From: Armatimonadota bacterium
GTDB taxonomy: Bacteria; Armatimonadota; JAAZEB01
Assembly: GCA_012512505.1 (NCBI GenBank)
Contig: JAAZEB010000167.1
Coordinates: 1-47,787, forward strand
Direction: 5' to 3'
DNA: 47,787 nucleotides
Position 1 is the first letter of the stretch. Each line of letters opens with the position of its first letter. The position numbers and the translations under genes were made by a program. This document shows, piece after piece, positions 1 through 47,787 of this stretch. Under the pieces are notes generated by a model. It ran no database searches, was not told the origin of the DNA, and worked only from the letters and a program-made list of their open reading frames with translations.

Positions 1-190
1 CCGATTGCTCGGGCACTCCGACTAGTTGCCCGGGGGAAAGCAGCGGAGCGCCGCAGCAATGCGGCCGGAAGGCCCGATGGCTCGGGAATTCCGGCAATCC
101 CCCGGGAAAGCAACGGAGCGCCGCAGCAATGCGGCTTCCCACAGTGCGAGGCCCGATTGCTCGGGCACTCCGAGCCGTGCTTTTCGGATA
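1..190. repeat. Tandem REP/BIME-like palindromic units (~73-79 bp period; units begin ~1, 74, 153), each with stem gggcactccg/cggag(c/t)gccg and a second small hairpin gccgc-agcaat-gcggc; window starts inside the array
   Basis: Direct repetition of cccgat(t/g)gctcgggcactccg...agc(a/g)gcggagcgccgcagcaatgcggc seen three times; the same unit recurs at 10925-11060 and 47313-47450. Confidence 0.7.
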
Positions 191-318
191 GGTTCCCAAG
201 ACCGGGCGATGCCGCCCCAGGCTCCTCGACTCGTCGGCGGGTGGCCTGGTAAGGATTTGGCGCCACCGGCGTCGAATAGGGGATTACGCTGTCGCTGGCG
301 GCGTACTATTCCTAACTA

Positions 319-1635
319 GTGGAGCGGACCTTGGCTAAAGACCGAGTTGTCGTTGGAGTCATCGGCTGCGGCATCGTGGGCACCGGTGCCGTGCGCCTGC
401 TGCTGGAAAACCACGAGTGGATCTCCCAGCGTGTCGGGGTGCCCGTGACGCTCAAACGCGTGGTGGACGTGGACTGGAACCGCCCGCGCGAGTTCTCGGT
501 TCCCGAGACCCTGCGCGGCACCGATGCCGAGGCTGCCATCGCGGACCCGGAGATTGACATCATCGTCGAAGCGATCGGCGGCGTCGGTTTCGCGCGCCGG
601 GTGGTGGAGCTTGCCCTCAGCCGCGGGAAGTCGGTGGTGACCCCCAACAAGGAGCTGATGGCCAAGCACGGCGGCGACCTGCTGGCGCTGGCCGCGGAGC
701 AGGGCGCCGACCTGATGTTCGAGGGTGCCGTCGGCGGCGGGATCCCCCTGATCAAGCCGCTCAAGGAGTCGCTTGCCGGCGACAGCATCGAGCGCATTGT
801 GGGGATCGTCAACGGCACCACCAACTACATCCTCACCGGCATGGCCCGCGAGAACCGCGACTTTGGGGAGGCGTTGGCCGCCGCGCAGCAGCTCGGCTAT
901 GCCGAAGCCGATCCCACCGCCGACGTGGAAGGCTTCGACTCGCTCTATAAGATCGCCATCCTCGCCTCGATCGCCTTCGGCAGCCGCGTGCCGGTTGGCG
1001 AGGTCTACCACGAGGGCATCACCGGCGTGGCCGCCGCCGACATCCGCTACGCGCGCCAGCTTGGGTTCAGCATCAAGCTGCTGGCGATCGCCGCCCTCGA
1101 TAACGGTGCGCTCGATATCCGCGTGCATCCCACCTTCGTTCCTGTCGAGCATCCGCTCGCCAACGTCAATGGCGTCTACAACGCCGTCTTGGTGCGCGGC
1201 CGGCAGGTGCAAGACGTGATGTTCTACGGGCGCGGGGCCGGCGCCGGTCCCACCGGCACCGCCGTGGTGGGCGACGTGGTAGACTGCGCGCGCAACCTGG
1301 TGCAGGGCGCGGCCGGCCGGGTTCCCTGCCGCTGCTTCCGCTCGCTGCCGCTGCTGCCGATAGACGCCGTGCGGTGTCGCAACTACGTGCGCATGCGGGT
1401 GGTGGACCGGCCGGGGGTAATCGGGCAGATCGCCACCTGTTTCGGCAGTCACGGCGTCAGCCTGGCCAGCGTTTTCCAGCCGGAAGACGAGGTGGGCCCG
1501 GCGCTGGCCGAGATCGTCTGGATCACCCACGAAGTGCGCGAGGCCCAGATGAAAGCTGCCCTGGCGCAGATCCGCACCCTGCCCGAGGTGAAGGAGATCC
1601 CCTCGGTCATCCGCCTGGAGAACGCGCCGGCGTAA
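319..1635 (+). CDS. hom: Homoserine dehydrogenase (NAD-binding GxGxxG N-terminus, C-terminal ACT domain)
   Basis: VVGVIGCGIVGTGAV Rossmann motif; central HSDH catalytic region; C-terminal ACT-like RMRVVDRPGVIGQIATCFGSHGVSL. GTG start at 319; alternative TTG at 331 has a better GGAG spacer. Confidence 0.85.
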   Translation: MERTLAKDRVVVGVIGCGIVGTGAVRLLLENHEWISQRVGVPVTLKRVVDVDWNRPREFSVPETLRGTDAEAAIADPEIDIIVEAIGGVGFARRVVELALSRGKSVVTPNKELMAKHGGDLLALAAEQGADLMFEGAVGGGIPLIKPLKESLAGDSIERIVGIVNGTTNYILTGMARENRDFGEALAAAQQLGYAEADPTADVEGFDSLYKIAILASIAFGSRVPVGEVYHEGITGVAAADIRYARQLGFSIKLLAIAALDNGALDIRVHPTFVPVEHPLANVNGVYNAVLVRGRQVQDVMFYGRGAGAGPTGTAVVGDVVDCARNLVQGAAGRVPCRCFRSLPLLPIDAVRCRNYVRMRVVDRPGVIGQIATCFGSHGVSLASVFQPEDEVGPALAEIVWITHEVREAQMKAALAQIRTLPEVKEIPSVIRLENAPA

Positions 1636-2581
1636 GCCGCGGGGTCGGCGCCAGCGCGTCGGCCCCGACCCGGACGCCGTGGCGCTGCAGCACCGGGGCG
1701 AGGCGGAGGACGGCCAGGTCCTTCGCCTTCGCCTCAAACATCACGTCGTAGGGTTGCTGCAGGCGCGCCGCCGCCGTCAGAAACTCCTCCAGCTCCCCGG
1801 CGTCGACGTACTCGCCGTGCGCGCCCGGCCGTTTGGCGGGGTCTTGCGACGAGAAGTGAACTTTCGGTGGCCCCGCCTCTGCCGGCCAGGTGGCGAAAAC
1901 ATCGGCCAGAATCGCTTCCCAGGGCCGATCGCGCCAGGCGCCGCCGCAGACGCGGTGGTGGAAGGCGTCGAAGACTACCGGGATGCCGGCTGCCCGCGCC
2001 AGTTCCACCACTTCCGCGACACTCCAGTTGGTTTCGTCGTTCTCCACCACCACGCGCCGCCGCGCCGCCGGCGAGAGCCGGTCCAGTGCCCGGCAGAACC
2101 GGTCGCGCGCCTCCGCCAGCGTTGGCCGGGTGATGCCGGCATGCACCACCACGCGGTGGCTGGTGTCCAGCTCCATGGCTGCCAGCACCCGCGCCTGATA
2201 CTCGATCTCGGCCAGGCCGGCGGTGACCACCGTCTCCTGCAGCGAGTTGAGCACCACGAACGCGGTGGTGTGGAAGCTGAGCCGCAGGCCGTGGGCACGG
2301 GCCTCGTCGCCCACGCGACGCAGCTCGGTGGCGAACTCTTCCCACCAGGCCAGCGTGTTGGCCGAATGCGAGCCGAACGGAATGAACTGCGTGCCGATGC
2401 GAAACAGCCCGAACCCCTGGCGCACGTTGTAGCGCAGTGTGTCGGCCAGGTTCTCCAGGTTCCAGGCGATCAGCTCCCGCAGCCGCTCCGGGGTGGCCCG
2501 ACGCAGCACCGTCGTGCGCGGGCTGCGCAGCCCGGGGCTGCCCAGCGGCAGGCAGGCATAGCCAACCCGGCTAAGCGGCAT
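1607..2581 (-). CDS. uvsE: UV-damage endonuclease UvsE/UVDE
   Basis: Clear similarity to B. subtilis UvsE blocks (RLSFH, VVVHAG, VVENDE...FDAFHH, KVHFSS, YDVMFEAKAKDLAVLRL). Start chosen at MPLSRVGYACL (ATG 2579-2581, GGAAGG SD). 3' end overlaps hom 3' end by ~29 nt (convergent). Confidence 0.8.
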   Translation of the reverse strand: MPLSRVGYACLPLGSPGLRSPRTTVLRRATPERLRELIAWNLENLADTLRYNVRQGFGLFRIGTQFIPFGSHSANTLAWWEEFATELRRVGDEARAHGLRLSFHTTAFVVLNSLQETVVTAGLAEIEYQARVLAAMELDTSHRVVVHAGITRPTLAEARDRFCRALDRLSPAARRRVVVENDETNWSVAEVVELARAAGIPVVFDAFHHRVCGGAWRDRPWEAILADVFATWPAEAGPPKVHFSSQDPAKRPGAHGEYVDAGELEEFLTAAARLQQPYDVMFEAKAKDLAVLRLAPVLQRHGVRVGADALAPTPRLTPARSPGG

Positions 2582-2675
2582 CAGCAGGCGGGTGCCTTCC
2601 AGCGATTGACAGAGCGCCCCGCTGCCTGGTACAATGGCGGGCGAGCAGGGGTCCTGCTCACGGAAAGCGGCACCA

Positions 2676-2870
2676 ATGCCTCCCTTCGATTTCGAGAGCT
2701 GGTTCAAGTCCCTCGACCCGACCGACCAGTGGCTGCTGGAGTGGCGCGCGGGCAGCAACCTCTCGCTGCGAGAGATCGCCGAAAAGTCTGGCCTGGCGCG
2801 TGAAGTCGTTGCCGAGCGCCTGCTTCACCTGCGCGACCGCCTGGTCGACCGGATCGTCGCCCTCCGCTAA
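2676..2870 (+). CDS. Small HTH protein resembling sigma-70 region 4 (64 aa)
   Basis: LSLREIAEKSGLAREVVAERLLHLRDRL resembles sigma-70 region-4 HTH; GGAAAG SD 8 nt upstream of ATG 2676. Confidence 0.45.
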   Translation: MPPFDFESWFKSLDPTDQWLLEWRAGSNLSLREIAEKSGLAREVVAERLLHLRDRLVDRIVALR

Positions 2871-2960
2871 GCCGGCCGGAAGCGGCCCACCGCGCGTGAA
2901 TAAGGGGCGCCCCGCGCGCCTGCGGGGCGCCGCGAGCGCCGCCGTCGTGCCGAACGTCGG

Positions 2961-3449
2961 CTAGGTGGCTGCCGGCTGCATCACCGTGGCGGGCAGTGCC
3001 AGCAAGCGGCCGTGCAGCCAGCGCACGAACTCCTCCTCCTCGGCCCGGATCTCTCGCGCCAGCTCGGCCGTGCGGGCATCGCCCATCGCCTCCGCCGCCG
3101 TCTCCAGGGCGAGATACGCCGCGATCTCGACGTGCTCGCTGCCATAGGCGGTGATCAGGTTGCGCACCGCCTTCTCTTCGCGGTTGCGCATCACGTTCAC
3201 CAGTTCGTGCCCCATAATGCCCAGCTTGTTCACCACGCCCTTGATGCCGGAAGGCTCCTTGCCCATCTCCTTCAGGCGTTGCACCAACCGGTCGTGCTGG
3301 CGCTGGGTCACCTCGCGATGGCGCAGGAACATGTCGCGGTCATCGTTGCTAATTGCCTCGTCGGCCATGTCTTTGAGCGCCGGCAGCAGGCCAGACTCCA
3401 TGGCGATGGCGTCGTCGACGTAGCGGTGGAGCCGCTCTTGTGCCTCCAT
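2961..3449 (-). CDS. Ferritin-like DUF892/YciE-family stress protein (163 aa)
   Basis: Four-helix ferritin-like pattern (EAQERLHRYVDDAIAMESGL...EEKAVRNLITAYGSEHVEIAAYLALETAAEAMG...EEEEFVRWL); GGAGG SD before ATG at 3449. The long upstream extension in the ORF track was rejected. Confidence 0.6.
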   Translation of the reverse strand: MEAQERLHRYVDDAIAMESGLLPALKDMADEAISNDDRDMFLRHREVTQRQHDRLVQRLKEMGKEPSGIKGVVNKLGIMGHELVNVMRNREEKAVRNLITAYGSEHVEIAAYLALETAAEAMGDARTAELAREIRAEEEEFVRWLHGRLLALPATVMQPAAT

Positions 3450-3670
3450 GCGTTCTGCCTCCTGATCTCCCCGCGCGCGGGGGTGCCGATCCGAAACTCC
3501 TCGGTTCATATCCCCTGCGGGCCCAGCGCCGAAACGCTTTCCGGCAGGGGGGGCCAGGATCGGCGGCCGCCGCGAGCCCTCCACAAACAGCAACAACTGC
3601 TTGCAGGAGACAGCCGTGCCACGTCGAATGCAAGGACAACGCAGTGGCGGCGGGCCTGCTGCCCCTGCTC

Positions 3671-4175
3671 CTATCCTCTGATGCCCGACTGGACACTCTC
3701 GACTGCGGTAGCGATCCTTGGGGGAGGTGTGCCCGTGGATGACACAGTGATCGCCGCCATACGGCAATGGATCCGCGAGAGTCAGCAAGACATCGAATCG
3801 GCCGACCGGTTGTTGGAGTGGGATCCACCGCGCTTCCCAACGGCAGCCTATCACCTGGGCCAGGCAGTGAACAAGGCGCTCCGAGCGTTCCTCGCCTGCC
3901 GCGGCATTCCGTTTGGCCACGGCGACCGCCTCCCGGCGTTGCTACGGCTGGCCACTCCCCTGGCGCCAACTTTCAGGGAGTGGCGCGAGGCGGCACGGGT
4001 GATCGATGGCTACCGCCAACTGCCTCCGTTTGCCGTCCAGGTTCCCGATGAAGAGCGAGCGGCCGCCGCGCAGGCCGTGCGGCACGCCCAGGCGCTCTAC
4101 GCGCTGCTGGCCGAGATGCTGCGCCCCATCCTGTCCGACCTGGGGCGTGCCTGTCCGCCGCCGAAGCCCCTGTGA
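3671..4175 (+). CDS. HEPN-domain protein with Rx4-6H motif
   Basis: AAYHLGQAVNKALRAFLACRGIPFGHGDRL matches the HEPN helix plus R-x5-H motif. N-terminal limit uncertain (ATG 3671, or GTG ~3735 after GGGGAGG). Confidence 0.55.
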
Positions 4176-4188
4176 GGCAGGCGCGCCC

Positions 4189-4449
4189 TCAGAGACTCTC
4201 GGTGGGGCCGCTGTCGGCGTGCGCCGGTGGCGCGGGGAGGCGATGCCGCTCCTCCTGCAACCACTTCAGGTAGTGCTCCTTGTTGCAGAAGGTGTCGTAC
4301 TCCCGCCCGGAGCCGTGTAGGATCTCCAACGAAGGGGCGTCCGGCTCGACCAACTGGCGGACGTGGTCGGGGTTCACGTCGCCCAAATAGGGGTTCTGCG
4401 TGATCTCCCGCCCGCAGTGGCGGCAGACCAGTACCTGCTCACTCTTCAT
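4189..4449 (-). CDS. Small Cys-containing putative zinc-binding protein (86 aa)
   Basis: CRHC...FCNKEHYLKW two Cys pairs/His; GAGGGAG SD upstream of ATG 4449. Confidence 0.5.
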   Translation of the reverse strand: MKSEQVLVCRHCGREITQNPYLGDVNPDHVRQLVEPDAPSLEILHGSGREYDTFCNKEHYLKWLQEERHRLPAPPAHADSGPTESL

Positions 4450-4746
4450 CCTGGCGCTCCCTCAAGGCGTTCCACGTCACCCCGTTCGGTTTTGGTTCGC
4501 AGGCGGTGGATGCCGCCGCCGCCTTCTGGGAGCCGCTCGATCTCCTGCGCCTCCGGCGGCACCGTTGAAGGCGTCCCGCGTGTCGCCATCGCCGCCCTCT
4601 CTTCTCCGCACGAGACGACTCTTTCCCGGGCCGGCGGCAGGCAAACTCGCCGCCGCGGGCCCTCGGGATCGGGGGCAGGAAGCCGCTGGCTGCCGCAAGG
4701 GGTGTGGCGGCCTGGCGTCGAACGCGGATCCTCGGAGGAACGAGGG

Positions 4747-5961
4747 ATGCTGCAGGCGGAGCGAGACTACGTGCGTGAGTTGGCCCGGCAGGTGGCACAG
4801 ATCGCCGCCAGCCCGGAGAACGCGGCTATCTGCCAGCGCTGGCGCGACGTGAACGCCCTGCGCAAGCCGGACCGCGCGCCGGTCTGGTGCCGGCCGGTGG
4901 GTGCCTGGGCGGAGATCCTGCCGGAGGAGTCGCTGCGCTGTCAGGATCCCTGGCTGCGCGGCATCGAGCGCGAGCTGCGCATGATCCTCATCAAGCACGA
5001 GATCGGCGACGACTCGCCGGTCGATGCGTTCTATACCGTGCCCGCCGTCTTTAGCTGCGACCCACCCAACGTCTGGGGGGTGGAGATCCGCCACATTCCC
5101 CCCAGCCGCCCCGGCGGCGCCTGGACCTACGACCCGCCGCTGAAGACGGAAGCCGACTTCGACCGGCTGCGGTTGCCCTCCTACACCTACCAGGAGGCGG
5201 CCACCCAGGAACGCCTCGAACAGGCGCACGAGCTGCTGGGCGACTTGCTGCCGGTGCGCCTCTCCTGCGGCCCGCCGCTGCATTCGATTCTCTGCGTGTG
5301 GGCGGCGGAGCTGCGTGGCCTCAGCGAGCTGATGCTGGACATGGCCGTGGCGCCGGAGTTGGTCCACCGCCTGATGGCCCACCTGCGCGACGGCGTACTA
5401 CAGTCGATGCGCCAGGTGGAGGCTACCGGCCTCCTCACCCCCAACAACATCGGCGGCATGTTCTGCAGCGACCCGGTTGGCCCTGATCCGGGAGATGGCC
5501 CCCTGACCTACCGCAACCTCTGGGTAGCCACCAACAGCCAGGAGTTCGACCAGGTCTCGCCGGCGATGTGGGAAGAGTTCCTGCTGGCCTACCAGCGCCC
5601 GATCATCGAGCAGTTTGGGCTGGCCGCCTACGGTTGCTGCGAGAACCTCACCCACAAGATCGACGGCGTCCTCTCGCTGCCCAACCTCCGCATCTTCGTC
5701 TGCAGCGCCTGGACCGACCTCGACCGGGTGATTGAGCGCGTGGGCACCCGCCACGTGATCATGTGGCGCCAGAAGGCCAGCGCCGTCGTCTTCCCGGACG
5801 ACCCCGCCGTGCTGCAGCGCGACCTGGAGGACGGCCTGCGCCGCCTGCAGGGATGCTACGTGCAGGTGGTCCTCCGCGAGCTGCAGACGCTGGCCGGCCA
5901 CCCGGACCGCCTCCACGTCTGGACCCGCCTGGCCATCGACGCCGCCGCGAAATACGCGTAG
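4747..5961 (+). CDS. Hypothetical protein (404 aa), possibly uroporphyrinogen-decarboxylase-like fold
   Basis: Good GGAGG SD before ATG 4747; coherent codon usage over 1.2 kb; family assignment is a weak impression only. Confidence 0.55.
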   Translation: MLQAERDYVRELARQVAQIAASPENAAICQRWRDVNALRKPDRAPVWCRPVGAWAEILPEESLRCQDPWLRGIERELRMILIKHEIGDDSPVDAFYTVPAVFSCDPPNVWGVEIRHIPPSRPGGAWTYDPPLKTEADFDRLRLPSYTYQEAATQERLEQAHELLGDLLPVRLSCGPPLHSILCVWAAELRGLSELMLDMAVAPELVHRLMAHLRDGVLQSMRQVEATGLLTPNNIGGMFCSDPVGPDPGDGPLTYRNLWVATNSQEFDQVSPAMWEEFLLAYQRPIIEQFGLAAYGCCENLTHKIDGVLSLPNLRIFVCSAWTDLDRVIERVGTRHVIMWRQKASAVVFPDDPAVLQRDLEDGLRRLQGCYVQVVLRELQTLAGHPDRLHVWTRLAIDAAAKYA

Positions 5962-6071
5962 CGGGAGCGCCTTCGGAGCACAGGCAAGCGCGCCCTTTCA
6001 AGGCTCACCGCCGGGCAGCTATCCGGTCCTCTCGGACATGCCGACTGCCAGGCAACTGGAAAGGGGAACTG

Positions 6072-6497
6072 ATGACACGCGAGACCCTGGCTGCGTGCAT
6101 CCGCCGCCTTCCTCCGACCGGCCCTGTCAGCGATGCGCTGGCGCAGGCGCTGCCTCACGGCCGCACCGTGCGGGCTGCGTGGTACAAGACCCAGCGCGAG
6201 CATTGGCTCGGGTGTCTTGGGGATTACGATGGACCTGGCGCCCGTGGCCGGACGACGTGGGGAGGCCGGAGCGCCGAGTATGTCTACAACCATATCCAGT
6301 GTGCCCCGATGCTCCTCTGGCTTGCTGAGGCCGCTGGAGTTCCCATGCTCCTGCTATTCACCGCCGCCGATGCTGCCCTGGGCGCCGGTGCCACCGGTGC
6401 TCAACAGTGTGCGGCGCTCCGACGAGTGATCCCCTGGTGCTGGGTGCAAGAGGCGCTGCAGGCTCGGTTCCCTGGCATTAACGACAAAGCGGAGTGA
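6072..6497 (+). CDS. Hypothetical protein (141 aa)
   Basis: AAGGGGA SD 6 nt before ATG 6072; no recognisable domain. Confidence 0.4.
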   Translation: MTRETLAACIRRLPPTGPVSDALAQALPHGRTVRAAWYKTQREHWLGCLGDYDGPGARGRTTWGGRSAEYVYNHIQCAPMLLWLAEAAGVPMLLLFTAADAALGAGATGAQQCAALRRVIPWCWVQEALQARFPGINDKAE

Positions 6498-6682
6498 GCC
6501 GCGCCTGACTCTGGTGCTGGGCGATGATCCCCTGCACCCGGCGCGTTGCCCTACAAACCGTGCCGCCGCCGGCGGGGCTGCTCCGCGCCCGGCGGTGCCT
6601 GGCGGTTGTTGCTCGCTGCCCGGGTAAGGTATCTGCCCGCCGCCGTCGAATAGGGATCCCAACACCCGATGGGAGGAAACGG

Positions 6683-8071
6683 ATGCCGAAGATTACCCTG
6701 ATCGGCGCGGGAAGCGTCGTCTTTGCCAAGAACATCCTCTCCGACTGCCTGTCTTACCCGGAACTGAGCGGGGGCAGCTACTTTCTCTTCGATATCGACG
6801 AGGGGCGCCTGCGCACCGCCGAGAAGATGGCCCACCAGGTGGCCGCCGCCTGGAAAGCCAAACCAAACATCGTGGCCACCACCGACCCCGAGGTCGCCCT
6901 CGAGGGCGCCGACTACGCCGTCAACATGATCCAGGTCGGCGGCTACGAACCGTGCACCGTCACCGACTTCGAGATCCCCAAGAAGTACGGGCTGCGCCAG
7001 ACGATTGGCGACACGCTCGGCATCGGCGGCATCTTCCGCGCCCTGCGCACCATCCCGGTGATGCTGGAGTACGCCGCGATCATGGAGGAGGTGTGCCCCG
7101 ACGTCACTTTCCTCAACTACGTCAACCCGATGGCGATGAACACCTGGGCGATGCTGGAAGCCACCGACATCACCACCATCGGCCTCTGCCACAGCGTGCA
7201 GGGCAGCTACCAGCACCTCTGCCACGCCATCGGCGTCAACCCCGCCGAGGTCAACTACACCTGCGCCGGCATCAACCACATGGCGTTCTACCTGACGCTG
7301 GAGCACAAGGGCGAGGACCTCTACCCCCGCATCATGGAGAAGGTTGCCAGCCGCGAGTACTACCCGGATTGGGACCGCGTGCGCCTCGATATGATGCTGC
7401 GCATCGGCTACTACATCACCGAATCGAGCGAGCACTTCAGCGAGTACGGCCCCTGGTACATCAAGCGTGACCGGCCGGACCTGATCGAGCGCTACAACAT
7501 CCCGCTGGACGAGTACCCGCGCCGCTGCGTTGCCCAAAACGCCAGTTGGGCCGGCATGGCCGCCGAACTGGAGGCCGGCAAGGGGTTCGACTCCCTGCAG
7601 CGCTCCTCCGAGTACGGCTCGCGCATCATCCACGCCATGGAGACCGGCGAGCCGACCGTGATCCACGGCAACGTCCTCAACTACGGCCTGATCGACAACC
7701 TCCCCGAGGGTTGCTGCGTGGAGGTGCCCTGCCTCATTGATGCCAACGGGATCCAGCCGATCAAGGTCGGCCCGCTGCCGCCGCACCTGGCCGCCATGAT
7801 CCGCACCAACATCAACGTGCAGGAACTCACCGTGCGCGCCGCCCTGGAGAACGTCAAGGAGTACGTCTACCATGCCGCCATGCTCGATCCCCACACCGGC
7901 GCCGAGCTGAGCCTCGACCAGGTGTGGGCGCTGGTGGACGACATGTTCGCTGCCCACGGCGACTGGATCCCCCTCTTCCAGGAGTGCGATTGCACCTGTG
8001 ACGGCGACTGCGACGACGACTGCGAGTGCGAGTGCCACGACGAGGCGCGCCAGCACTGCTGCGGCCACTGA
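6683..8071 (+). CDS. Glycoside hydrolase family 4 (NAD+/Mn2+-dependent alpha-glucosidase/alpha-galactosidase type) with Cys/Asp/His-rich C-terminal tail
   Basis: MPKITLIGAGSVVFAKN Rossmann start, GLCHSVQG catalytic Cys-His block typical of GH4; GGGAGG SD; tail ECDCTCDGDCDDDCECECHDEARQHCCGH. Confidence 0.85.
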   Translation: MPKITLIGAGSVVFAKNILSDCLSYPELSGGSYFLFDIDEGRLRTAEKMAHQVAAAWKAKPNIVATTDPEVALEGADYAVNMIQVGGYEPCTVTDFEIPKKYGLRQTIGDTLGIGGIFRALRTIPVMLEYAAIMEEVCPDVTFLNYVNPMAMNTWAMLEATDITTIGLCHSVQGSYQHLCHAIGVNPAEVNYTCAGINHMAFYLTLEHKGEDLYPRIMEKVASREYYPDWDRVRLDMMLRIGYYITESSEHFSEYGPWYIKRDRPDLIERYNIPLDEYPRRCVAQNASWAGMAAELEAGKGFDSLQRSSEYGSRIIHAMETGEPTVIHGNVLNYGLIDNLPEGCCVEVPCLIDANGIQPIKVGPLPPHLAAMIRTNINVQELTVRAALENVKEYVYHAAMLDPHTGAELSLDQVWALVDDMFAAHGDWIPLFQECDCTCDGDCDDDCECECHDEARQHCCGH

Positions 8072-8095
8072 GAGTACCGGTCGTCTCTCCATCGC

Positions 8096-8146
8096 GCCAG
8101 GGGTCACGAAGCAGGCTGGGCGCCGTTCGTGGCCCCTGGTGCTTTT
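8096..8146 (+). terminator. Rho-independent terminator-like hairpin after the GH4 gene
   Basis: ccaggggtcacgaa...ttcgtggcccctgg 14-bp stem (1 mismatch) followed by tgcttttg. Confidence 0.55.
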
Positions 8147-8351
8147 GCGCCCCAGGGGATCCTCCTCGGCCGCTGAACCGGCAAGCCCCAGCGGTCGTCC
8201 CTGGATCGGGCGGGCCCAAACCAGGCGGGCAAGGCCGCGTGCCGCTGCAAAACGACGGCGCACGGCCGATAATCGAAGTGTGGCTTGAGTCGGCCGGGAG
8301 CGCGGTGCCGTGCCCCCGGTCGGAGGTGCGCGCGGGGAGGATGAGTGCGGA

Positions 8352-10631
8352 ATGAGACGTGCCGGTTCGCTGTTGCTGGTGTGCCAGTTGGCTCTGCTGT
8401 TGTCGGGCATTGCCCCCGCGCGGGCGGCCCTGACGCTGGAGCAGGAACTCCAGGCCGGCCGCGGCTTCGTGAACGCTTTCATTGAGCAGTACGGCCTCAG
8501 CGAGAACCAGCAGTACCGCGAGTTGGCCGAAGGCGTGCTCACGCGCCTGGTGCAGGCAAGCGGCGAGCGCCCCGAGTTGCCGTGGCGCATCGTGGTGCTC
8601 AAACACCACCCGGACAACCCGGCCGCCCGCAACGCCTCGGCGTGGCCCGGTGGCCAGATCGTCACCGATGAGGCGTTCTTCGAGCTGCTGGAAAAGGGCG
8701 CTGGCGGTGACGCTGAGCGCCTGCAGGCGATGACTGCCGGCGTGCTCGCCCACGAGATGGCCCACGTCATCCGCCACGACACCGATGCCCTGGTGCCGGT
8801 TTTCTTCAAAGACCCGGGCGTGCCCGCCCCCCAGCTTCTCTTCTCCCTCAAGTCGGTCGGCGACGGCCAGAAGGTCGGCGCCGCCGAGACGCGCCAGGCG
8901 GAGAATGAGTGCGACCGGCACGGCGCCTTCTACCTCCTGCGCGCCGGCTACCGCGTGGACGACATGATCAGCGTCTTCCGCTGCCTCGCCGATGAAGAGG
9001 TGGACGAGGTGCTCTTCGCCAGCGAGTTGGACCACGCCCGCGCCGCGGAGCGCGTCGGCAACCTCCTCGAAGTGCAGGAACAGGTGGTGGAGGACGAGCG
9101 CCTCTATGACGAGGCGGTGAACATCCTGCGCCTGGGGCTAGATGAGGCGATGCTGCGCATTGCCGAGCGCAACTTGGAGTTGGTCTCCGCTCGCTTTCCC
9201 AAGGTGCTGCCGGTGCGGCACGCGCGCGCCGTGCTTGCCCACCGGCGCTACCTGCTGAAGGTGCCGCCGCAAACGCTGCGGCTTAAGCCCTCCTTCTCCT
9301 TCTACCGCTTCCGCGCCTCGCGCGGCTTCCCGGAGGATTTCCTGCTCCAGGCGATCCGCGAGTACGAGGCGATCCTGAAGGACTACGAGAACACCGGCCA
9401 CCAGGGCCTCGGGCCGACGGTGGCCGCCTACGCGCTGGCGCTGGCACACAACGACCAGGCGGCCAAAGCGCTTCCCTGGGCACAGAAGGCGGTGCAGCTC
9501 TCTCCCGACGACTGGAGCGCCCACAACGTGCTCGGCATCGTGCAGTTGAAGCTCGACCAGCCTGCCGAGGCTGTGAAAAGTCTGACGCGGGCGGTGGGCC
9601 TGGCCGTGCCAGCCGAGCCGAAGGAGCTAGTGGAGCGCGCCTTCCTCAACGCCTCGATGGAAGAGCGCGCCGTGTGGCGCTACGTGGACGCGCAGACGCC
9701 GGTGGCGTTTGGGCCGGCGCTCTTCAACCTCGGCGTGGCGCTGCAGGGCACCGACCAGGAGGCCTCCGCCCAGGCTTTCCGTGCCTACCTGGCGACCGAC
9801 TCGATCAGCGACTGGGCAGACGAAGCCCGCGGTTACCTCCGGGGCAAGGCCCCTGCCGACCCGGGTGCCGCGCCGGTCGCCGGCATCACCGTGGGGATGA
9901 CGGACGCCGACCTGCGCAAGAAGGCGGGCGACGCGGCGATCGGCACGCCCCCCAGCCCCACCGCTCAGGTGTGGCGTTACAAGGAGAAAGGCTTCAGCGT
10001 CTTCCTCGATGAAACCGGCCGCGTCCGCGCAATGCTCCTCTACGCTCCCTTCGCCGGCCAGTTCGGCCCCGGCGTGACCCTGGGGGCCGCGCCAGCGCAG
10101 ATTGAGAAGGCGTGGGGCAAGCCGTTGGCCGCCCACACCGCCGGCGACCGGGTGGCCTGGGCCTATCCGGCGCACGGCCTCACCTTCGTGTTGACCAAGG
10201 ACAAGCTGACGAAGGTGGTGTGGGCCCCGGCGCCCCCGCTCGGGAGCGCCACCCTCGATGCCTCGATCAAGGTGCGCCCCGGCGATTCTGCCAGCCAGGT
10301 GGCGCAGGCGCTCGGCGGCCCGCCCGATTCCGGCCTGGGCGACGAGACCCAGGGCGGCGTGTGGGTGTACGACCGCCTCGGCCTGCGCCTCCGGTTCGAC
10401 CAGGAGGGCAAGGTCGCCCTGGTGACGATTAGCCGGCCAAGCTCCGCCCGGGTGGCAAACGTGAAGCTGGGCGACCCGCCCGCCCGCATCCGCCAGGCCG
10501 TCGGCTCCGGCATTGTCACCACCGACCTGGACAACTCCGAGACCTACACCTTCCCCGACCGTGGGGTTGCCTTCGTGGTGCGCAACGCCGAAGTCGCGCT
10601 GATCACCCTCTTCCCCAAAGAGGGCGGATAG
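8352..10631 (+). CDS. Secreted M48-like zinc metallopeptidase (HEMAH) with TPR repeats and C-terminal BamE/BLIP-like repeated modules
   Basis: Signal peptide MRRAGSLLLVCQLALLLSGIAPARA; HEMAHVIRHD HExxH motif; TPR-like helices mid-protein; 3-4 repeats of ~60 aa (G..F.V...G.V.A..L..P.) at the C-terminus. Confidence 0.7.
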   Translation: MRRAGSLLLVCQLALLLSGIAPARAALTLEQELQAGRGFVNAFIEQYGLSENQQYRELAEGVLTRLVQASGERPELPWRIVVLKHHPDNPAARNASAWPGGQIVTDEAFFELLEKGAGGDAERLQAMTAGVLAHEMAHVIRHDTDALVPVFFKDPGVPAPQLLFSLKSVGDGQKVGAAETRQAENECDRHGAFYLLRAGYRVDDMISVFRCLADEEVDEVLFASELDHARAAERVGNLLEVQEQVVEDERLYDEAVNILRLGLDEAMLRIAERNLELVSARFPKVLPVRHARAVLAHRRYLLKVPPQTLRLKPSFSFYRFRASRGFPEDFLLQAIREYEAILKDYENTGHQGLGPTVAAYALALAHNDQAAKALPWAQKAVQLSPDDWSAHNVLGIVQLKLDQPAEAVKSLTRAVGLAVPAEPKELVERAFLNASMEERAVWRYVDAQTPVAFGPALFNLGVALQGTDQEASAQAFRAYLATDSISDWADEARGYLRGKAPADPGAAPVAGITVGMTDADLRKKAGDAAIGTPPSPTAQVWRYKEKGFSVFLDETGRVRAMLLYAPFAGQFGPGVTLGAAPAQIEKAWGKPLAAHTAGDRVAWAYPAHGLTFVLTKDKLTKVVWAPAPPLGSATLDASIKVRPGDSASQVAQALGGPPDSGLGDETQGGVWVYDRLGLRLRFDQEGKVALVTISRPSSARVANVKLGDPPARIRQAVGSGIVTTDLDNSETYTFPDRGVAFVVRNAEVALITLFPKEGG

Positions 10632-10649
10632 CCGGCACCCCCACCCCGG

Positions 10650-11080
10650 CTGTAGGAGGCGCCGCCGCCGATGGGTCGGATCGGCGGCGGCCCGCCGGCC
10701 GCCAAGAGGATGAAAATGGGGCTCCGTCGCTCATCCAAGAGTTAGGCGGGTGACAAGAGACCATTTCCAGAAGTATCGTAGCCGCTGGAGGACGGCCGAT
10801 CCGCACCCCTTCGGGGTGAGGAGGAGGTATCCTACCGGACTATTCAGGACCCTCGCGCCGCCCTGGTACCCGGCGCTGGGCGCAGGAGGCAGGGTGCCGC
10901 GGCGACGCGGCCGCCCAGCAGAGGCCCGATGGCTCGGGCACTCCGGCCAGTTGCCTGGGAGAGTCGCGGAGTGCCGCAGCGATGCGGCTTCCCGACCCGC
11001 CAATGCCCGATGGCTCGGGCACCTTGGCAATCCCCCCGGGAGGGGGTGGCATCATCGCTGGCGGGTTGCCAGGTAGTGCC
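10650..11080. repeat. Composite intergenic repeat region: flank element (10702-10749), UUCG-tetraloop hairpin caccccttcggggtg (10804-10818), then REP/BIME-like tandem units (10925-11060)
   Basis: Units match those at 1-190 and 47313-47450. Flank plus hairpin match the reverse complement of 47694-47764. Confidence 0.7.
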
Positions 11081-11082
11081 GT

Positions 11083-12801
11083 CTAGGGCGAGGGCGTGCC
11101 GCCTTGGGATGACCGGGAGCGCACCATCCGCTCCAGGGCGCGCCGGGCCGGCTCCTTGGCCGGGGTGTCGCTGGCGGCGGCAGCGCGCAGGGCGCGGATC
11201 GCCTCGGGCGTCGCGATGGCCGCCAGCGCCTCGGCCGTCGCCTCGCGCACGCTCGGGTCGGCATGGGTTCGCAGTGCCTTAGCCAGCGCCTGGACCGCCC
11301 GCTTCTCCTTCACGCGCCCCAACTCGCGGGCGGCATCGCGCGCGTCCTCGGTCTTGCCCGCCAGCAGGCGCGTCAACTCCTCCAGAGGGCGACCGGCGAA
11401 CCGCCCTGCCGGCTCGGCGCTCCTGGCACTGCTCGCGGCGGCCCCCGCGGCCGGCGGCTGGGTGAGCGCACTCGCCGCTGCCTCGGGGGTGGGCCCCGTG
11501 GGCGTGCCCGCGGAGGGGGGGGGCGCCTGTTTTGCCCCGATCGGTGGTGCTGGTGCCGCCGAGTTCGGGATGCCCTGACTGTCCGGTGCCGCTTCCGGTG
11601 GCGCCGCTCGGGTCATCGCCGCGGCGGGGCCCGCCGGCCCGAATGCCTCCCGCTTGGCGGTTGGGCCTGCCGGATCCCGGTCGAGGATCGGTGACGGTGG
11701 CGCCGTGGCGCGGCTGATGGTGGGGCTGCCCGCCCTCGGCGTTGGGGGAGGCGTGGTGCCGCGCGCGCCCATGGTTTCCTGGAGAGCGTTGGGGGGCTGC
11801 GCCGCCATCGTCTCCTCGTTCGGTGCTGCGCGGAGCGCACCCTCCGCCACCCCAGGCGGGGCGCCCCCCACTGGCGGAGTGGCCTTCGGCGCGGACGGCG
11901 TTGTCTTCAAGAGGATGTCTGCTGTGGGCGCTTCCCCCGCCGGCTGCGGCGCCGCGGCCGCCCTGCCGACAGCATCCGGGGGCGCCCCACTGTCGGCCGC
12001 CGTCCGAGGCGGAGCCACGGCCAGGCGCTGCCCCCGCTTCGCGGCCGGCATCTGGATCACGGTAACTGGCGGCGTGCTGGCAGGCTGCTCGCCGCACGCG
12101 GCCCGCTGTGCCGGGCGCTGGGCCGGCCGCGCGGTCCGTGGACGCGGAGCGACGGTGCTCCCGGCTGCCGGCGGACGGTCGGGCGCGCGGGAGGGCACCG
12201 GCGCGCTGGCGATATTGGGCGCGGCCATGGGCCGAGCGGCATCGCGGTGGGCCGGCGGGCGGATCGGGCCACGGTGGTCGCTGGTTGGAGGGGGCGCCAG
12301 TTCGCCACCGGCTACCGGCGGCGCTTCTACCACCTGGCCTAGCTGGGTAGCTGTCTGCGGGGTGGGGGTACCCCGGTGCAGCAGGACCAGGAGCACGGCG
12401 GCGACCGGCACCGCCGCGCAGGCAGGAAGCGCCGCGCGCCGGCTGAAGAAGCGGAAACCGGCCAGCGCCGCGCCGTGCTTCAGGGCATCCCATTGCTCGC
12501 CAGCGCGCGCGGCGAGCTGCTTGCGCGGCAGGGCCAGCGGCACCCCCGTGCCCAGGATCTGCTCGCCCAGCCGTGCCTGCCCGCGCGCCCGCACTCGCCC
12601 CAGCAGTGCCTCTCCCTCGCCCTCCGGCAGCGACCAGCGCGGCAGCAACGAGACCAGCCGCGCCGCGGCCTGCGCCTCCCGCAGCGCCGTGCCGCAGGCG
12701 GTGCACTCCTGGCAGTGGTGGCGCAGCCGGTCGGCGTCCTTCGGCGGGAGGGCGTCTCCCAGGTAGGCGTGGATCAGCCGTTGCACAAGGAAACAGATCA
12801 T
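11083..12801 (-). CDS. Membrane anti-sigma factor: N-terminal zf-HC2 (HHCQECTAC), one TM helix, ~300-aa Pro/Ala-rich linker, C-terminal PBS-lyase HEAT repeats
   Basis: Starts 5 nt after the stop of the ECF sigma gene. HxxxCxxC zinc-finger anti-sigma motif; LPACAAVPVAAVLLVLL TM segment; C-terminal repeats of ALG..G...A...L..LL.D.D..VR. Confidence 0.75.
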   Translation of the reverse strand: MICFLVQRLIHAYLGDALPPKDADRLRHHCQECTACGTALREAQAAARLVSLLPRWSLPEGEGEALLGRVRARGQARLGEQILGTGVPLALPRKQLAARAGEQWDALKHGAALAGFRFFSRRAALPACAAVPVAAVLLVLLHRGTPTPQTATQLGQVVEAPPVAGGELAPPPTSDHRGPIRPPAHRDAARPMAAPNIASAPVPSRAPDRPPAAGSTVAPRPRTARPAQRPAQRAACGEQPASTPPVTVIQMPAAKRGQRLAVAPPRTAADSGAPPDAVGRAAAAPQPAGEAPTADILLKTTPSAPKATPPVGGAPPGVAEGALRAAPNEETMAAQPPNALQETMGARGTTPPPTPRAGSPTISRATAPPSPILDRDPAGPTAKREAFGPAGPAAAMTRAAPPEAAPDSQGIPNSAAPAPPIGAKQAPPPSAGTPTGPTPEAAASALTQPPAAGAAASSARSAEPAGRFAGRPLEELTRLLAGKTEDARDAARELGRVKEKRAVQALAKALRTHADPSVREATAEALAAIATPEAIRALRAAAASDTPAKEPARRALERMVRSRSSQGGTPSP

Positions 12802-12806
12802 CGTCC

Positions 12807-13373
12807 TCAACACTCCGCCAGTTGCTCCTGCAGCGCCGCCCTCAGCTTCGTCATCGCGTAGTGCAGCCGCGAGTTCACCGTGCCCACGGGGCAGTCCAGG
12901 ATCTCGGCGATCTCTTTGCAAGACAGGCCCTGGAAGTAGCGCAGCGACACCACCAGGCGGTGCGCCTCCGGAAGATCGCCCACCGCCTGCTGCACCCTCT
13001 CCCGGGTTTCCTGGCGCACCACGCTGTCCATGGGTCCTTCCTCCTCGGTGGAGAGCGCCCGATCCACGTCGTCTAGCGGCACGAACGCGGCGTGGCTGCG
13101 GCGCCGTGCCGCCTTGCGCTGCTGCTCCAGGCAGACGTTCACCGCGATGCGGTAAAGCCAGGTGGTGAACGCGCTCTGCCCTCGGAAGGAGCGGATGTGG
13201 GCATAGACGCGCACGAACACCTCCTGCGTCAGGTCGCGCGCCTCCTCCGGGTTGCCGACGTAGTGGCAGACGAGCGCATACACCCGGTTCAGGTGCCGGT
13301 GGAACAGGGCGTCGAACGCCGCTTCATCGTTGTCCTGGCAGCGCCGGACTAGCAGCTCGTCTTCCGATAGCAT
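12807..13373 (-). CDS. ECF (sigma-70 family) RNA polymerase sigma factor
   Basis: Region 2 (DLTQEVFVRVY, FTTWLYRIAVNVC) and region 4 (LSCKEIAEILDCPVGTVNSRLHYA) signatures; start at MLSEDELLVRRCQ (ATG 13373, AGGGAAG SD). Confidence 0.85.
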   Translation of the reverse strand: MLSEDELLVRRCQDNDEAAFDALFHRHLNRVYALVCHYVGNPEEARDLTQEVFVRVYAHIRSFRGQSAFTTWLYRIAVNVCLEQQRKAARRRSHAAFVPLDDVDRALSTEEEGPMDSVVRQETRERVQQAVGDLPEAHRLVVSLRYFQGLSCKEIAEILDCPVGTVNSRLHYAMTKLRAALQEQLAEC

Positions 13374-13533
13374 CTTCCCTCGCCCGTATGGAGCATGAAC
13401 GACCGTTCTGTTCCTTAGACGGTGCCGGAGCCGGAATCCTTCAGTCGGTTCGAGCCGGGGTTTACCGGCCGGCTTGGCGGCGGGAGGAACTGCGGCGGCG
13501 GCGCGGAATACCGCCCTCAGAGAGGGGAGACGG

Positions 13534-14331
13534 ATGGCGGAACCGAAGCTGCGGGTTGGATTGGGGCAGATCCGCGGGCGCGAGAGCGTGGCGGAGAACG
13601 TGGCGGTGGTCACCGAGTTCCTCGCGCGCGGCAAGGAGCAGGGCGCCGACGTTGTCTTGTTCCCGGAAGGGACAATCGGCGGCTACTTCAGCGTTGACTT
13701 TGTGGACCCGCTGGCCCTCGACGGGGCGGCGGTAGAGGCCGGCCTGGAGGCGGTGCGCCAGGCGGCGGCAGCCCACGGGGTGGCGGCCGCCGTGGGCGCG
13801 TCGCGCCGGGGCGAGGATGGCGCCATTCGCAACTGCCTCCTCCTCTATTCGTCTACCGGGGAGCTGGTCGGGGAGTACGTGAAGACACAGCTCACCGAGT
13901 CCGACCGGGACTGCTACGTTCCGGGCAGCGTGCTGCCGGTGTTCCACCTCGGCTCGGTGCCGTTGGGACTGCTGATCTGCTACGACCAGCGCTTTCCCGA
14001 GCCGTGGCGGGCGCTGGCGCTGCGCGGCGCCCAGGTGGTGCTCCACTGCTCCAACGCCTGCGGGCCGCACGCCACCTGGAAGATCCCGGTGGTGGAAGCG
14101 CACCTGCGCTCCCGCGCCGCTGAAAACGGCTTCTTCGTGGTGTCGGTGAACCGCGCTGGCCCGTTCCAGTCCTGGGGATCCGTCGCCTACGACCCGCGCG
14201 GCCTGGAGTTGGCGCGCGCCAACTACGACTGGGAAGAGCTAGTCACCGCCGACCTCGACCTCTCCCAGGTGAGCCGCACCTTCCTTGAGGAGCGCCGCAC
14301 CGACCTTACTCAGTTGCTCCTCGGGGGCTGA
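13534..14331 (+). CDS. Carbon-nitrogen hydrolase (nitrilase superfamily)
   Basis: E-K-C triad context: VVLFPEG, catalytic Cys in LLICYDQRFPE, NRAG; GAGGGGAG SD before ATG 13534. Confidence 0.8.
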   Translation: MAEPKLRVGLGQIRGRESVAENVAVVTEFLARGKEQGADVVLFPEGTIGGYFSVDFVDPLALDGAAVEAGLEAVRQAAAAHGVAAAVGASRRGEDGAIRNCLLLYSSTGELVGEYVKTQLTESDRDCYVPGSVLPVFHLGSVPLGLLICYDQRFPEPWRALALRGAQVVLHCSNACGPHATWKIPVVEAHLRSRAAENGFFVVSVNRAGPFQSWGSVAYDPRGLELARANYDWEELVTADLDLSQVSRTFLEERRTDLTQLLLGG

Positions 14332-14421
14332 GTGCCAGCTTCGGCGGCAAGCACCGGGGCCTTCGGGAGCCTCCGCGCGCCGCGCCCCGCCGTGGCTGCC
14401 GCACCGGTGTGAGGGTAGGGC

Positions 14422-15615
14422 TCATCCTTTCCGGCGCGCGGTCTCTGGCAGCGTCAGCGCCACCGGCACCGTCAGCAGCGGCAGCAGGGCGAGGACCTGG
14501 TAGACCAGGCCGATGCTCGTCCGGTCGGCCAGGGCGCCGGCGGCGACCGCCAGCAGGCCGCCGGTGCCGAAGGCGAATCCCTGCACTATCGCCGAGGCGA
14601 TCCCCTGGCGCTCCGGGGCGATCTCCTGGGCCATGGCCACGTTCACCGCGGCGGAGGCCGAGAGCACCAGGCCGGCCACCACCAGCACCGCCAGAAACGC
14701 GGTGGCCGGCACCAGAGTCAGCCCGAACAGCAGCGGGGTGGACGCGGCCAGCGAGATCACCAGCACCCGCCTTCGCCCCCAGCGATCGGACAGCGCCCCG
14801 CCGATCATCCCCCCTGCCGCCCCGGCGAAGAGGAAGAGCGACACCGCCAGGCTGCCATAGACCGGGGTGGCGCCACGCCCCTGGAGAAAGAGCGGCATGA
14901 AATGCACCAGGCCGGTGCTGACGGCCGACCGCAGGGCCACGATGGCCCACAGCGAGAGGATCGCCCGCGGCAGCCGTGCCGGCGGGGGTGGGGGAGTGGA
15001 GGAGAGCGCGGGCGCCGCCTCCTCTGCCGCCGTGGCGCTGCCCTTCGGCACCGCGGACAGGCGTCGGTACACCGTCAGGTAAAGCAGCAGGGCGACGAGC
15101 AGGCCGGGGAACGCCGCGATCCAGGTGCGGTCGGCGCCAAAGCGTTCGGCCGTCCAGGTGGAGACGAGCGGGCCGACCGAGTAGCCGGCGCTGCCGGCCG
15201 TCACGAAGAACGCCAGGGCAAAGCCGCGGCGGGAGGCGGGTCCGGTGCCGGCAGCCACCGCGGCCTGGGGATGGAAGCTGGCGATGCCTGCCCCGCCGAG
15301 CACCAGGAAGAGCACCAGCATCGGCACCGAATGCGCCGTGCCCAGCAGGCTCATGAAGATGGCGGCGCACACCGGCCCGAGCACCAGGAAGTAGTGCCGC
15401 CGCACCCGGTCGGCCGCGTGCCCGAAGAGGAGCTGGCTCATCGAGCCGGAGACGCTGACCACCGTTGCCAGCAGCCCCACCAGGGTGTTGGTGAGCGCCA
15501 GCCGCTCGGTGAGGAAGACGATCAGGCCGGGCAGGAAGTTGCTATAGGTGTCGGTGACCGAGTGGCCGAGGGAGAGTAAGAGCAGGTCGCCGCGCGGACC
15601 CCGCCACCGGGTCAT
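14422..15615 (-). CDS. MFS transporter (Fsr-like)
   Basis: 12-TM hydrophobic pattern; start ATG overlaps pth stop (ATGA). Confidence 0.75.
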   Translation of the reverse strand: MTRWRGPRGDLLLLSLGHSVTDTYSNFLPGLIVFLTERLALTNTLVGLLATVVSVSGSMSQLLFGHAADRVRRHYFLVLGPVCAAIFMSLLGTAHSVPMLVLFLVLGGAGIASFHPQAAVAAGTGPASRRGFALAFFVTAGSAGYSVGPLVSTWTAERFGADRTWIAAFPGLLVALLLYLTVYRRLSAVPKGSATAAEEAAPALSSTPPPPPARLPRAILSLWAIVALRSAVSTGLVHFMPLFLQGRGATPVYGSLAVSLFLFAGAAGGMIGGALSDRWGRRRVLVISLAASTPLLFGLTLVPATAFLAVLVVAGLVLSASAAVNVAMAQEIAPERQGIASAIVQGFAFGTGGLLAVAAGALADRTSIGLVYQVLALLPLLTVPVALTLPETARRKG

Positions 15616-16202
15616 TCGGAGGCCTCCGGGGGCGGCGGCGTGGCGCGGCGGTTGAAGCGGTTGGCGGCAGCCTCGGGTCCCTCGCGCAGCAGTAGCTCCA
15701 CCGCGTCCGCGGCGCGCTGGATCGCCTCCTCGATCACCGGCCGCTCTTCGCGGGTGAACTCGCCCAGCACGTGGTCGATCCACTCTTCCGCGGCGCCACC
15801 CACCCCGACGCGCACGCGCGGAAAGGCGCTGCTGCCGATGCTGGCAATGATCGACTTCAGGCCGTTGTGCCCCCCGGCGGAGCCGCTGCCGCGCACCCGG
15901 ATGCTTCCCAGCGGCAGGTGGATGTCGTCGCAGATGACGATCAGCTCCTCTGGTGCCACCCGATAGCGCGCCAGCAGCGAGAGGGCTGCCTCGCCGCTCC
16001 GGTTCATGAACGTCTGTGGCTTGGCAAGCACCACCGCGGTGGTGTCGATCTGCCCCTCACCAAGGCGCGAGCGGTTGCGCCGGGTGGTGAGGGAAATCCG
16101 GTGCCGCGCGGCCAGTAGGTCGGCGACGCGAAAACCAACGTTGTGGCGTGTCTGCGCGTATTCCGGGCCGGGGTTTCCCAGCCCGAGGATGATCTTCGGC
16201 AT
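15612..16202 (-). CDS. pth: Peptidyl-tRNA hydrolase
   Basis: MPKIILGLGNPGPEYAQTRHNVGF, GHNGLKS canonical Pth motifs. Confidence 0.9.
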   Translation of the reverse strand: MPKIILGLGNPGPEYAQTRHNVGFRVADLLAARHRISLTTRRNRSRLGEGQIDTTAVVLAKPQTFMNRSGEAALSLLARYRVAPEELIVICDDIHLPLGSIRVRGSGSAGGHNGLKSIIASIGSSAFPRVRVGVGGAAEEWIDHVLGEFTREERPVIEEAIQRAADAVELLLREGPEAAANRFNRRATPPPPEASE

Positions 16203-16271
16203 GGCTTGGCTGATAGCCTATCCGTTCCTCAGTGGCGGTGCCGGGCGATGGCTCCCGGCGCGCCGGCGGCC

Positions 16272-17246
16272 CTACGCCGTCTTCCAGTTCAGGCGGAACA
16301 GGGTGCTCACCGACGAGTGGTGGTGGATGCAGCGGATCGCCTCGGCCAGCAGCGGCGCCACGGAGAGCGTGTGCAGCTTGGGCGTGCGGCGCTCCGGCGG
16401 GATCGGGATCGTGTCGGTCACCACCAGACTGAGGATCGGCGATTCTTCCAGGCGGGCGGGCGCGTTGCCGGAGAGCACCGGATGGGTGGCACAGGCGTAG
16501 ACGCCGCGGGCGCCACGCTCGATCAACGCGGTGGCCCCCATGATCAGCGAGCCGGCGGTGTCCACCATGTCGTCCACCATCACGCAGGTTCTCCCGGCCA
16601 CGTCGCCGATCACCTCCACCACTTCCACCTGGTTTGGCTCGGGCCGGCGCTTGACGATGATGGCGAAGTCGGCATCGAGGCGGTCGGCGTAGGCCCGCGC
16701 CATCGCCACGCCCCCAACGTCGGGCGAGACGACCACCAGCCCGTGGCCGTGGAGACCGCGCGAGATCAGGTGGTCAGCAATGATCGGGCCGGCGGGGAGG
16801 TGGTCCACCGGGAAGTCGAAGAAGCCCTGGATCTGCAGGGCGTGCAGATCCATGCAGAGGAGGCGGTGGGCGCCAGCGGTGGTGATCAGGCTGGAGATCA
16901 GCTTGGCGCTGATCGGCTCGCGCGGCTTGATCTTCTTGTCTTGCCGCGAGTAGCCGAAGTAGGGCATCACCGCGGTGATGCGCGCGGCCGAGGCGCGCCG
17001 GAAGGCATCGATGGAGAGGAGCAGCTCCATCAGGTGCTCGTTCACCGGGGCGCAGGTGGGCTGCACGATGAAGACATCGGCGCCGCGCACGCTCTCATCA
17101 ATGTCGATGCGGATCTCGCCGTCGGAGAAACGCGTTACCTGGCCGCGCACCGGCTCGATCTCCAGGCAGGCGCAGATGGCGCGTGCCAGTGCCGGGTTTG
17201 CGTTGCCGCTGAACACCTTCAGCTCCCCACCCCGCTGCATGCTCAT
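16272..17246 (-). CDS. prs: Ribose-phosphate pyrophosphokinase
   Basis: PRPP-binding motif VMVDDMVDTAGS, KIFSG-like N-terminus, RQDKK flexible loop; start ATG overlaps glmU stop (ATGA); alternative start 17240. Confidence 0.9.
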   Translation of the reverse strand: MSMQRGGELKVFSGNANPALARAICACLEIEPVRGQVTRFSDGEIRIDIDESVRGADVFIVQPTCAPVNEHLMELLLSIDAFRRASAARITAVMPYFGYSRQDKKIKPREPISAKLISSLITTAGAHRLLCMDLHALQIQGFFDFPVDHLPAGPIIADHLISRGLHGHGLVVVSPDVGGVAMARAYADRLDADFAIIVKRRPEPNQVEVVEVIGDVAGRTCVMVDDMVDTAGSLIMGATALIERGARGVYACATHPVLSGNAPARLEESPILSLVVTDTIPIPPERRTPKLHTLSVAPLLAEAIRCIHHHSSVSTLFRLNWKTA

Positions 17247-18460
17247 CCCTTCCCGCGAGACTCCCGCCGGCGGCGGGCCCAATCCGGTTTGTTCTCCTGC
17301 CGCGAGCGGGCAATCCCCAGCGCGTCCGCGGGCACCTCCTGGGGGATCGCCGAGTGGGCCGCCACGTAGGCGCCCGGCCCGATGGTAACCGGGGCGATCA
17401 GCACCGAGTTGCTTCCCACGAAGGCATGGGCGCCGATCGTGGTGCGGTGCTTCTCAAAGCCGTCAAAGTTGCAGGTGATCACCCCCGCGCCGATGTTCGC
17501 GTGGTCGCCCACCTCGGCATCGCCGACGTAGGCCAGGTGGGCAATGGAGACGTGGGCGCCCACCTGGGCGTTCTTCAGCTCCACGAAATCGCCCAGTTTG
17601 GTGCCCTCGCCCACGTCGCAGCCGGGGCGCAGTTGCGCGTACGGCCCCACCGCCACCCGGTGCCCCAGGCGGCTCTCCCGGATCACCGCCGCCTCGATGG
17701 TAACCTCGTCGCCGGTGACGCAGTGGATCAGGTGCGCGTGGGGACCAATGGTGCAGCGTTGGCCGATCTCGGTGCGGCCCTCCAGCAGCGTCCAGGGGTA
17801 GATCACCGTATCCATCCCGACGCGGACCCCGGCGTCGATGAAAGTGCTCTCCGGGTCGAGGATGGTGACGCCCTCGTCCATCAGGCGTTCGAGGGTGGCC
17901 CGGCGCAGCAGGCGCTCGGCGCGCGCCAGGTCGGCGCGGGTATCGACATCGATTAGCGGCTGGCCGGCCAGGCTGTAGACGCGCGCCGCGGGGAGGAGCG
18001 CCTCCGGGGTTGCCTCAGGGCTGAGGGCGAGGAGGGCCTCGCGGGCCACGGCGTAAGCGCCCACGGGAGCGCCGCCGATAGAGAGCGTGCTGGCGCCGCT
18101 GCCGGCGCCCTGGTGGAAGGTGAGCAGCGCCTGCAGGTGTGCCGCGGTGAGTTGCGGGTGATCGCACGGGAGCAGCAGCACCGTGGGGGCTGGTGGAAGC
18201 TGGGCGAGGGCGCGCTGGATCCCGGCAGCCAGGCTCTCGCCGCCAGGCACGTAGGTGGCGCGCTCCGCGGTGAGGGCGGCCAACGCCTCGGCCTCTGCCG
18301 GACCGAGCACCGCCACCGCCCTGACACCACTGCCTGTGGCGGCGTCGAGGGCATACTCCAGTAGGGCGCGGCCGCCAGCCCGGTGGAGCGCCTTCGGCAG
18401 TGCCGTCTTCAGGCGCGTGGCGGGGCCGTCCGCCAGGATGATCGCGACTGCATCGGCCAT
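17243..18460 (-). CDS. glmU: Bifunctional GlmU-like UDP-GlcNAc pyrophosphorylase/acetyltransferase (405 aa)
   Basis: N-terminal nucleotidyltransferase AIILADGPATRLKTALPKALH; C-terminal left-handed beta-helix hexapeptide repeats; conserved glmU-prs-pth order. Confidence 0.75.
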   Translation of the reverse strand: MADAVAIILADGPATRLKTALPKALHRAGGRALLEYALDAATGSGVRAVAVLGPAEAEALAALTAERATYVPGGESLAAGIQRALAQLPPAPTVLLLPCDHPQLTAAHLQALLTFHQGAGSGASTLSIGGAPVGAYAVAREALLALSPEATPEALLPAARVYSLAGQPLIDVDTRADLARAERLLRRATLERLMDEGVTILDPESTFIDAGVRVGMDTVIYPWTLLEGRTEIGQRCTIGPHAHLIHCVTGDEVTIEAAVIRESRLGHRVAVGPYAQLRPGCDVGEGTKLGDFVELKNAQVGAHVSIAHLAYVGDAEVGDHANIGAGVITCNFDGFEKHRTTIGAHAFVGSNSVLIAPVTIGPGAYVAAHSAIPQEVPADALGIARSRQENKPDWARRRRESRGKG

Positions 18461-18632
18461 TGCAAGGCCTGCCTTTCCCGGCACGCCCGGCCGCCGCCTG
18501 GCACGCCGGCGCCCGGGGGCACACCGCCCCCTACCCGCCGGGTGCCCACACGCCGCGGCCCGGGCCCCGTGCGGCGGCAACAAGCCCGAGCCACCCACGC
18601 GGCGGCTCGGGCTTGAGAAGGTGAAATCGTTA

Positions 18633-18706
18633 CTGGCTCCGGGGCAAGGATTCGAACCTCGATAGGCAGACCCAAATTCTGCTGTCCTACCATTAGACGA
18701 CCCCGG
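18633..18706 (-). tRNA. tRNA-Gln: tRNA-Gln (anticodon UUG)
   Basis: Hand-folded cloverleaf: acceptor TCCGGGG/CCCCGGA, D-arm GTCT/GGAC, anticodon stem GCAGA/TCTGC with loop ATTTGGG (UUG), T-arm CGAGG-TTCGAAT-CCTTG, genomically encoded CCA. Confidence 0.85.
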
Positions 18707-19001
18707 ATCGGCTGCCACCTTCATTATAGCCATCGGGCGCCGCCCTGTCAATCGCGAGTGCGCGTCGTGCGCGCCGTTGAGGTTCAAGGACCAGGAATGC
18801 GTTCTGGCGCCGGCCGGCGAGACGCCGACGATCCGACCCGGCTCGTGTCACTGAACGCATGCGGAGCGCCGTGCGGACTCCCGGTTGCCATCCGCGCGGC
18901 GGGGTGGTAGAATGGCGCCAACCCTCAGAGCGCGTGGCGGATGGGGCCGATCCCGCGCCGCGCGCTGCGCTGAAGCGGGGTGCCGGGAAGGGAGACCAAG
19001 C

Positions 19002-20441
19002 ATGGATCTACGGATGTTCATCGGTGGCCGCTGGGTCGAAAGCGAGAGTGGGGAGACGTTTGAGGCGACCAACCCGGCAACCGGGGCGGTGCTGGCGCGC
19101 CTGCCGCAAGGCACCCGGGAGGACGCGCGCCGGGCGATTGCGGCGGCGAACGCCGCGCGCGACCGCATTGCCGGGCTCACCCCCTGGGAGCGGTCGCGGC
19201 TTTGTCTGCGCATCGCCGCGGTGATGGAGCGCCGCCAGGAGGAGCTGGCCCGGGTGCTCAGCCAGGACCAGGGGAAGCCGCTGCACACCGAGGCGCGCAG
19301 CGAGATCGCCAGCGCCATTGAGGGTTTCCGGGAGGCCGCCGAGCACATCAAGTGGTTGGAGACGGCCGTGATCCCGGTGGCCGACCCGCACAAGCGCGTC
19401 TTCAGCATTCGGCAGCCGCGCGGCGTCTATGCCATCGTCACCCCCTGGAACTTCCCGTTCAACATCCCGGTGGAGTACCTGGCGCCCGCCCTGGCTGCCG
19501 GCAACGCCGTGGTCTGGGTGCCGGCGCCGACCACTTCGGTGTGCGCGGTGAAGCTAGCAGAGTGCCTGGAGGAGGCCGAGGTGCCCCCGGGCGTGGTGAA
19601 CCTGGTGACGGGCCCCGGCCCCGTGGTCGGCGACGAGATCGTGGCGCACCCCGGCACGGACGCGGTTGGCTTCACCGGGAGCGCGGCGACCGGCACGCAC
19701 ATCGCCGCGCGCGCGGCGGGGAAGCCGCTGCTGCTGGAGCTGGGCGGCAACGGGCCGACGATCATCCTCGAAGACGCGGACATCTCTCGCGCCGCCGAGT
19801 GCGCCGCCTTTGGCTGCTTCTTCAACGCCGGTCAGGTCTGCTGTGCCACGGAGCGGATCCTGGTCCATGAACGGGTGCATGACGCTCTGGTGGATGGGCT
19901 GCTGGCGGCGGCGCGGCAGGTGCGCCTCGGTCTGCCGGAGGACGAGGGCACGACGATGGGCCCGCTGAACAACCAGCCGGTGGCCGAGAAGATGGACCGC
20001 CACCTGGCAGACGCGCGGGAGAAGGGGGCCGAGGTGCTCTTCGGTGGCCAGCGCGCCCCGGGCTTCCCCACCGACCTCTTCTACCAGCCCACGGTGGTGG
20101 ACCGGGTGCCGGAGGACTCCCTGCTAAACACGGAGGAGACGTTCGGCCCGGTAGTGCCGGTGCTTACCTTCCGCACGCACGAGGAGGCCCTGGCAATCGC
20201 CAACGCCTGCAGCCTCGGCCTGGTCTCCGCGGTGTTCACCACCAGCCTGCGTCATGCCCACCACTTCGCGGAGAAGCTGCGCACCGGCATCGTGTGCGTC
20301 AACGACCACACCGACTACTGGGAGCTGCACATCCCGTTTGGTGGCGTGGCGGGCAAGCGCAGCGGCGTGGGCCGCATCGGCGGGAAGCACGCGATCCTGG
20401 AGATGACCGACCTCAAAACGATCGCCATGGACGTGCGCTGA
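19002..20441 (+). CDS. NAD(P)-dependent aldehyde dehydrogenase
   Basis: ELGGNGP, catalytic FNAGQVCCATERILV, Rossmann GTGSAATG; GGGAAGGGAGA SD. Confidence 0.9.
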   Translation: MDLRMFIGGRWVESESGETFEATNPATGAVLARLPQGTREDARRAIAAANAARDRIAGLTPWERSRLCLRIAAVMERRQEELARVLSQDQGKPLHTEARSEIASAIEGFREAAEHIKWLETAVIPVADPHKRVFSIRQPRGVYAIVTPWNFPFNIPVEYLAPALAAGNAVVWVPAPTTSVCAVKLAECLEEAEVPPGVVNLVTGPGPVVGDEIVAHPGTDAVGFTGSAATGTHIAARAAGKPLLLELGGNGPTIILEDADISRAAECAAFGCFFNAGQVCCATERILVHERVHDALVDGLLAAARQVRLGLPEDEGTTMGPLNNQPVAEKMDRHLADAREKGAEVLFGGQRAPGFPTDLFYQPTVVDRVPEDSLLNTEETFGPVVPVLTFRTHEEALAIANACSLGLVSAVFTTSLRHAHHFAEKLRTGIVCVNDHTDYWELHIPFGGVAGKRSGVGRIGGKHAILEMTDLKTIAMDVR

Positions 20442-20526
20442 GCGGCGCCGTGGTTCGGGGGCACTCACGCGAAGCCGCGGGGCGCTGCCGCCTCGCGACC
20501 CCGCGTGGGTGCCTCCTGGCGCCCGC

Positions 20527-20829
20527 CTAACCCACCAGCAGCTTGGGTTGGTCCAGATCCTCCACCACCAGTGGCCCGTGGACGCGGCGCTCTGCCCGGG
20601 CGAACAGATCATCGGCCCGCTTTAGGTCTCGGTTGAACTCCTGCAGCGCCATCTCAATCGCCCGGATGCGGTGGAGTAGCCGCGCGTGGACGGTGGCGAG
20701 TTGGCGTGCTTCCACCGGATCCGGCACGGCACGTAGCATACCCTCGCGGATGGAATCGTCCACCAGGCCACGCATCGTGTGGGAAATCGAGAGAAGGTGC
20801 TCGTGCATGCGCTGTGTCTCTGACAGCAT
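20527..20829 (-). CDS. Hypothetical helical protein (100 aa)
   Basis: GGAGG SD upstream of ATG 20829; no recognised domain. Confidence 0.4.
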   Translation of the reverse strand: MLSETQRMHEHLLSISHTMRGLVDDSIREGMLRAVPDPVEARQLATVHARLLHRIRAIEMALQEFNRDLKRADDLFARAERRVHGPLVVEDLDQPKLLVG

Positions 20830-21329
20830 CTCACCGCCTCCTGGTGCCCGGTCCGGTTGGTCTCCGACTCCGCCGCTGCCGGCAGGCGGGCGCGGGCGGA
20901 GCTGCTGCCGACCGCGACGGGCACAACTGTTCTGGCCCCCGAGCGACAAGGTTTGGCCCTGCCTGCTGAATGCCAACCGCCGTCGCGGGTGACGGCAAAG
21001 CAGTTGCCCCAGCAGGTTCTAGCCAGATTCTTCCCCTCGCCTCTAGCGACTAAACGCGAGCCACCTCCGGGCTGGCCCTCGCCAGAGGCGGCCAGTTGGC
21101 GCGCTCCCGCCCGGCATCTATCCGGGCACCGTGCCGGTTCGCGGGGCGCCCGGCGTCCGGGTGAGGGCGGGCCTCCCCGGATCGCCGCCGTGACGGAATG
21201 CCAGGCGATCCCAGGACTAGTCGGCGGATAAACAGAACATCTCGCCGAACGTCGTGAGGCGCCTGGGCCCCCTGCGCGCCGTCGGCGCGGCTGCGTGCTG
21301 ACCGCTCCTTTGGGGCCCTGTTGCGTTTC

Positions 21330-21359
21330 TTGACACCCCTTGGCTGCGTATGCTATACT
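21330..21359 (+). promoter_or_regulatory. Consensus sigma70-type promoter TTGACA-N18-TATACT upstream of gmhA-like gene
   Basis: ttgacacccc ttggctgcgt atgctatact; perfect -35, near-perfect -10, 18-nt spacer, ~76 nt before ATG 21436. Confidence 0.6.
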
Positions 21360-21435
21360 CGCGCCATCCAGGCTGCCTGCCTGCTGCCTCACAGGGGGAT
21401 GCTGCAGCCGCCGCCTGGAGCCGATAGGAGGGGGC

Positions 21436-22050
21436 ATGCCGGAGACGCCGCAATCCCCAGGAAGCGGCCTGATCGCGCAATACCTGGGTGCCGTGGGGGA
21501 TGCGCTGCGGGGGCTGGACACCGCGGTGCTCCAGGCGATCGCCGATACTTGTGTCTCTCACTGCCGCGCGGGCGCGCAGCTTTTCGCCTGCGGCAACGGC
21601 GGCAGCGCGGCCACCGCCTCCCACTTCATTGAGGATGTCGCCAAGGGGATCCAGCCCCAGGGCCGGCGCCGCGTCCGCGCCATCGCGCTCACCGACAGCG
21701 TGCCGTTGCTCACCGCCTGGGCCAACGACACCGACTACGCCAACATCTTCGCCGCCCAGCTCGACAACCTCGCCGAGCCGGGCGACCTGCTGCTGGCAAT
21801 CAGCGGCAGTGGCAACTCACCAAACATCATCCGCGCCGTGGACTGTGCCCGCGAGCGGCAGGTCCACACCATCGGTCTGGCCGGCTTCGGGGGAGGCCTC
21901 CTGCGCCAGCGGGCGCATCAGTGCCTGGTGGTGCCTAGCGCCAACATGCAGCACGTCGAGGATGTGCATCTCGTGGTAACCCACCTGCTGTACACCTACC
22001 TGAAGCACGCCCTGGAAACAGTGTCGGATCCCAACGGAAAAACCGTCTAG
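21436..22050 (+). CDS. gmhA: SIS-domain phosphoheptose isomerase (GmhA-like)
   Basis: GNGGSAATASHFIEDV and LLLAISGSGNSPNIIRAV blocks align to E. coli GmhA; GGAGGGGG SD. Confidence 0.7.
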   Translation: MPETPQSPGSGLIAQYLGAVGDALRGLDTAVLQAIADTCVSHCRAGAQLFACGNGGSAATASHFIEDVAKGIQPQGRRRVRAIALTDSVPLLTAWANDTDYANIFAAQLDNLAEPGDLLLAISGSGNSPNIIRAVDCARERQVHTIGLAGFGGGLLRQRAHQCLVVPSANMQHVEDVHLVVTHLLYTYLKHALETVSDPNGKTV

Positions 22051-22088
22051 TCACAGCAGAAATTCGCAGCCAGCGAGCGTGTGCGCGC

Positions 22089-22118
22089 TTGACAGGCGTC
22101 TGAGGGGTATGCTATACT
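22089..22118 (+). promoter_or_regulatory. Second consensus sigma70-type promoter TTGACA-N18-TATACT, shares GGTATGCTATACT with the first
   Basis: cttgacaggcgtctgaggggtatgctatact ~85 nt upstream of ATG 22204. Confidence 0.55.
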
Positions 22119-22203
22119 ACTGCAGGCGTATCTGGGGCGCGCGCGGCACGCCGGCAGGGAAGGGCCACAATCGATCGTCGTGATCACTACGCAGCGTTCC
22201 ACC

Positions 22204-23457
22204 ATGGTGTCGCTCGTCCACCGTTGCCGCAGGTTTCCCAGGTGCTGGATGGGGCCGCTCGTTCTTGCCTGTGCCCTGCTCCTCGGACTGTCGGGGAGGG
22301 CGCTGGCGCAAGGCTCGGCCGCCGACATCGAGGCGGCCCTGGCAGCGGAAGGCTTTGAAAATCTGAGCGTGACGGAGGAGGCAGGGGGCCGCGAGCTCCG
22401 TATCGCCTTCGAGAACCGCCGCTATCGCTGGGAAGTTGCCGGGTTGGGGGTGGCGCTGGCCATTGCCGCCGCGCATCATGAGGGGCGGCTGGTGGTCGTG
22501 CCCCTGCACTCGGCGATCCCGATGGCCCAGATCGAAGTGGAGGCCGCCGACTATCGGGCGTTCCTGCGCGGGGAACTGGACGGGCAGCAGCTCTTTGCCC
22601 GGATGACCATCACCAACCACGTGACGCCGCAGGAGGAGCTGGGCCAAAACTCCAGCTTCGGCCGGGTGGACATCACCTTCGCGCCGGGGGTGCGGCTGAA
22701 CCTGGTCACCCCCGCACCGCCAGGCGTGTTCTCCGGCGGTGAGTTGCGGCTGAACCCGGGTGTTTACGCCAACCTGTGGCGCGGGCTGACGTTCGAGGGA
22801 ACTTACGTCTACCCGCTCAGCAGCAGCGACCCGGTGATCGGCCGCGCGGTGGGCTCGGTGAACGCCCGCGTTGGCAAGGAGGGGTACTTCCAGGCGCAGG
22901 CGGGGCGGCTGGCCGAGGGTCTCGATGGCTTCGTGGCGCAGATCAGCCACCTGAGCGCCGATGGGCAGCATCGGGTCGGCCTCACCGTTGGGCAAGCGGC
23001 CTACCCGGGGATGGACCGGACGCTTAGCTACCAGGGCTTCTACTCCTGGCGGCCCACCTTCCTGGACCTGACGGCGACGGTGGGGCTGGGTCGCTTTCTC
23101 GGGGGCGATACCGGCTACACGCTAGGGGTAGTCAGCGGCTTCGGCGAGCGCAGCGTCGAGTTCTTCATGAACAAAACGTCGTTCAGCCGCACCCTGGGGG
23201 CGGGCTTCACCATCCCCCTGGGATGGCAGCGGCAGGCGCGGCCGGCGCCGGTGCGCTTCCGCTTCCGCAACGCCTTCCGCTTTGTCTATACTGACGAGAA
23301 GCCGCTGCGGGACGGGGGGTTGACCATCCCCCTCTCGGATGGCTACCAGGTAGCGATCCGGCGCTGGAACCGGACCTACCTGCAAAGCTACGCTCGCCAA
23401 TTGCGTGATGCTGGCTCTAAGTGGGCGCCGGCGGATACTACGGAACTCGGAGAGTAG
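22204..23457 (+). CDS. Secreted hypothetical protein (signal peptide; ~418 aa)
   Basis: N-terminal hydrophobic signal ...MGPLVLACALLLGLSGRALAQGSA; start uncertain (GTG 22180 / ATG 22204 / ATG 22249). Confidence 0.55.
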   Translation: MVSLVHRCRRFPRCWMGPLVLACALLLGLSGRALAQGSAADIEAALAAEGFENLSVTEEAGGRELRIAFENRRYRWEVAGLGVALAIAAAHHEGRLVVVPLHSAIPMAQIEVEAADYRAFLRGELDGQQLFARMTITNHVTPQEELGQNSSFGRVDITFAPGVRLNLVTPAPPGVFSGGELRLNPGVYANLWRGLTFEGTYVYPLSSSDPVIGRAVGSVNARVGKEGYFQAQAGRLAEGLDGFVAQISHLSADGQHRVGLTVGQAAYPGMDRTLSYQGFYSWRPTFLDLTATVGLGRFLGGDTGYTLGVVSGFGERSVEFFMNKTSFSRTLGAGFTIPLGWQRQARPAPVRFRFRNAFRFVYTDEKPLRDGGLTIPLSDGYQVAIRRWNRTYLQSYARQLRDAGSKWAPADTTELGE

Positions 23458-23611
23458 TGTTCACTGGCGCAGCCTCACCCGGGGATGTGCCCCGGCGAGG
23501 GGTCGCCGGTCGGACTCATGCGGCCGGACACCAGTGGGTCATCGTGCCACGCCTGGGCGCGGCCGATGCCCCACTAGGGCGAGAGAGTGTGTGGGAAGTC
23601 ATCGAAAGGAG

Positions 23612-24892
23612 ATGAGCGAGAACATGGAGTTCGCACGTTTTCGCACCAGAGCAACAGCGCTTCTCGCGCTGGGCGTCCTGGCCCTGGCCGCGGTTTTCGT
23701 CGGCGGCTGCGCGGCGCCCGATGATGATGAGCGCGCCACCTTCGGCACGGTTGCTGGTGTCGTTCAGGACACCGCCGGCAACCCGGTCGCCGGCGCGACG
23801 GTTCGCCTCGAGCAGGCTGGGGTGCCGGATCTGCCAGGCGTGGCCTCGGTGATCACCGATGCCTCGGGCCAGTTCATCTTTCCGTCCGTGCAGGTGTCGG
23901 GCGCGCTGCTGAGCGTCGTCGCTGAGGCGCCCGGGTTCCTGCCCAGCGTGGGCCGGGTTTCCCTCACCAATGGCGCCACGGTGACGCGGTTCGCCGTCGC
24001 CAACACTGGTGTCACCACCGTGACCGTGGTCCTGCAGGCGGTCGACACCAGCGTCCAGGTTGGCCCGGGTGGCACCACCCTCACCGTGGGCGACGTGGGC
24101 GACGACATCACCATCGCCTTCCCGGCCGGGGCCGTGCCCGCCGGCACCACCGTTTCGGCCACCCGCCTGTCGGGCACCGGCCTCCCGGTGGCGGCCAGCG
24201 ACCTCAGCCGCAGCCGCGACTTCACGCCGGGCACCACCCAGGTGTTCGACGTGCCGGTGGTGGCCGTGGCGATCACGCCGGATGGCCTCGTGCTCAACAC
24301 TGCGGCCACCGTCACCGCCAACCTGCCGCTGCCGCTGAGCACCGCTCCGCTGTGGCGCTTTGACTTCAACGCCAACGCCTGGGTGCCCGCCGGCTTCGCC
24401 GAGCTGCTCACCCCGACGCAGGCGCGCTTCGACATCACCACTCTGGGCACCTACATGATCAGCCTGGAGACCACCTGGACCTTCGGCGCCGCTGTGCCGC
24501 AGAGCACCAGCCCGTTCAACAACGGCCCAGTGACCGCCAGCTTCCCCCCGCTGACCAGTGGCGAGGCCTACTCGGTGGCCCTGCCGGTCCAGCTCGACGT
24601 GAACACCCTGCCCGCCAGCGAGATCGCGTTCCTCAAGAACGCTTTCGCGGCGATCGCGAGCGAGCCGGCTGACGGCTTCGGGCGCGAGGTGATTCCGCCC
24701 GGCGGCACCGTCGGCAAGAACTGCGTGCTCAACGCCTCCACCGTGCAGGTGAGCTACGAGATCCCGGGTGCCTTCCGCCAGGCGAACGGCACTCGCTTCT
24801 TCTGGATCTGCACCGAGACTTCGGCGCTGCCGCCGGTGGTGACGCCCCCGCACTTCCAGGGGCACGGCCAGGGCGGCGGCACGGGCGGCTAG
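23612..24892 (+). CDS. Lipoprotein with carboxypeptidase-regulatory-like (Cna-B-type) domain and Thr/Val/Gly-rich beta region
   Basis: Lipobox FVGGC; VAGVVQDTAGNPVAGATVRLEQAG...DASGQFIF; perfect AAGGAG SD. Confidence 0.7.
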   Translation: MSENMEFARFRTRATALLALGVLALAAVFVGGCAAPDDDERATFGTVAGVVQDTAGNPVAGATVRLEQAGVPDLPGVASVITDASGQFIFPSVQVSGALLSVVAEAPGFLPSVGRVSLTNGATVTRFAVANTGVTTVTVVLQAVDTSVQVGPGGTTLTVGDVGDDITIAFPAGAVPAGTTVSATRLSGTGLPVAASDLSRSRDFTPGTTQVFDVPVVAVAITPDGLVLNTAATVTANLPLPLSTAPLWRFDFNANAWVPAGFAELLTPTQARFDITTLGTYMISLETTWTFGAAVPQSTSPFNNGPVTASFPPLTSGEAYSVALPVQLDVNTLPASEIAFLKNAFAAIASEPADGFGREVIPPGGTVGKNCVLNASTVQVSYEIPGAFRQANGTRFFWICTETSALPPVVTPPHFQGHGQGGGTGG

Positions 24893-24940
24893 TCCCGGCT
24901 TGCAACCGAACCCAGGTTTGTCTTGGGTTCGTCTCGCTTC

Positions 24941-24985
24941 GGCGAAGCCCCCGGCAACTGCCGGGGGCTTCGCCGTCTCTGGAAT
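24941..24985 (+). terminator. Terminator-like hairpin(s) after the lipoprotein gene
   Basis: ggcgaagcccccgg-caactg-ccgggggcttcgcc perfect 14-bp stem followed by gtctctgg; preceded by second hairpin cgaaccca...tgggttcg (24907-24931). Confidence 0.5.
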
Positions 24986-25085
24986 CTGGAAGCGGTTTGC
25001 CGCGGGCGCCGGCCGGGTAGCTTTGGGAGACAGGCCACAGCGCCCGGGCTTACCCCGCGGCGTCTGGGCCGCAGCGGGGAGGGCG

Positions 25086-25313
25086 ATGAGGCGCTTCGGC
25101 TTTGCTGTCGGGATGTTGTTTGGGGCCGCGGCTGGCCTCTTCCTGGCCCCGCGGCGCGGCGCGGAAACCCGGCGCGCCATCCGGGCCGTCGGCGGCGAAC
25201 TGGCCGACCTGGTGGCCACCCCGTTCACGGAGCTAGCGACGGCGGTGGGCACCAGCCTGCGGCAGCGCGGGGTGCGCCCGGCAACCCTCGGTTCTTGCGA
25301 GCCAACCTTGTAG
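25086..25313 (+). CDS. YtxH-like small membrane protein (75 aa)
   Basis: FAVGMLFGAAAGLFLAPRRGAETRRAIRAVG matches YtxH/DUF948 signature; GGGGAGGG SD. Confidence 0.5.
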   Translation: MRRFGFAVGMLFGAAAGLFLAPRRGAETRRAIRAVGGELADLVATPFTELATAVGTSLRQRGVRPATLGSCEPTL

Positions 25314-25467
25314 CGGATGCCCTCGGCCGGTGGTACCCGCCGCCAGGGTGTCGTTCCATTCGGTTCCGCCATGCCCGGCGAGGGCGGGCAGGAACGCCAA
25401 GTCGATCCATCGAACGGAAGGGCAGAGTGCCGGGGGGCACGCTGGCCTCCGGTACCCGCGCACTGGC

Positions 25468-26622
25468 ATGAACTTACACCTGCTGAAGTGGCTGGCCGTG
25501 GCAGCGGTGCTGGCACTGGTCGGGATTGCTGGTCTGTTGGGCCACGTGGTCCTTGCCAGCGAACTCGGCATCGTCAGTTACTTCGTGCTGGCCGCGGCGG
25601 CGATCCTGATCGGGTTGGGGATCGGCCACGCCGCGGCCGAGGTGAACCGACGCCACCAGGTGGCGATCGAGCGCCATAACCAGGAGCTGGCGGCGCTCAA
25701 TGCCGTCGCGGTCACTGCCAGTCGCTCCCTCGAACTTGCCTCCGTCCTGACCGACTGCCTGGATAAGACGCTGGAAGTGATGCAGGTCGATGCCGGCGCG
25801 ATCCTCCTCAGCGGCGACTCCGGCCCGACCCTCGGTGCCCAGCGTGGCCTCTCTGAAGAGTTCTTAACCGGGCTGACCCAGCAGGTGAAGCTGGACGACA
25901 GCGCTGACGGCTGCGTGGTGCTGCCCGATGGCTGCGTGCTGCGCAAGGGGTGCCACGGCAGCGGCGCACACATGCGCGCCTCGGTGTCGGTGCCGCTGCG
26001 CTCCGAGGGCCGGGTGGTGGGGGCGATGTACCTGCTCAGCCACGGCTTCCGTGCCTTCACCCAGCGCGAAGTGCAGATCCTCGTCTCCATCGCCGACGTG
26101 ATCGGCATGGCTGTGCAGAACGCCCGCCTGCATGCCCAGGTGAAGGAAAGCGCCACCCGCGACGCCCTCACCGGCCTCTACAACCGCCGCAGCTTCGATC
26201 AGCTCTACGTCCAAGAAGTCGCCCGCTCCAGCCGCTACGCCACCCCGCTGACGGTGGCGATGATCGACATCAACGACTTCAAGGGCATCAACGACCGGTT
26301 GGGCCATCCCGCCGGCGACCAGGCGCTGGAGGCGGTGGGGAAGATCCTCCGCGGCGGCCGCTCCACCGACATTGCCGCCCGCTACGGCGGCGATGAGTTC
26401 GTGGTGATGATGCCCAACACCGACCGGCGCGCCGCCCGCGCCGTGATCGAGCGGATCCGCGAGGCCGCCCGCGCGACGCGTCTCCCCGGGATCCTCGACG
26501 CGGGGATCGAACTCAGCATCGGCCTGGCCGACAGCACCGAGGGTTACGACCGCATCCTTGAGCGTGCCGACGCCCGCATGTACCGCGAGAAGCGCGAGAC
26601 GCACGCCGACTGCAACGCCTGA
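25468..26622 (+). CDS. Membrane-anchored GAF-GGDEF diguanylate cyclase with I-site
   Basis: Two N-terminal TM helices, GAF-like middle, GGDEF active site (RYGGDEFVV) and RSTD I-site (RxxD) upstream. Confidence 0.85.
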   Translation: MNLHLLKWLAVAAVLALVGIAGLLGHVVLASELGIVSYFVLAAAAILIGLGIGHAAAEVNRRHQVAIERHNQELAALNAVAVTASRSLELASVLTDCLDKTLEVMQVDAGAILLSGDSGPTLGAQRGLSEEFLTGLTQQVKLDDSADGCVVLPDGCVLRKGCHGSGAHMRASVSVPLRSEGRVVGAMYLLSHGFRAFTQREVQILVSIADVIGMAVQNARLHAQVKESATRDALTGLYNRRSFDQLYVQEVARSSRYATPLTVAMIDINDFKGINDRLGHPAGDQALEAVGKILRGGRSTDIAARYGGDEFVVMMPNTDRRAARAVIERIREAARATRLPGILDAGIELSIGLADSTEGYDRILERADARMYREKRETHADCNA

Positions 26623-26661
26623 TCCGCGCCCAGGGTGGCTGCGGGCGCGGCAGGCCACCCA

Positions 26662-27378
26662 CTAGCGGTGCGCTCCCACTCCCACCTGACGGCAGAGGGT
26701 GAGCAACGGGCAGCGGCTGCAGTGCGGGCGCTGCCCGGTACAGACGAACTTGCCGAACGGCACCAGGCGCTCGTTGATCTCCACCCAGTACTCCTCCGGC
26801 AGCTTCTCCCGCAACTGCTGTTCCGTCTGCTCCGGTGTCGCCGCATTGGTGTAGCCCCAACGGTGGGTCACCCGATGGACGTGCACGTCGACGGCGATTG
26901 CTGGCCGGCCGAAGGCCACCCCGAGCACCAGGTTGGCGGTCTTTGGCCCGACGCCGGGCAAGGCCCGCAGCGCCGCTGGGTCGTCCGGCACGCGGCCGCC
27001 GTACTGCTGCAGCAGCACGGTGCAGAGCTGGCGCAGGTAGCGGGCTTTCGCCTCAGCGAAGGTGACCGGCGCCAGCAACTGGTTCAGCGCCTCCTCCGGC
27101 AGGTCCAGCAGCGCCCGGGGGGTGGGGGCCCGCGCCAGCAGCGGTGGCACCACCCGCAGCAGCGTCTCATCGCGGGTGCGGGCGCTGAGGAGGGCGGCCA
27201 CCAGCAGGGCGAAGGGCGAGTGAAAGCTGGCGTCGCGCAACGCGAAGAGGGCGGCCGGCGGCAGGCCGGCGCACTCGCGCCGCAGGCGCCGAAACACCTC
27301 CGCGATGTCGAACGGCTCCTTCGGCAAGCAGTCCGGCCCGGCGCGTGTCACCGCCCAGGCGGGTAGGGGTTCTTGCAT
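26662..27378 (-). CDS. nth: Endonuclease III (HhH-GPD, 4Fe-4S)
   Basis: HhH LPGVGPKTANLVL, catalytic Lys/Asp region, C-x6-C-x2-C-x5-C cluster CTGQRPHCSRCPLLTLC. Confidence 0.9.
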   Translation of the reverse strand: MQEPLPAWAVTRAGPDCLPKEPFDIAEVFRRLRRECAGLPPAALFALRDASFHSPFALLVAALLSARTRDETLLRVVPPLLARAPTPRALLDLPEEALNQLLAPVTFAEAKARYLRQLCTVLLQQYGGRVPDDPAALRALPGVGPKTANLVLGVAFGRPAIAVDVHVHRVTHRWGYTNAATPEQTEQQLREKLPEEYWVEINERLVPFGKFVCTGQRPHCSRCPLLTLCRQVGVGAHR

Positions 27379-27567
27379 GGGGCGGGCCGATGCACGCGGC
27401 GTGCCAGGTGGCAGACGCGCGCCGTTGTTGGTGTCACCCGCCTGGTATAGCAGAGGGTTGCGCCAGCCGCAGACGGGGTATACCCCACCTTGCGGTGTCG
27501 GTCCGCGTCTGGCGTTACGGTGGGCCGTATAAGGGGAAGGAAGGGCAAGCGGAGGGAGGTGGGGAGG

Positions 27568-27879
27568 ATGCAGATTAGCGAGATGACCTGCCCGTGGTGC
27601 AGCAGTGGCCGAGTGGTGATTCACGGGCCGGACGAGCCATGGTTTGTGAAGGAGGACACCGGGCAGATTGGCCGCCGCGGCCCGAAGGGGCGGCCAGCGC
27701 GCTTCCAGACGGCACCGGTGACGTGGTTCTCCTGTACCGAGTGCGCCATGACCGGCACGCTGTCTTACTTGCGCATGCTGCTAACGGGCGGCGTGCGCCG
27801 CTACCTGGATGAGGTGGCCTTGCAGCAGCGCGCCTCCGCCTTCCTCCAGGATGGAGAGGTGGCCCTGCGGGCCGAATGA
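27568..27879 (+). CDS. Zinc-ribbon hypothetical protein (103 aa)
   Basis: CPWC...CTEC two CxxC pairs; GGGGAGG SD. Confidence 0.5.
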   Translation: MQISEMTCPWCSSGRVVIHGPDEPWFVKEDTGQIGRRGPKGRPARFQTAPVTWFSCTECAMTGTLSYLRMLLTGGVRRYLDEVALQQRASAFLQDGEVALRAE

Positions 27880-27939
27880 GCGCCGCCGCAGTACAGTGGG
27901 CGGGGCCAGCAACGACCCCGCCCACCCGATTTAGTAGAG

Positions 27940-28800
27940 TTAGCTACCGGCCGGCCGCTCGATGGTGCAGATGGCTGCCGGGCGCTTGATGCGCAGCGCC
28001 AGGATTTCCATCACCCGGAAGATGTGGTTCAGCTTGCTCGTCTCCAGGAATGCCGTCACCAGGTCCTGGGCGACGGCCAGGTCCATGTTCTCCGCCCCCA
28101 CCGAGACGACGACGGCCACCGAGTCGCTCAGCACCGGGGTCTGGAACACTCCGGCGGTAGCCAGCCGCTGCACCTGCTGCAGCTCCAGCACGCCGGTGTT
28201 GCCGAAGAGGCGGTTCAGGTTGGCGTAGAGGCGCGGGTTCACCACCAGCGCGTACGGCCCGAACAGCTCGTTCTCCACCAGCTTCTGGGTGGCGATCACC
28301 ACGTCGTTGAACGCGGCGCCTGCCTCGGCCCAGTTGCTCATCGCCACCTGGGTGCGCCCCTCCACGGTGGTCAGGCCGGCATAGCGATAGCCGCTCACCT
28401 GGCAGCCGTTGAAGATCAGGTCGTCCTCGGTGCGGGCGCAGAAGGTAGCGGCGGCCGCCGCCGCGCTCACGTCCAGCGGAATGCCAAGCTGCGCCGCGGT
28501 TTCCAGGTCGCGCCAGTGCAGGCGGAAGTCCTTGTAGATCATCGGCAGGGGCACGTACTCGCGCCCGGTAGCGTGAACCAGGCCGCCCTCCTCCTCGCCG
28601 AGGAAGCTGACCGCCCCCTGCTCGACCCCGGCCAGCATGTCCGAGGGAATCGCCTGCACGCCGGGCCCGAACGGACCCAGCAGCGGGATGATCCGCCGGC
28701 CCACCAGATTGCGCTCGGCGGCCGACTTGACCGTCCCATCGATCCGCTCCCATTGTTCGCTGCTGAGCGGGGCCTGATCACGCAGCAGGTAGTCTCCCAT
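27940..28800 (-). CDS. Family-1 encapsulin shell protein (HK97-fold, linocin M18-like)
   Basis: Aligns block-for-block with T. maritima encapsulin ([20 protein letters not shown] ~ [35 protein letters not shown] ~ [29 protein letters not shown] ~ GPYTLVINTDRWINF); GGAGGGAG SD. Confidence 0.9.
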   Translation of the reverse strand: [286 protein letters not shown]

Positions 28801-28837
28801 TGCTTCTCCCTCCAATGCCACCAAAGCACCAACGCGG

Positions 28838-29782
28838 CTACTCTTGCTTACGGCCGAAGAGGCTGCCCACGGTCCAGCCCAACCCGGGCCGCGGCGGGGC
28901 CTCCGGCGCCTCCGCGGCGGCGGCTTTCCTTTGCTCCTGCAGCGCCGCGAGCAGCTCCTGGAAGTGCGTCTCGTGATACTCCGAATGGTCCAGTATCCGC
29001 TGCAGGATCTCCCGCAACTCCGAGTCCTCGGTGGTGGCGAGTTGGCGTCGGTAAGCCTCCTCCACCTCGGCTTCCACCGCGATATTGGTCTGCAGGATCT
29101 GCTCCGGGTCGGAGTTGACGGCCAACTCGCCATGTTCGAGCCGGGGGGTTGCGCCGCTCTCCGCCACGTGCTCGGCCAGCCAGCCCATGTGCGTCATCTC
29201 GACAATCGCCTGGTCCAGCAGGTCCTTGCTCAACGCGCAGTGGGGCGTGAGGAACGACTGCTGTAGGTACTGCAGCAGGGTGGTGTACTCCAGGGCAATG
29301 TGCTCCTGCAGCGGCTCGGCCTCCGCCGCGCTCGTTTCGCCGGCGGCGGCTTCCTCCTCGGCGGCCGCTGGCGCGCTCTCCACCTTGGCCAGCAGGCCCT
29401 CGAAGTCGCGGCGGTGCGCGCGCTCGTCCACGGCGATGCGGCGCAGCAGCCCGGCGAGGCGCGGCTCGTCCATCGCCGCGGCGTGTGCCTCATAGTTGTC
29501 CGCGGCGTCCTTCTCCGAGGCGACGGCCAGGCGCATCAGCGCGACCGGGTCCGTCTCCGCGGTGCCAACCTCCGCGCGCTCGGTGGTGGGAGTGCCGCCC
29601 AGGCGCACCACCTCCTCGGAGAGCCATTTGAAGTGGCGCATCTCCTCGCGCGCGATCCCCTCGATCTCGGCGGCCACCTCTCCTTCTCCCAGGGCGTAAG
29701 CCGTTCTCAGGTAGAGGATGATCGCCCCGTGCTCGTCGCGGATGTCCTCGTTGAGCAAGCGGATTGCTTCCTGCCTGTCCAT
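28838..29782 (-). CDS. Encapsulin cargo: fused tandem ferritin-like (two diiron four-helix-bundle domains) with C-terminal targeting peptide LGWTVGSLFGRK
   Basis: Two homologous halves each with E..H/ExxH ligand pattern (DEHGAI..EEMRHFKWL..EKDAADNYEAH..DERAHRRDFE; EYTTL..EMTHMGWL..EAEVEEAY..DHSEYHETHFQ); acidic Ala/Glu linker; C-terminal TVGSL motif like M. xanthus EncB/C/D; immediately upstream of shell gene. Confidence 0.8.
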   Translation of the reverse strand: MDRQEAIRLLNEDIRDEHGAIILYLRTAYALGEGEVAAEIEGIAREEMRHFKWLSEEVVRLGGTPTTERAEVGTAETDPVALMRLAVASEKDAADNYEAHAAAMDEPRLAGLLRRIAVDERAHRRDFEGLLAKVESAPAAAEEEAAAGETSAAEAEPLQEHIALEYTTLLQYLQQSFLTPHCALSKDLLDQAIVEMTHMGWLAEHVAESGATPRLEHGELAVNSDPEQILQTNIAVEAEVEEAYRRQLATTEDSELREILQRILDHSEYHETHFQELLAALQEQRKAAAAEAPEAPPRPGLGWTVGSLFGRKQE

Positions 29783-29870
29783 GAACCGCTCTCCTTAGTT
29801 GGTGAACGTCAGCCACCCCATTCTACCACAAAACGGTTGGTGAAGGAAAGCGCGTCCTCCGGGCGGACGT
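29783..29870 (-). promoter_or_regulatory. Putative promoter/operator of the encapsulin operon: extended -10 (TGgTAGAAT) flanked by two TTCACCAAC direct repeats
   Basis: Minus-strand reading cTTCACCAACcgttttgtggTAGAATggggtggctgacgTTCACCAACtaaggagagcggttcATG; repeats on + at 29797-29805 and 29834-29842. Confidence 0.45.
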
Positions 29871-29902
29871 CCCACAGGCGCTTGCTTAGCAGGCACCCGG
29901 AG

Positions 29903-30712
29903 CTACAGCTCTGACAGCACCCGGCGCAGGCCGGTGATGAAGCGGGAGAGTGCCTCGTCGGCTGGCCCGAGTTCGTCGTAGTACTCGGCGGAGAGGTAGC
30001 CGTCGTAGCCGGCGTCGCGCAGCAGGCGCAGCGGGGCATGGAACGGGATGGTGCCCTCACCAATCGGCAGCAGCTTCAGGCCGGTGTCCATGTCGGCGCC
30101 GTCGTGCAGGTGGACGTGACGCACCAGCGCGCCCTCTTGCAGCGCGCTCCAGCTTTCGGCGATCGTTTCGCCGGCGCGGAACGGGTGCATCGTATCCCAG
30201 TTCACCGCGATGCAGGGGCAGCCGGCGCGGGTGACGGCGGCCGCCGCGTCTGCCGCGCGCGAGAAGTGATCGTGCGTTTCCAGCCAGATGCCCACGTTGG
30301 CCTGGCAGGCGAGCTCGCAGGCCTGGTGCAGGTCGTCGGCGACGATGGCGATCGCCTCCTCCATGCTCATCCCCTCGGGGCGGGCGCCGCCAAAAACGCG
30401 AATGCCCGGCGCGCCAACATCCGCCGCCAGTTGCAGGTACGCCTTGAGGCTCTCCACGTTCTCCCGGCGTTGCTGCGGGTCGCGGGCCGCAAAGGTACAC
30501 GACGTGGCCAGGCAGGCGATCTCGATGCCGGCATCGGCAAACCGCTGGCGGGCCTCGCGGCGGGCGGGCGGCGAGGCCTCGCGCTCGATGCCGTGCTTGT
30601 GGCCGCACAGCACGCGCAGCTCCACGCCGTCGTAGCCGTGCCGGCGCGCCCCGGCCACCACCTCGTCCAGGGTCCACTCCGGCGTCATGAAGGTCATGTA
30701 GCTTATCTTCAT
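29903..30712 (-). CDS. Sugar phosphate isomerase/epimerase (xylose-isomerase-like TIM barrel)
   Basis: Conserved E/H/D metal ligands pattern (GYDGVEL, WLETH, HVHLHD); GAGGA SD. Confidence 0.75.
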   Translation of the reverse strand: MKISYMTFMTPEWTLDEVVAGARRHGYDGVELRVLCGHKHGIEREASPPARREARQRFADAGIEIACLATSCTFAARDPQQRRENVESLKAYLQLAADVGAPGIRVFGGARPEGMSMEEAIAIVADDLHQACELACQANVGIWLETHDHFSRAADAAAAVTRAGCPCIAVNWDTMHPFRAGETIAESWSALQEGALVRHVHLHDGADMDTGLKLLPIGEGTIPFHAPLRLLRDAGYDGYLSAEYYDELGPADEALSRFITGLRRVLSEL

Positions 30713-30903
30713 GGCTGATCCTCACGCGGGGGGGCACCCCGCCCTTGCTCGGTTCCGGCGCCGCCACGCCGACTCCTGCCGCGCGCCAGCGACGATGTGC
30801 GCGACCCACTGGCAGGCCGGCCCCGGGGAGCGCGGCGGCGGGGTTTGGCCGGCAACTTCACAACCATCCGGGCCGGCGCGTCTTAGAGAAGGAGCGTGAT
30901 AGC

Positions 30904-31215
30904 ATGAGATGTTACATCCGAATGCCTCTCTCGTGCGCCGCGGGCGTCATCCTGGGTGCCAGCACCATCGATCTGCTCTCTACGCTGGCCGTTCTGCGCG
31001 CGGGCATCGGCATCGAGGCCAACCCGATCCTCGCCGCCTGTCTCGAACTGGGCATGCCGATCTTCGTCGCCGCCAAGGTGCTGCTGACCGCCTGCCCGGT
31101 GCTGGCACTCGAACTGCTGCGCGCGCGCTCGGCGCTGGCCGGCTGGGGCCTGCGCTTCGTTGCCGTGGCCTACCCGGTCATCTATCTGTTCGGCGTCCTG
31201 CACGTCAACAGTTGA
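30904..31215 (+). CDS. Small membrane protein, DUF5658-like (EANP motif)
   Basis: Hydrophobic helices; GIEANPIL motif; AAGGAG SD 9 nt upstream. Confidence 0.5.
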   Translation: MRCYIRMPLSCAAGVILGASTIDLLSTLAVLRAGIGIEANPILAACLELGMPIFVAAKVLLTACPVLALELLRARSALAGWGLRFVAVAYPVIYLFGVLHVNS

Positions 31216-31320
31216 CCCCGCCTCGCCCTGCCCGTGCTGCTCTCCTCATGTACTCCTGGCTACCCTGAGAATAGCCCCTTGCGGCCGGCAGCGGTTTGGG
31301 GTGCCGCGAACCGTGCGCCA

Positions 31321-31396
31321 ACCGTAGGGGCGAAGCATTTGTGGGTCAGACCGATTGCGGCGCAGTACGCCTGGCCCGCCAATGCTTCGCCCCTAC
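31321..31396. repeat. Perfect 16-bp inverted repeat (gtaggggcgaagcatt / aatgcttcgcccctac) with 44-nt loop, in repeat-rich 400-bp intergenic region
   Basis: Seen directly; flanked by direct repeats gtgctgctctcctca at ~31233 and ~31487 and a copy of taccctga(g/a)aatagcc.cttgcggcc also found at 47455-47480. Confidence 0.6.
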
Positions 31397-31619
31397 CACC
31401 GCCCGGAGACCCACGAACGGCCCGCGGGGGGGCGACCGGCGAGACGCCGGCGATCCGACCCATTGGCGTCTGGAGATGCCTGCCCTTCCGTGCTGCTCTC
31501 CTCACGTCCGCCTGACTCCTGAGCGGTTCCTTCCCTCACTGGTGCTTGACTGTTCCGCGGGCGCTATGATATCATCTTGATAGGATTTAGATAGCAGTGT
31601 GCTATCCAGGAGGAGACCG

Positions 31620-32507
31620 ATGGGCAAAGAGACCGAGGCTCGCACCATCTCCGGGTGGATGATGCTGGTCGTGGCGCTGGCGGTTCTGGCGGCCGCCATC
31701 GGGGGGATTTTCCTGATGGTGCCGCTGGGCCGTGCTCCCGCCTCGCCCGCCTTCGCGGCGCTGCTGAGCGCCGACATCGTTTTGTGGCTGGTCTGGTCGC
31801 TGCTGCTGCCCGGCTTCTTCATCGTGGAGCCGAACAACAGCAAGGTGCTGCTTCTGTTCGGGGATTACCGGGGCACGGTGAAAGCCAGCGGCTTCCACTG
31901 GGTGAACCCGTTCACCACCAAGCGCGGGGTCTCCCTGCGGGCGCGGACGCTCAACGGTGAGATGCTGAAGGTGAACGACCTGGCCGGCAACCCGGTGGAG
32001 ATCGCCGCGGTGGTGGTCTGGTACGTCAGCGACACTTACAAGGCGATCTTCGAGGTAGACGACTACGAGCTGTACGTGGCCACCCAGAGTGACACGGCGG
32101 TGCGCCACCTCGCCTCCACCTACCGTTACGACGCGGAGGACGAGCACCTCTCGCTGCGGCGCAACACGACGGAGGTCTCCGAGGCGCTGCAGGCGGAGCT
32201 GCAGCAGCGCCTGGCGCGGGCCGGCGTCACGGTGGTGGAGGCACGCCTCTCGCACCTAGCCTACGCCCCGGAGATCGCCGGCGTGATGCTGCGGCGGCAG
32301 GCGGCCGACGCGATCATCGCCGCCCGCAAGCGGATCGTGGATGGCGCCGTGGGCATGGTGGAGATGGCGCTGCAGCGCCTGCAGGAGGAGCAGACGCTGC
32401 AAATGGACGAGGAGCGCAAAGCGTCGATGATCACCAACCTGATGGTGGTGTTGTGCAGCGAGCAGGCGGCCCAGCCGGTGCTGAACGCGGGGACCCTCTA
32501 CCACTGA
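31620..32507 (+). CDS. SPFH/Band-7 (stomatin/prohibitin-like) membrane protein
   Basis: N-terminal TM helices, SPFH core ([31 protein letters not shown]...), coiled-coil C-terminus; AGGAGG SD. Confidence 0.8.
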
Positions 32508-32565
32508 CGCGGTAGCGGCGCCGCCTTGGGTGCCAGCACCTGAGGCGGCGCCGGACGGGAGAGCC

Positions 32566-32769
32566 ATGGCACCGAGGAAGTCATTTCTCCTGCGGATCAG
32601 CCCCGAGCTATGGGAGGCGCTCGAGCGGATGGCGGCCGACGAGTTTCGCAGTGTGAACGCGCAGATTGAGTATCTGCTGCGCGAGGCGCTGCAGCGGCGC
32701 GGGCGCCTCCCCCGCGCGTCGGCCGATGCCCAGGCCGAAGCCAGTCCGCCTAACGCGGGCGATGAGTAG
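32566..32769 (+). CDS. Arc/MetJ-type ribbon-helix-helix DNA-binding protein (67 aa)
   Basis: [38 protein letters not shown] matches Arc-like RHH; GGGAGAG SD. Confidence 0.65.
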
Positions 32770-32840
32770 TTGGCGGGTGGAGCCGCCAACCGGCCAGGCA
32801 GCTTACCATCAGGGCGCGGATCGCCGGAGGGGAGGCGGAC

Positions 32841-33284
32841 ATGACAGGCCTGCTGATCGTGCTGGTAGTGCTGGTGGCCCTGGTGGTCATCGGGGTGCCG
32901 ATCCGGCTGATCGTCCGGGCGAAGGTAGCCGCGGACACCGAGGCAGTTGGCCGGTGGTCGCGTAGCCTGCGCGAGCGGCTGCTGATCCCACCGGAGTGCA
33001 TCACCTTCAGCCGTGCCGGGCGCTTTGGGGTGACGCATACCAGCGCGGTGGTTGCGCTCACGGTGAGGCACGTGCTGGTAAAACCGCTGTTTGAAACCCG
33101 GGTGCCGATCCCGTTGGCCGAGGTGGCAGGCGTCAGCGAGGCAAAGCGGTTTCGCGGTTCCTGCCACGCCACCGGCAGCACCTACGTCGTGCTCCGGTTG
33201 CGCGACGGCAAGGAGGTGGCGCTGCTGGCGCGCGAGCCACGGCGGTGGTCCACCGCCCTGCGCCGCCGTCTGGAGACGCGGTAA
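32841..33284 (+). CDS. Hypothetical membrane-anchored protein (147 aa)
   Basis: N-terminal TM LLIVLVVLVALVVIGV; GGAGG SD 7 nt upstream. Confidence 0.5.
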   Translation: MTGLLIVLVVLVALVVIGVPIRLIVRAKVAADTEAVGRWSRSLRERLLIPPECITFSRAGRFGVTHTSAVVALTVRHVLVKPLFETRVPIPLAEVAGVSEAKRFRGSCHATGSTYVVLRLRDGKEVALLAREPRRWSTALRRRLETR

Positions 33285-33291
33285 GGGCGAG

Positions 33292-34245
33292 ATGTCGGCA
33301 CCTGCCAGTTTGCGGGCGCTGATCGGCGCCCTTGGCGATTGCCGCCGCGAGGCGCGCGAGGCGGCAGCCCGGGTGCTGACCGAGCAAGGCGAGGGCCGGC
33401 TGGCCGCGGCGGTGGGGGATGCTCTGCGGGGTGATTCCAGCGCGGTGGTGGCGCTGGGTGACCTCCGCGCGCTCCGGCCGCTGGCCCGGGCGCTGGCCTG
33501 CTCGGAGGGTGACCTCCGCGCGGCCGCTGCCCGGGCGCTGTCGTTGCTGGGGGCGCCGGCCGGCCCGGTGCTGGCGCGGGTGTTGCGCCGGGGTTGCCTG
33601 GAGGCGCGGGTGGCCGCGGCGCAGGCCCTGAGCGCCTTCGACGATCCCGGCGCCATAGCGGCGCTGGTGCGCGCGCTGACCCACCGCGAGCCCCGGCTGC
33701 GAGCGGCGGCCGCCCAGGCGCTTGGCCGCGCCGGCAGCCCCACGGCGGTCGAGCCGCTGATTGCCGCCCTCGACGATGGGGATGCCTCCGTGCGTGCTGC
33801 CGCCCAGGGCGCGCTCGTGGCCATCGGGCCGGGCGCGGTGAGCCGGCTCCTGCGGCTCTTGCGGGAAGGACGCCCGGAGCTTCAGGAAGCAGTAGCAGCG
33901 GTGCTGGCGGGCATCGGCGCCCCGTGCGTGCCGGCGGTGGCGGCGCTGCTGGCGCATCCGGACCCCCGCGCGCGCCGGGCCGCCATCGAGGTGCTGACCG
34001 CCATCGGGGCGGACGCGGCGGCGGCGCTGCCGGAGCTGCGCTGGCAGGCCGGTCATGACCCGAGTCCCCAGTTGCGGCAACTGGGTCGCGCGGCGCTGCG
34101 GCAGGTGCGCGCTGCCGGGCGCCAGGCGCCCCGCGAGCTACAAGCGGCCATGCCGCCCCAGGGCACCGGCACAGAGCTGGAAGCCGCCTCCCCCGCCGAC
34201 GGGCGCGGCACGGAACTATTGTCCGCGCCGCCCCAGGTCGAGTAG
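33292..34245 (+). CDS. HEAT-repeat (PBS lyase-like) protein
   Basis: ~8 repeats of A...LG..G...AV..L..AL.D.D..VR.AA. Confidence 0.65.
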   Translation: MSAPASLRALIGALGDCRREAREAAARVLTEQGEGRLAAAVGDALRGDSSAVVALGDLRALRPLARALACSEGDLRAAAARALSLLGAPAGPVLARVLRRGCLEARVAAAQALSAFDDPGAIAALVRALTHREPRLRAAAAQALGRAGSPTAVEPLIAALDDGDASVRAAAQGALVAIGPGAVSRLLRLLREGRPELQEAVAAVLAGIGAPCVPAVAALLAHPDPRARRAAIEVLTAIGADAAAALPELRWQAGHDPSPQLRQLGRAALRQVRAAGRQAPRELQAAMPPQGTGTELEAASPADGRGTELLSAPPQVE

Positions 34246-34502
34246 AGACCCGGTCGGGCAAATCGAGGAAGGAACCGCGGCCGGCACGCCGAATCTTCTG
34301 TGGTACCAGGTGCGCCTGGGCGAACCACTGCCGCGGCAGCGCGCTCGCACTGCGCGCGCGTGGATGGACAACGCCCCGCGGCGGCTTCGTCCCTGCCCCC
34401 AACCGGGCATCATCCAGATAGATTCGGTTCCATTCGCGGGCGAGGGCCGCTCCTTGCGGGCGCACCTTCGCCCGGTGCGTTCTTTGGCGGGAAGGCCCGG
34501 TC

Positions 34503-35681
34503 TTGAGTAAACGTGACCCATCCCTTGACATCTTCCGAGGACTCTGTATTGCGGAGGTGTTGCTGCACCACGTCTCGGCGTTTGCCACGCGCAAGACAGA
34601 TCCGGCATCGCTGTCTCATTTCGGTTACCTGGTGTTCAACCGCACGCTGCACTTCGCGGTGCCGGCCTTTCTCTTCATCATGGGGGCGCTGCTCACCCGC
34701 ACGATGATCTCCAAGCGCCGTACCTGGCGTGACTTCTACACCCGGCGGGCGCAGCAGACGCTGGTGCCTTACCTCCTCTGGTCGCTGATCTACGCCGTCT
34801 TTCGCGTGCTTACCGCGCAGGATGCCCCGGACGTGCTGCTCGATCCGGGGCGCTGGCGCGTGTGGCTGCTTTGGGGCAAGGCCTATTACCACCTCTACTT
34901 CCTGGTGATCGCCCTGCAGCTTTACCTGGTCTTCCCGTTCCTGATGGGCGTGCTGCAGCGCATCAAGGTGGGCATCGGGCCGCTGCTGGTCGTTGCCGCG
35001 GGGCTGCAGTTGGGCGGTTACTGGGTGCATCAGCAGTGGATCCATTCCCGCTACCCCTCCACCTTGCTGCTGTGGCACGTGCTGCCGGTGATTGTCGGGG
35101 TGTGGGTGGGGTTGAACCTGGAGCGTTGGAGCGAGACGTGGCTGCGGCTGCGCTACCTCGCTATTCCGATGGCGCTTGTCGGCTGGGCGACCTACGTGCC
35201 GCAGGCCATCACCCGCGAGTTGGAAGACCCGGTACGCACCTACAACTGGGCTGCCTACCTGCCGCAAGTCGTCATCCGCGTCCTGGAACGCCCGGTCGAT
35301 ACCTTCCATTACCAGATTGCCTGTTGGATCTACACGACGGGGATCATGTTCTGCCTGCTGGGGTTCTCGCGCTGGGTTGCCACCTCCAACGGCTGGCTGG
35401 CGCGCGGGGCGCTGCTCCTGGGCATGCAGTCGATGCAGATCTACCTGGTCCACCCGCTGCTGCTGCACCTGTGGTCGATGGTCGAGCACTCTGGCTCCAC
35501 GCTGGTCTTCCACTTCACCACGATCCTGGTGGCGGTGACGGTGCTGCTGGTCGCGCTAGGGGTGGCGTGGGTGGCCGCCCGGCTGGGCGTCTCGCTGCTG
35601 ATCTTTGGCCGCGACGGCACCGGGCTGCCTGGTATCCCTCCGCGCCGCGCGGTGGCGAACCAGGGGGCGTCCTCCCGTTGA
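34503..35681 (+). CDS. Acyltransferase family 3 (membrane O-acyltransferase, OafA/YrhL-like)
   Basis: LDIFRGLCIAEVLLHH N-terminal signature, ~10 TM helices; TTG start with GGGAAGG SD (no in-frame ATG that preserves the domain). Confidence 0.7.
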   Translation: MSKRDPSLDIFRGLCIAEVLLHHVSAFATRKTDPASLSHFGYLVFNRTLHFAVPAFLFIMGALLTRTMISKRRTWRDFYTRRAQQTLVPYLLWSLIYAVFRVLTAQDAPDVLLDPGRWRVWLLWGKAYYHLYFLVIALQLYLVFPFLMGVLQRIKVGIGPLLVVAAGLQLGGYWVHQQWIHSRYPSTLLLWHVLPVIVGVWVGLNLERWSETWLRLRYLAIPMALVGWATYVPQAITRELEDPVRTYNWAAYLPQVVIRVLERPVDTFHYQIACWIYTTGIMFCLLGFSRWVATSNGWLARGALLLGMQSMQIYLVHPLLLHLWSMVEHSGSTLVFHFTTILVAVTVLLVALGVAWVAARLGVSLLIFGRDGTGLPGIPPRRAVANQGASSR

Positions 35682-35760
35682 GCGCGCGCGGAGGCGTGCC
35701 GGTACGCTCCTGGTCGGCTGCCAGGCCGTAGGGAGGGCGGGCAGGCAGAAGGAGACGGGT

Positions 35761-38472
35761 ATGCTGAAGCAGGCAACGTGGTGGATCGCCGCGGGTCTCC
35801 TTGCCGGCGCTGCCGTGGTCCCTCCCGCGTTGAGCGCCCCGGAGGGGCTGCCTCTCACGGTGCCGTTCTCCCCGGCGGCCTGGCTGCCAGACGGCGGTGA
35901 CGCGCGCTGGCTGCGCCCCGAACCGGGAGAGTTGGAGACCAACGGCTTCTACCTCCGCGCCCCCAAGCCCGGTCAGGCGCACGCGGCGTGGCTGGCCGCC
36001 GCTCACCGCCTGCGCGCCTTCGACCGCACCGCACCGCCGCCGACCACTGTGCGGGTGGCGTTCGGTGGCGTGCGCGCGTGGACCCGCGTGCAGCCGGAGG
36101 TGGGCCGGCTGCTGCACCTGCAGCCGGGCGAGGCGCTGGTGGTTCGCCTCGAAGCACGCTGGCTGTCTGGCAACCCGGAGATCTGCTTCGCCCTGGACTA
36201 CCTGGACCCGCAGACGTTCGCCCAAAAGGGCTGGTCCGGTGTGCTCACCACCGCGCGCCTCCCGCAAGATGGAGAGTGGCATCCGCTGGAAGTGGCGCTC
36301 ACCCTCCCGCCGGACAACCCGCGGATCGGCGGTTGGGCCAACCTGATCGTTGGGCAGGACGCCACGCGCGACGCGACGCCGGGGCAATGGGAGATGCGCG
36401 GTGCCACCCTGCACCTGGCTGGCTCGCCGGGGCGCCGGCAGGCGCTGCGTGTCCTCCAGGCTGCCGCCGACCGCGCGGCCCACGGCCTCGACCGCTCGAT
36501 CTACGACCGGCCAGACCTGGCCTGGGGCGCCCGCAACTTCGCCTGCTACTTCCTCTTCCTCTACGACACCGCCATCTACGACCGCCAGGCGCGCCGCTAC
36601 CGGGTGGAGGCGTTCCTCGACGAGATGGAGCGCGAGTTTGGCGGCGTCGACTCGGTGGTCCTCTGGCAGGCCTACCCCCGCATCGGCGTCGATCAGCGCA
36701 ACCAGTTCGACTTCTACCGCGACCTGCCCGGCGGACTGGCTGGCCTGAAGGAAGTCACCGCCCGCTTTCACCGCCGTGGCGTCCGCGTCTTCATCGACTA
36801 CAACCCGTGGGATACCGGCACGCGCCGGGAGGAGGTCACCGACGCGGAGGCCCTGGGGCGCCTGGTGCGCGCCATCGGCGCCGACGGCATCTTTCTGGAC
36901 ACGATGGTGGCCGCCCCGGATGCCCTGCGCCCGACGGTTGACCGATACCGGCGGGGCGTGCTGTTCGAGCCGGAGGGGAGCCCGGAGATCGCCCAGATCA
37001 GCGCCTGCAGTGCCTCCTGGGCCCAGTGGCTGCCCACCTACCCGGAGCCTGGCGTGCTCCGCTTGAAGTGGCTGGAGCCACGGCACATGCAGCACCAGAT
37101 CCGCCGCTGGGATCGTTCGCACGCCGAGGAGATCGTCCAGGCGTTCTTCAACGGAAGCGGGATGCTGATCTGGGAGAACGTCTTCGGCACCCACAACCCC
37201 TGGAACGTCGAGGACCGTGCCACCTGGCGACAGGCGGTGCCGATCCTGCGCGCTTTCTGGCGCGAGCTGGCTTCGGAGGCCTGGGAGCCGTTCTTGCCCA
37301 CCCTGAGCGAGGGTGTCTTCGCCAGCCGCTGGATCGGCCGGCACGCGACTCTCTACCTCCTGGTGAACCAGACCGGCAAGCCGATCACCACCCCGATCCT
37401 GCAGCTTCCCGCGCTGGCCCGGTCGCGGAAGAGCCCGGAGCGGGTCTTTGACCTATGGCGGGGCGTGGAGATCCCGGCTCCCCCCGATGGCTTGCTGAGC
37501 ATGCCGCTGGAGCAGTTGGGCGCCGTCGCCGTGGTGCATGATGCGGCCGGCTTGCGGCAGGTGCAGCCGCTGCTGAACCGCCGCCCGCTGCCGCCACCCT
37601 CCCAGGCCCGGATGCTGGCCCGGCCGCATGATCCACGCCCGGTGCCGCGCACTCCCCCCGCCGACCCGGACAACCCACCGCCCGGCATGGTGCTGGTGCC
37701 GCGCGCCACTATCCGCCTGCGCCTGAGCCACGAGCGCCGCGAGTGTGGCTGTTACCCCGACCCGGGCACTCCGGCCGCGCGACAGGACGAGTTCACCTTT
37801 GGCGCTGCCTGGAACAGCGAGCTGACGCACGACTACCTCGCGACCGTTGGTCCCTTCCTGATCGACGAGTGCCTGGTGACCAACGGCGAGTACGAGGCGT
37901 TCCTCAAGGCCACTGGCTACCGGCCGGCGGAGCGGCGCAACTTCTTGAAGCATTGGCCGGGCGGACGGTGCCCGGCGGCGCTGCGCGATCACCCCGTCGT
38001 CTACGTCGATCTGGAGGATGCCCAGGCCTACGCGCGCTGGGCCGGCAAGCGCCTACCCACCGAGGCGGAGTGGCAGTTGGCCGGGCAGGGCACCGACGGA
38101 CGCCCCTGGCCCTGGGGCACGGAGCCGGATCCGGCGCGCGCCAACGGCCAGGGAAAGGGCACGACCCCGGTGCGCGCCTTCCCGGCGGGGCGCAGCCCTT
38201 ACGGCTGCTACGACATGGCCGGCAACGTCTGGCAATGGACCGAGAGCGAGCGCGACGATGGGCACACCCGCTACGCCATCCTCCGCGGCGGAAGCTACTT
38301 CTCCGCCGAGGGAAGCGTGTGGTACGTGCGCGGTGGCGCCCAGCCGCTCACCCGGCACGCCAAGTTCCTGCTGCTCTACCTCGGCCTCGATCGCTGCGCC
38401 ACCATCGGCTTCCGCTGCGTCAAGGATGTTTCCGGGCAGGAAGATGCGACGGACGACCGAACATATGATTAG
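35761..38472 (+). CDS. Secreted multidomain protein: N-terminal beta-rich region, central TIM-barrel glycoside-hydrolase-like region, C-terminal FGE-sulfatase (SUMF1)-like domain lacking the catalytic Cys pair
   Basis: Signal peptide; FIDYNPWDTG / GADGIFLDT GH-like blocks; C-terminus PWGTEPD...YGCYDMAGNVWQWTE...RGGSYFS FGE fold but no CxxxxC; AAGGAG SD. Confidence 0.7.
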   Translation: MLKQATWWIAAGLLAGAAVVPPALSAPEGLPLTVPFSPAAWLPDGGDARWLRPEPGELETNGFYLRAPKPGQAHAAWLAAAHRLRAFDRTAPPPTTVRVAFGGVRAWTRVQPEVGRLLHLQPGEALVVRLEARWLSGNPEICFALDYLDPQTFAQKGWSGVLTTARLPQDGEWHPLEVALTLPPDNPRIGGWANLIVGQDATRDATPGQWEMRGATLHLAGSPGRRQALRVLQAAADRAAHGLDRSIYDRPDLAWGARNFACYFLFLYDTAIYDRQARRYRVEAFLDEMEREFGGVDSVVLWQAYPRIGVDQRNQFDFYRDLPGGLAGLKEVTARFHRRGVRVFIDYNPWDTGTRREEVTDAEALGRLVRAIGADGIFLDTMVAAPDALRPTVDRYRRGVLFEPEGSPEIAQISACSASWAQWLPTYPEPGVLRLKWLEPRHMQHQIRRWDRSHAEEIVQAFFNGSGMLIWENVFGTHNPWNVEDRATWRQAVPILRAFWRELASEAWEPFLPTLSEGVFASRWIGRHATLYLLVNQTGKPITTPILQLPALARSRKSPERVFDLWRGVEIPAPPDGLLSMPLEQLGAVAVVHDAAGLRQVQPLLNRRPLPPPSQARMLARPHDPRPVPRTPPADPDNPPPGMVLVPRATIRLRLSHERRECGCYPDPGTPAARQDEFTFGAAWNSELTHDYLATVGPFLIDECLVTNGEYEAFLKATGYRPAERRNFLKHWPGGRCPAALRDHPVVYVDLEDAQAYARWAGKRLPTEAEWQLAGQGTDGRPWPWGTEPDPARANGQGKGTTPVRAFPAGRSPYGCYDMAGNVWQWTESERDDGHTRYAILRGGSYFSAEGSVWYVRGGAQPLTRHAKFLLLYLGLDRCATIGFRCVKDVSGQEDATDDRTYD

Positions 38473-38589
38473 TCTCTGCCAACGAGGCAACGGGCACTGC
38501 CGTTAGGGGTGTGTCCATGAAGGGCGGCGCCCGGGCTGAATTTTGGTCTGCATGGTGGCAGCCCGCTGGGCTGCCGAAGGAGGAATGAG

Positions 38590-39465
38590 ATGGCTTTCCC
38601 GGGGGGAAGGCGCCGGAGGGGATGGCTCCGGGTAACGCGCTGGCTGGCCGGGCTCGCGCTGTTGGTCGCAGTGGCGCTGCTGGCCACGGCCGGCGGGCGG
38701 GCCGGGAATGCCCCGGCGGCGCCGCCACCACCACCGGCGCCGCCAACGCGCCTCAACCCGGTGGATGGCTCACTGATGGTCTGGGTGCCGCCCGGCACCT
38801 TCCAGATGGGAGCAGAGGACGGCGCGGAGAACGAGCGCCCGGTGCACACGGTGCGCCTGACGCGCGGGTTCTGGATGTACCGCACGGAGGTGACCAACGC
38901 GCAGTGGCTGCGCTTTCTGGCGGCCCACCCGAAGCACCAGCGCCCGAAATACGCGCATCAGGCGCGGCTGATGCGGCCAGAGCAGCCGGCGGTGGCGATC
39001 TCGTATGACGACGCCGTGGCCTACTGCCGCTGGGCGAAGGTCCGCCTGCCCACCGAGGCGGAGTGGGAGTGGGCAGCGCGGGGCGCCGATGGCCGCCGCT
39101 ACCCCTGGGGCAACTGGGAGCCTGACCCCCGGCTGGCGGTCTTCTTCCGCTCGATCAACCTGGCCTCCCCGGAGGCAGTGGGCACTCGCCCCGACGGCGC
39201 CAGCCCCTTCGGGGTGCTGGACATGGCCGGCAACGCCTGGGAATGGACCAGCGACTGGTATGCCCCCTATCCGTCGGCGGCGCAGACCGACCCCACCGGG
39301 CCGGCGACGGGCAAGAAGCACGTGATCCGCGGCGGGGGCTGGATCAACCCGATGGAGCGACTGCGGACGACGGTGCGCGGCTTCGGCCGGCCGGCGCGCC
39401 GCAGCGGGCACATCGGGTTCCGGCCCGTCTGCGATGCGCCGCCCCCCACGGAGGCGAGTAGGTGA
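38590..39465 (+). CDS. Formylglycine-generating-enzyme (FGE-sulfatase) family protein, membrane-anchored, probably non-catalytic
   Basis: LPTEAEWEWAARG, FGVLDMAGNAWEWTSDW, RGGGW FGE-fold blocks; human-FGE C336/C341-equivalent Cys pair absent; GAAGGAGGA SD. Confidence 0.8.
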   Translation: MAFPGGRRRRGWLRVTRWLAGLALLVAVALLATAGGRAGNAPAAPPPPPAPPTRLNPVDGSLMVWVPPGTFQMGAEDGAENERPVHTVRLTRGFWMYRTEVTNAQWLRFLAAHPKHQRPKYAHQARLMRPEQPAVAISYDDAVAYCRWAKVRLPTEAEWEWAARGADGRRYPWGNWEPDPRLAVFFRSINLASPEAVGTRPDGASPFGVLDMAGNAWEWTSDWYAPYPSAAQTDPTGPATGKKHVIRGGGWINPMERLRTTVRGFGRPARRSGHIGFRPVCDAPPPTEASR

Positions 39466-39470
39466 CCGGA

Positions 39471-40154
39471 ATGGCTCTTGGCATGGGAACGCACCGGGAA
39501 TCGGCCGGGCTGTTGGCGCGGCGCGGGCCGCGGGCCGCGCTGGCGCTGCTGCTGTTGGTGGGCGCCATGGGGGCGTACGTCGTGCAGTTTCGCCCGCCTC
39601 GCCTGATGCAGCCGCTGCGGGTGATGCGCGCCAAGGCGCGGGCGGCGGCCCAGGAGTTCGCCGTCACCCGTGACCCGCGCACCGCCGCGCTGCTGGAGAA
39701 GATGGCGCCCCAGACCAACGAGGGGGCGGCGGCACGCGACGGCCTGGTTCGGTTGGGGCCGCCGGTGGTGCGCGCCGTCATCCGACGCCTGCAGCATGAG
39801 GACCCGGACATGCGCGCCGCGGCCGCCCTCGTCCTCGGCCGATTGGGCGACCTGCGCGCGGTGCCTGCCCTGTGCCGCGCGTTGGACGATCCGGAGGCGA
39901 TGGTGCGCTTCCGCGCCGCCTACGCCCTCGGCGTCCTTAAGGAGCGAACGGCCGCGCCCCTCATCGCCCAACTGCTGGTGGACCCCTCGCCGGACGTGGT
40001 GAACGTGGCGATTCGCGCCCTGGAAGAGTGCCACTGCAAGGTGCAGCCGCGGGCCCCGCTGCCCGGCTATCGGATCCGCCCCTGGGGCCGCACCACCTGG
40101 CAGGAGATCGTGCCGCCAGATTCCCCTGCCGCGCCGGCAACGGCCACCCGTTGA
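39471..40154 (+). CDS. Membrane-anchored HEAT-repeat protein
   Basis: N-terminal TM; HEAT repeats (DPDMRAAAALVLGRLGDLRAVPALCRALDDPEAMVRFRAAYALG); alternative GTG start at 39462 overlaps upstream stop (GTGA). Confidence 0.6.
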   Translation: MALGMGTHRESAGLLARRGPRAALALLLLVGAMGAYVVQFRPPRLMQPLRVMRAKARAAAQEFAVTRDPRTAALLEKMAPQTNEGAAARDGLVRLGPPVVRAVIRRLQHEDPDMRAAAALVLGRLGDLRAVPALCRALDDPEAMVRFRAAYALGVLKERTAAPLIAQLLVDPSPDVVNVAIRALEECHCKVQPRAPLPGYRIRPWGRTTWQEIVPPDSPAAPATATR

Positions 40155-40293
40155 GGACCCACCCGCGAGCCAACGGAGCGCCTGGTCCGCTGCTACCGGC
40201 GCGGCACTGGCCGTAGTGAGCCAGGGGCGGGAACTGCTGGGCGGGGTGTCGAAACCCCTCTCAACGGCAGCTTGCCGTTGAGGGATGGGTATC

Positions 40294-43017
40294 ATGCGTT
40301 GTTGGCGATTGCTTGCGCTGTTGATCGCTGGTGCGGGCGCGGCGGGCGCTCAAACCACCAACCTGATCCGCAACCCCGGCTTTGAGGCGGGCACCACGGC
40401 GCCCGCGGAGTGGGTGCTGGGGATGGAGGGGCACGGCGCCGGCTCGGCGCGGTGGGTGACCGAGAACCCGCGTTCTGGCACCCGTGCCGTGCGCCTGGAG
40501 ATGCTGGAGGCCGGCAACTACTGGATGGCGCGGCAGACCTATCCGGCTGGCACCGCCCGGCCCGAGCATCCCTACCGCCTCAGCGGCTGGTACCGCGGCA
40601 CGGAGGGGGTGTGCCACCCCTGCGTCTACTTCCGCAACAAAGAGGGCACCTTCCTCGGCGCTTGGGAAACGACACTGGCGCCCGCCAAGGAGTGGCGCTT
40701 CTTCGACTTTGTGTTTGCCACCCCGCCCGGCACCGACCACTTTGAGCTGCAGCTCCGCGCCCAGGGCGTGAAAGGCGTCTGCTGGTTTGATGATGTGGCG
40801 CTGGAAGATGCCGAGGCGCTGGCACGCGAGGGGCAGGCGCTGGTGGCGTCGCTGCTGGCTGCCGCCAAAGCCCATCCTGACACGCTGTGGGCGTTGGTCT
40901 CCAACGGCGGCCGCGTGGAGTGGGAGTTCGTCGGCAGCCCCACGCTGGAGGTGGCCTGGGCGACTGCCGGCGTGCCGGGGGAAGGGACTACCGCTCGCTA
41001 TGGCGTGCGCCTGGAGACCGGCAGCCGGCCCGGCAAGGGCAGCCCGGTGGTTCGCGGGCCGCGGAATAGCGCCCTGCGCTGGCAGCGGTTGCGCCTGCCC
41101 GCCGGCCGGCAGCGGACGCGGCTGGTCGCCTACGTTGACGGGGCCGGCGCGCGCCCGGTGCTGCTGGTGGGGGTGAAGGCCACCCGTGACGTGACGGCGT
41201 CGCTGGCGCGCTTGCAGGCCGATCCCGTCGACGAGGGCAATGCTGCCATGGAGGTTCCTTGGCAGACGCGCCTGCTCCCCGAGACGGCAGAGCGCTTTGC
41301 CGCCATCCGCCAGGCCAACCGGGGCACGGTGCTGCGCACGGTGTTGGGGGCGGCCCCGGGGAAGGCGGTCACCCGCGTCTGCAGTGCCTGGCACAACCTC
41401 ACCGACGACGGCTGGCTGGAGTGGGCGCTGTCGCGGCCGGGGCGAGCGCCGGTGCCGGCCGGTGCCCGCAACGAATATCTCTCGCTGCAGGTGCTCTTCG
41501 TGCCCCCGGGCCGGCCGCGGCAGGTTACCGCCCAGCCCACCGCGCTGCGGGGCCCTCACGGGGCGACGATCCCGGCGTCGGCCTGTCAGGTGCGGATGCT
41601 GGAGTACGTGCCGTTCCAGGGGAAGTGGTGGCCAGACCCCTTGATGGAAGCCCAGCCGTTCACCCCGCCGGCGCACGGCCCGATCGTCTTCTGGATCACC
41701 CTCCACGTTCCGCCGGACGCCCGCCCGGGCCTCTACCGCGGGGCGCTGCGCCTGCGCGCGGATGATGGCCCCGTGGTCACCCAGCCGTTCGCGGTTCGGG
41801 TGTGGAATGTGACCCTCCCGTCCGAGACGCACTTGCAGTCCAGCTTCTGGCTGTTCCGAGCCCAGATCCGCCGCTACTTCGACTTGCCCGGTGACTTGCC
41901 GCTGGAGGACTACTTCCCCTATATCGACCTGGCGACCTCCCACCGCCTCTCACCTATTGATGTGGTGGAAGGCCCCGCCGAGCCGCTGGTGAAGGTCTAC
42001 CGCGAGGCAGACGGCTCCCTCAGCTACGACTTCAGCGAGTGGGATCGCTATCTCGACCGGCTGCGTCAGGGTGGCGCCAACACAATCCACCTCGGCTTCA
42101 CCCACTGGATGGCCAACTGGTTCACCGGCCAGGCCCCCACGATCATCGACCGGCAGACCGGCGCGGTGACGGCGCCCGGCCACGCGTTTGGCAGCAAGGA
42201 GCACCTCGACGCGCTCGCCCACTACCTGCGCGCCGCCGCCAACCACCTGAAGCAGCGCGGCGAGTTCGAGAAGTGCTACATCCAGCCCTGGGATGAGCCG
42301 CACGGCGACGGCCTTGCCAAGAGCCACCTCGTCCTGGAAGGCCTGCGCGACCGCGTTCCCGAGATCCCCCGCCTGATGGACGCCGTGGCCCCGGAGACGT
42401 TCGACGGCCGCATGAAGGACGTGGTGAACCTCTGGTGCCCGCTTTCCCCCGGGGTGGAAGGCGGCGTCTTCGATGGCGTGCGCCAGCGCGGCGACACCCT
42501 CTGGTGGTACGTCTGCCTGGCCCCCGGCCGCCCCTACGCCAACTTGTTTACCAACTGGAAAGTGGCCGAGATGCGCGCCCTCTTCTGGCAGACGTGGCAG
42601 GTGGGCGCCACCGGAATCCTCTACTGGGGGCTCAACTACTGGCTGCATTGGGACGCGCCGGTGCCGCCGCCGGAAAAGCGCTTCCCCAACGGCCCCTGGG
42701 TCGCCTCGACCACCTACCGCGAGACGATTGGCGACGGCTACTTCATCTATCCCGGCCCGGCGGTGGACCAGCCGCTCAGTTCCCTGCGCCTGGAGACGAT
42801 CCGCGATGGCATTGAGGACTACGAGCTGCTCTACCTGCTGCGTGGGCTCGTGGAGCAGCGCTCCGACGCCGACGCGGCCACCTTGCGGCTGGCACGGGAA
42901 GTGCTGAAGGTGCGCCCCGGGGTGGCGAAGAACCTCCGCGAGTTTGACCGCGACGGCGCGGCGATCGATGCCGAACGCCAGGTGATCGCCCGCTTGATCG
43001 AGCGGCTGCAGCGGTAG
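40294..43017 (+). CDS. Secreted CBM4/9-like + DUF4091 (GH123-like) putative glycoside hydrolase
   Basis: Signal peptide; NLIRNPGFEAG...W carbohydrate-binding module start; C-terminal WWYVC...GILYWGLNYW...ETIRDGIEDYELL blocks resembling DUF4091; alternative ATG 40285. Confidence 0.65.
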   Translation: MRCWRLLALLIAGAGAAGAQTTNLIRNPGFEAGTTAPAEWVLGMEGHGAGSARWVTENPRSGTRAVRLEMLEAGNYWMARQTYPAGTARPEHPYRLSGWYRGTEGVCHPCVYFRNKEGTFLGAWETTLAPAKEWRFFDFVFATPPGTDHFELQLRAQGVKGVCWFDDVALEDAEALAREGQALVASLLAAAKAHPDTLWALVSNGGRVEWEFVGSPTLEVAWATAGVPGEGTTARYGVRLETGSRPGKGSPVVRGPRNSALRWQRLRLPAGRQRTRLVAYVDGAGARPVLLVGVKATRDVTASLARLQADPVDEGNAAMEVPWQTRLLPETAERFAAIRQANRGTVLRTVLGAAPGKAVTRVCSAWHNLTDDGWLEWALSRPGRAPVPAGARNEYLSLQVLFVPPGRPRQVTAQPTALRGPHGATIPASACQVRMLEYVPFQGKWWPDPLMEAQPFTPPAHGPIVFWITLHVPPDARPGLYRGALRLRADDGPVVTQPFAVRVWNVTLPSETHLQSSFWLFRAQIRRYFDLPGDLPLEDYFPYIDLATSHRLSPIDVVEGPAEPLVKVYREADGSLSYDFSEWDRYLDRLRQGGANTIHLGFTHWMANWFTGQAPTIIDRQTGAVTAPGHAFGSKEHLDALAHYLRAAANHLKQRGEFEKCYIQPWDEPHGDGLAKSHLVLEGLRDRVPEIPRLMDAVAPETFDGRMKDVVNLWCPLSPGVEGGVFDGVRQRGDTLWWYVCLAPGRPYANLFTNWKVAEMRALFWQTWQVGATGILYWGLNYWLHWDAPVPPPEKRFPNGPWVASTTYRETIGDGYFIYPGPAVDQPLSSLRLETIRDGIEDYELLYLLRGLVEQRSDADAATLRLAREVLKVRPGVAKNLREFDRDGAAIDAERQVIARLIERLQR

Positions 43018-43231
43018 CGGTCCGCTTGCTCCATCGGTCGAGGGCCGGCCGGCGGCGGGGGTGAGGCGTTCGCGCGTGGGTTTCACCGCGGCGCGGGGGG
43101 ACAGGTGGCGAAGACGACCCCCAAGCTGCCCCCCTGCCGTCCTGCTGCTCGACGGCCGCTGTTTTGACTCGGTAGCCTCAGGGTAGAAGCCCACCGGCAC
43201 CCATGCTGGTGCCGGATGGGAGGCTTCCGAC

Positions 43232-44449
43232 ATGTTCTTCAGGCAGGGCGTACTTGCGACGCGCCTCGGCCTTGTCGCCGGCCTGGCCGCGCTCCTGTTC
43301 GCCGGCTGCGGCTCTGACGATGACGGCCGCGCCCTCGGCCCGGACTCCGGCCAGGTGCGGGCCGAGGTCACCGTGGATGGGCAGCCGTTCCCCGGGGTGA
43401 CGGTGACCCTCAACGACGGCGGGCAGTTCTCGCAGACCACCGGCGCCGATGGCACGGCGAACTTCGAGAACCTGGCGAACGGCACCTACACGGTGTCGAT
43501 CTCTGGCTTCGACACCAACCGCTTCCTCTTCACGCGCACGTCGGTGCCGGTGACCCTCGATGACACCGTGGGCCAGGTCACCGTGCAGTTCCAGGGGGCG
43601 ACGGTGCCGACCGGCCGGGTGACCGGGCAGGTGACCTTCAACGGGCTGACGCCGGCGCAGCTTCCCGGGGAAACGATCACCGTCACCCTGGTACCGCCGA
43701 CCGGCTCGCCGGTCACCGGCGACCTGACCGGCACCTCGGGAGAGTTCACCTTCGGGCAGCTTGGGGTGGGCACCTTCACCCTCCGCGTGGCTCGCAACGG
43801 GCAGGTGCGCCAAACCACCTTCGCCCTGGCGCAGGGGGAGCAGCTCACCCTCGACCTCGAGTTCTCGCAGCTCCCCGATGCGGGCACGCTGCCGCCTGGT
43901 ACGCCGACGGGCCAGGTGCGCGCGGAGGTGACGGCTGCCGGCCAGCCGGTGGTCGGCGCCACCGTCACTCTCACCAACGGCGTCCAGCTCACTCAGACCA
44001 CCGGCCAGGACGGCGTGGCGGTCTTCGATAACGTGCCGAACGGTACCTTCACCGTCACCCTGGCGGCGTTCGACGCCAGCCGCTTCTCGTTCACGACGAC
44101 CACCGCGTCGGTGACCCTGAACGACCAGATCGGCCAGGCCACTGTGCAGTTCCAGGGGCTGCTGGCCTCCACCGGCGCGCTCTCCGGGAGGGTGACGTTC
44201 AATGGACAGGCGCCGGCGCAGATCCCGAACGAGACGGTGACAATCACCCTCGTGCCGCCGGTGGGCAGCGCCGTGACCGGTGACCTGACCGGAACTACGG
44301 GCGAGTATCAGTTCTCGCCTCTGCAGCCGGGCACGTTCACCGTGCGTGTGGCTCGCGGCACGGAGCTGCGGCAGACGACGGTGACCCTTGGGCAGGGCGA
44401 GCAGCGCGTGCTCGACCTTGAGTTCTCCCAAATGCAGCCGGTGCCGTAA
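43232..44449 (+). CDS. Lipoprotein made of an internal tandem duplication (2 x 187 aa), each half with two CarbopepD_reg/Cna-B-like beta-sandwich domains
   Basis: Lipobox LFAGC; halves 43349-43909 and 43910-44440 ~55% identical (GQVRAEVT...DGTANFENLANGTYTVS / GQVRAEVT...DGVAVFDNVPNGTFTVT); GGGAGG SD. Confidence 0.75.
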   Translation: MFFRQGVLATRLGLVAGLAALLFAGCGSDDDGRALGPDSGQVRAEVTVDGQPFPGVTVTLNDGGQFSQTTGADGTANFENLANGTYTVSISGFDTNRFLFTRTSVPVTLDDTVGQVTVQFQGATVPTGRVTGQVTFNGLTPAQLPGETITVTLVPPTGSPVTGDLTGTSGEFTFGQLGVGTFTLRVARNGQVRQTTFALAQGEQLTLDLEFSQLPDAGTLPPGTPTGQVRAEVTAAGQPVVGATVTLTNGVQLTQTTGQDGVAVFDNVPNGTFTVTLAAFDASRFSFTTTTASVTLNDQIGQATVQFQGLLASTGALSGRVTFNGQAPAQIPNETVTITLVPPVGSAVTGDLTGTTGEYQFSPLQPGTFTVRVARGTELRQTTVTLGQGEQRVLDLEFSQMQPVP

Positions 44450-44495
44450 CGGCGGCGGCTGGGGCGCTCCCGCCCAAGGCGCCACGACAGCGCGC

Positions 44496-44533
44496 GGTGG
44501 TGAGGTCGGATCCGCGGCGGCGACCTCACCACC
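44496..44533. terminator. Bidirectional terminator-like hairpin between convergent genes
   Basis: ggtggtgaggtcg-N12-cgacctcaccacc perfect 13-bp stem; no clear U-tract. Confidence 0.4.
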
Positions 44534-44539
44534 GGCGCT

Positions 44540-45091
44540 TCAAAGCCGCTTCACCAGGTCGACTACCCAGTCCTCGTAGGGCACCTCCTCGCCGTTGGCG
44601 TTTTGGCGAGGGTAGATGGCGTCGAGGTAGGGCTGGCCGCCAGGGTCGCGGTATCCCAGGCGCTCGTAATAGTGCTTGACGCGGCGGTTGTCGGTGGGGT
44701 TGACGGCCAGCGAGAGCTCGCGGATGCCGGCGCCGCGCGCCAGGGCCTCGCACGTCTTGAGGATCTGGGTGCCGATGCCCAGCCCGCGAAGCTGTGGGAT
44801 CACGTAGAGGTCGGAAACACTGGCCCCCAGCGGGATGCGGGTGGTGCTCCGCCAGTGCAAGAGGCCGGTGCCGACCGGCAGGTCGTTCACCAGCGCCAGC
44901 AGGTAGACGACGTGCCCGGTCTGTTGGGAATGGAGGCGGCGCCGGGCGCGCTCGGGCTCGTCCGGGCGCAGGCAGGCGATCGTCGCGCAGTCCGATTCAC
45001 GAGCAGCACGGATCACCACATGAAGCCGGGGCAGGTGGTAGTCCTGCGGGAGCACCGAAGCCAGCGCGCTGGAACGCAGCTCGTAGGACAT
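44540..45091 (-). CDS. GNAT family N-acetyltransferase
   Basis: Acetyl-CoA motif LRGLGIGTQILKTCEALARGAGIRELSLAV; GGAGGGAA SD. Confidence 0.75.
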   Translation of the reverse strand: MSYELRSSALASVLPQDYHLPRLHVVIRAARESDCATIACLRPDEPERARRRLHSQQTGHVVYLLALVNDLPVGTGLLHWRSTTRIPLGASVSDLYVIPQLRGLGIGTQILKTCEALARGAGIRELSLAVNPTDNRRVKHYYERLGYRDPGGQPYLDAIYPRQNANGEEVPYEDWVVDLVKRL

Positions 45092-45319
45092 GGTTCCCTC
45101 CGGACTGCCGGCCGACGCGGCACCGGTTTGCCGGCGGCGCCAGTGGCGCCAGTGGTTCACCAGAACGTTCGACCGGCGTTTTGAGTACCGTTCGCCCGTG
45201 GCCGGGGAACTCCTCCCTCAGGCCCTGGCCCTGGCCCGGCGCCAGGCGAGCGCGTGCGCCCCGGGCCTTGACGAACCGGCGCCTCTGGGTGTAAGCTTGC
45301 TGCTGGAGGAGCGTTCCTG

Positions 45320-46054
45320 ATGCCCCATCTCAGCCGTGTGCGGCTATGTTCCGAGCACTATCCGACGCGCGACTGCTATCCGTTCAACCTGCCGTTGTTC
45401 CAGCGCACCGCGTCGGTCGATCTCAGCGCACCGGTGACGCTGTTTGTCGGTGAGAACGGCACCGGCAAGTCGACGCTGCTGAAAGCGATTGCCCGCCGCT
45501 GCGGCATTCACATCTGGGAGAACCCGGGCGCGGCGCGGCTCACCCCCAACCGGTGGGCGGAGCAGCTCTACCGCTGGGTGGAGGTCTCCTGGGTGCAGGG
45601 CCCGGTGCCCGGCTCCTTCTTCGCCGCGGAGGTCTTCCGCGAGTTTGCCGAACTGGTCGAGCAGTGGGTCCTCTCAGACCCCGGGCAGCTCGCCTACTAC
45701 GGGGGAAAGTCGCTGGTGAGCCAGTCGCACGGCCAATCGCTGCTTTCCTACTTCCGGACGCGCTACCGGATCAAGGGGCTTTACCTGCTGGACGAGCCGG
45801 AGACGGCGCTTTCGCCGCGCAGTCAGATCGAGTTCACGCGGCTGGTGGCGGCGATGGCTGGCGCCGGGCACGCGCAGTTCATCATTTGCACCCACTCGCC
45901 GATCCTACTGGCCTGCCCCGGGGCGGCGCTCTACAGCTTTGACCGGCCCAGCATCACCCCGATTGCCTACACGGAGACAGAGCATTACCAGACCTACCGG
46001 GCGTTCCTGGCGGATCCGGCGGCTTACCTGGATGGCGGCGAGGCGCGTTCGTAG
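45320..46054 (+). CDS. Stand-alone short ABC-type/AAA ATPase (244 aa)
   Basis: Walker A GENGTGKST, Walker B LYLLDEPETALSP, H-loop CTHSP; GGAGGAG SD. Confidence 0.75.
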   Translation: MPHLSRVRLCSEHYPTRDCYPFNLPLFQRTASVDLSAPVTLFVGENGTGKSTLLKAIARRCGIHIWENPGAARLTPNRWAEQLYRWVEVSWVQGPVPGSFFAAEVFREFAELVEQWVLSDPGQLAYYGGKSLVSQSHGQSLLSYFRTRYRIKGLYLLDEPETALSPRSQIEFTRLVAAMAGAGHAQFIICTHSPILLACPGAALYSFDRPSITPIAYTETEHYQTYRAFLADPAAYLDGGEARS

Positions 46055-46074
46055 GCGCCCAGACCAGGGGCGGG

Positions 46075-47112
46075 CTACCTGCCAGTGCGCACGGGGGCAG
46101 GGTAGGTGGCGTCCACCTCCATCGGCTCGCCGGCGACCTCCACGCGGTGTGTCTCGGTGAAGAAGAGTAGGTCTTCCGGCAGCAGCCGCGGCCGCGCCAG
46201 CGAGCGGGCAAATGGGGGGAGCGCGCGCAGCGCGGCGGTGAGCACGCGTGCCTCGGCGGGAGTGGGCCACTGCGACTCCCGCGCGTTGCCGGTGCCGACG
46301 GCCAGTGGGTAGGCGTTGCGCGACGCCAGCATCCAGCCGTGCGCCTTGGCCTCCTCCACGCGGTGCGGCCCCAGGTCACTGAGGCGGGTGAACATCAGGG
46401 CGACGGTGACGATGCTGGCGATCTCCGCCTCGGCGCGCGGATCGTCGGGCGACAACCTGGTGAGCCGCTCGATATCCTTGAGCGACTCGTAAAGGGCAAT
46501 CCCTTTGATGCCGCCCTCCGCGCCGAGCGCCATCACGTAGCGGTAGGACGGCGTCCAGGCGGCACACTCCAGCAGCACCGGCTCGCCTTCGACGAGTGTT
46601 TTCCACGGCCTGGCTTTGTAATAGCTGGCGGCCGCGGCGAACAGTTCGGCCACCGCCGGCTCGGTGAGCTCGGTGGCATCGAGGTAGCCCTGGTTGGCGG
46701 GGGTGCCCCAGCGCGCCTCAAAGGTGCGGTACAGGTCATCCACGAACGGCAGGGAGTCGGTGACTTCGAGGCCGATGCCGAGGGAATCGGTGACGGGGCG
46801 GAGGGCATCAGCCAGGTCTGGGCGGCGGACGCGGATGCGGCGGGGCCGCCGCGGCGGGCCACTGCCGGGCGCGGGGTTGGCGAGCACGGTGCGGAGGCTA
46901 TCGGCGACGGCCTGGGCGGGGGCATCGGGCATGACCACTTGCTGACCGATGAGCAGGCGGTGATCGGAATCGCCCCAGAGGATCAGGTCGGGCGTGATCA
47001 CTTGTTCGCCCGGACGGCCGAGTTGAACACTGGTGCGCCGGCGGTCGCCCTCCCACACCTCAGTGCTGTAGAGAGTGCCGCGCTGGGTCGGTCGGGTCCA
47101 TTTGCTCCGCAT
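46075..47112 (-). CDS. Hypothetical protein (345 aa)
   Basis: Excellent AAGGAGG SD before ATG 47112; no recognised domain. Confidence 0.5.
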   Translation of the reverse strand: MRSKWTRPTQRGTLYSTEVWEGDRRRTSVQLGRPGEQVITPDLILWGDSDHRLLIGQQVVMPDAPAQAVADSLRTVLANPAPGSGPPRRPRRIRVRRPDLADALRPVTDSLGIGLEVTDSLPFVDDLYRTFEARWGTPANQGYLDATELTEPAVAELFAAAASYYKARPWKTLVEGEPVLLECAAWTPSYRYVMALGAEGGIKGIALYESLKDIERLTRLSPDDPRAEAEIASIVTVALMFTRLSDLGPHRVEEAKAHGWMLASRNAYPLAVGTGNARESQWPTPAEARVLTAALRALPPFARSLARPRLLPEDLLFFTETHRVEVAGEPMEVDATYPAPVRTGR

Positions 47113-47289
47113 CGAAGGCCTCCTTTTTAGTGACCACAACCGGCCGGAGCCGGTTCCGGCCGGCACCGACAACGCACCACGCGCCGTCATCCTACCCGTA
47201 CGCGCCGGGATTCCCACCCGGCGGGCAGGGGCCTCGTGGATTCGGGTTCCAAGCGCGCACTCAGATTCCTTCCTTAATCCCATTCGCTG

Positions 47290-47787
47290 TAGGAGTCCCG
47301 CCCGGCAGAAGCCCGATTGCTCGGGCACTCCGGCCATCCCCTAGGAGAGCAGCGGAGTGCCGCAGCGATGCGGCTTCCCAACTGCCGATGCCCGATGACT
47401 CGGGTATTCCGGCCATCTCCTGGAGGAGTAACACCCCCTCGGAGCCGGAGACGCCTACCCTGAAAATAGCCTCTTGCGGCCAGCCTAACTTCCCGAGCGG
47501 CTGTGCCGCCTCACCCCGAAGGTGTGGAATAACCTAGCCCATGTTTCCGAACCCTGGGGAAACCCGCCCGTGCCCAACCCCGAAACCCTGAAAGGGTTTC
47601 ACAACAAGAGGGCACCCGGTAAAACCCTTTCAGGGTTCGGCGAAATGCGCTCGTGGGGTATCCCAGGGTGCGGCACCCTGGGCTGGGTGATGGCACCCCT
47701 TCGGGGTGCGGAACGGCCGCCTAACGCTTGGATTGGCGGCGGAGCCCCAGTTTCATCCTCTTGGGTGGCCGCCTGCCGACCATGGAG
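47290..47787. repeat. Composite repeat region: REP/BIME-like tandem units (47313-47450), shared 30-mer (47455-47480), multi-hairpin segment including perfect 16-bp hairpin (47584-47636), UUCG hairpin (47694-47708) and flank (47717-47764) that is an inverted copy of 10702-10749
   Basis: Direct comparison with 1-190, 10650-11080 and 31255-31290. Confidence 0.7.

Follow-up and report, generated by a model that had tools for sequence, protein, structure and literature searches.

A probable two-gene Family 1 encapsulin operon with a fused double-ferritin core cargo of the DFLP family

Encapsulin cargos built from two ferritin-like bundles have been described before. In 2021 Andreas & Giessen listed “Bfr” cargos that have two bundles and end in a targeting peptide (PMC8346489), and AlphaFold models of these Bfr-type cargos were discussed in a 2024 review (PMC11202242). 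A 2025 preprint named the family DFLP, solved the structure of TmDFLP (PDB 9VIW) and reported ferroxidase activity, heme binding and dimers by experiment for the homologues TmDFLP and CaDFLP (10.1101/2025.09.13.676036). In that work, 56 of 157 DFLPs were assigned as encapsulin cargo, including operons with a gene order identical to the one described here, and the peptide was docked into the shell by AlphaFold; encapsulation was based on genomic context together with AlphaFold models. The earlier note on this DNA had proposed a distinct architecture on the ground that known ferritin cargos are single-domain proteins. That claim does not hold, as the fused type was listed in 2021 and characterized in 2025 (9VIW). 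The fused architecture itself is already known and is no discovery any more, and the present operon adds a further example.

Here, we established the gene structure, homology, site residues, fold and peptide-shell gene linkage for a locus in a 47.8-kb stretch of DNA (47,787 nucleotides in all, “the window”). Judging from the nearest named relatives, the host is probably an armatimonadotal bacterium; Armatimonadota are not named in PMC8346489 or in 10.1101/2025.09.13.676036. Both genes lie on the minus strand where the earlier note had placed them, cargo first and shell second, with a 38-nt gap:

28838..29782, minus strand: DFLP cargo gene, 314 aa, stop codon included (open reading frame and ribosome-binding site)
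27940..28800, minus strand: Family 1 encapsulin shell gene, 286 aa, EncA-like (PF04454, NF041155 and EncA match)

The cargo gene has the ribosome-binding site AAGGAG 9 nt upstream of its ATG. The shell gene product begins MGDYLL, and GGAGGGAG precedes its start. A longer shell ORF of 397 aa, extending to 29133, was rejected as an over-extension that runs into the cargo gene. On near-identical metagenome contigs, genes called independently have the same lengths of 314 and 286 aa and the same 38-nt gap. The Pfam and NCBIfam shell models and the cargo gene directly upstream on the same strand uphold the assignment to a Family 1 encapsulin operon, and we consider it highly probable that this is a two-gene operon with a DFLP-family member as core cargo, working by the iron mechanism proposed below.

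The shell protein matched Pfam Linocin_M18 (PF04454) at 5.4e-70 and scored 276 bits with the NCBIfam family-1 encapsulin equivalog NF041155, whose cut-off is 100. It had been described as aligning clearly with the Thermotoga maritima encapsulin; the two are homologous but distant (E about 1e-14), and Myxococcus xanthus EncA is a far closer relative (E 2.4e-86, 50% identity over 282 columns). The Quasibacillus thermotolerans shell was matched at E 5e-70. EncA and the Q. thermotolerans shell, the closest characterized ones, belong to iron-storage systems. A phage-capsid remnant was ruled out by the equivalog score and the neighboring genes: about 35 window ORFs belong to housekeeping, regulatory or hydrolase families only, in agreement with the earlier report of no phage genes nearby.

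We then divided the cargo protein as follows, using the alignment with 87 homologues and 9VIW, the predicted helices and, for the linker, its sequence, pLDDT and the family alignment:

29375..29782, minus strand: N-terminal ferritin-like bundle, aa 1-136
29330..29374, minus strand: acidic Ala/Glu interdomain linker, aa 137-151
28910..29329, minus strand: C-terminal ferritin-like bundle, aa 152-291

The two halves are 27% identical to each other (BLASTP E 8e-15), and each separately matched PF00210 (Ferritin), at 5.9e-12 and 1.3e-11. AlphaFold2 modeled the cargo with pLDDT 92 and pTM 0.88 as two four-helix bundles, with helices at 3-31, 35-60, 79-103 and 107-136 in the first and 152-178, 182-208, 226-250 and 254-291 in the second. 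When superposed on mini-bacterioferritin, 2QQY or BfrB, each bundle gave a target-normalized TM of 0.8-0.85. The covalent fusion of two homologous ferritin-like bundles is thus borne out by the internal repeat, by the profile search of both halves and by structure prediction. The linker is likewise present as proposed (APAAAEEEAAAGETSAAEAEP), with low AlphaFold2 confidence (mean pLDDT about 60 for residues 141-150), and it varies in length, with gaps, in the family alignment. A Foldseek search against the PDB returned single-domain ferritins only, without 9VIW among the matches, and so confirms the fold of each half and not the two-domain arrangement. The sequence search did find 9VIW: phmmer aligned query residues 3-281 to chain residues 13-294 at E 1.4e-34, making TmDFLP a full-length homologue at roughly 30-35% identity, estimated by eye on the HMMER alignment.

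Like the described DFLPs, this cargo has two fused four-helix domains, an N-domain EEHEEH site, both heme methionines, the dimer-disulfide cysteine, a flexible interdomain linker, a disordered tail and a C-terminal xTVGSL peptide. The N-domain ligands E17, E47, H50, E90, E120 and H123 form the canonical bacterioferritin-type EEHEEH set. The C-domain site (E165, E195, H198, E237, S267 and H270) reads EEHESH, with Ser in place of the fourth Glu, whereas TmDFLP has ESHEEH. In the family alignment, EEHESH was limited to the query clade (P0001-P0007), within which E268, the neighbor of S267, is not conserved. The C-domain site is EEHEEH in 57% of DFLPs, with ESHEEH and KKQVEQ as the commonest site deviations (10.1101/2025.09.13.676036). 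The family therefore tolerates deviations here, and EEHESH does not exclude the cargo from it. In different DFLP clades, one of the two diiron sites has decayed, reciprocally. The earlier idea of a self-contained ferroxidase unit is reasonable in that each bundle has its own site, as in bacterioferritin, but of the two sites the N-terminal one alone is canonical. Of 88 sequences, all keep the heme-axial M48 and 87 keep M196; the corresponding TmDFLP residues, M48 and M198, were reported as 100% conserved (10.1101/2025.09.13.676036).

The cargo protein ends in ...GWTVGSLFGRKQE, with PGLGWTVGSLFGRKQE as its C terminus. Its tail comprises:

28841..28909, minus strand: Pro/Ala-rich disordered tail with the putative targeting peptide, aa 292-314 (pLDDT about 50-69; motif search)
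28859-28876, minus strand: WTVGSL core of the putative targeting peptide (motif search)

The TVGSL-type peptide is present as the earlier note described it. The TVGSL core is the same as in the EncB/C/D and IMEF peptides, with LTVGSL in EncB, EncC and EncD, and an xTVGSLxGxxQx ending is present in all long homologues. The first hydrophobic residue is Trp, whereas the published type is [LF]-x-[VI]-G-x-[LI] and the structurally characterized peptides have Leu or Phe; the corresponding starts are FTVGSL in CaDFLP and FTIGGL in TmDFLP.

To relate the peptide to the shell gene, we surveyed 73 usable loci from species-representative genomes, of which 21 encode peptide-bearing and 52 peptide-less DFLPs. 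A same-strand shell gene within 5 kb downstream was found for 20 of the 21 peptide-bearing DFLPs and for 0 of the 52 peptide-less ones (Fisher p = 5e-17, not corrected for phylogeny). Nineteen of these 20 shell genes start 15-151 nt past the cargo stop. The cargo-then-shell order seen in the window recurs in 20 related genome loci, and the CaDFLP gene likewise stands immediately ahead of a Family 1 shell gene. The peptide is a nearly perfect predictor of a neighboring shell gene. This bears on whether the adjacency could be coincidental, with the double ferritin free in the cytosol and the shell holding other cargo or none. Free proteins without an encapsulin gene do account for 52 of the 73 loci; however, the co-occurrence of peptide and shell gene, the 38-nt same-strand gap and a motif search in which no other ORF of the 47.8-kb window ended in a TVGSL-type motif make coincidence scarcely credible. 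The survey also counted 551 species genomes with a DFLP relative, which suggests that the family is larger than the preprint's 157 members.

The sequences flanking the two genes hold two candidate elements:

29820..29828, minus strand: extended -10 promoter-like element TGGTAGAAT, 38 nt upstream of the cargo ATG (locus comparison)
27896..27927, minus strand: GC-rich hairpin GGGTGGGCGGGG-N10-CCCCGCCCAC, beginning 13 nt past the shell stop (read from the sequence)

TTT[GA]TGGTAGAATGGG is the sole conserved block in the otherwise unalignable upstream spacers of the window and loci L003 and L083. The promoter-like element is conserved in these three lineages, and TGGTAGAAT is a putative promoter. 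A generic promoter scan called no sigma-70 site, TGGTAGAAT included. The hairpin lies between convergent genes and likely marks the end of the transcription unit; it was missed by the terminator scan because it has no T-tract. That scan gave one weak terminator-like hairpin, at 29853-29869, no more than shuffles give. In Rfam and tRNA scans the sole hit was a tRNA-Gln some 9 kb away, and no riboswitch turned up close to the operon.

The cargo is most likely a heme-binding ferroxidase, probably dimeric, tethered in an iron-storing EncA-like shell. We propose that the shell protein would self-assemble into an EncA-like icosahedral compartment and that the disordered cargo tail would dock WTVGSL in the shell's luminal pocket; the DFLP would thereby be packaged as the shell assembles. 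Fe2+ would enter via the shell pores and be oxidized by the canonical diiron center of the N-terminal bundle, and the Fe3+ product would mineralize in the lumen. The fused bundles would resemble a bacterioferritin dimer, and together with Met48 and Met196 they would form a heme site between the domains through which electrons could flow to release iron. The C-terminal bundle, one carboxylate ligand short (EEHESH), is probably catalytically altered or mainly structural. Ferroxidase activity, dimer formation and heme binding are attributed to the cargo by analogy with its homologues TmDFLP and CaDFLP, and we infer packaging, mineralization, shell size and the role of the heme in the host organism. 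Among the observations counted against this mechanism are the Trp start of the peptide, the C-domain site without one Glu, and the lack of an iron regulator, ferredoxin or transporter gene among the neighbor ORFs adjoining the operon.

Two other encapsulin systems offer the nearest models for such a compartment. The M. xanthus EncA/EncB/EncC/EncD system (PDB 4PT2, 7S20, 7S5K and 7S8T) has a shell 50% identical to the present one, the same TVGSL core and iron mineralization inside the shell, which we presume for this operon as well. EncB and EncC differ in being two-helix EncFtn-type proteins with the diiron site between decamer subunits, whereas this cargo has complete four-helix units in one 314-aa chain. 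Their match to it was weak, spanning one helix pair at E about 1e-3, and EncFtn/EncB membership of the cargo was rejected on NCBIfam scores (EncB_fam 48 bits versus a cut-off of 90, ferrit_encaps 32 versus 125). IMEF, from the Q. thermotolerans T=4 encapsulin (PDB 6N63, shell 6NJ8), is also a four-helix ferritin-like cargo with a TVGSL-type peptide, dimeric in a large iron-storing shell related to ours. However, IMEF has one bundle and no detectable sequence similarity to this cargo, and its operons often include a ferredoxin bearing an N-terminal peptide, which this operon lacks.

With bacterioferritin and mini-bacterioferritin (such as P. aeruginosa BfrB, PDB 9QQ4; 2QQY) the cargo also shares the fold of each half, the EEHEEH ligands of its N domain and an axial heme Met between bundles. 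Those proteins have one domain per subunit, assemble into cages of 24 or 12 subunits and lack a targeting peptide. Twelve fused cargo subunits (24 bundles) could build a bacterioferritin-like cage that is itself packaged in the encapsulin, with iron stored in the inner cage. Such a shell within a shell was proposed for this cargo class in 2021 (PMC8346489) and modeled in the 2024 review (PMC11202242), and the bacterioferritin-like bundles and retained heme methionines would suit it. Against it, the characterized relatives form no cages: TmDFLP and CaDFLP were dimers or monomers by SEC-MALS and SAXS, and AlphaFold3 predicted dimers for DFLPs and cages for true ferritins (10.1101/2025.09.13.676036). 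In addition, Cys182 of the cargo aligns with the 9VIW cysteine that is the preprint's C184, the position of the disulfide at the TmDFLP dimer interface, and is consistent with a cargo dimer. We regard the inner cage as very improbable and retain the tethered, probably dimeric ferroxidase.

Beyond the shell gene, the present clade differs from the described DFLP systems in carrying a linked third gene:

27568..27879, plus strand: Cys4 ORF (CPWC...CTEC), 103 aa, convergent to the shell gene (conserved adjacency)

The ORF is highly conserved. Its homologues, 66-85% identical and falling into 9 clusters in all, lie beside the shell gene and run toward it in L001, L002, L003, L083, L087 and L088, where the gene on the far side from the shell differs from locus to locus. 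Wherever a related contig reaches past the shell gene, the ORF is found next to that gene. C11, C56 and C59 are invariant, and C8 is found in 9 of 10 sequences. Searched against Pfam at E up to 10, it gave weak zinc-ribbon hints alone (E 0.05-0.2) and no family match, so we rejected it as a recognizable rubredoxin; an AlphaFold2 model from a 10-sequence alignment was unusable (pLDDT 50). The ORF is a possible accessory of the operon and possibly a new detail for DFLP-encapsulin loci.

The Cys4 ORF also enters an alternative reading of the main job, peroxide or oxygen detoxification, in which the cargo would be a rubrerythrin-type diiron (per)oxidase, a small Cys4 redox protein its electron donor and the shell a means of confining reactive intermediates. 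A canonical rubredoxin gene was found upstream, on the same strand and within 5 kb, at 11 of 20 encapsulin-linked and 26 of 52 free DFLP loci, and never downstream or on the opposite strand. At L007, two rubrerythrin-family proteins, a rubredoxin, a rubredoxin reductase, the DFLP and the shell are encoded in one same-strand row; one of these rubrerythrin-family proteins has a rubredoxin-like domain. Rubredoxin and rubrerythrin genes also lie near CaDFLP (10.1101/2025.09.13.676036), and the Cys4 ORF is kept beside the shell gene in the window clade. However, the window, L003 and L083 contain no canonical rubredoxin, the Cys4 ORF is not recognizable as one, and the closest characterized shells come from iron-storage systems. 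TmDFLP, moreover, consumed and oxidized Fe2+ as a ferroxidase (10.1101/2025.09.13.676036). Detoxification as the main job is therefore unlikely in our judgment, and the two roles are not mutually exclusive. In Chloroflexota, DFLP genes often stand behind rubredoxin, rubrerythrin and rubredoxin-reductase genes, an arrangement that would suit an oxidative-stress role as well and was also counted against the iron mechanism.

A more tentative and rather doubtful proposal is that, in this Armatimonadota-like clade, the Cys4 protein is a so far undescribed third component of the DFLP-encapsulin system, serving iron release as a metal-binding redox partner or acting as a regulator, and functionally replacing the rubredoxins encoded beside Chloroflexota DFLP genes. 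The EEHESH C-domain would then be a specialized electron- or iron-transfer site and not a ferroxidase center.

Taken together, the operon adds to the recently described DFLP-encapsulin iron system a clean example with core cargo, from a poorly studied lineage, probably Armatimonadota. The reciprocal decay of the diiron sites and the recurrent Cys4 or rubredoxin neighbors could guide experiments on how iron or electrons pass into and out of these compartments.

Gene calls placed the cargo and shell genes on the reverse strand, with a gap of 38 nt from cargo stop to shell start, and two metagenome contigs that are nearly identical to the window (L001 and L002) gave products of the same sizes, 314 and 286 aa. 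A 397-aa shell ORF reaching 29133 was rejected as an over-extension, which would overlap the cargo gene. G+C content is ~70% across the entire window. We compared the spacers ahead of the cargo gene in three diverged lineages, namely the window, L003 (an Armatimonadetes MAG with 57-58% cargo and 69% shell identity to the window), and L083 (a further contig with a cargo relative), and the sole alignable block was TTT[GA]TGGTAGAATGGG.

29820-29835, reverse strand: conserved TTT[GA]TGGTAGAATGGG block
29828-29820, reverse strand: extended -10-like TGGTAGAAT within that block, from the same three spacers
29796-29791, reverse strand: AAGGAG, 9 nt ahead of the cargo ATG
28838-29782, reverse strand: cargo gene, 314 aa
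27940-28800, reverse strand: shell gene, 286 aa, N-terminus MGDYLL, with GGAGGGAG directly ahead
27927-27896, reverse strand: GC-rich hairpin beginning 13 nt past the shell stop codon

Judged from the sequence, the -10-like block and the hairpin would be features of a cargo-shell transcription unit. Neither a Fur-like nor any other regulatory element was recognized for the operon, and an Rfam scan returned no family near it.

The shell protein matched Pfam Linocin_M18 (5.4e-70) and the NCBIfam family-1 encapsulin equivalog (276 bits; cut-off, 100). The earlier note had described a clear likeness to the T. maritima encapsulin; that match exists but is distant (~1e-14), and the nearest solved structure is instead M. 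xanthus EncA, which is identical at 141 of 282 aligned columns (E, 2.4e-86). The Q. thermotolerans T=4 shell and other encapsulins with large shells were also among the closest solved structures. The possibility that the shell is a phage capsid remnant amid phage genes found no support, as none of ~35 neighboring ORFs was phage-like and ordinary chromosomal families occurred throughout (xylose-isomerase-like TIM barrel, DUF5658, SPFH, HhH-GPD glycosylase, GAF-GGDEF, aldehyde dehydrogenase, and glycoside hydrolases).

Pfam Ferritin (PF00210) matched the cargo twice (3.8e-23 overall; 5.9e-12 and 1.3e-11 for the separate halves), and the halves are 27% identical to each other (E, 8e-15). An AlphaFold2 model built from a 45-sequence alignment (pLDDT, 92.2; pTM, 0.88) contained two four-helix bundles, an Ala/Glu linker at low confidence, and a tail disordered from residue 292. 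In Foldseek, each bundle superposed on mini-bacterioferritin 9QQ4, 2QQY, and BfrB with target-normalized TM scores of ~0.8 to 0.85, so both halves model as diiron four-helix bundles. The curated models for EncFtn/EncB-type cargos (EncB_fam and ferrit_encaps) scored 48 and 32 bits, under their cut-offs of 90 and 125, and these identities were rejected. The observation of an encapsulin operon with a fused double ferritin-like cargo is correct.

The best PDB sequence match to the cargo was 9VIW chain A (“Bacterioferritin,” 306 aa; E, 1.4e-34), with query residues 3-281 aligned end to end to chain residues 13-294. This chain is TmDFLP, the solved member of the double ferritin-like proteins (DFLPs), a family defined from 157 sequences, 56 of which were assigned as encapsulin cargos (10.1101/2025.09.13.676036). 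TmDFLP forms a symmetric dimer through a disulfide at Cys184, with ferroxidase activity, sub-stoichiometric heme, conserved Met48 and Met198, an EEHEEH diiron site in the N-domain, and a more variable C-domain site (10.1101/2025.09.13.676036). An older suggestion, a 12-subunit DFLP cage inside the encapsulin shell, is contradicted by SEC-MALS, SAXS, and AF3 data on DFLPs (10.1101/2025.09.13.676036). In the AlphaFold models of double-ferritin cargos described in a 2024 review, the first site is conserved and the second variable (PMC11202242). The earlier note's premise of exclusively single-domain ferritin-type cargos is therefore outdated, with two-bundle cargos in that review and earlier work and DFLPs in the later study (PMC11202242; 10.1101/2025.09.13.676036), and the novelty claimed for the fused tandem architecture is superseded by the described family.

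Residue conservation was assessed in an alignment of the cargo with 87 protein-database homologues (88 sequences). The N-domain ligands of the cargo are E17, E47, H50, E90, E120, and H123, and those of the C-domain are E165, E195, H198, E237, S267, and H270 (EEHESH), the fourth Glu, equivalent to the bridging residue E127 in the standard numbering of E. coli Bfr, being replaced by Ser. The adjacent E268 is no conserved substitute for the lost Glu, because it is Val in several clade members. Among the 88 sequences, the EEHESH C-domain was limited to the nearest clade of the query (P0001-P0007; 50-99% identity). The N-domain site of that clade is intact. In another encapsulin-linked clade, P0076-P0087, this is reversed: the N-domain is degenerate (EDH[VI]KH; EDHVEH in P0076) and the C-domain canonical, so that each clade has one decayed diiron site, in opposite domains. 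Met48 was present in 88/88 sequences and Met196 in 87/88; Cys182 aligns with the TmDFLP disulfide cysteine, in a column with Cys in 19/88.

In long cargo homologues (308-398 aa), a Pro/Ala-rich stretch leads into a terminal xTVGSLxGxxQx, and the homologues of ~279 aa (Chloroflexota, where named) end directly after the last helix. WTVGSL is the sole ORF-terminal TVGSL-type motif within the window. Its first hydrophobic position is Trp, unlike the Leu or Phe of solved complexes, and Trp recurs there in several lineages. For CaDFLP, a characterized member with FTVGSL, the gene also lies immediately ahead of a Family 1 shell gene whose product has EncA as its nearest solved relative (10.1101/2025.09.13.676036).

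Among species-representative genomes, a scan detected a relative in 551; from the best 80 loci of these, we scored the 73 with enough flanking DNA. Peptide and a same-strand shell gene ≤5 kb downstream occurred together in 20 of the 73, at 15-151 nt from cargo stop to shell start in 19 and 410 nt in one; 52 had neither, and no shell gene adjoined a peptide-less DFLP. The single locus with a peptide (PTVGSL) and no shell gene ≤5 kb downstream was L070 (cargo ending at 3609), whose DFLP may, like TmDFLP, be a secondary cargo. This co-occurrence (Fisher P = 5e-17, which overstates independence since the loci are phylogenetically related) excludes mere adjacency of cargo and shell.

A short ORF, termed the Cys4 ORF, was also linked to the shell gene.

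27568-27879, forward strand: Cys4 ORF, 103 aa, CPWC...CTEC, conserved loop GRRGPKGRPARF (strongly basic), convergent with the shell gene
L003 6416-6736, reverse strand: counterpart beside the shell gene
L083 5001-5312: counterpart beside the shell gene

A search of 5.8 billion proteins gave only nine homologue clusters, all ~103 aa, 66-85% identical, and with a mean column identity of 82%; this conservation exceeds that of cargo (57%) and shell (69%) in the same genomes. Wherever the contig reaches far enough (L001, L002, L003, L083, L087, and L088), the ORF adjoins the shell gene convergently, and the gene on its far side varies. It matched no known family and gave no usable fold prediction.

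In the same survey (best 80 of 551; mostly MAGs named as Chloroflexota), the DFLP gene had a canonical rubredoxin gene ≤5 kb upstream on the same strand at 11 of 20 encapsulin-linked loci (L005, L007, L013, L016, L023, L037, L048, L053, L059, L066, and L082) and 26 of 52 free loci (e.g., L054 4777-4890 and L020 4212-4325), and never downstream or on the opposite strand. In L007, a same-strand row comprises two rubrerythrin-family genes, one of them encoding a rubredoxin-like domain, then rubredoxin, rubredoxin-NAD+ reductase, DFLP, and shell genes. This neighborhood, noted previously for CaDFLP alone (10.1101/2025.09.13.676036), suggests electron supply to DFLPs. No canonical rubredoxin gene was found in the window clade (window, L003, and L083), where, speculatively, a comparable role might fall to the Cys4 ORF.

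Several other features were observed. L083 carries a VIT1-family gene (vacuolar iron transporter-like; 9365-10096, reverse strand) ~2 kb away from its DFLP-encapsulin pair; no counterpart was seen beside the operon in the window. A DUF892-domain ORF (YciE/YciF-type ferritin-like superfamily; 2961-3920, reverse strand), ~25 kb from the operon, overlaps an opposite-strand HEPN-domain ORF, and its call is uncertain. A tRNA-Gln (anticodon TTG; 18634-18707, reverse strand) falls near the 5' end, and inside, of an ORF with nucleotidyltransferase and hexapeptide domains (17243-18787; 514 aa), so the true start of that ORF must be downstream of the tRNA. Adjacent FGE-sulfatase (formylglycine-generating enzyme-like) domain genes (35605-38472 and 38590-39465, forward strand), followed by a GH123 glycoside hydrolase (40285-43017), are unrelated to the operon.

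As the most likely mechanism, we propose that the shell would assemble and capture the DFLP, by homology probably a heme-binding dimer, via its C-terminal tail; Fe2+ would then be oxidized at the N-terminal diiron site, and ferric mineral would build up in the EncA-like lumen. A rival explanation is a rubrerythrin-like oxidative-stress role. We consider the original assignment, an iron-storage nanocompartment, essentially correct. The value of this operon lies in its clade-specific C-domain site, its Trp-type peptide, a host phylum that is probably new for the family, and the Cys4 ORF linked to it.
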